Under the pieces are notes generated by a model. That model made no database searches and had not been told where the DNA came from. It saw nothing but the letters and a program-made list of their open reading frames with translations. From the NCBI GenBank assembly GCA_000320545.1, contig ADNK01003061.1:1-64000 (forward strand): a DNA stretch of 64,000 nt, written 5' to 3'. A program made the position numbers and the translations under genes. How positions within the stretch are numbered: position 1 is the first letter of the stretch; the number at the start of each line of letters is the position of its first letter. Shown here one piece after another: positions 1 to 64,000 of this stretch. This DNA is from Bigelowiella natans CCMP2755. Taxonomy: Eukaryota > Protista > Cercozoa.

Positions 1-887
1 TGGGGGGGGGGGGAGAGAAGAACGCGACATCGATTCGATTTTAGAAAAGCATTATCGTAGAAATGTATCGGATCTACTTTCAAGTCACAATCTCATCATC
101 ATCAACGGAGAAGGGCGATGCAGAGTACCGGAAATCCTGAATCCTCCATGTACCCGACCCCTCCTATACACTCCATGCCTGGTGTTATCGACGATGATGA
201 CGACGGTATTGACGACGATGATGACGATGATGATGATGATGATGATGGTGATGAGGCTCAATTGTCAATAGCAGCGAGCAAGTGATTTGGAAATAATATC
301 AAATGACTCGATATGTGGTGAAAAGTCTCTCTCCCATTCTCTCTTTCTCTCCCCCTTCTTCTCAATCTCTCTGTGCTAGCCTTAGTGCATGTGTGCGCGC
401 GCGCGTGTGTGTGTATGATCTATGATATCCATCATCAAACACTTGTATTATTACATTCGTTCACCACGTACACGCCCAACTTCGCCGTGTAAAGCTTAGC
501 AAGGGGTGTGAGCAAGCGAAGAAGCACCACGTCCTCTTCAGCCCTGAAAGGATCCACCTCGATTTTACCTAGATTCGTTACATTTGGTGAAAGAGTTTCT
601 AGCGGGCAGACGCTTTTAACACTAACAAACTACCAAGAGAGCAGCGAGAACTAATAAAACAGAGGAAAAGGGGAGATGGGGGGGGTGGGGGAGGCATATA
701 GATGAGGATGTACAACCTTGCCTTAAGACCGACTCAAATGTGATATGAAGAGAGGCCTTGTACAAGCATCGAACGCTTCCGAGCGTTTCCAAGTGCAGCA
801 AGCTGGAATTGGGCAAAAAATAAAACCGGTTATATCCAATCGAAATCAGGCCAAAATTACCATCTTAACGAGCGCTTCTCTCGTTCT

Positions 888-923
<36 letters not shown>

Positions 924-1721
924 CCCCCTCTCCCTCCATCTCTCTCTCCTTTACTATCCCTCTGCGAAGATATTAGAAGGGTGAAAATCATTGTATAATG
1001 TGCTGCTGCTACTTTTCTGAGAGCTTCGACCCAAAGACGGCGCGTTTGCACGCATAGTCACGAGCGAGGAGAGTAGCCTATATGGCATCATGGAACGAGC
1101 ATGAATGGACTATATCACATCAAGAGCTTTCTTCCATAATAATTGTGATAAATAATTCAATAATGAACATATAATATTATACTTAGATTTATAATTTTTT
1201 TAATGTAATGTATGAGTGATTTTTTGTTACATCGTCCACACAGCGTGAAGTTTATACACGCGATAGTAGCTGCATCCCCTCCCCCCCCCCCTCCCCCCAT
1301 CTGGTTTCATTAAATTACTATTCTCTGTCGTAGCAACAACAATGATGATTCTAATGAGCATACACTTCACCTTGGCCATATTTCCAGTAGCAGCGACACA
1401 GTTATGAAGGCGGGTGATATTCACCAATCGTGCAATGAATCCAATTCCTCGTCCTAAAGAGACTCGAATCACCTCATTTATTCTTGCAGCGCACATGAGC
1501 ATCCAGGGTTGGTGATGGCAAAAATGATGATGAAAACGAGCACGATTGAGCTTGCAACGACCTGTCTTTGAGATCTTGATTGCTTTCGCGCCGTTAAGTT
1601 CCTGTGGGAGACGAAGATCAGCGCATTATTCAAATATCGCCGTGCGTGCAACCGAATTCAGCTGCGATAGATACCGCGACGAGAAAGTTTGCTGCAGAGA
1701 TATTGGCTGCTCACGTTGGAT

Positions 1722-1761
<40 letters not shown>

Positions 1762-1980
1762 CCAGCTCAGCTGTTGGTAGTTGCCTCGTGCCTGTTACAA
1801 ATGTAGAGAGGCATCATGGCCGACACGCGTACGAGCAACACAAAGAGCACGTTAAAACGCACTAAACACGCAATGACAGAAATACGACGAAGCCCGCAGA
1901 TCATTCACAGAACACGCATATCGTCTATAGAAACGGCACCCCATAGAAAGTGCAGTTTCACACAAACAGTAGAGAGAAAT

Positions 1981-2021
<41 letters not shown>

Positions 2022-2371
2022 CGGGGGGGTAGAGAAGGAAGATGATGTTGATGGACAAGAGGGGAGGCGAGAAGGGGCCATTTGATTTTGGTTAGCAAGC
2101 AACCAAGTTTGTCCTTCAAGCGGGCGATCCATATAGAAGGTTTGCCTCCCGATGTTTTCCCTTCATCACGACATTGTGATAGAAACGACAGCACCGAAGA
2201 TGCCGTTGTGGAGGTAGCTCGTGCTGCCTCATGCTTCGAGTTTGGCCTCCGTCCTGCTTTCGGAACCTGAAAGGGGAAATGCCGGAGGGGGCAGGGGGGG
2301 CGGGGGAGGGAATAGAGTCAACGAGTGAGTCGATGACGAGTAGAGGAAGAGAATAAACCAGAGACAGACAC

Positions 2372-2422
<51 letters not shown>

Positions 2423-2692
2423 GAGAAAACTGAAGATATATAGACTAGCTGGTCCAAGCACCAGGAAATACATATAACACATCCATTTTGCAGTATATAT
2501 TGGAAAAGTATCGCACTTAACAAAAAACACTAAGTGACCTTTACTAAGAAGCACGACAACGGGGCCTTGCGCTGCCGATTTCCTCTTGCTTTCGTGTCAC
2601 CATCCAGCCCTCCCCCTCCCCCTCCCCTCGCCTGGTCCCGAGCAATGGTTATCGCAACATCGGCGTCAGTCGCGGAGGAAAACCACCTGGCC

Positions 2693-2733
<41 letters not shown>

Positions 2734-2998
2734 GTATACCGACAAACAATTCGTGATTCATCGTTAGCAATTCGGCCTTAAATGAATACAACTACAAAAA
2801 TCAATGAACCATGCAAGAAAGCTTGGACGAGTTGATTTTGATTTCTAAACATCTTCCTCGCTATTAATGGGGAGAGGGCAGCCAAACTCTGTATAACCCC
2901 ACCCCCCTCCCCTTATGGCCAAAACTAGAAGGTGCGAGGAGATTACTTATCCCCCATCATCATTTATCATAAGGGAGGAGGAGAGGTCAACCAGCAAG

Positions 2999-3039
<41 letters not shown>

Positions 3040-3583
3040 CACTCCTTACTTATATCCATAGAGGCTGTAGTAAGGGGAAGAGGTGGTGCCGTCTGATGCT
3101 TTGGATCAGCAGTGTTGGGCCGAAAGAAGTGAGGGGGGCGAGAAGGGGAGGGGGGTAGGGTAAGGAAGTCATCGAATTATTTTCTCGTCATGGAGGGATT
3201 TAGTACGATTATAACAGTTATTAAAAAAGAACAAGTCTTCGTATTCGTTTGAACGCTCTCGGTTACAATCATTTTGTTTAATTTGTTATGGTGTGCAGAA
3301 CGATGTTTAGGCCGTGGGGGGTATCCCCCCCCCTTCGTAGTCTTAGCATCACGCAGATGTGAGTACATAACAACCCGCAATTCGATATTGTCAGTGTCGC
3401 ATGCTCTCTCTTCGTTTTTCTCTCTCCTTTCTCCATCTCTCCTCCTTTCTTACGGAGGGCTATCGTTCTTGTTCCTCCTGAAACGTCGGAACCCCCCCCC
3501 CTCTCGGTCATCCATTGCCCTGATTCCCAATACGTATTTAAGACGTATCGAATACGCGCTACTCGTGTTAATTATATTGAGAA

Positions 3584-3642
<59 letters not shown>

Positions 3643-4257
3643 CGAGGTAGACTCGATAACGAGGGGAGATTTGACAAAAAATAAATTGAAACAGTACCTG
3701 AGGTCCAAAAGCGCTCAGGGTTATTCGTCGTTAGCCTTTGGAAGACCCGGCTGCAAACAGCGCTTACGTCGCCATCACTATCTTTAATAGTGTCATTATA
3801 TGCGCCTTGATGGCTTTGAGCGACAGTCTCCATTAACTTCGCAGCGCCGTCCGTCATCGCTAGGGGACAGCCGTACCTGTTTTGTGATGTGGCGGTGTTG
3901 TTGATGATGGTGATGATAATGATGATGATCTTCTACACAATCCTCACTGCAAAGCGTACATTCCAGAGTTGGGACTAAAGAGGTGCAGCTTGGCAAACTG
4001 CCAGAGACGTGCAAGCGACCCTTTAAACACACAGCCATAATAATAACGTTAAAGCAATCACGGCACCATGACAAAACAGGTGAAAAGGGGAGGGGAGGGT
4101 GACGATAGTCTAATCATCGAAACCGGCTACTACAAAGCAAGAGAGAAAGAATGCAAACCATGTGAGGCCCGTTTGTGGTATGCGATATGAATCAAGCCGT
4201 TTATTGCACTATCTCGATGCATTTCACGCCATTCCCGGCAAACTAAGAAATAAGTGG

Positions 4258-4304
<47 letters not shown>

Positions 4305-5462
4305 TCTGTGTATTTATTCATGCACGCACTTCTTCATCTCGCCTCCAGATATAAGTGTTGCGTGTATTCACGGTTTTAATGGAAATGGACTATAGCTTAT
4401 CGCTACGTGTCGAGTTATACTTTGCCACTTTGAATTGCCGTGTTTTCAAACATATATGCACCATGCTTCTTGCTCATTCCCTCGTACCTTTGAGGGCGTT
4501 AATTCTACGTCCAAACGAATCGAATTCCGATATCTGAGCATTTAGGAGGAAAGTGACGCTTGTGTTTTCATTTCTGTGTGCAGCTTTTTATATCGAATTA
4601 TATTCCCCCCCCCCTTCTTCCCCTCCTTGTTCTTATCTTATCTTGTGCAATCACCGAAGGTTTTGAGTGTTCCATCTCTGGAAGTCTCTAATTCAGTAAG
4701 GATCATACATTGGCGTGTAAGTAAATTGAAATAATGGTTAAAATTGCCGATACTATATGATATACCAGGCATTTCAATCCACTGTATCGCACATCATACG
4801 TCTCAGGTCAATGTTTGTCACAATCAAGATAACTCGAAACGATTTCTACTTTGGCTAGTAAGAATCGAAGTTACCGGTAAAAGGTCTTTCTCAATTTTTT
4901 CGCCGAATTCACAAAGATCCTTCTCAACCCCACCCCACACTAGGTGGTATTCAATATCGTCAAAATGGTCAAAAAGGAAATGGGTTCAACAAATCGCGTA
5001 TTATTGGAGACTCTAAGTATTTACGCACGTGCATAGATGAGCTGAATATATGCATGCAAACACGACTATCCATAGTCATCTTTACCCTTCCGCCCCAACC
5101 TCTCGCTTTGCGACAAATGCCTGATCGATCAAATATAACCACACGCTTCTCAAAACGACTTACAGATATTCTGGCACATATTCGGTCTCATGGGTTCCCA
5201 ATAGATGACTGAACCAATCGTGCTGATGGTATACGCCACAACCTAAGAATAGACCGAAGAGTGTTGTCTCTTTCGAACATGTTCCCAAGGGTCGGAGGCT
5301 CCTGCAGAAAGCCCTGCCCGGCGCTTTCATAATCTGGTAATGGGCGTTACAAACGGTATTAGCGCCAAAAGGGAGAGAGGGAAGGAAATTCGTAGGAAGC
5401 ACCATTCCTCAACCCAACTTATGACACATCGGAACAAGGACCCGCTCACCTGGTGAGGCCAT
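1..5462 (-). CDS. Acyl-CoA dehydrogenase, AidB/ACAD11-like; multi-exon, C-terminus lies beyond the window start
   Basis: Collinear minus-strand exon translations: MASP|DYESAGQGFLQEPPTLGNMFERDNTLRSIL (~5462-5230), YGCPLAMTDGAAKL...RLTTNNPERFWTSG (~3875-3697), MTERGGGSDV (~3510), WFSSATDADVAITIAR (~2685), RLKDKL, RGIGFIARLVNITRLHNCVAA (~1450), ARDYACKRAVFG (~1060), LLRLLTPLAKLYTAK (~520), GMECIGGVGYMEDSG (~175). These are family-typical motifs; exon boundaries were only partly resolved. Confidence 0.9.
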
Positions 5463-5639
5463 TGTGCTGTCGGCGGAGATGGATTTGCACGAGGAAACTA
5501 CGGAGAATATTAAACACGTGACAACGAAAGAATGTTGTCGCAAACAATAATCATGCGTACTTTTCCAGGTTACAAAATCGTGAAATGCATGCCGTTCATG
5601 GCAAACGACATCGGACAAGGCCTTCAAAATTCTAAAATT

Positions 5640-6990
5640 GATCGAAACTTGATGGGAGATTTTTCTCCCGACACTTTGCCTGGCTAGCCAGCAATGATCG
5701 AGCGGCTGCGGTGAACGCGCACGTTGTTTTCTAGTTTTGCATCAATGCTCAGCTCAATGTTCAATGTTCATTGAACACACAGACTACGATGCGAAGCGCG
5801 CGTGAGAAGGACTACATGCATCCATCATGCCATCTAGCATGGCCATGCAGCATGCCAGGACGATTTGGCGATGGCCCTGCTGCCAGCTAGCAGGTGTGGC
5901 TCAGTCAGCTAGCCGGGCACGCTGGCACGTGGGTGACACATCACGTTTGGAGGGGTCACGAAGCCGATTGAACGTTGGCCACTGACAACAATCAATGACA
6001 CAGCATGCACACTGCGGCAACGTGCACACCACGGACTAGCGGAAGCAGCATTCACACATTCACACCACGGACACGTGCAAGTGAACAGCGCACTGTTTCG
6101 CCCTGCTAGCCTGGTCCCAGGCTAGCTAGCTAGCTGGCCCTGCCAGCATGCAGCAACAGACACATTTGACCCTGATCTAGCTAGCCTAGCTTGCGACTTC
6201 TAGCCCACTCCAGCACTGCCGCACACGTGCTAGCGTGCGACGATGCACATCTCTGGATCTCCAGATCTGCACGTCTAGACGTGCATGCTGGCAAGCATGG
6301 TCATGGATGCTAGAATGTGCTGTGTGTGCATGTGTCGTGTAATCTCTTCGATACACATGCGAGTATCAATTCGAAGAAACGAATTGCAACACGCGACGTG
6401 TGTCCACGTGCAGTCGCGAACAAACTGATGTGTGATGAAGCTTGATGAAGCTGCACGTAGGCTGCACTCCACCAACGCGTCGTCGTAGCTACGGACAAAA
6501 CAGCACAAATTAGCAAAGTCATAGTGCTCCCTATCTAGCTGTGCTGCACGTTGTTAACGCGACACGCGATATTCTCTGCATCGTAGGCCCATGAGGCCAT
6601 CTAGCGCATGCACGTACGAACATGTGTGGTTTTTGCATGCACCTGTTCTTAACAAGCACATGTGTCACAAAGCAATTATAGACACGTAATACCATATATA
6701 TATTATATATGCTATTACTATGTCTATTATAGCACACATGAGCTTAGTCACATGTATCCTAGGGAACATGTGTTCAGAACCCGGGTACGCTGTGTAGCCC
6801 TTTAAGGCTATATAATTCGCTAGCATGTCTATGTGTGCATTTAAGTGTTGTGCAGCTCTAGAGCTGTGTACTGGCCTAAAAGCCACACACATGCACTGCT
6901 ACATTCACATGTGAAATTTGCATTTGCTAGACACACGCATGACTCTGGGACTGTCTCGACCATAACAGCATGTAGCATGCAGCATTTACA
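5640..6990. repeat. TpA-depleted, TG/CA-rich intergenic island; probable transposon relic
   Basis: From ~5690 to 6340 most surviving TA lies in CTAG or CTA (gctagctagctagc); depletion is partial out to ~6990. No termini identified. Confidence 0.55.
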
Positions 6991-7002
6991 TTTTCAAACT
7001 AC

Positions 7003-9630
7003 TCATTTGTTCTCTTTGTAGAGTCTCAAAATTGCTTGCATTTTTACAAGGGTGGATCTCATAGCGAATCTCGTCTCCTCCCGGTGTAGCTTTGCAAAAA
7101 TTAAAGACGACCCCCGACAACCAGGAGCCATCTTTGAGCTACCATTTGATGTCTCCTTCTTTGTTAAATTGCTGCTCGCAGCTTGCTCTTCCTCATCCCG
7201 TAAATTTTGAAACTTTATTTTTCTAAGAATTTCCCTCCTCCTTTCCTCCTTCTTCGTGAGCTTTCCCTCGAGTGAGAGAGGAGGATTGAAGCCTCCCTCG
7301 GAAGAATCATATTGCTCCAAAATTTGCACAGCAGGCACACGCACCAGAACCTACAATATAGAATGTTTGTTCTCAAAACATAGATTACGATTCCACATAT
7401 TCAATGCACGTAGATCACGATTTATAATTTCCCAGATAGTATTTTTTTCATTTGCAATGCCATTGTAACACATACGCCATACACTTGCGGTATTTACGAT
7501 GGTGGTAACTAGCAATTGTATGTTATATTATATGCTATCAAAATATCCTATAACTTACCGCTGGTATTTTTTGCTCGAAGAAACATTGTTTAGAATATTG
7601 AGAGAGGTACGGATGGTGCGAGCTTGTATGCAATAGAGAAGACCAACCTAGTTTTGAGAAAACAATGACAAACCATGATCGAAGAATGTTATCTCGAGAA
7701 ATATCTTAATGGCAAATAGCAGTGATGATTTCCCATGATTCTTGCTATCCAACATCTATGAAAAATGAATAGTTTCAACTTGGAGTGGTAAAAAAGGGGA
7801 AATCGCAATTGAAATCGTTTCAAGCTTCCAACAGCTAGGCTGACGCAATACACAGTTTGAATGATCGTGCAACCTGCTGATGACGACGCATTTGCGTGGT
7901 CAGGATCCTCAAGGAACATCTCGTATACTCCTTGCCCGCCAATTATGCCCCCCTCTGCCCCCCCATCAGGCAGTTCCTCCTCGTCCATAAGACACTTGAC
8001 GCATGGATGTTTTTGTCTTATTTCGTTCACAAGATGCAACACAGCTAGGGCGCCATGCGGGGGTAGATATGAGGACACGATAAGGAGCCGTTTTGAGAAA
8101 GCAATCGCCCTTTCTGCAAGATAAATTGACAGAGTAAGCCACGGTTGATGTTTGTGGATGGGAAATAAATGAGTACAGGCAGGTCACCGAAACTAATCGA
8201 AATCGGTGGTGTATGTGCGTATATGCATGCGCGCACGCGCGCGTGTGTGTGTGTGTGTGGGTGGGTGGGTGTGCCGGTGTGCTATTTGCAGACCTTTAGG
8301 AACATCAGCTCGAATGAGCATTTGCCTTATGCAAATTAACGCTAATGACAAATTCTTATGCTCCAGCGGATTGCAAAGGAACCTTGAGAGGCATAGCACG
8401 GTGATGTGTAGAAGAGGCCACACAAACAAGAGAAAAAGCCTTGTTTTTTCACCACAACATGCACACATGCAAGAAAAACTGTGGAGCAGCAGCATTCATG
8501 CTGTCCTTCAGTATTGATTAGTGGTAGAATACTACTCACACACGCTGGCTGCCCTACCAGATTGATTGGTACATCGTGGTATAATACTCCATCAAGTCCA
8601 CGCTTATCAACCCGTGGTGCCGGGCCAGGGTGCCTTCAAGTAAATACAGACAAAACGGGTTGAGGACGGAATAGCCAAAGAACATACAATGGCTGCTTCT
8701 TATGCAACGCATACGTGCGAAGGTGATAACGGTGAGGAAGTAGATGACGACGCTTTGATGGCATTCATTATTGATGACGCTGGGGATAAAATCTACCGAA
8801 AGCTGCGATCAAACAGTGTAGAATCGATTCAAACGAGAGTCTAGATCTCGGCTGCTTCGGTTGGGGCTCGTGCGCTGCTGTCGGAGTGATGATAGGGAAG
8901 AAGAATGACAATAGTTCTTAATCATCCTGATAACTATATTCGTGATGATAACGATAGACTCCCAAACCCCTCGCTCCTTATCCAAGTTTGCAAATTCTGG
9001 GAAATATGCGTACAAATACTGTTTGTATGAGTAGTACCCTCATCGTTGTTATCAGCATGAATTCTTCCTGCTGCTCCCCCCCCCCCTCCACCTTCGACCG
9101 ATGCCTTAATGAGCTGCTTCAAGCATTGCAATAGATCGAGGACCTAGATACACACAGGCCAACAATCACCTCACCAATGCTGAAGAGCATCTCACGCCAA
9201 CCCACCAAACCGTTACTTGTTGGAATATTTTGTATATATCGTCTGTATGAAGATTAAATATTCTATATGAATTATAAGACACAATGGAGCAACTGACCAG
9301 CTCGATGTTGATGAGGTTGGAGAACTTTGCTATTCCTTTCAGCACAGTGGGAAGCGCAGATGACGTGGAGAATCTGACGTAATCAACCCCGGTTGGATAG
9401 TTATATTTAATTGCGATTTGAAAGGAAAAAGAAGATCAACGAAGACAAAGCAAGCTGGTAATATGCACACCACGCACAGAAGGAGGGAGAGGGGGGGAGA
9501 GAGAGGGAGAGAGAGAGAGTCGCGTCTCACCTTTTCAAAACACGAAAATACGTTGTGAAGACGTGCGATATAAGCTGTGTTTGCAGCTTCGATTGCCTAA
9601 TAGACGAACAAACATTATATATTATATACC

Positions 9631-9665
<35 letters not shown>

Positions 9666-10569
9666 TCTTACATAATTAGTCAATCCCATGTCAGGTGTAA
9701 TGACTTATAATCGGCACATGCTCCTCTGTACTCAGTTATCCCTTTCATTAATCAATTTGGAAAACTCCAAATATTTTTTGCAATTCAATTCATCACACGA
9801 ATAACAACCTTTTGGGATCTAAGATAGCCGAAGACTCCTTAAGATCTCTGTCTAGCTGTTCGTCCACATCTTTCAATCGCTTTCGGCGCTGTAAAGCCTT
9901 CTTGCTCAACTTCTGCTCATACCGTGAGGAAAACAACAAATGAACACGACAGGACCCAAGAGACGGTACAATACACTACAATGATTTCTAAACGCAAGCC
10001 TCTAAACAATTCTACTACTTCATCAAGTCTCAAGACGATTTGCATGCACGGTGCTAAAAATATGAAGATATTAAAGATCACCACCTTCTTGCTCACGGGG
10101 CCCCTTTGTTTCGAGCCGCCGTGAATCACATCCTTGCTCAGGTTCAATTCCAGGAACGTCGCAACCTGTCAAGTAGAACGAATGCATCGGTCACCATTGC
10201 CCGCATTGTCTTGCTCAAACGCCACGGTGACAAATCGTCGTTTCTCTCTCTTCCTTCAAATGAAATTGTACTATATTTTCCATACAACGATATCCAGACA
10301 CGAATTCCTCTGCATATAACTCTACTGCTAGTAGTACATGATGACAACGTCTGCGACAAAGGACTTCTTCTACTACTACTAGAACTCTACCATTTCAGCC
10401 CGAACTTTCTGTCCTTGCGACACGGCGATTTGTGATATCAACCTCACCACCTGCCAGATAGGGCTTCGGTTATAGTGATCAGTGATGATGGTGATGATGG
10501 TGATGATGGTGATGATGGTGATGCTGGTGATGATGATTGATGATGATGATGATTGATGATGATGATGAT

Positions 10570-10600
<31 letters not shown>

Positions 10601-12147
10601 AGTGATGATGGTGATGACGATGGTGATGACGGTGATGATGGTGATGGTGATAAAGCTGTGGTGATGATAATGGATATGTATATCCATCATTATCATCATC
10701 ATCTTCCTCCTCGGACCATGCCTTACTACCTCTAATGTAGAGTCGCCTTGAGCATCTGCTCTAAACAGTTTTTGCACCTAAGAACAAGTTTCAAACACCC
10801 CGTCAAACCATCATGCTCCTGCCTCGAGATTCTTTTCTCAAATCAAGATTCGGTGTAGATGCGTTATAGGCTACAAAAAGGCGCTGCTATATTAAATAAT
10901 GATGGCTGAAAATCGACGATTTTGTGACCCTATTCCATCACATAGCGGCACTATACTCATCGTGAGACTCACTGTCCCCATCTTGCGAATAAGGCATACA
11001 TGTTTGCTTTTCCGTAATTATCACTCAAAAACTGCGCTGCTGATCTGGTTGCATTCTTGGTGTGATTGTTTTCTTCTTCGTTTCGCACTATGAATGTGAG
11101 AAGATACGGCAGTTGTTGATTTAGCTTGATTACCCCTGATAGCACTGTTTGCCTGACCTCCTCGTTCGGGTGGTTGAGTAAAGGAATGGTAGCACGAATG
11201 ACCTCCTAACAAGGTGATGATGAATGGCAATTACGATGACACCACCAGCAGCAGCAGCAATAGGACGTATAGTCAAACAACACGTGTTGTCGAGATCTTT
11301 GGTTGAGAGTGAATCAAGATAGATGAAGCACGAGGGTTGGGGTCAGCTCAAGGCGCAGTTGTGAGGTATGAATGACAATGTAGACTCATGCTGCTGTGCT
11401 GAGTCGATGATTCTAGCGATTGCACATGGCCACCTTTCTAAGGTTGAAGAGATGAGCTGTGTGGAGAAGTCGGGCTAAACATCTTATCTGGTGTGTCATT
11501 TATTGCAAAACCACGGAGGATAGTAAATAGTTAGCTTGTGATAAGTAGTGCCCGGGGGGCTCTTCTTTCTGTTAAATATCTTCCGATGAGAATAGTGTTC
11601 ATACCATAGTCATAATCTCCTCCTCCCCCCCCATACAATTCACCACAAAGAATGCAAATGTTCCCCAGCGGCCTTCTCTCTATCATGATGCGCGTGTGCT
11701 ATTGTACCGCACACATATCCATCGATGATGAGAATCTTCCCTCTTTGGCCTTCCTATTCCACTTGCGATTCGCCTTTCTCGCTCTAGAAGCGAGAAACTT
11801 AACAAGGCTCGAGTACCTACCACCCATGTGATTCGGACACTCCATTATATATGTTATACATTTCATATTAACAAATTATATATATTTGCAGTATATTTTT
11901 GCCCCAAGTTCCTGCTTTTCTAACTGTGCTGAATTGCATGTTTTTCCTTACGATCTGAGAAGGGCAGATTCGTATTTTCTTTGCTGAGCAACCAGCTTTG
12001 TGACCTGTAAGTAGTGGTAGTAAGAAGGAGCAGAAGTGCAACCAAGAGGAGGGGAGGAGATGTAGCAGTGGTGATGGTGGCTTGTGAAGCATGTGTATCT
12101 ACGGAGGGAATAAATACCATTTTGCTCCTGAAAATTCTCTCGCTAAA

Positions 12148-12243
<96 letters not shown>

Positions 12244-12941
12244 TAAATAAATGCTAAGATTTCAGTAATAGTACACAGAAGTACCGGCTTGGCCTTCTCT
12301 TCGTCTGTTGGGAGGACAATACGATAGCCAGGGATAAGGTCACCGAGCACCTTTTGTACCGAACAGTATGATGATGGCATATCAGACAGTGTTTCTTTGA
12401 TGAGATAACAAGTAAGATAGCACAAGGTCCCATTTTGCAGCAAAACCGTTATCATTTGGGACGAAGATACAATCAGTGCTGAATCGCATCTCTTACTTCG
12501 ATCTCGTGGACTACTTTCTTCTACTACCACTGCAACTACCACTGCTGCTATACCTCTCGTTATTGCCAAATCTCATGAATTTCATTAAGGAAATATGGGT
12601 CATCAGACGAGAGGGAGAGGGTGAAGGGGAGGGCGGGGGGTTGCGGCTAATATCACCTCGACTTGTGTCATTAGAGCAAGCTTTCTTATCTTCAATGAAG
12701 GAGAGTTCGCCTGTGAGATAAAGGCATTTGTCAGCGACGATATCATGATACAAATAGTATTTGTGCCAAAACATGTTATCTGTTAATATGCGCATGCACG
12801 CGCTGGATATAGGCACGGCACGTAGATGCTTAGCACCGAACCAACGCCAAATCTACCATGATTTTCGCGATTTCACTGATACGCTTGATGTTCTTCTTTG
12901 GTGCTTCCAACAAAGCTAAGAATGATGATCAAACAAACACA

Positions 12942-13004
<63 letters not shown>

Positions 13005-13305
13005 CACGTGCGAGTGAATAAGATTGACGACGTAATGAGGTAGTAGCTTTCTATTATAACTATTGTTACTACTACTATTACTTCTATTATTACTGTTTTC
13101 ACTACTACTGTTATTACTCTCTGCTATTTCTGCAAGTGTGCTCTTTGCCTCCATGACCATTTTAATCTCTCGCATTGCCTAATAATTGGGCAATACAGAT
13201 TAGCACCGTTAGGAGCAGATTGAGGAAATAGAGGAGGAGGAGGAGGAGGAGGAGGAGGAGGAGGATTAGAAAGGTCTCTGCCATAATTTTCACACACGCT
13301 TACAC

Positions 13306-13352
<47 letters not shown>

Positions 13353-13885
13353 GAATTATAGGTTTCCTATCTTCCAATAAATATGTTATATGCATTATCA
13401 ATTTGGACCTGTTGTGCTTTTGAGAGCTGCTGCCTCGCACTCTCATCCTTATGATGCTGTAGATTCTGCCCTTCTTCGGTCGCCTCCTCCTCCATATCCT
13501 CCTCCTATTTCCAACAGAGCATTGGGGGGAGGGGGGACAAAATTGATACTATATGTTAATACTATGGGAGGTTAGTATACTATACATAATATTTGAATGC
13601 GGTCATGGTTTTACTTCCTCGTCTTCTTCATCATCGCCCTCCATTTCCTCCTGATCTCCATTTTCCTCTCCAACGCTATTCTCCACACTGCCTTTTTCTT
13701 CTTCTTCGCTATCTTCGGTTCCATCCCCTTCCTTCTCCTTCTTCTTTTGTAGCGTTGTTTGCTGTCTTAATCGCAGGGGAAGATGATGATTACCACCACC
13801 TTTCACCGTTAATGAGAGCATCGAGCCTAATAAGAGAGGGGGGATAACAGGGCCGAGCAAAGCAAACAAAAGGAGAGAATCCATG

Positions 13886-13930
<45 letters not shown>

Positions 13931-14682
13931 AAGCATAAACACGCAAATGTAATTCTTGCACCGTTTGACGATGCTGGAACCGGCAATACCATGAAGTCCA
14001 ACCAAAAGACATGAAGGAAGGCTATTCGATATCATCTGGTAGTGGTGGCGGTATGTGCGTGTGTGTGGGTGTGTGGCGGGGGGGCATATTTACCAGCGGC
14101 GTTTTTAATCGGAAGGCGGTCCTTTCTCTTCTCAGCTTCTGCCCACTTTTGAGAGCTCCGCGGCCTTCGTTCGAATGGTGCTTCCTGTGAGGACACGGAG
14201 GTGTGGGTGCGCGTGTTCACTCGCTGTATGTAGTGCGTGTTTCCTCGCTGTGTTTACTCGCATATCATGCTGTTGCGTGTTTGTAGTACCGCATCACTGT
14301 CATCTTCTTGGGCTGCGCCAGTCACCTTCTTTTGCAGCTGATGCCGATGATAGTAACAACAACAAACAATTTCGTCCTGTCACTCGCTCATCAATGCTTA
14401 ACAGCTAACAATGTAGATTGCATTCTCATGAGCACTTGAGCTATTGCCTCGGTCGTTAGGCAGGGGCACACTGGAACTTACGCTTGCAGCATCAAACGTT
14501 TTGCATATAAGGCTCGTGACCTTGTAATCATGCTTCTCCTTTGTATTCTCCTGGGAGGCGTCCAACCTGTTTTTCTTCACCTTCCGAGCCTTGCCATCTG
14601 AGGATTTGGCCAAAGCGCCTTCCACCTTAGGAGAGCGCGAAGGCTGCGGCGTCTTTGCTTTCTGTTGCTGTCTCTTTTTTGC

Positions 14683-14718
<36 letters not shown>

Positions 14719-15105
14719 TGTTGAATGGCAGCCGTGTTAATATATCACGCCCCCCGTCGTGGGTATGGTAATATTTAAAGAAGCGAATATACAACGACGA
14801 ATCTAATATTCCTTCCCCCCTTCCTCATTTTCCTCATCCTTCAACTCCTCTTGCCTCTCGTTACGACTGACAGTCGCCATTCTCCTGCCACGGGGAGGAT
14901 GATGGTTATTTTGATCCGAAAATAACAACCTCTTATCCTGGCGCTGCTTCTTAGCGGTCTTCTCAGCTTCATTCCTGCGTCGTTTTAGTTTATTGGACTG
15001 TTTATTCTTGACTTTGACCGAAGATCCTGGCATTACATGCGAAGGTTAGTACGCCTGCTTGTAAGCTGATCGAACAACACCTTTTTTCGAGGCCTTCTTT
15101 GCCAT
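7003..15105 (-). CDS. NOC3: Nucleolar complex protein 3 homolog; multi-exon
   Basis: Exon fragments: basic N-terminus MAKKASKKG (ATG 15105), FERRPR...RLPIKNAAG (~14170-14095), LGDLIPGYRIVLPTDEEKAK (~12350), QRKYESALLR (~11975), QKLFRADAQGDSTLEV|VRLISQI, LSKKALQRRKRLKDVDEQLDRDLKE (~9910), LPTVLKGIAKFSNLINIE (~9350), last exon 7003-7340. Gene ends are approximate. Confidence 0.85.
10480..10675. repeat. Compound (GAT/GGT)n intronic microsatellite; one example of the many (TA)n, (GA)n, (GT)n and (GAT)n tracts in host introns
   Basis: Seen directly; lies between two NOC3 exons. Confidence 0.9.
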
Positions 15106-15697
15106 TGTGCCCTGCTCTTTCGCTTATTGCTCTCTCCGTGGCTAGATTGGTGTATGCGCTGCTGCTCTCAAATCATTGGAGGTGTACTTAATGGGGAGGG
15201 GTATAACCCAGCAGGTGCGTGTTTATGTCTCTTGCGGCAACTGTGTGGGTTGTAATTTTAGACAATATTTAATAGGAATATTTTTCTAGTTTTGTTCAGA
15301 AACTAAATTCTTTGCGGAATTTTAATGTGTCGATTGGGACGAAATTAATAATAATATGATCAGAAGTTCTTCGCACATATTCCTGCCACCGTGGACGACC
15401 TGCGGCCGATGGATTCTTCTTCGGGCTTAAGGTATGCATGCATGTGAGAATGGCGCCTTCGTCACTAAATGAGAAACGATGCCTCCCCACCGTGCGATAA
15501 AATAGCGCGTTCAAATAACAAAGATTAGATCCTATTCAAACAAGAATAGTTATTTATACTGTCTGATATCACTCTCCCGTCGTCATTGTAGTTCTCCTAG
15601 CCGGGTATGATGCTGCTTCAAGATTGCTCGTGAAGCGGAGGAGCGAGAATGGGCATCCGCAACGATGATAACGATCAGCCACTCGCCTGGCGATCGC

Positions 15698-15929
15698 ATG
15701 TCCTTTGCTAGCAGGCGCTCTTTGTTGACTCTGCTTCTCCTCCTCTCAACGTGAGTTCAAGTAGTATGTGCCATTAGCGCCGTGTAGCCAGCCATCTCAC
15801 AGTGTTTTGCTTTCATCTGCAGGGTACAGCTTTCAGAATCTGCTCCTCAAGTTTCACGAGGGCCAGATGAATCCTCATCAAAGGTAGTCATGGAAGGCAC
15901 AAAAATCGCAAGACCGCTTCCACACCATG

Positions 15930-15962
<33 letters not shown>

Positions 15963-16738
15963 TGTGAATATTGATACACAAACATTTTCGCCTTCTATAA
16001 ATTGCTGTAATATATAGTTAGTTGCAGCTAAGCTGATAAGATCCATGCTCAAGTCTTCCTACACCTTCTTGCCCAAAACGGGAAGCAATTCTACCAGCCG
16101 TGGTCAGTCATATTGCTCAAACTCTTCTCCTGCTTCATCACTCTCCATGGAAAAACGCCAACGATAGAGAACGCCTTCCCGAAATGAATATGTTCAGATC
16201 GCCAGCCTTTATTCCGCGACTATGCTATCGTTCGGTTTCGAAAGAAGGATAAGAAGCTGGGGCTCAGGTCGGCATGTCATCATAGCATAAAACCATGTTC
16301 CATGCGAGACTAACCGACTTTTCCGACGCATCACCAACGACGTTTATTTCACCAATCAATCACCTTAATGTATCACCACTGCTGCTATAGATGGAGAACG
16401 AGGAAAGACGTGCTCTCAGGAAAAGGGAAGACAATATGCGGCAATGAAAAGTGCTTTGCCGTTGAGGGGGGGTGTGAGAAGGGGCGAATCACACAGCTTC
16501 GCAACTTCGAGGTAGGCAGTGATGACGTTGATCTCATATTCTGTGAAAGTCAATGAATTCTCTATCGCTCAGGTGAAATTCGGTTATGTCGAGCAAGAGC
16601 AGCTAAAGTGTGCTCTTGTAAAGGTGGGACAATGCGATATCACAGCCGCGTTCTGACCCCATAATTCGTTTGCTCTATAAGGTCAAGCTGTGCAGGCATT
16701 GCACGAAAAAGTTACGACATGGTTCTTATGGGACATAG
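15698..16738 (+). CDS. FRA10AC1: FRA10AC1-like protein; multi-exon
   Basis: Spliced translation LFRDYAIVRFRKKDKKLGLR|WRTRKDVLSGKGKTICGNEKC...LRNFE|VKFGYVEQEQLKCALVK|VKLCRHCTKKL...TAG (16736-16738) matches the FRA10AC1 core. Start codon uncertain. Confidence 0.85.
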
Positions 16739-17781
16739 AAAACATTCGCGCGTACACGATGCGAATAGCAGTAGCCGACAAGCGTGGTTCTCGATTTCTT
16801 GGAAGCATGAATCTAAAAGCAATGATTTGAATAGTTCGTGTGCCTTCTCAATGGTATTCGTCGTTGCTGATTTCTTGCTTCTTGCACGATGGGCGGTGTT
16901 TAAGCCCTGAAAGGTCAAAGTAGTCTTGTATTGATTCTTGATGATTGGCACTGGTTACGTGCTGCTATAAGATGTACGCAGCAAGCATGCATGGATGGCA
17001 GTCAAGCGTAAATACATTGTTATTAACTGTTGTCACGAAATTTCTATATGCACGACACAAGTAGATAAGGAGTGTAAACTGTCTCTATGATCCATCGGCG
17101 TTCCATCTTGCTGCGTGACTAGCAGATAGTGAGATGGATGTGATGGATAAATTAAATCTGTTCGATCAAGCTGTCTAGCTAGCATGCTGTGCAGGCTAGC
17201 AGGGCTACGGCTGCAACGCTTTTGTCGAATCTATTTGTGGTTGGCTACACTTGCACATGCACTTGAAAATCACGTGCAACGTACCTTCTAGCTAATTATA
17301 TGTCCTATTGCTGTGTCTATTATGCTAGTTTGAGTTAGAGAACGTGTAGGCATAGTATATGGGCAAATCTAGAAACCTGTGCGCTACACGCAACGCTCAC
17401 ATTAATTGGTGACAAACGTTTACAATGATCTCAGTGAAGCGCGCGCGCGCGCTGAAATGAAAGAATGTGAAGCTAAAATTGGCGCTGTGCAAGCAATAAG
17501 TTAGCATGAAAGCAGCGATGACGCATGCGCTTGCACTCATCATATATTGTTTTATTAATTTTTGATAAAACTGGTAGAAATGCCAAGATGAATGAAGGGT
17601 GCATATACAATGTATATCGCTGCAGAAAGTACAACACTGCATTATTCATTGCTCGAACAAAGCACCTGTCTTGTAACAGCTGTTACTACCGATTGGACAA
17701 TTCGCTAAGGCAACGTTCAGAAATGCTTTACCGGTGGCAAAGGTCTTATTCACATCTCGATTTCGCTGCAATCCACCATTC

Positions 17782-17985
17782 TTACGCGTTCTGCTGCTGA
17801 TCTAAGATGACGTGCCGCTTATAGGAACGGTACTCTCCCCAAGCCGACACTAGCAGGTCCGTGTGGATCGTGTGCTTATTGAAGACTGACAAGATGCAGA
17901 AAAGGAGGAGGCAATGAATGGCTGCGAGATGAGCGTCTAGAAGGGCGAGGGGTTGTTGATATTACTATCAGGATACTGCCGACTA

Positions 17986-18023
<38 letters not shown>

Positions 18024-19572
18024 GCTAGTACTACCTGGAGGGGAGGACAGCACCTCCCAGAGAGCAGCCAGAGAAATCTACAACGAATCATAATTGTCGG
18101 CTCAACTTCACCAAGCGTCACCACAACTCCCCCCCCCCACTCACTCCCCATATACGAAGTAGATGACAGAAATCGTTTAGCTGCAGCTCCGATGCCACTA
18201 TTGTGTTCTATGAATCACGCCGTGCTTTCAAAATCATGCATGCTTGTGTCATCTGCTTCGGGCAATCGTTTAACACACGTTGTCTCTTCCGATCGCCTCC
18301 ATAGCCCGTACCGCAGGGTCACGCCTTTAGTTTATGGCGATGGCAGGTTTTGAATGATATATGCTTTTATCTTTTTAAAACGGAAACTTTAGAACGTGTG
18401 TGTTTGGGTGGAATATGTACATGTCGCATAGATAAATTATTTAGATATTTTGGGCATTTGCCGACCAAAAACTGATAATTTCGTTCGAAATGGATTTTGT
18501 GTGATGAAACATATACATCCGTAATTTATATATACATGTCTTGCTTGTTTGTTATTTATGTACGTACAAATGGAGTAAATAGTATGTGTATGCGTGTGTG
18601 TGCGCGCGTGTGTTTGTGTGTGTGTGTGTGTGTGTGTATGAATTAACTCATTTAACGATAAACATAATATCCGTTGAAATCACAAAATAGGTATAGACAC
18701 TTGAACCTATCATCCGTAGCGGGGGGCGGCGAATCATGATCATAATTCGTTTCCACTCGAAACCACGACTGAGAAGTAGGAGCTGTTTGATAGAAAATTG
18801 CTGGGATGAGGTACCGAAGACTACCACACCATTCAATTCTACATTCCAGTGCCAATTACGACAATTATTGCACGCGCAAACCAACGCTGAGAACATCACA
18901 TCGCAGGCAAAACGACCCGCCCTCCAGCATGCTTCCTACTCGTACCACCTGCACTTGCACTGCCTGCATTGAAGGGGGGGGGGGAGCTCGGTAGCGACCA
19001 AATGTTTGTTCCCTCTGAAGAGGCATTTCCTGTCTCGAGCAAGGAATGAGTACTATGTGTACCGTAAACTAACTAGATTGCTCCAAGAACGCTGCTGATG
19101 ATTTTCAGTGCTGAATCATCGCTTTGCTCGCAAATATCGCATCGTATCTCACCGCATATGTCTCTTGCCTCACTCTAAATATTTCGGCCAACCCCCCTTT
19201 CCCAATCGAAGCTCAGCCGATCCAAAGTATGCTATAACCGACTTGTGATAACAGCTCCTTCGCCGGGGTAAATGCCTGAGAGGATGATATATCCTGTGGA
19301 TATCATTGGAATCGTAGAGAACTTTGACAGCGCATCAGTGTAGCTTGTACTGCTATTGAGCACCTGAGAAAACAGTTGGCGGAGTTACATGAATCGAGAG
19401 CTCATTGTTTGCTGATAGTGAAGGAACGATTAAGCGACGCTATAGCGTGGCGCGGATGGAAACTGTTGCACGCATTCAAACCCACAGAAGTTAAAATGTA
19501 TAACCGAATACATCATAGAAAATATCGGACCAACAATCAGTGTATCTAGGCCCGCTGAAAGAGAAATACGCA

Positions 19573-19613
<41 letters not shown>

Positions 19614-21502
19614 CAAGCCTGCTACTCACATGCCGAGTGATGAATGGGAAGACCTTCTCGAGGAAAAGGAATGCGAAGATAACACAAAGGAGAAAAAGGA
19701 GAAGAAAACGTCAGAACCGACCCGCAAGCATGCATCAATCACTATTACAAGATGATAAGGGACTTTCACAGAGAGTCGGTATATATGACTTTGAGAGGGG
19801 GGGGGGGGGGGATATCAATATGCGCGATGGCCATACGATATCTTCAAGCACTCACGCTGAACAGTAACACAGCTTTAAGTTAGTGCTATAAGCTCTCTTT
19901 TTTTCTCCCAGATCAGAATCGTCACCCCAGCCATTTTTTAATGTTGTGTTTTCATCATTCTTCTCTTCCCCACCGAAGCTCCTGCAGCGGCAGCCGCAAC
20001 GAATTGCGTGATATTCCCCTTATCTGCTCTGGCATCGATTGAGACTCCGAAGCCGTTCACCGCCATTCCTTGTATCATCAGCACGCCAACGAGGAGAGGA
20101 GGAAGGGGGGGGGGGAAGGGGGGAAGAAGGGCTTGAGAAGAATAGGGCAATGCGATATTGGACAGGGAAATTAAGCGTGCGCGTACAAAGGGCTTATTAT
20201 TACCGGTCATTATACCAACGGTCCCAGCAAAAGTCGTACCTACGTGAGTATGATTCATTCAATGTTAACTCACATGGAGAATCTACTCGTCAGATTTATC
20301 GCCGTCAATTATCAAGGAACTCATGATATCCGTCTCCGTCGCCCCCACCCATCCCCTCCTCCAGTAAGCACCGGTGAAGACAAGCTCGCCTTTATTCCTT
20401 ACAAATCGCACGCGGACCATGAGGGGAGCGAACAAGCGCGGATAATCCTGGAAAAAGCAGAGCGCAACAAGAAGGACAAGTGCAGGTAATGAACGACGAT
20501 AAGACGATTAGACATGTTATTTATATGTATATGTGTACATGTGTGTGTGTGTGTGTGGCCACTACTATACTTCTCTTCTTTTCAACAGCTAGAATTCTCG
20601 TACGATATGTTCATCTTACGACGTACTCTCCGAAAACAAAACGAAACGGCGCTTTCAATGGAATTCCAACGATTGGCCGGTATGATCTTGGATATTGACT
20701 CTCACCTGATTTCTAGCATGGTAGATGGTACCGTTTCTGTGCTGAGCAACTATAGAGGTACATGCCCGCTCCGAAAAGCTTAGGATGTTGGAGAAGCGAG
20801 AGAGCTCGTAAAATATGTTTCCCACGAGTACTTTCTTATACGATACGTCTGTAATATGTAAAATTTATATAAACACCCGGCGCACACGCGATTGTGTGTG
20901 CGTGTGTGCGTGTGTGCGTGTGTGCGTGGCTTTTGTGAGTTAATATCCTACCAACAACGCTTGCTATTCCCTTCATTTCGTATACAAGCTCAGATGGCAG
21001 ACGAATGGCTTCGCTGATTTGCTTCACTACAGTCGGATTTTCTAATATCACACAGCATATTCTTGTCCCTACCCAATGACATAATATCGAAGCAAGAATC
21101 GAGCGAATCATACACAAATGGTATTACCTGTCTCGAATATCAGGTCGCACGCATCGAGCATGGCTCTGATATAGCTATTTCAATAGGGGGGAAGGCTTGT
21201 AAGAGAAGGTTATTTTCTATAGGATTCCAAAATAAAAAGCGCTGCATTGCTACTACGCACTTCTTGTGATCTTGTGCAACTTCTCGCCATCTCTCCTCGG
21301 GCGCAGCATCCAAATCGATCGTGTACATCTGCCCAGATGGAAGGGGAGGACGAGGGCGCATGAGCAAAGAATCGGAGAAACGGTAGTAAAAGAGAACCTT
21401 TAGCTGCTTCTTGCCCTTCATATTCGCCCCCACCCCCTGAGCCGCCAAGGTCAGGAGGAGGAGAACGATAGCCACAAGCGATGATACTCTCATCGGGCTC
21501 AT
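17782..21502 (-). CDS. Acid ceramidase / N-acylethanolamine acid amidase-like Ntn hydrolase with signal peptide; multi-exon
   Basis: Hydrophobic leader MSPMRVSSLVAIVLLLLTLAAQG, then YTIDLDAAPEERWREVA, LVYEMKGIA, TTFAGTVGIMTG, FGVSIDAR, VLNSSTSYTDALSKF...GYIILSGIYPGEGAVITSR and WFRVETNYDHDSPPPATDDR. The 3' end is approximate. Confidence 0.85.
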
Positions 21503-21683
21503 TGCTGCACAAATGAAAGGGGAAAGAACGATCCTGACCTGCGACAACAACCTAAGCTCCATTGCTGCACAAAAATGACGTAGGAAAGACCGATCCTGAC
21601 CTGCGACAACAACCTAAGCTCCATTGCTGCACAAAAATGACGTAGGAAAGACCGATCCTGACCTGCGACAACAACCTAAGCTC
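21500..21683. repeat. Three tandem copies of a 60-62 bp unit overlapping the ceramidase start codon
   Basis: Unit cattgctgcacaaaaatgacgtaggaaagaccgatcctgacctgcgacaacaacctaagctc starts at 21560 and 21622, with a diverged copy at 21500. Confidence 0.95.
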
Positions 21684-21811
21684 TCCATTTACTCTACATA
21701 CAGGTACGAGTTCGAGTAGAATTTAACCAGATTCGATCTAATAATAGCCTACAGGTCAAACTAATAAGGTGTGTCATCGGCTCCAAATCATCCGAAAGTT
21801 GGCCTTTACAC

Positions 21812-22963
21812 ATGGACAGTGACCCATCCCCCACAGTGGCTCGAACATTGCCATCGCTACGGGGAATTTCGATGAGAATATCATCCATTCCCAATGACAG
21901 ATGTATAGAATTAAAAGAACGCCACGCTCGAGGAGTTTCGTGGTTTCTCCGATTTGTTATCTTCTTCGCTGGCGCGTTGGTCGCTTGTGTGTTATCACCT
22001 CTGATGACTTCTAGCTGCCTTCGCCAGAATGGGAGCAGACAAGTGGAGGCAATTGACCAATCGAACGAGCATCTAGTCATTCCTAGCAAAGCGATATCTT
22101 TAAAGCGAGCTTGTCATAGAACGATAACTCGGCGAGGGAGGGGGGGGAGCGGACTGCTACGAAAATCAGAGGAGAGTCGGAAAGGCGGGTTTTCATTTGG
22201 GAGGATGATTGTAGGAGGTCATCTCAATAGATGTCGAGGTGGTACAACTATTCCTGCCAACGATCTAGCTGTGAATGCGCGGGGAGATAATAGCGCCTCT
22301 CCCAAGTCAGACTCCACATTTTATGATGAGGGCATTCTCGATCGCATCAAGGTCGTCTTATATTCCAAGCATGGAGAAGATTGGACTATACCACTCCAAG
22401 ACTACATGCAAGCCGCACAGGAGAAGTACGATAGCTTCGAATTCAAAACAGTGTACGTCGATAACACCGAGGAAGAGTCCAGTGGGGCTGCTGCTGCTGC
22501 TGCATCTCTTCCTTCCAATCTTACAGGAACACCGACAATTGTTATTTCAAGCAGCTCCAAAGTGAGGCACTGGTTCGAGGGATGGCAACCTTCTAAAATA
22601 ACCAACGTGCTGGAGGCACTTCATATATCGATGCAGAATCAAGTTTCCGAGCTCCGCCGCCTCCAGGAACTAGTTCGCTCCCATGATGTGATGCTCTTCA
22701 TGAAAGGCGATAAGATTCGACCAAGATGCCGTTTCAGCAGCGCGACTGTGACGATTTTGAATGAAAGTAACATTAACTACACGACGTTTGATATTCTAGG
22801 GGACGAACGCGTCCGATCGGGATTGAAGAAGCTGTCTGCCTGGCCAACGTACCCACAATTATACGTAAAAGGGACGCTTCTTGGGGGCTACGACGTTCTG
22901 AAAGAGCTGTATGAGTCAAGGCAACTACATGCTGAAATAGAGAACGCACTGCAGAGTAGATAA
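21812..22963 (+). CDS. Monothiol (PICOT/GRX3-like) glutaredoxin with N-terminal hydrophobic and Arg-rich extension; intronless
   Basis: 383-aa ORF whose C-terminus reads VMLFMKG...PRCRFS...FDILGDERVRSGLKKLSAWPTYPQLYVKGTLLGGYD. Confidence 0.9.
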   Translation: MDSDPSPTVARTLPSLRGISMRISSIPNDRCIELKERHARGVSWFLRFVIFFAGALVACVLSPLMTSSCLRQNGSRQVEAIDQSNEHLVIPSKAISLKRACHRTITRRGRGGSGLLRKSEESRKGGFSFGRMIVGGHLNRCRGGTTIPANDLAVNARGDNSASPKSDSTFYDEGILDRIKVVLYSKHGEDWTIPLQDYMQAAQEKYDSFEFKTVYVDNTEEESSGAAAAAASLPSNLTGTPTIVISSSSKVRHWFEGWQPSKITNVLEALHISMQNQVSELRRLQELVRSHDVMLFMKGDKIRPRCRFSSATVTILNESNINYTTFDILGDERVRSGLKKLSAWPTYPQLYVKGTLLGGYDVLKELYESRQLHAEIENALQSR

Positions 22964-23576
22964 CAACGAATCTGCGAAACTCTTAGACCATCATATGAAT
23001 AAAACGATAGCATGTGTATATGTGTGTGCACGCGTGCGCGCATGTGCTGTCATGTGTGTGTGCAACGATGTCATTTATGCACGAAAAAACAGTACGTACA
23101 GTATTTGTAGTGCTTGTGCATGGTACACATAGCCTTACGCGCGCGCATGTGTACGATCAATGACTAAATTGCGCATGTCTCTAGCTAGTCTCTAGTGCTG
23201 CAGCCAGCTAGATAGCTAGTAGCACTGCATGCTAAGCATGTTAGCTGCTAGTAGGGGCCGTCACGCGATGTACTACAGACTACACTAGTACATGTATGCA
23301 GCATGCAGGCACATGTGCCCACTGCTGTGCCTATGCGTGCACGCGATCTTCGCAGCACGCTAGCACGATATCGTGTGGTGTGCGTGGCGTGTATGGCGTG
23401 CATGCACACGTGCGTGGCAGGTGGATTTACAGACCATGTACAAATCTAGTAGACGTACATGCGCATGCTAGCATCTAGGCACATCGGTAGCGCATCTCGC
23501 CATCCTAGCATCTCAAAGCGGCGGGTACAGTCTACACTGTGCACACCAGCACAGGACACGCCATGACAGACACTAG

Positions 23577-23694
23577 GACATGCAACATGACATGCATGTA
23601 ACATGTGTGCCACATTGCTGTGTCCATTGTGAGTGTGGCAGACATGCAACATGACATGCATGCAACACATGCACCACATTGCTGTGTCTATCAT
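23577..23694. repeat. Tandem duplication of ~54 bp (period 64) inside a TpA-depleted region
   Basis: 23577-23630 aligns to 23641-23694 with five dinucleotide differences, all TA/TG/CA interchanges. Confidence 0.9.
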
Positions 23695-23951
23695 CGCTCA
23701 CTCTGCTGGCAACCATGTTCCATGTCAGACTCCAGCCATGATCATGGGGACGCTCACAAGTCCATGCACGTGTGCGCACGCATGCAAACACATGTTCGCA
23801 CACCTAGACACTTCACATGCACCATGAGCAAGCACATCGCATGCACTCTTTTCATGTCCACACATGCTAGCATGCCAGCATGTATACATGCTAGCATGCA
23901 TCAAACAAGTCACGACACATGGCATGTGCTGACAATTGTCATGTGTTGTTC

Positions 23952-24491
23952 GCAAGCGGCCGCATCTTGTTGCGCTAAAATTCGACTTTTTTTCTCAAAA
24001 TTCAAATTTTCTTGCTCAAATGCCTTGCAACATGTGTCAGGGTCGTGCATCTGCACTTTTTTTGAAAAAAAACTCACACACGTTCATTTCACAGGTCATT
24101 GAAGGTCGAAAAATGAGGAAAATCGTCCATTTTCTGCAAAAGTTTGACATGAAAACACAACATGATGCGCACCGATTCACATGCAGCGAACGCACAGATG
24201 TGTGCATCGCATGTTCAAGAGATTCCCATTCAAATTCTGGGTTCAATGGCCCATTTTTTGACCCTTGCCGAGAAAGAATGCACATTTTCGTCCGTCAGAC
24301 AACCAATCCCTGGTGTCCCGGGGTGCATTTCAAGCAAAATCGTCTGGAAAAATTGCCACATTGATTTTTCAATGGGAAACACTTGAAGCCATCAGGAATC
24401 GAACCGTGAAGGTCCGGTGGCTCAATTTGCAAAATTGAACAAACTAGCAACAGTCTTGTGGTTTTGAGCGCAACAAGATGCGGCCGCTTGC
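23952..24491. mobile_element. Non-autonomous TIR element (MITE-like, ~540 bp)
   Basis: gcaagcggccgcatcttgttgcgct at 23952 and its exact reverse complement ending at 24491; no coding capacity. Confidence 0.75.
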
Positions 24492-24844
24492 ATTGCCGTG
24501 CATGGTGCATGGGACCACAATGGACTCGTGATCCATGTGTCAGATGCCAACGTGCACATGTCCCGTGTCACTAGTGTCCATTGTGACTCAGCATGAGTCC
24601 ACACACATCATCATGGCACTCCGCATGCACAATGCTGCTGCTGATCTGGTGGTCCATTGCAGTGACATGTAGACAGCTGGACAGCTGGTGCACAGCTTTC
24701 TGGCTTTGCATCATTTGTGCCGCCCGCAAATGAGCTACGCATCCGCCGTGTGCTGAGGTGCAGGCGCTGTCTGCCATGCTGTGACGATGTTGTGCATGCA
24801 TCTGTGATTGTGTGCCTCTGTTCGCGCGCCTCGCATGTTTGAGC

Positions 24845-25716
24845 TCACGTGCAATCAATTGAGCGCATGCACATGATGAGACTGTTCGCGCCTCGCAGTT
24901 TGATTCTGTTGGTTGTGCGCATGCACGCAGTGATGATGGAGAATGCGAGGTCGCGCTGCTTCTTGGTTGACTTTCCTTGGGCGACTGCGAGAGCTTGGTC
25001 CTCAGGAGTCTGACTCAAGAGGTGAGTTCTGGCTTCTTTGGAGTCAAGAACGGAGAGCATTTCCTGTTCGCCTTGTGACTTGGTGACCATCATCTTCACA
25101 GAATCGAGGACGTTGAACTCTTTCATGATTTCTTGCAGCTCTCTCAAGAATGGCAGCTGGGTGGCATCATCGAAGGAGGGAGGCTTGGTTTTCATGGCTT
25201 TCACCCTGGCGATTGCGCTCGCAAATTCTTTGAAGCTTGCGGAGGCTTCGTCGTCCTTGGATTCCACGGCAGTTCCGTTGGGGGCGGGAGGCATTGGCAC
25301 GAGAGCTGGAGGAGCGGGTCATTGTCTGGAAGCAAAGTTGGCTCACAACCTGTCAGAAGTGCAAGCAGCAAAGAGGGCGATGCGGCGGCGGCTAGCTAGG
25401 TGGCGGACAGCAAAGGAGGCAGATGCAAGACGGCTGGTGGGCGATGACGGTCTCAATTCTGTGTTCAAGGAGAACGCAGCTGCACGCGCATGCAGCACAG
25501 TTTTGCTTGTGCTGCCAGAGGAAGCAAACTGGTAGCCACGTGCTGCAACACAACACATTGCACGATGTTGTGCTGCCACGTCGCACTGGCATGTTTGCCA
25601 TGTGCTTCTGCTTGTCGCTGCTTCTGAACGCAGCCGCTTGTCGCCCTTCGGCGAACGCCCGCTGACTGCATGTCGCAGCTTTGCACTTTGGGCATTGAAT
25701 GCTGAGCATTCCAACA
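24845..25716 (-). mobile_element. Truncated Ty1/Copia element: 5' LTR (25351-25716), primer-binding site (PBS) and start of gag
   Basis: LTR-like block bounded on the + strand by tgtcagaa...ttccaaca (restorable to TGTTAGAA...TTCTAACA). On the - strand it is followed directly by ggttgtgagcc, the Copia half-tRNA-iMet PBS GGTTATGAGCC with TA->TG. Then comes a Tyr-free gag-like ORF, 25300-24845 (KPPSFDDA). Confidence 0.75.
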
Positions 25717-26520
25717 TGCGCACATGCACAGCATGCAAGCACTACTAGCTCAGCAAGCTGCCATGCCATGCATGGCATGTTGGACATTCGATCTAGTTCC
25801 AGCATCCATGCAGCTAGCATTGCTCATTGTTTGTCGCGCACTGCCCCACTAGCTAGGCTAGTAGGTGCTGGCACATCGTAGCGTCGGCCTTCGATCGGGC
25901 GTGGCTCACTGTGGATTACGACAAAGGTTTTCATTGCCTGATCACGTTCATCGTGGCTATGTGCTAGCTAGCTACGCATGTATGGCTTGTTGAGATTACG
26001 CACATTGTAGCATAGCGATCAAAGTTCTGTTCCTACCATCAAATACAAGCCAAGGCACAGAATTTATGCCAGCGCCGCTACATGTGACAATATGAATTGT
26101 GTAGATATAGTTATGGCTTCGTTTTATTGTTAGAAAATTGTAATATAGCATGACATCATTTGTATGGTAATATCTGAAGAATATACGCACGTAGTGACGC
26201 CTCGCTGGAAGAGAGATTACCAACCGCTATTGTCCCGATGACACAGCAATAAGGTCGTTGATCTCATCGTGATTGTACATATGCTACAGTGCCAACTCAT
26301 TGAGTCACTTCATTGTTGCTTGTTGTTCATACATGCAAACTCATCGTCCCCGCACCATCACCTATTTACTACGTTACCTCGATTTCTAGGGAACAGAGGC
26401 AGGGTTGTAGTGATTTCGATGGGTTGTAGAAAACAAGGCAGTTCTCATGATGTGTCTCCTTAGAGTCTAGTTATAGGCTAATGAGCAGGACTCCTATAAT
26501 TCTAGTTTTATAAATTGTTG

Positions 26521-26562
<42 letters not shown>

Positions 26563-26990
26563 GGTGCTGAGTGTTATTGTAAAGGACTAAGGAAGGGAAA
26601 GTGCGCGCTGAGAAAGGTCACGGAGAGAGAGAAGAAATGTGCGGCGAAGACGAGTCAGCCTTTTCCCACATAATTCTTAATTAATTCTCTGTCGTGGTAA
26701 GAGCGGCAGCTGTTCTTTATCATTGTGTGGCCATTTACATTGCGATTTTAACTCAAAGAGAAACCAAACGTGCAAATAAATAAAAATAAGATAAGGCTGC
26801 TAGCAGCGGTCAGATTGATTTCCATCGACTACCTGGGCCTTATCATTATTTATTATTCATGTTTAGCTTCTCGTGAGCATGTTTCTCTACAAGGCTTTTA
26901 AGAAATTACGAGGGAGCGGTAGCAGATGGCTCGAAGGCAGTTGCTTCTCATTCCCTGCGTAGGGGGGTGCGGGTGAGCATTGTCCAAGCT

Positions 26991-28037
26991 CTACATGGTG
27001 GCACACCCGAAAACGTTACAGTTTTGCGCGCAAGTCCCGCCGCTCTTGGAACGATTTCCGAGGTGTAGCTGTATGCTCATCTCCTCATCTTTCGATTCAC
27101 TCAAGGGGCGCCGAACAAAAGACTTGAAAACTGGTTCTCGCACGTCACCGTCCCCACCTCTCATACTCCCCGGGTATGCTTTCTCATCTCTGGAGTAGCA
27201 CGAGTCAGAGCGAATGCTTTCTTCGTCCTCGCCTCGGCTCGATTCAGCCTGCGATGATGCTGAATCCTGTGTGACCGAGGGGGAGGTTGTATGATGGGCG
27301 GGTGAAGGCTGGCCGAATTGCAAGATCGGTTGATTCTGCTCGGCGGCGGCCTGGCGTAATGACTCAAGCACCGGCCGAGGGGCGGATTGCTTCGATGACG
27401 AGCTTTGATTCAAGTTATTCTGCAACTGCTTAGAATCATGCTTCGCTCTTCTTCTCTCTACAGCAAGTTTTCGCCGTCGTGCTCTTTCGGCCCGGAATTT
27501 AGCTTGAATCTCAGCAACTTCTCTTGCAGCTATGGCGCGTTCTTCCGCCCTCTTCTTCTGGGCCTCCACCTCGCGTTTTGCTGCTTCTAATGCCGCGGCT
27601 TCTTCTCGCCTTAATCTTTCCATTTCCTCCAGTTGTCTATTAGAATATTGGTAGTTACCGCTCGTCTCCGGCGGCGTGCATGGAGCATCGACACGATATT
27701 GCTCAAACATTCGTTCCCCCCAATTCCGGAGGTTGTTGTTTCGGTGGAAAAACTCCTTTGGCGTTGGCTTTTCTTGCTTAATTTCACCACTGAAAGGGTT
27801 GATATCATTGCTTCTTTCGCCTTCAGAATAGTTGTCTCCTCTACCGAAGGAGGTGTAATCAATCCGCGGTTCAGTTCTCAGATTTTTCAATGCCTCTCGC
27901 TCATCTAATTCTTGTCGGTATTGTGATAATGTAAACCCATCCGTTACCACATCCACACTGCTGGCATCACTATTCTTTCGGGGTAATGTCCCCATAGTCG
28001 TGCTGCCGGCGGTGGTGCGCGGCAGAGCCCACAACAT
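26991..28037 (-). CDS. Hypothetical intronless protein with a central coiled coil
   Basis: 348-codon ORF, first ATG at ~27995, with an E/R/A-rich helical stretch; no family recognised. Confidence 0.5.
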   Translation of the reverse strand: MLWALPRTTAGSTTMGTLPRKNSDASSVDVVTDGFTLSQYRQELDEREALKNLRTEPRIDYTSFGRGDNYSEGERSNDINPFSGEIKQEKPTPKEFFHRNNNLRNWGERMFEQYRVDAPCTPPETSGNYQYSNRQLEEMERLRREEAAALEAAKREVEAQKKRAEERAIAAREVAEIQAKFRAERARRRKLAVERRRAKHDSKQLQNNLNQSSSSKQSAPRPVLESLRQAAAEQNQPILQFGQPSPAHHTTSPSVTQDSASSQAESSRGEDEESIRSDSCYSRDEKAYPGSMRGGDGDVREPVFKSFVRRPLSESKDEEMSIQLHLGNRSKSGGTCAQNCNVFGCATM

Positions 28038-29745
28038 TATGGCTAATCGATAATTGAGGTTCTCTCGTAAATACTGTCACTGAGACGTTTCCTGAAAGAA
28101 CAATCGTCCAACTTAGGAAAGTCTTCCGCAGCCCTTAAAACGTGGCTTAAGATCCCCTCTCGGTACGACCGAATCTGGTGTATAACCCTTGTGCGATTTA
28201 GCAGGCTGTTAGAGGGGGGGTGAGGCTAAGAACGACTTGAGGTTTGTAGACTTCTCAGACTTACTTTTCATCAGAAAATATCAGCAATAAATTTTATAAG
28301 AGGGATAAATAACAGACGACTCACTAATTTTCTGTTTTTTTAACATTTAATCCCTTTTCATGACCTTTTACTTCATAAGAAAATCGGCTGAAACTCTATC
28401 GAGAAGTCGTATAAATCAGACGAAAAATTATTGAAGCCAGATTCATCAATTTATATATTATTTTTCATGTCGCATATATATTTACTAATCCAAAAGTTCA
28501 AATATTGACCAAAATCGACAAAATCAGTCTTCTTGGTTATTATTCTGAAATTTCAGCATTCAATTGTTACAAATAAAACTTGATTTCAGTAAATTGGACT
28601 ATTAATGTGACAAATATCGTTCTATTTGGGCTAAAATAATATGTATATAAATATTTCATAGAATACAATTTATACACATATACTGGATATACTATGTGAA
28701 ACTTCGTACAAATTCCCTTACATTTCGTAAAATTGACACATTTATCCTAGTTTCAATTAGTTTTTAGAAAAACGACATGTATTCATAAATTTTCTTCTCG
28801 GCATTATCTCTGCCAAGAGAAAAAAAAGCTCCATTGGGCGATTCTCACGCTAAAATCACGGCTTCTCGTGGAATACCCCCCCAATCTTGTGCATTATAAG
28901 ATATTTGATTTTGCATTAAAATCTACCAATTTAGATTATATAGGTAAAATATGTTTGGATATGTGAAAGAATATCAATAAATGGAATTATATAACAAAAA
29001 TATTTTTCGTGAATATAAAAGATATTGTTTATACTACTGAAACATATTCTCTAAAAAAATAATTTTCGGTTAGAACCAGAGAACTCCTTCTTCCGAAACA
29101 TTAATTGGGTAAATACGAGAAAATCAATATCGTTCTTAGAATTTTACAATAAATGTAGGAGATACTACAATTATGAACATAATTTTGGATGAAAAATAGA
29201 TCTAGATAGATGTAGGAGATCCTTGTGCAGCTCCTTCTTCTCTTAAGGCAGCTACTAAGACTCAAATTTGGCAAACTACCTTGATTATGTTATCCAAATC
29301 CGGGATATACAATGATATTTACTTAAAGCAGGTATTTTATGCTTTTATAACATTGAATTTTCTTAGTTAGATACTTTTTCCTCGTTATAGTTGAGTTGGT
29401 TAGGGAGAAAATATCGCACAATTTCCCTCTCTCAACCAATTTTAGGCAAAAAATACCAAATTAGTGTTCTACCTGACTCCTGATGCGACAGAAAAAAAAG
29501 AAAGTCTACTCTATCTAACCTCCACCATTTTGGGATAAAAGCTTAACATTGATGGGAGCACCCAACTGGAGCATGTAGTTTCGACTAAGACAAGGTATTT
29601 ATCATGTCGTTTAGATTAATGGCCACTGAATCGTGTGTATCTATGAATTGGTGCAACGCCTCTGGAAGCATCCGTAACCCCATTCCACTTGCTGTTGCAA
29701 TCAGCTGAAAGTCAACTAGCTGACCGAGGCTCCTAAGTAGAGGAA

Positions 29746-30320
29746 TTGGCTTTATCTATGGGAGCATCTGTAAGCAGAGATGCTTTCAGGATACTCGACC
29801 CAAATGTAGTCTCTAAATATTTTTCAATGAGCGCGCCCCAACGCTCACACATACTTTATTACTCTCTAGAATCGAGGTTACGCGACACTAAGGGAGCTTC
29901 GATGTTTAAGGTCGCACACGCGATCTGAATCCCTACAATCTTTCCTGGAAGCAGTAGCGAAATCAAACTCGAAAGAAAACATGGTAGCCCAGGACGCTTT
30001 CGTCGAAAGCTTCAAGAGAGCCAAGAAAGTGCATCCGACACTTTTGACGGATTTGATCGAAGCAAAACGGTTTAACATTAATAGAAAAATCATCCCCGAG
30101 CTCATAATAACCATTGGATCTTAGATTCCCACAGAATACTCACAACATTTTGCGCCAGTATGGAAAGAGACTCCATCATAATTCTAGCTTTCTTCTCATC
30201 AGAAATGTCGATACCGTGCGTAAAGAAAGCGAGCTGAATAAGTTGCGGCTGAAATGTTTCGAATACAAGCGACATCTTCGAGGAAATAATCCAAAACATG
30301 AATCGAGGGTTGGTTGTTAG
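29746..30320 (+). pseudogene. Possible degenerate coding remnant
   Basis: Protein-like readings continue across adjacent frames broken by stops; no family recognised. Confidence 0.25.
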
Positions 30321-30414
30321 TGACAGACGAGTCTAATATCTTTTGTGCCACTCACCCGAAACATGCTTTATATGTTAACCCCTTTTTTGGATGTTGATTA
30401 AAATCATCGATGAT

Positions 30415-31523
30415 ATGAATAAGCCAACAATGTGAGAATCTTCCTGTTCCATATCAGAATATAAGGAGGGCGATCCTAGAAGTAGAGGTTTTAGAAGCTA
30501 AAAATCTACCAATGCTGGATGCAAATGGTAATTTAAACACATTTTATTCATTTCTTTTTCTTTTTGAGCTCACCGCCAAACATTGCATGTCGATGTCGAA
30601 GGCACCTTCCATTTTCCCGTGCATAGTCAGAATTCTAACCGAGTCTCTCTCTCTCTCTCTATCTATCTCTCTCTATTTCCAGGAAGCGTAGATCCATTTG
30701 TCATCGCTAAAGTCGATACAAGCCGTCCGCAATACACCATCACTAACAAACAAAATAAAAACCCTATTTGGAACGCTAAGTTCTTTTGGGAGATTCAACT
30801 AGAAATCCCAGGCGCAGGCTCTGCTACCGCTTCCAAGATAGAAGAGAAAAAGAAGAAAATAGTTGCGACTATGACAGGGGCCTCGGGAGATGACGACGCT
30901 GTCGAAGCTGACCGAAGTGAGTCTCTATCAGGCACAGCAGCAAATCCGGGCTACCTTCAACTGGAGGTCACCACCACTCTGCTTTAGATACATGCAGATC
31001 TTCTTTGGCTGAACAGACATTAGGAGCATTATTATTATGATTTAACTTATCATCTTTGTTTAATGCTCTTCTCTCTGCAATGCTTATACAGGTGTGGGAC
31101 CTTGATTACGCATCAGAGAATGATGTCATAGGTATTATATTATCCACTGAGCTTTGTCGATTATACTGACCCATTATATCTTCCGTTTGACGTCACTCTC
31201 GTTGTTGTTGTTCTCACGGTTGGATGTAAACAGGGCACATTCACATTCCCCTTGCTCTGGTCTTGGCAGAGCCCCCTTCATCTTCCCCTCCCTCTTCTTC
31301 TCCTTCACCAGCAACCACAGCTACACTCTGTGATTGGTTTGAAGTGATGCGGACGCCCCAAAGCCCCCACCGCACTGGTCATCATGACGAACCAGCTCGC
31401 AGGGTGCCAGAGCGTGGGATGGAAAACGCTGAAACTAAAGACCCTGACCCGAAATCGCTCTATTCGTCGTTCTCACGCAATGGAAACGATGAAAGTCCAT
31501 TTCCCGCATCTTTAGGTAATAGC

Positions 31524-31557
<34 letters not shown>

Positions 31558-31995
31558 CAGTAGCAGCAGATGGAAGATATGCTTGATGCAGCATGCACCT
31601 ATCGTCTCTCCACGCCGTAGAAGCACGCACTTGATATATTCGAAATGCGGTTTTCCTCTATTTTATGTTCTTCCTCTCCTATTGCAATCAGGAAAAGTGC
31701 TGGTGCGTGTAAGTATTAAACACCTCTCTTCACAAGAAGACGACAGGAGCCCACAGCTCAGCAATGAAGATGTGCAAAGGGTCATGAGGAAAATGCTCAC
31801 AGCGTAGATTAGCACGTGTTAGTCATGTATAGCGTGCATGAGTATAATAGCCCTTCCCCCCATCGCAAAAAACCACGCCAAACACCCACAGCAAAGTAAT
31901 TGTACGCGTTGATAACGTGATAGAAAGAAAATTAGACATACTTCAGGATAAACCAGCGGTCAGCCGCCATTGTGTTGTCATGAACGATCGGGCTG

Positions 31996-32038
<43 letters not shown>

Positions 32039-33350
32039 CTTCAATTTAGGTGGTCAAATCCCTGCGAAAAGCATTAGCCCCGTTGTATGAGTACGAGGTG
32101 TTATCACTAACGTTTCTATGCAGTGCCAACACGAGAGACGAGTCATAACACCCCGCATCATCCTCCACGCATAGCCCTTCTGAAGACTCGCCCTATCTCG
32201 CCTTCCACATGGTGTTGTTTCGCGCGTAGGCTAAGAACGACAAAGTGGCGAGATTGCAGCATCGATCTCAGGTGTCGCACGGAGCGTCGTCGCGCAACAT
32301 AGCACAACGAATAGCGTCTAAACTTACGTATTAGTATCAGTAGCGTTGTCTCTCACTCCTCTATTCAACAAGCGCTCAGAAGATTCGCACAGCTGTTGTT
32401 GTTGCTGTTATCCCGCCATTGTGACGAACAGATGCTTGCGTTAGTAATTCTCTGTATTAGAAAGGCGAATCGAAACCGCCTCCTTCGCTCACACCGTTTT
32501 GTTGTTGGTGCTATTTCCTTTTAAAACAAGCAGGTCCTCGTCAGCCACTTCCCTGCAGAAATAGAGACCGTGCACAGCCGTTTTGACCACGTTACTCTCA
32601 CTGTTAGCGGAATGAATGGTAGGTGTTGAAGAAGAAGAAGAAGAAAAAGAAGAAGGATAAAACAGCATCACTAGATAGTTTACTCACGGCCCGTGTAAAA
32701 CACATTTTTGACTACCACTGCTACAATTACTACCACGCCCTGCCCCCCCTCCTCCCTCTCCTAGTCGCTAAAGGACGGCTAGTGTGCACAGATCTTCGTG
32801 TGGTAAGTGACTAAACTAGCTATTCAATTGTGCGAAGAAGAAGTATGCTGCTCTCAGATGGGAGAAAGAGGGAGTGAGGTTTTCGCGGAGAGGAGGAGAG
32901 AGGAGGAAAGACAGGGGCGAGAGACCGCCAGTAGAGATATAGCCAAAACGTTAGCGCGAGGTGCATAGATAGAGGTCTGTTTTGGCTCGCAGGTATTTCT
33001 CCCCGAATCAATATTGCAAAAAACCGACGCGAAAGAAAGCAACAACACGAAGAAAATGGACGACATTTTCGAGCATTGCGGTAGTTGTAAGACCCAAAAA
33101 CGATATCCAATGGCCACCTTATGCTAACTGCGCGCGTGGTGTTTTCACGTTGCACTCGAGTTTCATGCGACTACACACCAGGGCTCATGCTGATACACTA
33201 TTCATAAAATCAAAGACAGATGATATAATATTGATTCATAGTTTGAGAGTTTTTAGCTTCAGGATTGCTTACATCCTTATTACAAACATGGAGCAAAACT
33301 CAACGTTTTCTCTTCTCTTTCCAGCTGTGCCTCTTATTATTACTATAGAA

Positions 33351-33390
<40 letters not shown>

Positions 33391-35920
33391 ATCTATAATG
33401 CTATCTCGTTAAACTTATTCTGACACGGAACGCCGATTTTATGTGAAAACGATAAGGCCTCGACTGGACTGAGCGTCCTCTCAGTATTCCCCTGCAATTG
33501 ATGGAGAAAGTTTCTATGCAGCAGACAAACGGTGTGCTACTACTACTACTACTACTACTACTACTATCATTGCTACGACGACTGCTACTATTACCGCAAG
33601 CTTATTCGAGCATCATTTTTCCTCGTTGTTTCTTGCCCATTTTCTTAACATCTCGCCAAAAACATGTATCACGCTATGATTCACCGTTACGCAGACGTTA
33701 CCAAGACCCCACATGGCTTTGTGGCCATCAACACCATTCACACGAATCCCTGTGAGTAGTGTGTACGAATAGCCGTTGTAGCCTGCTTTCACTCAGTGAT
33801 TCATCTATCCAATCCATCAGTAAAAGAAATATTTACAAAAGATTTGTGGCAATTACACAAGTTTAGTGGCAAATGTGATGACGTTATCTTGGTGATACAG
33901 CCATCCATCTCGGCTGTATGTGTGTGCCCCCGTATATAAACCTAGATCTGTTATCGTGTATGTGTGTGTGTGCGCGCGTGTCGTAATCATGATCTTTGAG
34001 GACAGCGCTTGCTGTCCTGCCTATCTGGTTTCAGTTTTTGTGATTTAGCTCCTTGTGGTAGTTATTCCTCTCTCTTTTCCGATATTTATTTGTAACAAAA
34101 TTGTTTTCTTCTCAAATACGTTGCTTGATCATGCCCCCCCCCCCCTCCCCTTCCCCTCTCTAAGTCGGTGGAATGAGATACGGACAAGCACAAGCCGAGG
34201 GGCAAGCACAGAAGAAGATGCTGCTCAGTCGACTTCACCTTCATCAAAGTATTCCATTATGCTCTCGTGCTTGCATGTGCGTGTGTTGGAGAACAAATAT
34301 CTATTTGTGGAAGGAGAGAATGTTACTCGATCATCTGCACCGTTGCCGCTCATATGTACCACCCGCCGGTGAACATACGCTATGCATTTCAAGCTGCTAT
34401 GAGAACTAATACTAAGTCGATGCTAAGCATTCGATCGGAAATAGAGTTGAATTTATCGAAATGTTACTGCTGCTTTTTCACCAGAGAACTCAAGCGGAAA
34501 ACCCTACCGGGACTGCTCAAAGGAGGAGGGGGTCATTATACGATGAAGTGTTGATATCGATGATGTTCCTGTCGGGGCTCGGCTCATTCTGAAGAACAAA
34601 CAACATATATTGATTCCATATCATCGGTCTGACATTGCATTCACCTGAACGCAGACCGCTAACACGAAAAGCGCAAACATAGGAGAAGGAACGAAGCGAA
34701 GGAGAAACGCATGCACCCCGAGGACCAAAGGTTTGATATATTTATATTTTCCAACACTACTGCACAAAAACAACAAGAGAGGTTAAATACCACGACGCCC
34801 ATCACTACTACATTTTCGTGGATGGAGCTGCCGTCATCTTCGGCCTCACCCGAATAAAGACACTTTTATATTCATACCCTCTATCACGGGAGACTTTGGT
34901 GCAAACTAGTGGTCTTTTACCGATCAGCCGTATCCTGCATAAATCTGATTTTGTGCACCGTTCTTGTCTAGAAGGCACTCGCGGTGCCAAGGAGTCGAAG
35001 TCCAGTTTTCGCTGCAGCAGAATTCGTAAGAAAACAATGGCTCACGAAGCATTTCTACGAGGCTGTGCAATCATGTCTTTTTTGTTGTGATGAACTCTCT
35101 GAAGAGCGATACGACTTAAAAAGCTACTGATTTTGTCTGTACCCAAATACTAGTGTTCTTCTTTAAGAGTACAACAATGAAAAAAACATATATTTCTTTC
35201 TTTCTTTGCATCTCCCAGGCATCGAATGCTGGGACTTCCGTGTGCTCGATCTGGTCATAACACATCGTTTCCTTCGGTCATTTATTACGAGTCTAATTTA
35301 CTGCCCCCCTCCCTCCTCCCCCCCTTCTCTCCTTCCTCTCCAGACATTTTGGACTAAGACTAAAAGAGGAGAGCAGAGAATCAAGAACTTAAAGATGTTA
35401 CTAGAAGGTGTTATCTGCAGCATTCTCGGTCTTGTTATCAGACGATATTGAGAGCTGCCGTTGCATTAATCAAAGAATGCACTGGCCACGAATCTAAACC
35501 AGCTTAGTGTACATGGGAAGGAGCTCATCATACGGCAACTAACATTATAGGTTACGCGGCTACAAGATACTATTTTGGAGGGACTGTCTCAAAGAAATCG
35601 GCGCGTTTATTCCGCAGGAAAGCCAACCAAAGAACGAGTTCCTCCAAGGAACCGAACAGTTGTTTTCCCTATGATCTTGAGAGAGAAATGAGGCGACAGA
35701 AATTGGTGATACCATATCGAAGGATAATTGTTGTACGTGTAGTACGTATGTGTATTCTAAGGTCTTGTTGAGATATGCCAGCGCAATAGAGTGTCTGAGA
35801 TTGCTAAATCATAATCTAAACGAAGACATTCCATAATAGGATATGAAGGAATGGCGGATTTCGAGATGTAATACCATATATAAAAATGCATATCTAAACT
35901 AATAAATAAATTTATACAAA

Positions 35921-35954
<34 letters not shown>

Positions 35955-37444
35955 TCATGATCTTATCATCATCATCATCATCATCATCATCATTATCATC
36001 ATCATCATGATTTTCCCTATCTCAAACACCATACATAGAGATCGTGGTGTAAATCAAAAGCTTACCCATTTAATCAGCTGTGGTCAAGTTGCCTATGTAC
36101 TACTCACTTAAGAAATTTTCTCTTTGTTTAGGCAACGAAAGCTTCGAAGTTTGCCCGACGTACCCATCGTTAATGGTCGTTCTCCTCAACTGTGAAGCCT
36201 TTTCTTTTCCCCCATTTTTTACCTTAAAAAACAAGAAAGCGCTTACGAAAAACTCTTACGGTTTTATAGGTTGTCCCCCGATCATCGAGCGATAAGCTGC
36301 TGAAGGACACAGCCAAGTGATGACGATGATATATTTATATACCCGTGATGATGATGGTATAATGGTAGCATGCTGCTGCTGTAGCTGTTGATGTAGATGA
36401 TGATAAGAATCACGATATATCGATTATAAGAAGGGAATAAATGAAATATTAGCTTCGATAAAATCGTTTCTGGCTATAAGTAAAATATTTCGCCAGCCCC
36501 CCACCCCCTCGTCCTGATCGTCTCCCGTCTCTCTCGAGGGAGAGTAATCGAATAAATTTCGGCGCCAAACTCATAAAGCTTTCGTTTCTAATCTACATTT
36601 GTGTAGATTTCGTTCCAAAGGCCGCATTCCAGTTTTAACGTGGTACTGCTGTAGTGGTTTTCTGTTCTTTTCCACACTCCGCCGAATCTCAACGATTTAG
36701 ACCCCGCAAGAAATAATTTTCCTCTTCCCCCCCCCGTTTTGGCATGAAGGTTCGATCATAGCTCTGGTTGCAGCATTTCGCGTTGTGCGCAACCGCGTGT
36801 TGGATTAGGTGATACAATCGCACTTTGGACATCGAACTTCGTCGTTTGGAATGTGATAGTATAAGCAGTCGTTTACAATGATCATTTGCTTGGACAATAG
36901 GTAGCAACAGCTCTGAGCAAGATGAGCTGCATATAAGGTAATATTCAATACTTTGTAAGTTGTATCGCTATTTTCGTATATCGCGTACACACCTCTCATC
37001 GATTGATACCCGAATAATTTCCACTGGGATTTCAGGAACGTTCGTATAGCGGGGGGAGAGGAGCAAAGACGGTAATAAATTTTGGTAGCTTTAGGTTTCT
37101 TGTCTAAAAGTTACTAAACCGAAGCTTATTCAATTACAATGAATCGGCTGTTTTTTACGGCTTTTAATGACGCTATTATCTGCCACCGTATGCCTCTTTT
37201 AATACTCGTTCACCCAGGTAGGAGCGTGTATATTGAGGACTTTGTTGGTTTCTTTGATTTGTTTACTTCTCGGATTATACAGATTGGTTATTATCGACTG
37301 CAGATCCGAGATTGCTGCGGGCGCGAACTCCCTCAAAGGTTAGTGTACGCAGTGTGCTTGTGTGTGTGTGTGTGGGGGGGGGGGGGAGATAGAGGCACAA
37401 TAGCAGCAGCTAGACTATAAAGATGGTTTGCATATTATTCAGCA

Positions 37445-37484
<40 letters not shown>

Positions 37485-37518
37485 ACTTCAGCAAGCATAT
37501 TTATGCATCAAATATTAA

Positions 37519-37565
<47 letters not shown>

Positions 37566-40500
37566 AATACATGCACATAAATAAACACATCTTCGACTTC
37601 CCGTCGCCTCACCGTCCTATTTTTCAAAAGGAAAAGGAACGGAAAACATCCTCAATTATCACAACTGTAAGTGCCTCAACCATGGTCCATGACCCTTTCC
37701 GCCCTCTCTCTGCTCTATTGCATCTAAGCATAGTTGAAGGGATAAATGCGGTGTTTTTGAGTACTTTACACATCGTTCCGTCTTTTGTCACAGCGACGTT
37801 CTCCAAGCCTGAATTCGATCACATTGTGTTGTAATTTTGGCGCAGGTAAGTTGCTGTTTTCGGATATCGCTAACATTCACGCTGTGAGACACAGTTAAGT
37901 TGCGCGGTTTCTGCAGCCTCCGCGCGCACAATGGCCACGCACATGCGTTGAGACCACACGATTTTTGAGCGTTGTATAGATTGGTCTGGGAGGAAAGCGA
38001 TAATAGTGGAATAGCGTCAGACGAAAACCGAGTTGAGCAGCTCAAATCCTCTCTTATAACGCTCAGGCTTATATCTATTGCGAGCGGCGGTGGTCAGTAC
38101 TGATGACGATGCTAACTGGTAAGGGAGAACAACGAAAATTTAAAGAAGTGCGGTTTTGGTTCAATTAGTATTTTAAAATGGTTTCAAGGTTGCGTTTGCT
38201 CTTCTTCCTTTTCTTCGTTTTCCTTCTCTAAAAGATGTAAAGACGTCTCCTCCTTCCCTAGTGTGATTGCGCTGTTTGTTTCCTCAAGTGACGCTTGGTA
38301 TGCTTTTGGCTTGGGTGAATTATTCCATTGCATGTAAATGCTTTAGGTGGAGAGAAATACATAGGACGGGATGGATTGGTATGTTCTCTCAGAGGCATAT
38401 CATGCATAAGTTCTTTCTATCACCTTTTTCCTTTTTTGGGGGGATCATCTGGCGATATAATATGCACACCATTAATGCCTGCATCTGCGGAAGCTTTGGG
38501 CATGTGATAACTAGCTCTGTATTTCGTTTGAACAATACATATATTTTATTAAAGTACCATCGTTTGCGAGAGAACGTCGTTGTCGTGTAGTCGCTACCAA
38601 ACACCTGCATACATTGGAAAAATCTTTCTGTGAGTGTGTATATGCGAGAGCTAGGTTGACAAAGTATCATCAACACTGTATTCTACTAATTATAGGCCAC
38701 ATCGCATCTATTCTCTCTGCTGCTCTGAGAGCCGCGTAAGCATTATTCGTCATTTGGAAATCAGAATGATAATAATAAGAAGAAGTTGATGTGTATGTTT
38801 GATATCGTATTTCCCCTTCCCCCTTCTTCAACGCACACAGGTGCTACGTAAAGCAGCGGCAATATTCCGTCTTAGTCCACTGCTCTGATGGATGGGATCG
38901 CACGGCTCAGGTATGGCCTTTTGCCTCCAATATTCCGCGAAATTGACTCGAGGAACGATTGCGAGTAGACCCTCAGTATGTATCTCCAAAACACATGTTA
39001 TTATTCAGGTTGTGTCCCTAGCACAGATACTTATTGACCCTTACTACCGCACCATGGAGGGGTAGTAACTAGCGCTCGTAAACAAGATGTTCATTAAAAC
39101 GAATAAATCACAATTTTAGCGATTTATATCCGCCTTTGCGCTCGCATATGCGGATGTATTCTCTGCGTCTCCTCCAGTGTGTGTATCTGCGTGGTGAAAG
39201 GGGGGTGGGGAAGGGATCTATCCTACAATGCTGCTTTGCAGCGAGGGCTTTAGAAAGACGCAGTTTCATGTGCTATGCTGATACCGTACTCAATATTGCT
39301 GCTGTGCTGCTGCAGATTTGCAGTTCTGATAGAGAAAGACTGGATTGGATTTGGACACAAGTTTAAAGATCGCCTGGGGTTATTGTCATAGCAGTAGTAG
39401 TAGTAGTAGTAGTTGTTGTTGTTGTAGTAGGTATTGTTGTTAGCAAAAGCAGTTGTAGTAGTAATGGTAGTAGTAGTAGCAGCAGTAGTAGTAGTAGTTG
39501 TAGAGTTGTAAAAAATAGTTATAATAGAAGGAGGGGGAGGGGGAGGAGGAGAACAATAATTCAGAATTTCTCAAAGCAATAGATGGTGTACATATACAAT
39601 TGTAAATATTACATCTTTTGAAAATAATAGTGTTTCTGTGCGCGCGTGTGCGTGTGTGTGCGTGTAAAATTATGAAATACATCATCACCGTCGTGATATC
39701 TCAACAAAGCGCATGGGCGTCCTACTCTGACAAATAATCACTCGCATTTACGCCTAATGCTCACTGTTGATTGTTTGCTACAAAGATTCCAACGAAGATT
39801 CATTAGTGTTTGTCCTATTATCAGAGAAAGCCATGAAGGCAGTCCAGTGTTCCACCAGTAATTAACCGCACTTATCGTTTCCTTCTAAGCGTTGTCGTAG
39901 CGTTTGTCCAGCGTGCGATCTGCGATTAAATCCTGACTCTACACACTGCGTTTTCGCGTAGATTTCTCGACTGTGTGTGGCAGCTGACGGAGCAATTTCC
40001 GGACAAGTTCCAATTTAATGAAAGGTGGGGTGAGGTGAGGATGGATATGAAGCAGCACAGTTATGATTCTTACTTATCGATGTTTGCTTGCTCTGCCCCA
40101 CGTTCATACCCCTTTTGTTACACTCAAATGCAGGTTCCTAAAGCACATCTCGACGCATTGCCAAACGAATTGGTAGGGGGCTGTTCTTCTAAGTTTTGAG
40201 ACCTTTGCTGCGAGAGTATGCAAGTAGCACGTCTTTTGTGTAGCTCTCTTTTTAGTAGCAGTGCGGGAAGGGCCTTCCTTTGACGATTCCTAGCATGCAT
40301 AGTGCTCGCCGTACCTACCGTCGTGCATCACGAACATGCGCTCTCAAGCCTCGCCTCACTCTCTCTCTGGCATTGTCTGTTAAAAATACCAAACGTAGTC
40401 GTTCCAGCGACTACCCAACCGTAACTATGTGTGGGTGAATGTGTGTGCAGGTTCTCCACCTTCATCTGCAATTCTGACAAGGAGAGAAAAGAGCGGATGA

Positions 40501-41612
40501 TGACGATGAAGGCTGCCAATACCTCTGGCTCTGGCAGCGAGATCAATAAGTAGATAATAATGTAACAAACCAGATCCAATTGCGCAAAGGAGGAGGGCTA
40601 GGGAGGGGGGGGGGGGGATTAGCAAGTATACTAGAAATTAGTTATACTTCCAACAACTATTTCTAAAGAAACACGTGGATAATGTTCGCTGACCTCACGT
40701 ATTTGTTGATGTAAGACACAGATACACTTCCGCTCGAGAGCTGCCTATCTGGTCGCTGCTTCTAGCGAATCGAGCAATATACTCAAATCCTCGGTTATTA
40801 ACTGACATGGGAAGGTGGGAGGTGGGAGAGTATGCAGAAGAGTGGCGCGAGAGGCCAACTGGCGATAAGAATGATCATCTGAACTTCGAGGAGGAGGAAT
40901 TGTTGACCTGATAACCCTTGCTACGACTTGTCAGATATAACCAAGAACGCGAGATGAATCCTGAGAAGCTGAAGAAAATGTTGCTGCCCATCCCCAGTGT
41001 GAAGGTTGATAGCGAGCGTGGCATGATCTGTTCGATTTGCCGCGAAGTAGCGCGCTGCGGATTCTTTCCTCCTTCCGTCATGCAATTTGAATCCTTTTGG
41101 CTTTGTATGCTCACTGCTATCATTATAGCTTAATCCTCGCTGCGTATTTTACCCTTGCCAGGTGCTGCAGATCTGGACGGGGATGTATCTTAAATACGAT
41201 GAGTCTCTTATTGGTGAGGAGCTTCTTTGTTGAGTGGATGGGGCAAGAGGGAGGGGTTATAGGGAGAGGCTGACGATGTTTGTGTGTTGTATTGTTACAG
41301 GACATATATTCCGTCGCTCAGAGCAAAGAGCAGCTCATGTAAGAGCTCATTTCTTCCGAAGAGAGCACGCATCACCCCCTCCACCCCCCCCCGCTCTACT
41401 TTCCCTGTGCAAATCGTGAAAACTAAAGCAACGGCGCACGCGTTCCGAGTTGTTGCATTTATTTTCTTTTATTACGTATATTTCGACAACGGCAGGATCT
41501 GCCCTCACTGCCCAGCGAAAGGAATACGATCATGTGGGAACCTGATAACTGGTGGCCGAAAACTTATAATCAGATTGATAAAAAAACACTAAATCGATAC
41601 CAGAATCTATAG
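30415..41612 (+). CDS. Myotubularin-related phosphoinositide phosphatase with N-terminal C2 domain; multi-exon
   Basis: C2 domain: ILEVEVLEAKNLPMLDAN|GSVDPFV...NKNPIWNAKF...LQLE|VWDLDYASENDVIG. GRAM-like GRLVCTDLRV; NESFEVCPTYPS; catalytic VHCSDGWDRTAQ (~38875-38910); VSLAQILIDPYYRTMEG|FAVLIEKDWIGFGHKFKDR; SPVFHQ|FLDCVWQLTEQFPDKFQFNE. Ends are approximate. Confidence 0.88.
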
Positions 41613-43529
41613 CGTTGTAATAAGAAGGCTTGTCGGTTTCCCCTTAGTTTAGCCGTGCGTTATACCGAGCTAGATTTCGAAATAAAGAATGCAACATGAT
41701 ATGTTGGTATTAATGCCTACGACAAAATGTGACCTTCCCCTTGCAAATTGCATCTTGTGCGTATAAAATCCGTAGGTCCACAACGTGCCACGATTGCGGC
41801 AATAATTTCACATGGTTATCATAGGACAGGGATTAGAGGGCGGGGGTGGGAGAGAGACCGGGTGGGAATGGTGGGTGGGGCGATAATCCTTATTAGAATC
41901 TAATTCAAAAAGATTAATTGATTTCATTTCCCAGATGTAATATCAACTGATATCTGCAGGTATATAAGGCGGCACCATTGCAGAGCATGTGGTCGCTTGT
42001 TTTGCCATAGGTGCTCTAGCCAGAACATGGCTTTGCCTCAGTTGGAGCTGCACACGCCAGTGAGAGTATGCGAGAGATGCGCTGATAGTCAAGGTCGCTT
42101 TGTTTTCTTCTCTTCTGCAAAATTTAGCCATTGCATACTTCCGAACTCATGAAATTTTAATGATCTCTCTCTCTCCCTCTCTCTCTTTCTCTCTCTCTCT
42201 CTTCAATATTTTCTCTCTTTCCCCCTCCCTCTGTATTTGTGTAACTCAAAAATAACTCGAAAGGGAAAGTAGTAGGCCAGGGGTTTCGCACAAAGGCTGC
42301 CACCCAGCAACGGAGGTAAGATCTTGTAGTTTTGCACACCATGTCCTCTGAGCAATACGGATGCCGATGATGTCATTGTTGTTAACTGGCATTTCATTGA
42401 ATCTACATTCTAGAGTACGTCGGATGTGAAAGATTTGTTTTGTCGCGTTCGAATGGCATTTGATTGCGCTGAATTGTTCTGTGACCACTGCACAGCAGGA
42501 AAAACACCTGGTGGAACTAGGGCAATTTGTCCTCACCATGAACATGGCAGCGTCTTTAGCTTTCAATGCGTTCGATGATGAAGCTAATTGCCCGTGGGGA
42601 CACCAGCTAGCCAGATGGCATCAGCTAATCAGCTACGGATGTGAAGTAGTTGTCTAGTTGTGTGAGTCGTCTCAAGGTCTTCAATCTTCAATGCCACATG
42701 TCAATTGACAAAGATTGAGTTGGAAATTAGTTCCTGAAAACAATGCCGTGTGCCTGTGCATCTCGCCCTCCGTGAAAACATGGACAACGCCCTCATCAAT
42801 GCGAGCAAACTAGCAAGTGGTCCAAATGCATGCTGCCTCGTAGCTTTGCATGACACCAACGTCGCACACGCTAGCACGTGCACTGAGTGCCGCAAGAAAA
42901 GTGCGCGATTATTGCGGCGGACATGCTGTGCTAGTGTGTGTGATGTGCAAGTAACAATGATGACAATGATCACAACCGTCAATGGCGGGGCAGTGTGCAA
43001 GGCACACCTCGCAAAGCGACGCAACTGCAACTTGTGATGCCATCATTAGCGGTCACAACAATTGCCATCATCATCACTTGCACATCACACATCGCAAAGC
43101 GATGCGACAGCATCATGCGACTGCATTGTCATGCTGTGTCACATCACATTGTTGTGCTCATGTTTTGAAGGGGGTGTTTTCAGGGGGAGGGGGTTCCACA
43201 CATCAAAGTGTGCAAGTGCTTTGATGTGCATGTGCACACATGTCAAAAAGTTTTGTTTTGGAAAGCCCCATGAACCCCCTCAATTTGCAAAATGAAGGAG
43301 GTCAGAAAAAAGCACTGATCAAAGTGGGGGTCTAAAAAAAAATGAAGAAGCATGCGATGTCATTGTGTGCTGTGTGCCGTGCCGTGCTGTGTGCTGTGCC
43401 ATGCCATGTGCTGTTCTGTTGCGAAGCGATGTGCCGTGCCGTGCGGTGCCATGCGACTGCTGTGCATGTTGGGATGATGCCATGTGCAAAGCAAAAGGGT
43501 TTTAGCAAAGTTTTGTGTGATGATTGCAT

Positions 43530-43760
43530 TTCCAATGCTTCAAACAACTGGATGATCTCATCGCATTTTCTTTCAATCGCAAAAGAAAGTGCTGTTTTGT
43601 CATCGTTGTTCTTTGCTTCCACATCGGCACTGTTTTCAATCAATGATTCTAGTGTTGTTGTCTTCTTCTTTCTACTTGCCCAAATGAGTGGAGTGTTGTT
43701 GTCATTGTCTTCCGCATTGATGTCAGACACATTGAAGTTGTATTTGGAAGACATGGAAAA
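43530..43760 (-). pseudogene. Ankyrin-repeat fragment abutting the left TIR
   Basis: DINAEDNDNNTPLIWAS...LIENSADVEAKNNDDKTALSFAIE; the frame runs into TIR sequence and is TpA-depleted. Confidence 0.75.
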
Positions 43761-43986
43761 ATACCAGTTCCCTAAAGAAGATGAGAAGAAAGAATACAAG
43801 GTAATAATAAACATTTTTTTATTTACATATATTTATCATTTATTTCAATTTATAATTTCAACCCATTAGAGAGTAATTAGAGAGTGTTGAATGTGTTGAA
43901 TGTTAATATTAAAAGAAAATATATTTACTAATATTATTTCTTATCATTATTCAGCACTCCATTAAATCTCACAAAGCGACTACAAG

Positions 43987-45014
43987 GTGGTGGAGGGTTT
44001 AACAGTTCTACCATATCCACAAGCAATATTCTTTGAGAAGAGAAATGGCCAACAGAGGGTTATATATGCTACTGGAAGAGAGGAGACGAAAGAGGTTAGT
44101 AAGAATGGAAACTGCTATTACTTCATTACTCCTTATGCGAATAGACCAGAGAACGACAAGAAAACCTTCGTGGTTAAAAGCAAATTACGAAAACAAATAC
44201 CGCTCCTAATGACTGATTTCTATGGGGAATTTTTTCCGTTTGAGAATTTAGGAGAAATGCCTGACGACTTGTTTCCCACTGCAGTATTTTACAAAGATGA
44301 AGATGGAAAAAAGATGGTGGTTCAAGCATCTAAAGTCAGCACATTAGCGGATGAAGATGATGTTTATCGTTTCATCACCCCTAGATTCCATAAAGACTAC
44401 ATTGACCTTCACAAGGATGATATAGTCCACATTGAAAGTCTACCAAAACCTGAAGACGAATTTCTTGACGATAAGGATGATGAGAAGAAAGAAGAAACTA
44501 TCAATGTGAACGACCAAAAGCGACCTGAAAGCGATGCTGATGTTGAAGCATCATTTAAAAAACTTGTAGAGAAGTATGAGCAGGGCAATTTGGATGCTGA
44601 AAGAAAATGCATTGACACTCTAGATGTAGAAATGTTGACAAAATTTGTGGAATGTGTTGTGAATGTGTGTCAAAATGAAGATGGGACAAGTGAAATTGAA
44701 CACAAGGTGACTAGAGCAGGGATGACAAAAGTTGACATTGCTAAAGCAACCTGTCAACATTTGCACAATGTTGCTGAAGGAAATTCACAAATTACTTGGG
44801 GAGAAGGTGATACTCTTGACAGAGAAGAGGTGGCGGAAATCTTATTGAAAGATCACAATTGTGTTTGGGTTGGTCATCATCCACAAGCAACATTCTTTGA
44901 GAAGAGAAATGGCCAACAGAGGGTCACATGTGCTACTGGAAGAGATGCGACGAAAGAGGTTGGGAAGAACAAAAACTGCTATCACTTCCTCACTCCTCAT
45001 GCGAATAGACCAGA
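43987..45014 (+). pseudogene. 5' part (truncated copy) of the cargo repeat-domain protein
   Basis: 44108-45014 duplicates 48021-48927; homology breaks at 45014 into TIR sequence; Tyr->His/Cys changes accumulate toward the break. Confidence 0.8.
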
Positions 45015-45583
45015 TGGCATGACAATGCAATGTGACACAGCACAACAATGCAGTCGCACAATGATGCTGTTGCATGACATAGTCGCATCACTCTGCGATG
45101 TGTGATGTGCAAGTAATGACAACAATGATCATTACAACCGCTAATGATGGCATCACAAGTTGCAGTTGCATCGCTTTGCGAGGTGTGCCTTGCACACTGT
45201 GCCGCCATTAGCGGTCATGATGATCATCATTGTCATTACTTGCACATCACACACCTAGTTAGCTTGTGTGGCTACACATCATCCATGTTCATTGTAGCCT
45301 GAGCTATCTTAGCGCACACATTGTCAACGTATCCACCTTTTTACACCACTTGCCTCAATCTATCAACATCTGCCTAGTGTCGTTCAACTGCTTCATTGCA
45401 TTGATCATTGGTGAGTTAAGTCTAGAAGTGTGCAGTGGATTTCACACCACTTGTGTTTGAACACAGCAGTGCATGTGTTTCCTTGTTCTTACTATTTTGA
45501 GTTTCGGAAGGTTGAGTTTTAATTGTACTGGATTGCCGTAGCGCTAATTCAATGAACTCCAAATCAATTTGACACCGACTCAT

Positions 45584-45838
45584 TCACCGTACATTGGAGT
45601 CATCATCACCCTGAACAGGGTCGGAGCTCTTTTCCTCCTCATTGGGAGCGGTGACTATATTTGGGTGCTTTTGTTTGAGATGGCGCGTAAGATTGGATCT
45701 GTAGCGAAATTTTTTGGAGCAATTAGGGCAGGTAAATGGCTGCTCACCACTATGCGACCGAAGGTGGGACAACATGTGGGAACGACCCCTTTTCTCTGCA
45801 TTGCACATCTTGCACCTGTATCGAAGATTCATCCGTCC
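45584..45838 (-). CDS. C2H2 zinc-finger protein, two fingers; last exon, copy 1
   Basis: YRCKMC...HMLSHLRSHSGEQPFTCPNCSKKFRYRSNLTRHLKQKH, with an HTGEKP-like linker. Confidence 0.8.
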   Translation of the reverse strand, partial: GRMNLRYRCKMCNAEKRGRSHMLSHLRSHSGEQPFTCPNCSKKFRYRSNLTRHLKQKHPNIVTAPNEEEKSSDPVQGDDDSNVR

Positions 45839-46114
45839 TGAGATTACGGCAAAAACATTTATACAGTGACATGATTTCCAAATTAGCAAACGTTTTAAAG
45901 TCTTTGAAAATCTCATGATATTTCAAAAAACAGAGTTTCAGAACTCCAAAACAAGATCAAGTCACGAGATCAAACTTCACACTCGTAAATAGATATTTAT
46001 AATCGAATTGTAAGTTTTATGTGACTTAAGTAATATTTCTCATTTAGACCTGGAGGTTTTAAGGAAAAAAAAATCTTTCTTTCATACATGTTTATAACAT
46101 TGTTAACTTACATT

Positions 46115-47041
46115 CTATTTCATCATTACAGTCGTCATGGAAAGACCTGTTTCTTTGTTAATTCTAAGCACAGCTGTCATCCCAACTCCTATCTCCAAGT
46201 TTTTGAGCTCTTCTGATTCCTGATATTCCTCATAATCTGTCACCCCAGTTGAAGTTTCAATATTGTCTTTTGCATCTTGTGCTGCTGTAGCGACAAATGG
46301 GTGGTCCGAACGAACACTGTTCACAACAGGTGTAGCAGTATATGTAATCGGAGGGGGGGCTGGCACACTGGCAATGGCGTAGCTGACGTGGGTTGACTCA
46401 AATCGAGTGGCTGGCAAATTACCCTGAGTTATTGGTGCAGGAAGCTGGGTAGGGATTAAATGGACAGGGGCTCCAACGATTACTGGATGACGAGGATGTT
46501 CTCTATCTTTGGGGGGGGGGAGGAGCACGAACCAGTAGCGTCCTTCTCCCCACTTGACGTGTTGGATTGCAATACTGAACGGGAGATAATGGCGTTTCTC
46601 TATTGGCACGCATCACCGGAACATGTTGCACTCTTGGTGTTTGATAAATCAGGGGCACTGGCGGTACCGTGCTGCTAATGCTGGAATATCCAATTGGCTC
46701 ATAGTTCGGGTACAACGGGACTTCTGGCTGATAAGCTCCCACGGTCTTCGTCTCATATGGAATCGTTGGTTGTATAGCATACACAACACCTATATTGCTA
46801 ATCTCGTTTTCGTAGAGAGTTTGAGATCTCAGAGGATTTCTTGGAACAGCTGGAACAACACGAATCTGCTCGTGATGTTGTGGATAGAGACCATTTCCAG
46901 CATTAACAAGTCTCGACGATGTCGCTTTTCCGGTTACTGTTGCATATCCGGAGCTTTCCTCTGCGTTAAATCTCTTGTCAAATTGGTTACGCACATTTCT
47001 CACGTCATTTCTTGGGATATGATAGGTGGGAGGCTGCTTCC

Positions 47042-47073
<32 letters not shown>

Positions 47074-47420
47074 TCTCTGTAACCTATGAAACAAAGAATA
47101 CAAGGTCGAACCTTGCAATCAATCTTGCAACCAAACCAGCTTTACCTCTCCTCTGTTTTTGATTTTCGCTATTACTGGGGACACATTCTCGTCGCCGCCT
47201 TTTCCTACTATCCAAAGTACTAAAATCTGTACCACATCAAACGCTGATGCCTAATGTTTATTATCCACATGTCTGGTTACTACCTAAGCCAATCTGATGA
47301 CTTTCAGGAATTTCTCTGGAAACCTCTTTGCCATGGCATTTAGCATCTACTTCCCGCTTGGCCACATGCTCTCTAAGGCCGGTGGACATGGTATTCTCAT
47401 CACACACCTTCGCTCGCTCT
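46115..47420 (-). pseudogene. Pro-rich hypothetical protein, frameshifted copy
   Basis: An extra T next to the G10 run at ~46510 splits the ORF that is continuous at 59329-60216. Confidence 0.65.
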
Positions 47421-48020
47421 TTTAGAGATCTACGGGTCTACGGGTAGATGTATACCCAGTTCCAAAAATCAACAGGATTTTATACGTGAGACAACAAATA
47501 TAATTCAAGAACATTGATCAAACAGAGACCACTGGAGCAAGAGTGTGTCTTACCCACGGACGTAACTCGCGATGAAAGACAGCACTTCATAAGCGGTCCA
47601 TTTAGTACGATTTACAATTACATCCCTAAATGATAAAAAAAGTTTATATTTCTGCATAGAATATCTCCAAGAGTGCTAACTTTGTGAGACATAACGTATC
47701 TAGGTTTCTCCTCTCACGTTTACGAAGAAGGTAAAAATCGCTTTCATCAACCATCTCGGCGCGCGGCGCGGCTGAAGTGGCAATTTTGGAACTCTAGCGA
47801 CTTGAAATCTATTAACAAGGAGCGGATTTGTCATCTCGCAGAGCATGTCTGTGATGCGACATGATGAATCTTTGGTTCAAATGAACGGACCAGTAGGGTG
47901 TTCAGCAAAGTTAGATTCTTTCCGAAATTGGCCTGCAAAATACATTTACGCCAAAAAGATTAACAAAAGCACAATTTCCCACATCGTTTCTGAGGTCTAC
48001 GCCCTACGCATTACCTGTAC

Positions 48021-50113
48021 GAAACTGCTATTACTTCATTACTCCTTATGCAAATAGACCAGAGAACGACAAGAAAACCTTCGTGGTTAAAAGCAAATTA
48101 CGAAAACAAATACCGCTCCTAATGACTGGTTTCTATGGGGAATTTTTTCCGTTTGAGAATTTGGGAGAAATGCCTGACGACTTGTTTCCCACTGCAGTAT
48201 TTTACAAAGATGAAGATGGAAAAAAGATGGTGGTTCAAGCATCTAAAGTCAGCACATTAGCGGATGAAGATGATGTTTATCGTTTCATCACCCCTAAATT
48301 CCATAAAGACTACATTGACCTTCACAAGGATGATATAGTCCATATTGAAAGTCTACCAAAACCTGAAGACGAATTTCTTAACGATACGGATGATGAGAAG
48401 ATAGAAGAAACTGTCAATGTGAACGACCAAAAGCGACCTGAAAGCGATGCTGATGTTGAAGCATCATTTAAAAAACTTGTAGAGAAGTATGAGCAGGGCA
48501 ATTTGGATGCTGAAAGAAAATACATTGACACTCTAGATGTAGAAATGTTGACAAAATTTGTGGAATGTGTTGTGAACATGTATCAAAATGAAGATGGGAC
48601 AAGTGAAATTGAACACAAGGTGACTGGAGTAGGGATGACAAAAGTTGACATTGCTAAAGCAACCTGTCAACATTTGCACAATATTGCTGAAGGAAATTCA
48701 CAAATTACTTGGGGAGAAGGTGATACTCTTGACAGAGAAGAGGTGGCGGAAATCTTATTGAAAGATTACAATTATGTTTGGGTTGGTCATTATCCACAAG
48801 CAATATTCTTTGAGAAGAGAAATGGCCAACAGAGGGTCATATATGCTACTGGAAGAGATGCGACGAAAGAGGTTGGTAAGAATAAAAACTGCTATTACTT
48901 CCTTACTCCTTATGCGAATAGACCAGAGAACGATAAAAAGACCTTTGTAATAAAAAGCAAATTACAAAAACGAATACCGCTTCCCTGTGAGAATTTCGCA
49001 AAAATGCCTAATGACTGCTTCCCCAAGGCAGTATTTTTCAAAGATGAAGATGGGAAAATGATGGTGGTTCAAGCAGATGAAGAACACTATGAGGATGGAT
49101 TATATTCTTTCAGCACACCTAAATTCCACGAAGGACATATATTTATTCCCGAGGATAATATAGTCCACATTGAAAGTCTACCAAAACCTGAAGACGGATT
49201 TCTTGACGATACGGATGATGAGAAGGAAGAACAAGAGGAAAAAAAAAAGAAGGAAGAAAAGCACAAGAAGAAGAGAATTGATATGATTTTGAGTAGTAGC
49301 GAGAGTGAAGATGAAGAGTCCAGCAGTGACGAAGGACAACAAGAAGAAAAGGAAACACCAAGAACTCCAGTGATGGAATTTTATTTTTCTGATGAAGCGA
49401 TGAAAATACTCAAAGAGAACTTGACAACGGAACAGTTCAAAATCGTCAATGCTGGTTTCAACACACAGAGAGGTGCTACAAAAGAGGCGGAATATCAACA
49501 GGAAATTGAAAGGTCCAAGCACCATGATGAGATTAAAAAGAAGTATAAAGTGCAAATAAAAAAACCCAGCGACTTGGACAAAGGACTACATGTTACTGAT
49601 GCTAGGATTGAAGAAATTCTGAAGAATGCTCCTCATTGCCCAGTGATGAGAAATGGGATTACCAAAAAATACTTCAATGGTTGGTTTGGACTCGTTCGTA
49701 AAAAAAAAGAAAGTGGAGGAAAACTTGCTCCTGCCTCAGTTGGATGCTTTCATTCAAATGGAATTTGGACTTTCAAAAATGCGAAAGAAAGGGAATTCCA
49801 CATCAAAGAGCATTTTGAAATGTCCAAAGAACAAGTCCCATTGAACCCTTCAAATCTCCCTGTTGATGAAGTGATGGATGTGCATCAGCATTCACAAGAG
49901 TTGAAAGAGGGTGAGAGTGCGAACAAAAAAGGAAAGAGACAAATTCAAGAGTGCATTTTGGATTCACACCACATTCAACGATTTGAGCATGAAATTCCTT
50001 TTGAACTCAAAATGGGACAAAGCACTTGGGTTGATTTGAAAGATGCGGACGGCAAATCACGACTGACACCAGATTCCTTTTGGTTCAAATCAGTGCAGGA
50101 AAAGAACACTTGA
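48021..50113 (+). CDS. Intronless hypothetical protein with an internally repeated domain and acidic/basic tracts (element cargo); N-terminus displaced to 43987-44107
   Basis: 676-aa ORF in which CYYF.TPYANRPENDKKTFV.KSKL...FP.AVF.KDEDGK.MVVQA...IVHIESLPKPED occurs twice; no family recognised. Confidence 0.7.
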
Positions 50114-50334
50114 TGATTTCTGCAAAAGATGTCAAAACACATTGTGTGTGAAGATCATCATGTGAAACTTTGCTAAAATCCTTTTGCTTTGCACATGCCA
50201 TCATCGCAATGTGCACAGCAGTCGCATGGCACCGCACGGCACGGCACATCGCTTCGCAACAGAACAGCACATGGCACGGCACAGCACACAGCACGGCACG
50301 CTAGCACGGCACACAGCACACAATGACATCGCAT

Positions 50335-51187
50335 TGTGGTCGGTCATGACCACCAAGTGCGTGCTTGTGTCACAGCATGCAGTTTTGTTCTAGTTTGGTC
50401 TTGGTAGTGGCATGTTAGACACATGCGTTTCCATGTGCAATGCATGCATGCTTGCGCATTTGCCTCAGGCAGTGCGACAGGCTTTCTAAGTCATGTGCAC
50501 ACTAGGTGGCATGCATGTGTTTAGTTTCCATCATGGTTTCTTTTGTGTGCAAGTTTGTGGACACATGTGAGCCTGATTGCATGGGTGCGCGTTGGCATGC
50601 AAAGGTGTGCATGTTGCATGCGTGGCATGAGGGTTTCTGCATGATGTCACATGGGTTTAGATGGCATATCAGCATGATGTGACATGTCAGCATCGTGTGG
50701 GTGATGGTCACATTCTTCCAGTGCAGCTTGATGATGAAGCACATGGATGGGGAAGCAGCACTAGGAAGTGATGCAGTTGCCCAATTCATGTGCATGTGTG
50801 GGGACAAAATGAGTTGGCAAGTTTGCGCATTGTGGCCCCGCTTGGGCCAGTGCGACATGGAACAAGTTGGGTTGCAAAAGGGAACTTTTGCAGCACAAGT
50901 CAGCGAAACAATGTCAGGGAAAAATGTCACCCTTTCAATCTGAAAATGGCGTGATGTGATGTGCTCAACTGAACTAGTTGCAGCAAAGTGAAACGCGCGC
51001 GCAAAAGTCAAAAGACCCGCGTGCGAGCGGTGATGTCCTCTTGGGATCTTGTTTTGGCATGCATGCTCAAGCTCCTCACAATGTGTTTTCATCATCAGGG
51101 TTTTGGTGTTTTGTTTTCAATGAGCATTGATTGCATTGACGTGCAACAACAAGCATCAGCTGGCAGCGCATCTGTTGGCCAATCACA
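50335..51187 (+). repeat. Gypsy 5' LTR
   Basis: Direct repeat of 57109-57961; tgtggtcgg...ggccaatcaca. Confidence 0.95.
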
Positions 51188-51188
51188 C

Positions 51189-51197
51189 TGGTGGCGG
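51189..51197 (+). promoter_or_regulatory. Primer-binding site tggtggcgg (possibly TGGTAGCGG, initiator-tRNA-Met type, before TA->TG)
   Basis: TGG begins 1 nt after the LTR end; the tRNA identity is inferred. Confidence 0.6.
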
Positions 51198-54100
51198 TTT
51201 TGCTTTGCAATGATGGATCAAGGGATCGACGAAGAGCCTCAAATCGACGTTTGGAGTCCCACAAGGGCGATGAGCAAGGTGGAGGTCAAAAATTCAAGTT
51301 CAAATGATGTTGAGAATGGAGAGGAGAGCAAACCGGATTCAGATGCATCAGCATTGGGGCCGGCGGCTTCCTCGGAGTCGGAAAGTTCTCAGGGGGAGGC
51401 TTCGCCCCCTCACAATCTGTTGGAAAGAGTGAGTGATCTGTCAATCTCGGATTTTGAAAAGGTTGCAGCTTTGGCATTGCAGATGGATGGCATCAAGGCC
51501 AACACGGCATTGGATTTCCGATGCCTGAAAGAAGCGGGTGGATTGAAAGAGTTCACTTGTGAACGTTGTGGAGCTGAAGGAACTTGTGCGGACACCTGGG
51601 AACAAGCTCTGCTCATGGTGGAGGACCCGGAGTGGAATTTGCCTGAGTTGAAAGGAAACAAAGTTCAACAGGTTTCTGTTGGCGAGGTTGCGAAAGCGAT
51701 GGAATCTCACCGGCGACACTGCCCTGTTGAAGAAAAATTGTGCGTGGCGGCTTCAAGCCCTTCCCAGTTTCGCCGGAAAGCCAGGGGCCTGCAACAAAAA
51801 ATTCTGGTTCGTGCAGAGCTTGCAGGGCAAAAAGATTTGGCTTTTGGTTTCAAACACTTCAAAACATGTCTCTCGCCTCACACCTTGCTTGGACTCCAGC
51901 GGGAGGCAGTTCGCAACAATCATGCGTTGGCCTCGCCAAGACAGCAATTTGATCTTGCTCTCCAATGTTTGGGTGGTGAGCAGGACCCAAACGAATTGGA
52001 GGAATTGTTTGAGGACCGATCAGGTGAACTGAGAACTGGGAGGTTCCAGCATGCAGACGTCATGCACAAATGTTTCTCGGACCTCCTTGCAGAATTCTCT
52101 GGTCCAGGACTGAGCAATGGAGATGAAGTCAAGCACTTTGGAAAACCATCACATGGGCATTGCTTGGCTGAAAAATTCGCAGCCCCGCTCGTGGGAGTGA
52201 GGCCAGGTGAAGTGGATGCCTTGGTTGATCACCTCCGGCCGTTTGAGGAGGGGCATCGTGGGGCCATGCCTGTGCGTTCTGACGTGGCTGGTCTGCCAGT
52301 GGGGAAAACACAGAAGGAATGCAACCACTTCAAGAAAGGGCGGTGCCAGCATGGGAATCGATGCAAATTTCTTCACGTGCAGGATGGTTTCCAGAAAAAT
52401 GAACCCAAGTGCACGGAAGAGCAGCTTGAACAGATGAAGCTGCAGGATTGCAAGTTGTTCAAGACGGGACATTGTGGGTTTGGAAATGAGTGCAAGTTTG
52501 AGCATGCGGTGGGACAGGGTGCGATGCTTCATGAAAGTGCTCCTGGTTTGGCGACCCACGCTTGCGAGGATGTTCCGGCTTTGGAGCCCCAGGCTTGTGA
52601 GAAGACTCGCATTCAGCCTGAAGGACCAGAATCCTTGGTGCTGGGAATTGAGGAGCAGTTGATGAGTCAGGGACAGGGAGTTGACCAGAAAAAGCCGTGT
52701 GACTTGGATCCCACCTTGCGCAGCAGGAAAAAGCTGAAGTGCTTCCTGCGTGGTGAGGAAGGGGCTCCAGCGGTGATGGCTCTAGCAGACGACGGGGCGC
52801 AGCCAACTTCAATTTCGGAGGGCTTGTGCCAGAGGCTCGCCCAGGAAGGCGTGCAGTTCAAGTCGAGGAGTGTGGCAGGAGTCATTGGGGGCCTTAACTC
52901 GTCGGTGACTGACAAAATTGTGCGGGAAGTTGAGTTTTTTGTTCAGATCAAAAAATTGAAAAAGTCGGGGGAATGCATTGGATTGAAAATTTTTGCATTG
53001 GTGCTTTCAGGTCCGGTGTCGCAGGACTCAGTGATGGGCATTGATGCGCAAAGTGTCTGCCGTGTTGTTTCCTTGAAGGATCCGGATCCTGCGAAACGTT
53101 TGGTGTCCATCAACGGAGACTTGGTGCACTCTCATCCGTGCAACGTTGATGTTGCGTCGACGGATGTTGCGACAGTGCTGGGGATGGAGATGGCGTCTGT
53201 GAGATTCCTCACTGATGCAAAGCAGAATGCTGATCCGAAGGTGAAAGGAGACGGAGTCTGTCTGGATGGTTTGTCGCCTGAAGTGCAGCGGGAATCAAAG
53301 GGGTCAGCAGATCATGATTTCATCAATGATCAAGCTGATGTCATCGAAGGTTTGGACCTGCCTGACATTGATGTGCAGTCAGTTGCAAATCCCATGCGGT
53401 CAGACAAGAGTGTCGTTGCAAAACTGGGGGAGATTTTGCCCATCTCCCAGTTTGGGGACCAGCGTGGAGTTGCAAATTCGGAGTTGTGTGGTGGGCATGT
53501 TCTGCAAATGCTGGACCGGATGGAAAAGGAGAAGGACACTGGTGTGTCGATGCTGCAAGGAATGCAGCAGTTTTGTCATCTCCGCATGACAGTCTGCAGG
53601 TTCCAGAAGCACCTGGTGGAGAAATTGCCCGAAGTGGGCAAATGCAAATCAAAAGAGCCACACGATGTTCAACGTTGGCTTGAGCCTGGTGTCAAACCAG
53701 TGCGGCAACGCCCGTGCCACCTGGAGCCAAGTGAGCTTGAGCTCATGAAATCAAAGCTTGACCAGATGGTGCAAGATGGGCTTTGTTTCAAAGTTGCTGA
53801 CAACACCTCGGAGTGGTCTTCGCCTGCCTTTGGAGTTTGTGACAAGGGAAAGGCGCTGCCGAGGATTGTGGTGGCCATGGGTGGGGTCAATGGCCTCACC
53901 CGGCTGATGCATGCTGTGTGCCCGGTCACCAAGGACACGATCCGTGGGCTCATGGGAGCAAATTGGGTGATCGTGTCGGATGGCAAGGCAGCCTGGCGCC
54001 AACTCGGAAGCACGCACTGTGCAATGATGGTGTTTGTGTTTGTCACGTTGTTCGGGAGCTTCGCGAGTGAGGGCCTGCCCATGGGCCACAAGAATGCCCC

Positions 54101-54801
54101 ACAAGTTTGGGCAGAAGAGATGGCGACCAGGTTCCTCGTGGGGATGCCTGACACCATCGTGCATTTTGACGACTTCTTCACAGTGGGTCAGTCGCCAATG
54201 CAGGCCCTCCTCGCATTTGCGTGCTTCGTGCAGCAATGTGAACATTGTGATGATCACCAGAGTGTGACTGAGTTGCACGTGTTCCCCAAGCGCCTTGCGG
54301 CGGTGGGGCTCATCAAGGAAGATGGGTCACATCACCCGGATCCCCAGCGCACGAGCGCCATGGACGAATTGGCGCGGCCTGTGAAAGGAAGGCGGTTTTC
54401 AAAGCACGTGCGTCGCATCATTGGGTTGTTCGTTTGTCGTTTGGAACACGTGCAAGGTTTTTGGGATGTGGCTGCGCCCATCAAAGCGCTGTCGGTCAAG
54501 GACGCTGTGCAAGAATGGACGGACGCCCACGACGCCAGCTTGGACAAGTTGAAGCGCATGCTCAAGGAAGCTGTGCTGCACGTGCCGGATTGTGAGTTGA
54601 TCTCTGTGGACGCGCCGTTCATCGTGGACACGGATGCATCCGATGCAGCTGGCGGCGCGACGCTGTCGCAGATCACAAATGGCAAAGAGAGGCTGTTGTC
54701 TTGCCATTCGTTCGCATGGAAGGCGAGCGAAAGGGCATGGCACATCGTGCGCAAGGAACTCACAGCGGGCGCAAAGGGACTGCATCGGTTCCAGCACACG
54801 A

Positions 54802-55217
54802 TGTCAGAAGTGGATGGCGGCGCGGTGCAGAATGCAGGCCAATGGCGCGATTGGGTCGAGGCAGGAAGGAAGGAAGGAAGGGCAGGAGGACAGCTGCACA
54901 AGCGGCTGCCTCAATTCCACGTTGAATTCTGACCTTTTTCACATGCATGCACCAAGTCAATTGCTCATCAGGCGAAATCACCTGAAACCAAACGTGCTGC
55001 AGCGAGCCAGGCAGTTGGGCTCACTTCCTTTGCTGCCACAAAGGAAGTGCATGCAGCGTTGTGCCGCGACATGCTTGTCGCAGGCACACAACTCGCCTGC
55101 ACTCGCAGCCTCTTGCTTCGTGCTTGTCGCAGCCTGCAAACGCCCGCAGATCTCTCTGCCGTTGCAGCTGGCTGCTCGAGCAAGCACTTCGCGCGCTGAG
55201 TGCAAAGCACTCCAACA
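54802..55217. mobile_element. Copia-type solo LTR (416 bp) nested in the Gypsy RNase H
   Basis: tgtcagaag...cactccaaca flanked by the 5-bp TSD cacga (54797-54801 and 55218-55222); termini resemble the LTR at 25351-25716. Confidence 0.85.
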
Positions 55218-57084
55218 CACGATCAAGGGCTGTCCCGTGCGTGTGCGCATGGATGCCAAGACTGCGCGACGTTTTGCGCTGCGTGGTCAGGACAAAGTGC
55301 AGCTGCCCTGCACAAAATTGAGTGCTGCGCATGCTGGTCATTCTTTGGTCGGAGTCGAGCACCGCAAGGGTGAGTGCCACACAAACGTGGATCCGTTTGG
55401 CAGGCCTGCTGCGGATGAAACGCGCGAGGAGAAGAAGCGACACCGGCAATCATTGGAGGCTTTGTTTCCCATGCACGTGGAAGCGGCCAAGTCCACTGCG
55501 TGCTGTGCCAAGGAAGTGTCTCTGTCTTCACGTCTGGCGCATGAGACCACGACAGACTTTGAGGTTGCTTGTGCATCTGTGTGCAGCATTGCGCCCACGT
55601 TGGAGTGTGGGGCGATGGAAGTGCGCATGGAGTCGCTGTTGCCGGAGCACAAGCTGGCGCAACAAGAACAGGATTTTGGCAAAGTGATTGCTGCGCTGCA
55701 GGATGAAGACAGCGCTGATCACTTGCTGGTGCGCTCGCGATGCAAGGTCGTGGATGGTGCGCTGCATCACGTGGGAGCTTTCCAAGTTGGTGACAGCATC
55801 TCGCTGCAGCTGTGTGTCCCAGCTGCAGATCGCATCAAAGTGATGCAGGCTCACCACGTTGATGACATGTCAAATCATCGCAATGCGAATGATTTGGCTG
55901 CCCGGGTTCTGCTCACTTGTCATTGGCCCGGACTGCAGCGAGATTGCCGAAAACTTGCAAGGGGCTGCCAAGTTTGCATGCGGACTGAGACACGCATGAG
56001 GCAGACCCCTCACCAGCAACGTGCCGACAATGAGCTGAATGGCACTGTCGCGGTGGACACCATTGGTCCGGTTGAAGGAACCAAGCATCACGTCCAAACG
56101 CTTTGCATCGTGGCCATCGGATGCATCTGTGCGCGGGCTGTTGAAAGGATTGGCTCGGCCAAGACTGCAGATTTCATTGTGACTTGCATTCTTCAGTGTG
56201 GTTGCCCCAAAAAGATCCTGATGGATCAGGGCCCAGAAAATGCAGGAAACACAATGACACATTTGCAGAATGGGCTGCGGCCAAAGTGCCTCAAAATCTC
56301 GGCGAAGAACAGCCAAGGGAACTCGGTTCTGGAGCGAAAGCATGGGGCTGTTGACAACGGGATCATGGCCATGCTGCTCCAGAACCTTGACGAGAGAACG
56401 AATTGGCACCAGCACCTGGATGTGATTGCGTTCAGTGCAAATGCCACCACCGATGAAAATGGATGCTCTCCCGCGAGGCTTTTGTTTGGACATCAACCAA
56501 AATTCCTCGCGGATGTGAAAGCCAAAAGCCTGGGTGTCCCGGACATGGTTCGGATGGATGAACGCATCCGGGGGCTTGAAAAAATCCGTTCACTTTGTGC
56601 CACGCTCAAGGAGGACTGTGAGCTTGCAAAAAATTTCAAGCGCAATGAAAAGCTTGAAGTCCAAGATTCTTTTGCTGTGGGAGATCTCGTTTGGTTGCAT
56701 CGTGAAGAAAATGGAAGCCAGAATGCTGTGACCAAAAAGCACCAAGTTGATAAGACGGGGCCAGTTGCGGTTGCATCGAAAAGTGAGAAGGGAAATGCGC
56801 ATGTTGTTGTTGATCTTGCTACGGGTTGCAAAAATGATGTTCATGCTGAACACCTTTCCCCGTGTGGCACTTTCAGGGAGCTCCCTCCACTGAAGGAAGT
56901 GTCGCCGGACAGTGCATGCGATGATGCTTCTGATGGTCCTGTGAGTTCTTCTGGCTCTTCAGATTCCATCGGACCGGCTGAGGGTCGGGTTTCGCGGGCT
57001 GATGTTCCACCTGGCAAGCGTTGCCGCAAAAAGGTGGATTTTGGTCCTTTCATTTCTTGGGGTGTGAGCCCTTGTTTTTCTTCC

Positions 57085-57105
57085 AAAAAAGGGAGGGGGG
57101 GGGAG
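57085..57105 (+). promoter_or_regulatory. Polypurine tract
   Basis: aaaaaagggagggggggggag ends 3 nt before the 3' LTR. Confidence 0.85.
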
Positions 57106-57108
57106 TGG

Positions 57109-57961
57109 TGTGGTCGGCCATGACCACCAAGTGCGTGCTTGTGTCACAGCATGTAGTTTTGTTCCAGTTTGGTCTCAGTGGTGGCATGTTGGACACGTGC
57201 GTTTGCATGTGCGATGCATGCATGCTTGCGCATTTGTCTCAGGCAGTGCGACAGGCTTTCCAAGTCATGCACACACCAGGTGGCATGCATGTGTTCAGTT
57301 TCCATCATGGTTTCTTTTGTGTGCAAGTTTGTGGACACATGTGAGCCTGATTGCATGGGTGCGCGTTGGCATGCAAAGGTGTGCATGTTGCATGCGTGGC
57401 ATGGGGGTTTCCACGTGATGTCACATGGGTTCAGATGGCATGTCAGCATGATGTGACATGTCAGCATCGTGTGGGTGATGGTCACATTCTTCCAGTGCAG
57501 CTTGATGATGAAGCACATGGATGGGGAAGCAGCACTAGGAAGTGATGCAGTTGCCCAATTCGTGTGCATGTGTGGGGACAAAATGAGTTAGCAAGTTTGC
57601 GCATTGTGGCCCCGCTTGGGCCAGTGCGACATGGAACAAGTTGGGTTGCAAAAGGGAACTTTTGCAGCACAAGTTAGCGAAACAATGTCAGGGAAAAATG
57701 TCACCCTCTCAATCTGAAAATGGCGTGATGTGATGTGCTCAACTAAACTAGTCACAGCAAAGTGAAACGCGCGCGCAAAAGTCAAAAGACCCGCGTGCGA
57801 GCGGTGATGTCCTCTTGGGAGCTTGTTTTGGCATGCATGCTCAAGCTCCTCACAATGTGTTGTCATCATCAGGGTTTTGGTGTTTTGTTTTCAATGAGCA
57901 TTGATTGCATTGACGTGCAACAACAAGCATCAGCTGGCAGCGCATCTGTTGGCTAATTGCA
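57109..57961 (+). repeat. Gypsy 3' LTR
   Basis: Direct repeat of 50335-51187; tgtggtcgg...ggctaattgca. Confidence 0.95.
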
Positions 57962-58809
57962 CGCATGCTTCTTCATTTTTTTTTCGACCCCCACTTCAAT
58001 CAGTGCTTTCTAGCTTTTTTATGATAGACATGCAATACACAATATATATAATATATATAGTGTATTGCTAATCTATTATTTTTCTGACCTCCTTCATTTT
58101 GCAAATTGAGGGGGTTCATGGGGCTTTTTGAAACAAAACTTTTTGACACATGTGCACACGTCTAGATGTGCATCAAAATGCTTGCACACTTTGATGCATG
58201 AAACCCCCTCCCCCCAAAAACACCCCCTTCAAAACACAAGCATGACAATGCAATGTGACACAGCACAACAATGCAGTCGCACAATGATGCTGTCGCATGA
58301 CGTAGTCGCATCGCTTTGCGATGTGTGATGTGCAAGCAATGACAACAATGATCATTGCAACCGCTAATGATGGCATCACAAGTTGCAGTTGCATCGTTTT
58401 GCGAGGTGTGCCTTGCACACTGTGCCGCTATTAGCGGTCATGATGATCATCATTGTTGTTACTTGCACATCACACACCTGCTAGTTAGCTTGTGTGGCTA
58501 TGCATTATCCATATTCATTGCAGCCTAAGCTATCTTAGCGCACACATTGTCAACGTATCCACCTTTTTACACCACTTGCCTCAATCCATCAACATCTGCC
58601 TAGTGTCGTTCAACTGCTTCATTGCATTGATCATTGGTGAGTTAAGTCTAGAAGTGTGCAGTGGATTTCACACCACTTGTGTTTGAACACAGCAGTGCAT
58701 GTGTTTCCTTGTTCTTACTATTTTGAGTTTCGGAAGGTTGAGTTTTAATTGTACTGGATTGCCGTAGCGCTAATTCAATGAACTCCAAATCAATTTGACA
58801 CCGACTCAT

Positions 58810-59064
58810 TCACCGTACATTGGAGTCATCATCACCCTGAACAGGGTCGGAGCTCTTTTCCTCCTCATTGGGAGCAGTGACTATATTTGGGTGCTTTTGT
58901 TTGAGATGGCGCGTAAGATTGGATCTGTAGCGAAATTTTTTGGAGCAATTAGGGCAGGTAAATGGCTGCTCACCACTGTGCGACCGAAGGTGGGACAACA
59001 TGTGGGAACGACCCCTTTTCTCTGCATTGCACATCTTGCACCTGTATCGAAGATTCATCCGTCC
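58810..59064 (-). CDS. C2H2 zinc-finger protein; last exon, copy 2
   Basis: Same translation as the copy at 45584-45838. Confidence 0.8.
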   Translation of the reverse strand, partial: GRMNLRYRCKMCNAEKRGRSHMLSHLRSHSGEQPFTCPNCSKKFRYRSNLTRHLKQKHPNIVTAPNEEEKSSDPVQGDDDSNVR

Positions 59065-59328
59065 TGAGATTACGGCATAAACACATGATTTCCAAATTAG
59101 CAAACGTTTTAAAGTCTTTGAAAATCTCATGCTATTTCAAAAAACAGAGTTTCAGAACTCCAAAACAAGATCAAGTCACGAGATCAAACTTCACACTCGT
59201 AAATAGATATTTATAATCGAATTGTAAGTTTTATGTGACTTAAGTAATATTTCTCATTTAGACCTGGAGGTTTTAAGGAAAAAAAAATCTTTCTTTCATA
59301 CATGTTTATAACATTGTTAACTTACATT

Positions 59329-60659
59329 CTATTTCATCATTACAGTCGTCATAGAAAGACCTGTTTCTTTGTTGATTCTATGCACAGCTGTCATCCCAAC
59401 TCCTATCTCCAAGTTTTTGAGCTCTTCTGATTCCTGATATTCCTCATAATCTGTCACCCCAGTTGAAGTTTCAATATTGTCTTTTGCATCTTGTGCTGCT
59501 GTAGCAACAAATGGGTGGTCCGAACGAACACTGTTCACAACAGGTGTAGCAGTATATGTAATCGGAGGGGGGGCTGGCACACTGGCAATGGCGTAGCTGA
59601 CGTAGGTTGACTCAAATCGAGGGGCTGGCAAATTATCCTGAGTCATTGGTGCAGGAAGCTGGGTAGGGATTAAATGGACAGGGGCTCCAACGATTACTGG
59701 ATGACGAGGATGTTCTCTATCTTGGGGGGGGGGAGGAGCACGAACCAGTAGCGTCCTTCTCCCCACTTGACGTGTTGGATTGCAATACTGAACGGGAGGT
59801 AATGGCGTTTCTCTATTGGCACGCATCACCGGAACATGTTGCACTCTTGGTGTTTGATAAATCAGGGGCACTGGCGGTACCGTGCTGCTAATGCTGGAAT
59901 ATCCAATTGGCTCATAGTTCGGGTACAACGGGACTTCTGGCTGATAAGCTCCCACGGTCTTCGTCTCATATGGAATCGTTGGTTGTATAGCATACACAAC
60001 ACCTATATTGCTAATCTCGTTTTCGTAGAGAGTTTGAGATCTCAGAGGATTTCTTGGAACAGCTGGAACAACACGAATCTGCTCGTGATGTTGTGGATAG
60101 AGACCATTTCCAGCATTAACAAGTCTCGACGATGTCGCTTTTCCGGTTACTGTTGCATATCCGGAGCTTTCCTCTGCGTTAAATCTCTTGTCAAATTGGT
60201 TACGCACATTTCTCACGTCATTTCTTGGGATATGATAGGTGGGAGGCTGCTTCCGAGTAGTAGTAGTAGTAGTAGTAGTATCTCTGTAACCTATGAAACA
60301 AAGAATACAAGGTCGAACCTTGCAATCAATCTTGCAACCAAACCAGCTTTACCTCTCCTCTGTTTTTGATTTTCGCTATTACTGGGGACACATTCTCGTC
60401 GCCGCCTTTTCCTACTATCCGAAGTACTAAAACCTGTACCACATCAAACGCTGATGCCTAATGTTTATTATCCACATGTCTGGTTACTACCTAAGCCAAT
60501 CTGATGACTTTCAGGAATTTCTCTGGAAACTTCTGTGCCATGGCATTTAGCATCTACTTCCCGCTTGACCACATGCTCTCTAAGGCCGGTGGACATGGTA
60601 TTCTCATCACACACCTTCGCTCGCTTCTTTAGATCTAGTAGAGGTATACCCAGTTCCAA
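59329..60659 (-). CDS. Pro-rich hypothetical protein, intact copy; probably several exons
   Basis: 295-aa open frame at 59329-60216 plus a likely upstream exon in 60468-60659; no family recognised. Confidence 0.55.
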
Positions 60660-61741
60660 AAATCAACAGGATTTTATACGTGAGACAACAAATATAATTC
60701 AAGAACATTGATCAAACAGAGACCACTGGAGCAAGAGTGTGTCTTACCCACGGACGTAACTCGCGATGAAAGACAGCACTTTATAAGCGGTCCATTTAGT
60801 ACGATTTACAATTACATCCCTAATACATGATAAAAAAAGTTTATATTTCTGCATAGAATATCTCCAAGAGTGCTAACTTTGTGAGATATAACGTATCTAG
60901 GTTTCTCCTCTCACGGTTACGAAGAAGCTAAAAATCGCTTTCATTAACCACCATATCGACGCGGCTGAAGTGGCAATTTTGGAACTCTAGCGATCTTTGG
61001 AAAAGAAAACGACCTTGAAATCTATTAACAAGGAGCGGATTTGTCATCTCGCAGAGCATGTCTGTGATGCGACATGATGAATCTTTGGTTCAAATGAACG
61101 GACCAGTAGGGTGATCAGCAAAGTTAGATTCTTTCCGAAATCGGCGTGCAAAATACATTTACGCCAAAAAGATTTAACAAAAGCACAATTCCCCACATCG
61201 TTTCTGAGGTCTACGCCCTACCGGTCTACCGGTACGCATTACCTCGTAGCATTTCTGCAAACGATAGAATAAAGAGAATGCGACAATTATTTTTCATTGT
61301 CGCTATCATCTAATTTAAACGATATCAAGTATTGTCGTCACTAAAAATGGACCTCATTTGTTGGGAGAGGGAGATGTCGCTCTTGGGAATTGCCGAATCA
61401 ATCTACTTCCCTACCCCTACGCTCCACACCCTTCCTTCCACCAATGGACAATCGGCTCTGTTTCAAGTCTTCTCTTTTCTCATAACTGCGACCAAATTGA
61501 TAATTCTAAGCGCCACCGTGATCCATCTATTCATATTTATATGCGCTATTCTTACAACCACAAAAGGGATGCAATCGAGAGGTTCTTCATCGCCAGCATT
61601 ATATACACCCTTTTTCGTTGCCAAAATGCTTGCTGTGCAGTTCATGAACATGAAATCTCATTCATTAACAAATTTCAATTTTACCATTCCTGAATATGAT
61701 AAACATACTTCTGTAAATCTTTTATGTGCTACGTGCGAGAC

Positions 61742-61791
<50 letters not shown>

Positions 61792-61799
61792 TTGTGTGT

Positions 61800-63597
61800 G
61801 TCGATAAGCAAATACGAACAAATATGTGTGAAGGTACAAAACGATTGCACGCTTCAGTCAGCTGTCATGTTGGAGAGGAAGGAAAAGCTAACGAAAAGAA
61901 TATTAGAAAACTTACTCGTCATTACCCCAACCGCCCTGCAAATTTCTTGGGCAAATTGCCGTCGTCTATTCCTGCTTCATATGGTTCTGAGAGCACCACG
62001 CCATCAATAGAAGGAAGAACGTCTGAGAAAAGTGCGAAAGTGATAACAAATAGCAGACTAGGTAAGAGGAAGAATACTAATGAAGAAAGGGCCAAGAAGA
62101 AAAACCTAGCAACTACTACTTCCATCCCACTGCCAAAGCTGAAAGATCACTTCAAAAACATCACCTTTGTTGAGGAGGTGAATATATATCTTCCATCCTA
62201 TCGAGTAGGGCTGTTGCAATTAATGATGTTTTCTCCTGTGGCCATGTGTTTATAGTAGTAGTACATCGTTACTGATTTTTACATTTGCATTATCAACGCC
62301 TATTGAGCTGCATTGTTTAAAATACCCCTTATCTGATTTTGTAGAACGTTCTCCACAAGAGTGTGAGAGCTACTATGGAATTGCTTGATGGCTGTAAGTG
62401 CAGCACAGGAATCTGCACTCAGGAAACGTAAGAAATTTTACGATGATTAAAATGTATGAACAACTAATAGAAGAAGATGCATCCACGGAAGAGTAGCGTA
62501 ACTAATCAAATGGGAAAAATCGTTACCGAAACCTGACATTGGAAATACAATCGATTGTCGCTACAATATAGTCACCATCATTAGGGTTTTGTCCTCCCGA
62601 TATTATTGGTGTTGTTGTTTCTCCATAATTCGACTTTACTTAGCAGCCATTATTTCGTAGCCATTTGTATGTACTACTCTTCTATAATGATACTTAAATT
62701 CCTCTACATTCCTTTCCTCCTTAATGCCGCTAGGTGTCCCTGCTGTCAAACTTATGGCTATCGTGAATGCAATTCTGAATGCCGTGTACGTAGTACCTGA
62801 TCCTGCCCACACATGCATGCATGCATGCGACAACAAATACTTCATTACTAAAGCCTGATGAGGGGATTTTAGATTTCGCAAAAATAGCGATTATGATCAA
62901 TACGATAATCAAAAAACTGAATCAAACACATCATAAATGAATCAATTATCCCACAAATCTTATAAAGAATAAAACACATACACACATAGTTGTTCGAATA
63001 AATATGAAATGCATATATGTCTTTGTTATATTCCACTGATAACAGATATCCGTTGTGTGTATCTGCCATTATCATCATCATTTTATAGTGCCAGAGCACA
63101 TGCAAGAATAAGCGTATCATCAGCCACTATATTAACCGGAAAAGAAAGCGGATAAAAAGTAGACCGATAATAAGAACGACAAAGAAAGTAGTAGTCGATG
63201 ATAAAACTCAACGCCGCAGGTGAGACGTGTGTACCTACAGTAGTGTAGCATACATAGGAGGATGAGGATGTATTATTAAAACGATATTCAATGCCTTGTT
63301 TCTCGTGTTTGTGTTGTCTGCCTTAGAGGAAGAAAGAACGTGGGTCTTGATCAAATTCGAAGCAGTAACTATGCTGGAGAGATCCGCAACAACGCCAATG
63401 CTGCTGAAGCTGCTGTTGCTACTGCTACTACTGTTGATCATAATAATAATGGTTATGATTGCGCCAGGGATGATGGCATCGACGATGATAATGATGATTT
63501 GGAGGTGTTTTGGCACTCAAATATGAAGCAATACGGTCTTCGCACACGAAACGATATATCCAAAGGGACTATGATTCTAGAGTACGACGTGCCAATA

Positions 63598-63638
<41 letters not shown>

Positions 63639-64000
63639 CTACCGATTTACTATTGTCATGGCAAACTATCTCTTTGACACTACCAGTGCACCATTACTAT
63701 CCCAAACGCTAATGGCATCACAGGTGTTGCTGTGACGGGAAAGACAGCTATTGAATATTTCCCAACATCGTCAGATGTTTTTATAGAACAAAAATGTCAC
63801 AAATTTCTGATTGTGTGTTTTCGTCTTTTTGTATTGGGTGTTCAGATATTTAGGGGAGATAATCGATATCAGAGAATTTCAGGTGCGAGATAGATATATT
63901 TGCAACAACTAACCAAAAAGGTGGTGTATATAGGTGTGAGCACCGTTATTATATTTATATTTTGCACATCAAGATAATAGTACGGTGTTATTGATGACGA
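61800..64000 (+). CDS. SET-domain lysine methyltransferase with Cys-rich pre-SET/AWS-like region; multi-exon, truncated by the window end
   Basis: Exons GCKCSTGICTQE (~62390), CPCCQTYGYRECNSECR (~62740), LEVFWHSNMKQYGLRTRNDISKGTMILEY (~63500-63585) and YLGEIID (~63850), the start of a SET domain. Start uncertain. Confidence 0.8.

Follow-up and report, generated by a model that had tools for sequence, protein, structure and literature searches.

A copy of a transposon gene in Bigelowiella natans CCMP2755, located near 44 kb in the 64,000-nucleotide stretch analysed here (the window; contig ADNK01003061.1), has lost TA dinucleotides to CA and TG towards one of its ends, very probably through a transposon-recruited TpA hypermutation that leaked into neighbouring DNA after a rearrangement had set this copy beside the end of a terminal inverted repeat (TIR). 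The process itself is already known in this species: Mettrop et al. (10.64898/2026.01.13.699255) examined two integrated viral regions and counted 231 de novo mutations, all but one of which (230) are A>G or T>C at TpA; the TpA>TpG/CpA rate is ~6e-7 per site and generation, and only some lines show the activity. The same preprint reports 124 low-TpA clusters and an enrichment of RT and DDE domains among low-TpA coding sequences, and proposes an ADAT2-like deaminase. In relation to its main text, the new elements are a gradient in flanking DNA, a context rule for the bases around TA and the sparing of long duplications; that main text never uses the terms LTR, flanking, spread or CTAG and holds no LTR-pair, flank or CTAG analysis (its supplements may contain contexts and cluster lists covering this locus). 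A literature search, with subscription papers and bioRxiv supplements outside its range, returned no other report of TpA>CpA/TpG erasure. An earlier, sequence-only reading of this DNA had recognised the direction of the change, which stands; it had overlooked how the loss fades away from the rearrangement junction next to a transposon's end, three farther sites that differ in the opposite sense and the previous description of this mutation type for B. natans in the 2026 preprint.

Loss of TA in one copy of a duplicated segment

The earlier reading claimed that 150 bp of the 44-kb copy differ from their paralog at 11 positions, each a destroyed TA, and an ungapped comparison of 44851-45000 with 48764-48913 reproduced this exactly. 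The differences lie at 44854, 44861, 44878, 44891, 44927, 44930, 44964, 44970, 44983, 44991 and 44998; the 48-kb copy has TA at all 11, which read CA (8), TG (2) or GA (1) in the 44-kb copy, and the peptides quoted for the two copies agree with the translations. Only 2 of the 13 TA in 48764-48913 survive in the 44-kb copy, in the contexts CTAC and CTAT. All 11 changes fall within TA bases, which make up 17% of the 150-bp stretch (hypergeometric p=5e-10), and none of the 68 A/T bases outside TA has changed. Eight of the 11 changes are non-synonymous (four Y>H, two Y>C and two I>T), and non-coding DNA is affected as well; on these grounds and that of the untouched A/T bases, codon selection and GC-biased conversion were both rejected.

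Over the whole pair (copy D, 44108-45014, against its twin D', 48021-48927) the picture is less absolute than in these best 150 bp, since the 27 mismatches comprise 18 TA found only in the 48-kb copy, 3 found only in the 44-kb copy and 6 others (18 versus 3, p=0.0015). Among the 18 losses in D, 16 are TA>CA/TG and two are transversions, a proportion that counts against a pure TA>CA/TG mutator when compared with the single non-standard change among 211 in the NCLDV region of the preprint's main text. The three sites of opposite sense (44250, 44500 and 44713; 3 of 21 TA differences) count against a strictly one-way loss; all belong to the resistant class described below, lie where the outgroup gives no reading and may be C>T gains. 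Products on both strands are present in D (10 CA versus 6 TG, p=0.45). A strand bias in the 150 bp (8 CA versus 2 TG) was considered and is not significant (p=0.11; 10 versus 6 overall).

The losses are graded. Counted in successive 150-bp bins towards 45014, D has lost 0/10, 0/8, 3/8, 2/6, 3/7 and 10/13 of the 52 TA present in D', with none of 18 lost in its first 300 bp, and lost sites lie nearer to 45014 than kept ones (Mann-Whitney p=4e-5). When TA preceded by C or followed by G is taken as protected and the remainder as unprotected, all 11 unprotected TA within 170 bp of 45014 are lost and none of the 10 beyond 620 bp (p=3e-6), whereas none of the three protected TA near 45014 is lost (p=0.003); these classes were first noticed among survivors in the erased zones and then applied to the D pair, which leaves this test only partly independent. 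A fit over 33 sites gives a decay length of 191 bp (interval 120-380).

It is very unlikely that the end of D was patched in from an older erased paralog, by gene conversion or as an assembly chimera, with a gradient that has nothing to do with local leakage. Other genomic copies of parts of the element do exist, as seen from contig loose ends, and the 45014/45017 junction is crossed by no contig piece among those listed for three DNA runs, whose listed rows lie outside the 150 bp. An older paralog, though, would bring non-TA differences, of which the last 345 bp of D have none; the loss is graded over 600 bp and not stepped; and D-type alleles at 44609, 44717 and 44770 are present in contigs of all three DNA runs. 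The contigs of these runs over 42300-49600 are mosaics of D and D' alleles, showing that both allele sets exist without giving their phase. Of the sampled words of 43900-53800, a fraction of at least 0.83 is present in 14 of the 24 listed runs, one of which may be the window's own source; the erased sequence therefore cannot be put down to a single assembly. Among the listed runs containing locus words, none is on record as RNA.

Direction of the change

An older internal repeat unit of the same gene (44014-44150) serves as outgroup and spans nine of the 11 sites (44854 and 44861 lie outside it). It reads TA at eight and TG at 44970, so that T is ancestral there too, and TA or T is thus found at all nine covered sites, in line with the use of this repeat as outgroup in the sequence-only reading. 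A further 12 CA/TG sites are common to D, D' and the outgroup and are unchanged. This supports TA as the ancestral state, the 44-kb copy as the derived one and a direction of TA to CA/TG.

Repeat-induced point mutation (RIP) of fungi makes TpA from CpA. The opposite direction, in which a fungal-type RIP or the decay of CpG would have made TA from CA/TG in the 48-kb copy and the outgroup, can be given practically no credence and is already refuted by the outgroup: it needs convergent events at the same eight sites in two copies while the 12 common CA/TG persist, which makes a convergent CA>TA change implausible. The exclusion of CpG decay in the earlier reading holds: such decay would require two steps in two copies, and none of the 10 CG sites of distal D differs, contrary to 5mC decay from an ancestral CG. 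Some C>T decay does coexist with the loss of TA, for CG versus CA/TG differences are present in three pairs (0, 4, 3 and 4 in the respective segments) and the erased zones show a mild shortage of CG (0.5-0.8).

Organization of the locus

Self-comparison and junction views give the order left TIR, gene start, D, R, F, D', rest of the gene, right TIR with a Gypsy element inside, and F' (Table 1). The simplest history inferred from this order is a tandem duplication of the segment from D' to F' in which the first copy lost its middle part, so that the end of D would have come to lie beside the TIR end.

Table 1. Features of the window that bear on the loss of TA.
Positions	Strand	Feature	Basis
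7692-8183	-	Frame with a NOC3/CBF exon of the host; 49% of the frame matches jgi/Bigna1/144874 at 100% identity	Only match of the frame
23100-25999	.	Second island of TA erasure, edges graded; surrounds a MITE-like element (23952-24491) with inverted ends of 29 bp	TA profile
42400-42935	.	Flank outside the TIR element, eroded	TA classes, read depth
42936-43524	.	Left terminal inverted repeat of the ~4-kb TIR element, TA nearly absent	Self-comparison
44014-44150	+	Older repeat unit inside the gene of the TIR element, outgroup	Repeat comparison
44108-45014	+	D, 907-bp duplicate copy from the gene of the TIR element; loss of TA increases towards 45014	Self-comparison
44851-45000	+	Most eroded end of D, 11/13 TA lost	Pairwise comparison
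45015-45016	.	Rearrangement junction; 2 extra bases lie between D and the right TIR's outer end	Junction view
45017-45254	.	R, ~240 bp at the outer end of the right terminal inverted repeat, multi-copy repeat; loose ends at 45254	Self-comparison
45255-48021	.	Flank F, duplicated at 58478-61236 (F')	Self-comparison
48021-48927	+	D', twin copy in original context, >1.2 kb from the right TIR, TA kept	Self-comparison
49700-50334	.	End of the TIR element's gene and inner right TIR; 0 easily erased TA, 2 resistant	TA classes
50335-57961	+	LTR retrotransposon of Gypsy/Ty3 type, inserted into the right TIR	LTRs 50335-51187 and 57109-57961, target duplication CGCAT
50973-54932	+	gag-pol frame (zf-CCCH, RT, RNase H), 1319 aa, 0 Tyr, RT motif HFDD	Domain search
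54601-57123	+	Integrase-containing frame, 840 aa, 0 Tyr	Domain search
57962-58477	.	Outer right TIR, TA-erased save one insert	Self-comparison, TA count
58010-58080	.	~71-bp hairpin-forming insert, not in the left TIR, 16 TA kept	Fold, TA count

Erosion is not confined to the duplicated gene. Other genomic copies of the TIR, read by eye at contig loose ends (43123, 43289 and 43403), have TA where the window has CA/TG, and the flank outside the left TIR retains 2 easily erased against 15 resistant TA, compared with 660 against 405 in host DNA (p=3e-5); its depth, a rough guide, is single-copy-like in 3/3 DNA runs. A second pair points the same way: 8 of 21 TA differ in R and its first 170 bp of flank, against 9 of 155 farther out (p=1e-4), and beyond 45420 F and F' keep 146 TA while 9 differ, so that a long linked duplication is not in itself erased.

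R and its duplicate R' have lost four TA each since the duplication, with two further CA/TG doublets, which indicates that the mutator acted at this TIR end afterwards, and R is the likely nucleation point for the gradient in D. It is on the other hand conceivable, if unlikely, that the same mutator was nucleated by a piece deleted later (an inner TIR, a retroelement or another insert) and not by the present TIR end: the outer flank of R is only partly eroded, with 1-3 easily erased TA per 100 bp, whereas D has none within 170 bp, so the nucleating piece may have been deleted; moreover, the junction carries two extra bases and the deleted part is not visible. The losses in R and R' speak against this, as does the flank of the left TIR itself, which is erased over ~500 bp.

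A rough clock, from 5 non-TA events in 797 bp at the baseline rate of the preprint, would make the duplication ~9 million generations old. Set against the peak rate of the preprint, ~1e-5 per TA per generation if a region of 55% A+T is assumed, such an age suggests that the gradient would reflect falling local access or rare episodes and not a short time.

Within the outer right TIR, the 58010-58080 insert folds at about -14 kcal/mol as DNA (90-bp stretch folded) and is likely a young insertion, or else a protected structure. There is an abrupt boundary at 43790-43960, where 170 bp of AT-rich, intron-like DNA adjoining the erased zone hold 23 unprotected TA; part of this DNA occurs in other genomic contexts (loose ends 43885 and 43992), and an ankyrin-repeat fragment on the minus strand (43335-43832) overlaps the inner left TIR.

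The gene of the TIR element yielded no Pfam match, no homolog among 7989 scored candidates, no Atlas match and no relative among viral contigs (0 of 32 candidates); residues 226-297 of the protein P0005 (43966-45105) match phrog_7799, a family of unknown function (E=4e-11). RNA depth is 0 over 44008-44983 in 6% of one RNA run, a weak sign of silence. RNA reads do occur just outside the TIR ends, in partly eroded flanks, at 42544-42787 (+) and 45228-45715 (-), with depths of at most 14 and 12.

A TA-erased retroelement and other targets

The most complete erasure is found in the Gypsy element, whose 5921-bp interior holds 4 TA against 312 expected, with observed/expected ratios of 0.01 for TA, 1.51 for CA and 1.52 for TG and no other dinucleotide below 0.74. 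Over 53001-56000, TA is 0.00 in all three sub-windows, with mean CA/TG of 1.58-1.73, figures whose register and averaging differ from those of the preprint's table. The two frames together contain no Tyr in 2159 aa, compared with a median of 2.9% among 150 relatives. Neither the 4 TA nor a Tyr-free RT could be yielded by change from CA/TG to TA. Tyr residues of the closest relative, P0127, align with His or Cys in the two frames at 12 of 34 and 17 of 26 positions; as counter-evidence, only 3 of 11 Tyr-majority columns of 150 distant RT relatives read His or Cys here.

The LTRs (853 bp, 34 differences) differ at 13 TA sites, 12 of them protected, and at 5 CA/TG doublets, a class that can also derive from CG. 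Two TA-rich LTRs erased independently would show far more doublets. Most of the erasure therefore probably preceded this insertion, with further erosion after it; conversion between the LTRs is an alternative account of the few doublets. The pattern suggests that a largely TA-erased retroelement, its RT motif now HFDD, was still copied and inserted, presumably in trans.

In the second island, around the MITE-like element, erosion ends ~140 bp short of the stop codon (22963) of an intronless glutaredoxin frame, just upstream of which lie three tandem units of ~60 bp (21500-21683).

Flanking bases and the chemistry of the change

The survival of TA depends on its neighbours. The density of TA in 13.6 kb of erased zones (insert 58010-58080 excluded) divided by that in 43 kb of host DNA gives ratios of 0.02 for ATAT and for ATAA/TTAT, 0.06 for TTAA, 0.10-0.14 for the ATAC, ATAG and GTAA classes, 0.25 for GTAC and CTAC, 0.38 for CTAA and 1.51 for CTAG; that is, 2-6% of TA survive between A/T flanks, 10-14% with one G/C flank and 25-38% in GTAC, CTAC and CTAA, while CTAG is not depleted at all. 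Resistance alone is insufficient to explain a CTAG density 1.5 times that of host DNA, and the excess may include new sites from C>T decay. Protection is symmetric, since changes at protected sites, read on the A>G strand, number 10 at CTA(not G) and 10 at (not C)TAG, which fits a property of the duplex such as the ease with which the TA step opens.

TAG is the best site of ADAR enzymes. Here it is a resistant site, which is one reason why an A-to-I editing of RNA by an ADAR-type enzyme, followed by reverse transcription and integration, is extremely unlikely as the source of the losses, even if it is an LTR retroelement that is most strongly erased and its LTRs were largely erased before this insertion, as their doublets indicate. 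D is a duplication of DNA that carries changes on both strands rather than one, flanks outside the elements are affected, and de novo mutations of this type arise in DNA in the mutation-accumulation lines described in the main text of Mettrop et al.

Deamination of adenine in chromosomal DNA is the chemistry we lean towards, with a chance slightly better than even: the A of TpA would be deaminated to hypoxanthine and read as G at replication, and the enzyme would reach A best where an A/T-flanked TA step opens. Oxidised thymine also miscodes, and because TA is palindromic, A>G and T>C are indistinguishable. The same targeting and direction could accordingly come from a lesion on thymine (5-hydroxymethyl- or 5-formyluracil pairing with G) or from an error-prone polymerase, or a repair step, working at TA within silenced DNA, a possibility that we regard as rather improbable but not negligible. 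Recognition of the duplex, as suggested by the symmetric protection, would suit it, and the known DNA-editing ADAT2 has another context (PMC10354150); against it stand the 5'-T preference typical of adenosine deaminases and a B. natans ADAT2 candidate carrying a residue linked to DNA editing, both as given in the main text of Mettrop et al.

Comparison with known systems

The closest known system is the TpA hypermutation of B. natans itself, which shares, in the preprint's main text, the species, the dinucleotide, the two products, action at the DNA level and independence from duplication; A>G or T>C change confined to TpA, on both strands and in chromosomal DNA, is likewise found here. The NOC3 frame agrees with B. 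natans as host, since its only match, jgi/Bigna1/144874, belongs to this species; this is the evidence of one gene, and a search with the glutaredoxin frame gave no placement of the lineage. The published targets are an integrated giant virus and a virophage region in which TpA is still 3.3% and 9.2%, with high-depth repeats excluded from calling, whereas the targets here are an LTR retroelement and TIR- and MITE-like elements in which erasure has gone to about 1%, and this locus adds a measured gradient into the flanks and a rule for the bases next to TA.

Long linked duplications trigger RIP. The present case differs from RIP in direction (TA>CA/TG) and in that duplicates of 907 bp and 3 kb go unaffected away from the ends of elements. 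What the two share, judging from the available text on RIP with leakage (PMC9453070), is a hypermutation by transitions at a specific dinucleotide, which strikes both strands of selfish DNA and spills over into single-copy flanks; a comparable leakage into adjacent DNA is seen here at 42400-42935 and in the gradient of D.

As for possible chemistry, an ADAT2/3 with DNA activity in amphioxus (PMC10354150) and the TadA-derived adenine base editors deaminate A to I in DNA and give A:T>G:C. The amphioxus enzyme is a poor match, since in the available text of that paper BjADAT2 favours TCG/GAA and hairpin loops and acts on C as well (C>T), whereas the TA-rich hairpin insert is intact here; it is the one natural ADAT2 shown to edit DNA, and that text shows no role for it in defence against transposable elements.

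Taken together, the proposed sequence of events starts with a local duplication and deletion that would have put one 907-bp copy next to the end of the transposon's terminal repeat. The element ends may be marked as foreign, plausibly by the single H3K9me3/H3K27me3 state that covers transposable elements and repressed genes in B. natans according to the available text of 10.1101/2025.03.17.643675. A mutator recruited to transposon DNA would then act at TpA on either strand with a reach declining into the neighbours, fading in D over about 600 bp, and its nucleation at multi-copy element ends would proceed probably via silent chromatin rather than by pairing of duplicates. A more ambitious version is possible but doubtful as a whole, namely a true reverse of RIP in which a DNA adenine deaminase guided by the heterochromatin of transposable elements, nucleated at multi-copy ends and reading the openability of TA, decays over about one nucleosome repeat and strips retroelements in repeated rounds, with erased copies still mobilised between them, and in which the same would hold in diatoms.

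Significance for Bigelowiella natans

The published direct evidence for TpA hypermutation consists of two viral regions in one preprint, whose main text infers the extension to transposons from composition. At this locus B. natans itself offers a natural experiment on transposon-linked DNA, in which a single sequence can be compared in two settings and an outgroup gives the direction. It sets out properties that any candidate enzyme must reproduce, namely action on both strands, a decay of ~190 bp, a preference for A/T flanks, immunity of CTAG and no response to plain duplication. Should that enzyme prove to be an adenine deaminase, the engineered adenine base editors would have a natural counterpart in genome defence. 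D itself likely preserves a fossil record of the TA-erasing defence that was described for B. natans in 2026.

Follow-up and report, generated by a model that had tools for sequence, protein, structure and literature searches.

The 7.6-kb element at positions 50335-57961 of the analyzed contig (64,000 nt of ADNK01003061.1 from Bigelowiella natans CCMP2755, hereafter the window) is a dead Ty3/Gypsy-like LTR retrotransposon. It was very probably inactivated in the chromosome, after integration, by a TpA-specific A:T>G:C hypermutation process of the host, the one described in a 2026 preprint (Mettrop, ... Piganeau, Krasovec; bioRxiv 10.64898/2026.01.13.699255). The phenomenon is therefore already known and credit for it belongs to that preprint, although the sequence-only reading that this analysis followed up had presented the system as a candidate undescribed one. 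In the mutation-accumulation lines of the preprint, TpA-only hypermutation was measured de novo, with 230 of 231 mutations in the hypermutable regions being A>G or T>C and confined to TpA. The targets demonstrated were a single-copy NCLDV insert and a virophage insert, and mobile elements are referred to no further than as 'potentially transposable elements'; 324 TpA-depleted CDS were enriched in RT and DDE domains, a Tyr-free relative of the present element (Bigna1 147227) is listed in the supplement, and ADAT2/ADAT3 were proposed as the enzyme. In the main text of the preprint we found no flank effect, strand independence, kilobase-scale patchiness or untouched near-identical copies. The literature search, aimed at a named enzyme or at the same signature elsewhere, returned this preprint alone, the other matches concerning fungal RIP.

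Structure and insertion site of the element

The element carries the hallmarks of Ty3/Gypsy retrotransposons: two LTRs (TG...CA), a 5-bp target-site duplication (TSD), a primer-binding site and a polypurine tract. On the forward strand, the left TSD copy, CGCAT (50330-50334), is followed by the 853-nt 5' LTR (50335-51187; 10 surviving TpA) and, 2 nt past it, by a putative primer-binding site, TGGTGGCGG (51190-51198), located by inspection and predicted to be complementary to a tRNA 3' end, ...CCGCCACCA. The first part of the gag-like/pol frame (50988-54802) contains two zf-CCCH domains (52314-52382 and 52437-52511), the reverse transcriptase (RT; about 53700-54300) and RNase H (54516-54803). 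The second part (55216-57123) comprises an integrase H2C2 zinc domain (55816-55992), the integrase core and a C-terminal tail. A polypurine tract, also found by inspection (57085-57106), lies just 5' of the 3' LTR (57109-57961; seven surviving TpA), which is followed by the right TSD copy (57962-57966). The pol frame is divided into two ORFs because it is split by a nested, TpA-free, multi-copy insert of 413 nt (54803-55215) with its own 8-bp TSD, CACACGAT (54795-54802 and 55216-55223); a frameshift between the two ORFs was rejected on these grounds. The corresponding part of the element, used as a query (4468-4884), matched many contigs at 75-92%.

Pfam profiles detected RT_RNaseH_2 followed by Integrase_H2C2, consistent with the order RT - RNase H - integrase, while RVT_1, rve and protease were not detected in this copy. 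The less damaged relative L040 was alone in exceeding the Pfam cut-off for RVT_1 (35.1 bits versus 29.6), and rve and a gag-asp protease are present in more distant relatives. The element belongs to a divergent Gypsy-like clade, and this copy has been damaged further.

The insertion occurred within an older, TpA-erased repeat, R, whose left part occupies 50154-50334 (forward strand) and which resumes at 57962-58009 and about 58080-58480. A second copy of R (43309-43524, reverse strand) spans the empty site, where the 5 nt CGCAT are present once. Between the two copies of R there are 23 TG-versus-CA doublet differences, which shows that each was saturated independently. Upstream of R lies a TpA-free stretch that matches nothing else in the genome (49700-50153, within a 475-nt gap between the TpA at 49699 and that at 50174); it is either an old insert that went unrecognised or a zone into which the process spilled over. 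The idea that the 864-nt tandem repeat upstream has a third, hypermutated unit at 49750-50146 was discarded, since alignment revealed no homology.

Erasure of TpA and tyrosine

The element contains 21 TpA in 7,627 nt, compared to ∼358 expected (observed/expected, o/e, 0.05), while TG (o/e 1.57) and CA (1.70) are in excess and CG is still plentiful (0.70; 363 CpG), as had been noted from the sequence. The GC content is 0.53. In the host-like 48 kb of the window the TpA o/e is 0.84 and the GC content 0.437, and the probability of finding at most 21 TpA in the element at the host-like density is ∼2e-122. Two further observations of the sequence-only reading were borne out: the same signature marks other repeats of the window (23976-25743 and 42750-43750) and both flanks of the element (49700-50334 and 57962-59500), and TA tracts persist in host DNA, where twelve (TA)14-22 tracts survive.

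Within the element, surviving TpA are 15-fold more frequent per nt in the LTRs (17 in 1,706 nt) than in the interior (4 in 5,921 nt; p 2e-8). This LTR excess counts against the preferred interpretation.

The ORFs at 50988-54932 (1,314 aa; 50 His, 45 Cys) and 54634-57123 (829 aa; 36 His, 45 Cys) are both devoid of Tyr, as claimed, so that pol contains no Tyr in 2,143 residues. At the 71 positions where the untouched relative L032 carries Tyr, the residue in the element is His in 28 cases, Cys in 21, Phe in 7, Arg in 3 and another in 12, and never Tyr; the His and Cys residues replacing conserved Tyr are encoded by CAY and TGY codons. The proposed motif changes fared unequally. QRPY to QRPC was seen at nt 53706 and, for YYWP to CHWP, the change of YYW to CHW at nt 55918. 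YGxP to CGCP is ambiguous, the Tyr position being H in L032 and F in L040, and YxDD to HFDD (54162-54173) was mistaken: the canonical Y-x-D-D catalytic motif is indeed absent, but His is native to the clade's H-[FV]-D-D, since L032 carries HFDD and both L040 and the Tyr-rich outside relatives P0002-P0004 carry HVDD. As conversion of TpA never generates a stop codon, long Tyr-free 'zombie' ORFs persist and are annotated as genes.

Sequence specificity, strand symmetry and regional pattern

TpA was hit at least 100-1000 times more than any other adenine context. In the copy L041, A>G changes were found at 256 of 622 TpA and at 1 of 2,211 other adenines (0/849 at ApA), and a weak secondary CpA signal (14/701) was seen in L043. 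The spectra of the LTR pair, of L041 and of family B (five copies, 315 ancestral TpA sites) were essentially pure transitions at TpA, with almost no transversions. Either strand was equally likely to be hit and neighboring sites were uncoordinated, with no processivity: TG:CA counts in family B copies were 131:129, 116:94 and 150:157, the same-strand z for neighbors ranged from -0.7 to +0.9 in five copies, and the fraction of identical outcomes between copies was 0.51-0.57.

A C:G pair flanking TpA slowed conversion, equally for both strands. In L041, TpA was kept at 1/95 sites with a 5' A and 34/62 with a 5' C, and at 2/79 sites with a 3' T and 20/58 with a 3' G; CTAG therefore survives longest (11/11 kept) and ATAT goes first (0/27). 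The outcomes were balanced at CTAH (TG 55:CA 54) and at DTAG sites (TG 56:CA 55). The unit of conversion was the kilobase-scale domain and not the repeat as such, and one saturated copy (L042) contained ∼70 consecutive untouched TpA (z 12.6).

The long-term ratio of the TpA rate to background was 43-7,700 (median about 500-700). This is below the ratio of ∼3e4 that we computed from the counts of the preprint (211 hits / 6,169 TpA / 3,132 generations, against 3.5e-10), so that the process must act in episodes or with a delay.

Candidate enzymes and the attacked base

The intron-rich 91.4-Mb genome was searched for candidate enzymes in six frames, exon by exon, a procedure in which the controls gave no signal. 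Six CDA-fold loci (C980, C570, C3623, C3286, C1679 and C3588) and one ADAT1/ADAR-type deaminase domain (C2414) were identified. This weak census gave no match to Tet_JBP, OTT_1508_deam, NAD1 or MT-A70, and no lineage-specific deaminase expansion.

Because TpA is its own reverse complement, T>C and A>G look alike in sequence, and it had been rightly remarked that the attacked base, A or T, cannot be read from the sequence. The same targeted process could thus act on thymine, with a modified or oxidised T in TpA miscoding as C and no deamination of adenine, and the strand-symmetric flank effect fits any duplex-level chemistry. We nevertheless consider this unlikely. 5hmU and base J are only weakly mutagenic, whereas deamination of adenine yields clean A>G transitions, as observed here; in addition, no Tet/JBP-type dioxygenase was found in the genome, an argument weakened by the silent controls of the search.

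Less likely still is targeted nicking or patch repair by an error-prone, Pol-eta-like polymerase (WA>WG) without any base deamination. In somatic hypermutation, Pol eta does err preferentially toward A>G at WA, and more so at TA, but ApA was spared completely in L041 and transversions were almost lacking. The de novo mutations of the preprint, with their single exception in 231, point the same way (10.64898/2026.01.13.699255).

Conversion took place after integration

The two LTRs differ by 29 events: 13 TA versus TG/CA, 5 TG-versus-CA doublets, 4 CA versus CG, and 7 others. The LTR pair has thus diverged mostly by TA-type doublets (18/29), which indicates that the changes were made on DNA after integration. 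Together, the LTR pair, the TSD and the empty site are proof that the process acted on the DNA of the retrotransposon once it was integrated, and the hits arose independently, LTR by LTR and copy by copy. The earlier proposal of a targeted conversion of TpA to TpG or CpA on either strand, acting in the chromosome on foreign or repeat DNA rather than host DNA, is upheld.

The assembly is supported by contigs from three independent DNA runs, which cover 51337-54851 (3.5 kb) with zero differences and at single-copy depth. No de novo TpA change at the element locus was found among these runs, a comparison of low power because only 4 TpA remain in the interior. LTR variants in the DNA runs may stem from cross-mapping between the two LTRs. 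Hardly any RNA comes from the element, and the 25 RNA reads, a number with little power to reveal editing, showed no RNA-DNA differences.

ADAR prefers a 5' U, and the genome encodes one ADAT1/ADAR-type domain; hyperediting of the retrotransposon transcript from A to I at the RNA level (ADAR- or ADAT-like), with reverse transcription then fixing the changes, would be compatible with both. Yet such an origin has a negligible probability, given that the two strands received equal hits (Tyr>His 28 versus Tyr>Cys 21; TG:CA about 1:1), that the LTRs diverged from each other after integration, that DNA-transposon-like repeats and the apparently single-copy flank are also hit, that a nearly silent element yielded no RNA-DNA difference, and that de novo changes arise in integrated DNA (10.64898/2026.01.13.699255).

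Untouched and partly converted relatives

Relatives of the element range from untouched to fully erased. An untouched sister family is rich in TpA (o/e 1.01) and Tyr (4.0%), and the GC content rises from 0.467 in untouched copies to 0.53-0.55 in erased ones. At the TpA positions of L032, L035 has TG (170), CA (154) or CG (20), and no TA. Three 5.2-kb copies of 99.85% identity keep all 376 TpA. An erased copy (C236:59735-61978) and an untouched one (C236:66625-68850) are separated by 5 kb. Two partly converted copies still contain many TpA, 250 at C1679:158746-163797 and 106 at C550:30113-35164, the second of them including an untouched block. In family B, copies were found at every stage (TpA o/e 0.80 to 0.03), with raw identities of 93-98.5% that masking of the TA sites raises to 99.0-99.7%. 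The site patterns in this family were {TA,TG,CA} (171), {TA,CA} (65) and {TA,TG} (64), compared to 12 of CG type, and identify TA rather than CG as the ancestral state (300 versus 12). Site patterns replaced singleton parsimony, which is misled by parallel hits at hot sites.

The element's own LTR family has 11 CG-type polymorphic dinucleotides beside 19 TA-type, and TpA-free copies of a small TIR element (23951-24491) are 97-98% identical, implying that their TpA-free state is older than the spread of this TIR element. Decay of methylated CpG, of which TG and CA are products too, or an intrinsic TA avoidance of the family, without any TpA-directed process, could draw on these two observations, but has practically no chance against the family B patterns, the rise in GC to about 0.55 with CpG still at o/e 0.70, the TpA- and Tyr-rich relatives, and the replacement of conserved Tyr by His and Cys through CAY and TGY. 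The GC rise and the site patterns likewise agree with the original rejection of 5mC decay and fungal-type RIP.

Three predicted proteins labelled Bigelowiella natans in EukProt are encoded in loci of this genome, which identifies it as B. natans: Bigna1 147227 at 100%/99.8% in L036, Bigna1 147443 at 100% in L003/L027, and Bigna1 145314 at 100% in L002.

One metagenome contig (L071) hints at the same signature in another, uncultured organism.

Proposed mechanism and comparison with known systems

In the sequence of events that we favor, an LTR retrotransposon integrates into the B. natans chromosome, and a host process then converts TpA to TpG or CpA in the integrated copy, site by site and on either strand. 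The chemistry is presumably the conversion of adenine in DNA to hypoxanthine by deamination. What limits the rate may be a step that senses the duplex and not a single-strand context, either because recognition is two-fold symmetric or because the T-A step opens locally, and targeting may follow a silent-chromatin or small-RNA mark. ADAT2/3 is the candidate enzyme of the preprint. We suggest only tentatively, and with more doubt than confidence, that the writer is instead a natural duplex-DNA, TpA-specific adenine-converting system, distinct from housekeeping ADAT2/3 acting on single strands, which a chromatin or small-RNA mark, and not repetition, guides to silent domains of kilobase size, and which is present in at least one other, uncultured organism (L071).

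The hypermutation of viral inserts in B. natans (10.64898/2026.01.13.699255) matches our observations in organism, dinucleotide, both products, GC-ward direction, a similar excess over background and the foreign or silent nature of the DNA. The targets differ: NCLDV and virophage inserts there, and here an LTR retrotransposon with its LTR pair, TSD and empty site.

The resemblance to RIP of Neurospora and other Ascomycota lies in the hypermutation of transposons in the chromosome, the dinucleotide-context transitions, the dead copies and possibly the spill-over into flanks. RIP converts C:G to T:A (CpA>TpA), lowers GC, creates stop codons, requires duplication, is premeiotic and makes many hits per event. 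In B. natans the direction is reversed, with GC rising and no stop codon possible. The label 'RIP-like' given earlier therefore holds as an analogy, but not for the trigger: the near-identical copies were untouched and apparently single-copy DNA (the 475-nt stretch here, the NCLDV insert in the preprint) was hit, so that repetition is not the trigger, and neighboring sites lack strand coordination.

APOBEC3, acting on cDNA, and ADAR, acting on repeat RNA, also represent deaminase-based restriction of mobile elements. Their substrate is a single-stranded intermediate, in which they leave clustered changes on one strand that are fixed at integration, whereas the B. natans process hits both strands equally, site by site, after integration. 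A34, the substrate of ADAT2/ADAT3 (Tad2/Tad3), follows U33, which is a U-A context, and engineered TadA acts on DNA adenine. These enzymes are putative candidates, proposed in the preprint; they read a single-stranded loop, whereas the flank effect in B. natans is the same whichever strand is hit.

The phenomenon inverts RIP: foreign DNA is hypermutated toward GC, with dinucleotide precision. The element locus provides a clean natural experiment for its action on integrated retrotransposon DNA. Any candidate enzyme is constrained by a TpA preference of at least 100-1000-fold, a weak CpA side activity, equal use of both strands, lack of processivity, a strand-equal C:G flank penalty and domain-wise, not repeat-wise, targeting. 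Erased elements called as genes (e.g., Bigna1 147227, 147443, 145314 and 147229) call for caution in annotation. If the tentative reading of the writer given above is correct, it would represent a genome defence of a new class in eukaryotes, and a natural base editor acting on adenine in double-stranded DNA.

TpA depletion and structure of the element

The Ty3/Gypsy-like element at 50335-57961 contains 21 TpA in 7,627 nt (observed/expected, o/e, 0.05), compared with an o/e of 0.84 across the window's 48 kb of host-like sequence; the probability of 21 or fewer at host-like density is ~2e-122. TG and CA are in excess (o/e 1.57 and 1.70) and CG stands at 0.70, in agreement with the sequence-only reading, which had described TA as nearly absent, TG and CA as overabundant and CG as plentiful. 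A count confirmed that both long ORFs, of 1,314 and 829 aa, lack Tyr, with His and Cys elevated. The survival of (TA)n tracts in host DNA was confirmed as well: twelve (TA)14-22 tracts are retained there. These twelve microsatellites, dispersed in host-like DNA (e.g. 1725-1758, 12194-12237 and 63602-63635), are markedly alike in length. Reads contradicting the assembly had been named as a possible refutation; three independent DNA runs each yielded a ~3.5-kb contig matching 51337-54851 with no differences and at single-copy depth, and the TpA-free sequence is therefore no assembly artefact. The depletion is real.

The element has 853-nt LTRs of the form TG...CA (50335-51187 and 57109-57961), a PBS (51190-51198), a PPT (57085-57106) and a 5-bp target-site duplication, CGCAT (50330-50334 and 57962-57966). 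Its Pfam domains are two zf-CCCH, RT_RNaseH_2 and Integrase_H2C2; only L040, a relative with less damage, scored above the Pfam cut-off for RVT_1, and relatives further removed are Ty3/Gypsy polyproteins of the ordinary kind. A frameshift in pol was rejected, since the frame is split by a nested, multi-copy, TpA-free insert of 413 nt (54803-55215) with an 8-bp target-site duplication, CACACGAT. The insertion target was repeat R, which is older and TpA-erased; the empty site in the window's second R copy (43309-43524, minus strand) contains the 5-bp target once. At 58017-58083, untouched inside erased R, lies a ~65-nt repeat of very high copy number (dozens of places, 92-100% identity) with two (TA)4 runs. 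It is presumably a young insertion, and the abrupt right-hand recovery of TpA comes from it.

Only 25 RNA reads, mostly on the LTR, were found on the element in the ~6% of a 2026 RNA-seq run that was read. A loose poly(A) end in RNA reads at 50862, within the LTR, may represent the R/U5 boundary, but any of the family's LTR copies could be the source of these reads. Among the 21 surviving TpA, 14 are followed by G and seven lie in CTAG. The LTRs keep 17 in 1,706 nt versus four in the 5,921-nt interior (51188-57108), a ~15-fold contrast per nucleotide (p = 2e-8) that is at odds with uniform exposure after insertion.

Direction and timing of conversion

Comparison of the two LTRs revealed 29 difference events: 13 TA versus TG/CA, five TG versus CA at the same dinucleotide, four CA versus CG, and seven others. 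Because LTRs are identical at integration, TA was present at insertion and each LTR was converted independently in the chromosome. A duplication within the window (45017-46286 and 58240-59500, 98% identical) has 13 TA-type differences out of 24, which shows that the process acted after duplication.

The direction of change was settled by related elements elsewhere in this genome. A sister family with 61% amino acid identity is represented by three copies that have a TpA o/e of 1.01 and 4.0% Tyr. At the 71 aligned Tyr columns of this family the element reads His in 28, Cys in 21 and Tyr in none; where the family has TpA, an erased relative shows TG 170 times, CA 154, CG 20 and TA 0 times. The proposed change of the RT motif from YxDD to HFDD did not hold: both untouched relatives and Tyr-rich relatives from marine metagenomes carry H-F-D-D or H-V-D-D at this catalytic motif, and HFDD is thus native.

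In a second family (family B), five copies with TpA o/e of 0.80, 0.68, 0.32, 0.17 and 0.03 represent every stage. TA, TG and CA are all present at 171 sites, TA with one product at 129, and CG-type patterns alone at 12; identity rises from 93-98.5% (raw) to 99.0-99.7% when TA sites are masked. Three explanations are refuted by these observations: decay of CpG, intrinsic avoidance of TA, and editing at the RNA stage.

Constraints on the converting activity

Constraints were derived from 315 ancestral TpA sites of family B. In copy L041, A>G changes affected 256/622 TpA and 1/2,211 of all other adenines. In the saturated copy L043, CpA was slightly raised (14/701 vs 9/1,509), a weak activity that accounts for the 5-7% of TpA ending as CpG. 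The TG:CA ratios (131:129, 116:94 and 150:157) and same-strand neighbouring conversions at chance level (z -0.7 to +0.9) show that the pattern arose from many independent single-site events rather than a few processive single-strand ones.

Retention in L041 varied with the flanks: TpA was kept by 5' base at A 1/95, T 8/85, G 12/73 and C 34/62, and by 3' base at T 2/79, A 12/74, C 21/104 and G 20/58; CTAG was kept in 11/11 cases and ATAT in 0/27. Products were even at asymmetric sites (CTAH, TG 55:CA 54; DTAG, TG 56:CA 55), indicating that the flanking base pair sets the site rate for either strand. Judging from this flank effect, recognition or opening of the duplex would be the rate-limiting step.

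Conversion was independent between copies, which agreed in product at only 51-57% of the sites converted in both. Four copies have nine to eleven early conversions in common, which implies that partly mutated masters kept transposing. The ratio of TpA hits to background, 43-7,700 per copy, is below the ~3e4 derived here from published counts (10.64898/2026.01.13.699255), implying episodic activity. Stop codons cannot arise from TpA>TpG/CpA (TAA gives TGA or CAA, TAG gives TGG or CAG), and long ORFs therefore persist in erased elements.

Patchiness and trigger

Family B copy L042 (C550:30113-35164) retains a block of ~70 consecutive untouched TpA with graded edges between saturated flanks (z 12.6), reflecting either targeting limited to domains or recombination in which an untouched copy took part; early conversions in L040 lie in its 3' half (z 4). 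Three 5.2-kb copies, 99.85% identical, have all 376 TpA intact. Conversely, a 475-nt TpA-free gap (49700-50153) is TG/CA-enriched and erased, with no second genomic match and no homology to the adjoining tandem repeat; the process may have spilled over into unique DNA here, or the stretch may be an old insert that went unrecognised. Repetition is thus not sufficient as the trigger and, apparently, not necessary.

The tandem repeat (48022-49750) consists of two ~864-nt units, 80-89% alike over the first ~390 nt, which keep TpA; by eye, their differences do not look TA-type, and the 676-aa ORF containing them had no Pfam match. An element of 541 nt (23951-24491; TpA-free gap 23976-24445), bounded by terminal inverted repeats of ~29 nt, has 97-98% identical copies on contigs C1805 and C529; it was therefore TpA-free before spreading, and this erased non-autonomous element stayed mobile. 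On contig C236, fully erased L036 (59735-61978; o/e 0.00; annotated Bigna1 147227) lies ~5 kb from a related untouched copy, L034 (66625-68850; o/e 1.01), and the two are naturally paired for a search for the mark that directs targeting.

Relatives in B. natans and beyond

The nearest database protein, JGI Bigna1 147227, has 1,151 aa and no Tyr; L036 of the assembly (91.4 Mb, 3,736 contigs) encodes it at 100%/99.8%. Three further Tyr-free matches are labelled Bigelowiella natans (EukProt), and for two of them loci L002 and L003/L027 encode the protein at 100%. The assembly is therefore that of B. natans CCMP2755. When the untouched RT-RH-IN region served as query in an exhaustive search, one Tyr-poor relative emerged, P0092, on ENA metagenome contig L071 (ERZ4903317 NODE_35017, 1-2418). 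This contig has TpA o/e 0.33, TG 1.59, CA 1.36 and 0.8% Tyr, reads His/Cys via CAY/TGY codons at six of nine conserved Tyr columns, and had no DNA match in the assembly. As a single low-coverage contig, it gives no more than a hint that the process may also occur in another organism. A Tara Oceans metagenome scaffold (L072, 1-12828) carries two tandem, Tyr-rich elements (3.5% Tyr) whose protein is ~72% identical to that of family B; a wild marine organism thus has an untouched relative.

Published system and candidate enzymes

The core inference of the sequence-only reading, a targeted conversion of TA to TG/CA, is right; the system it took to be undescribed has been described in a preprint on B. 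natans mutation-accumulation lines (10.64898/2026.01.13.699255). There, 231 of 302 de novo mutations fell in two viral inserts, 230 of them A>G or T>C, all at TpA; TpA-poor windows form 124 clusters, RT, endonuclease-RT and DDE domains are over-represented among 324 TpA-depleted CDS, and the supplement includes Bigna1 147227. The main text mentions neither retroelements nor CTAG and treats strand only as to the product formed. ADAT2/ADAT3 were put forward as candidate enzymes (10.64898/2026.01.13.699255), and the later literature searched gave no enzyme name for the process. The deaminase search suggested by the sequence-only reading found six loci of the CDA fold and one of the ADAT1/ADAR type in the assembly; Tet/JBP, OTT_1508, NAD1 and MT-A70 gave no match there, which are weak negatives. 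To the described system, the present analysis adds proof of post-integration conversion on an LTR element and quantitative constraints on the responsible enzyme.
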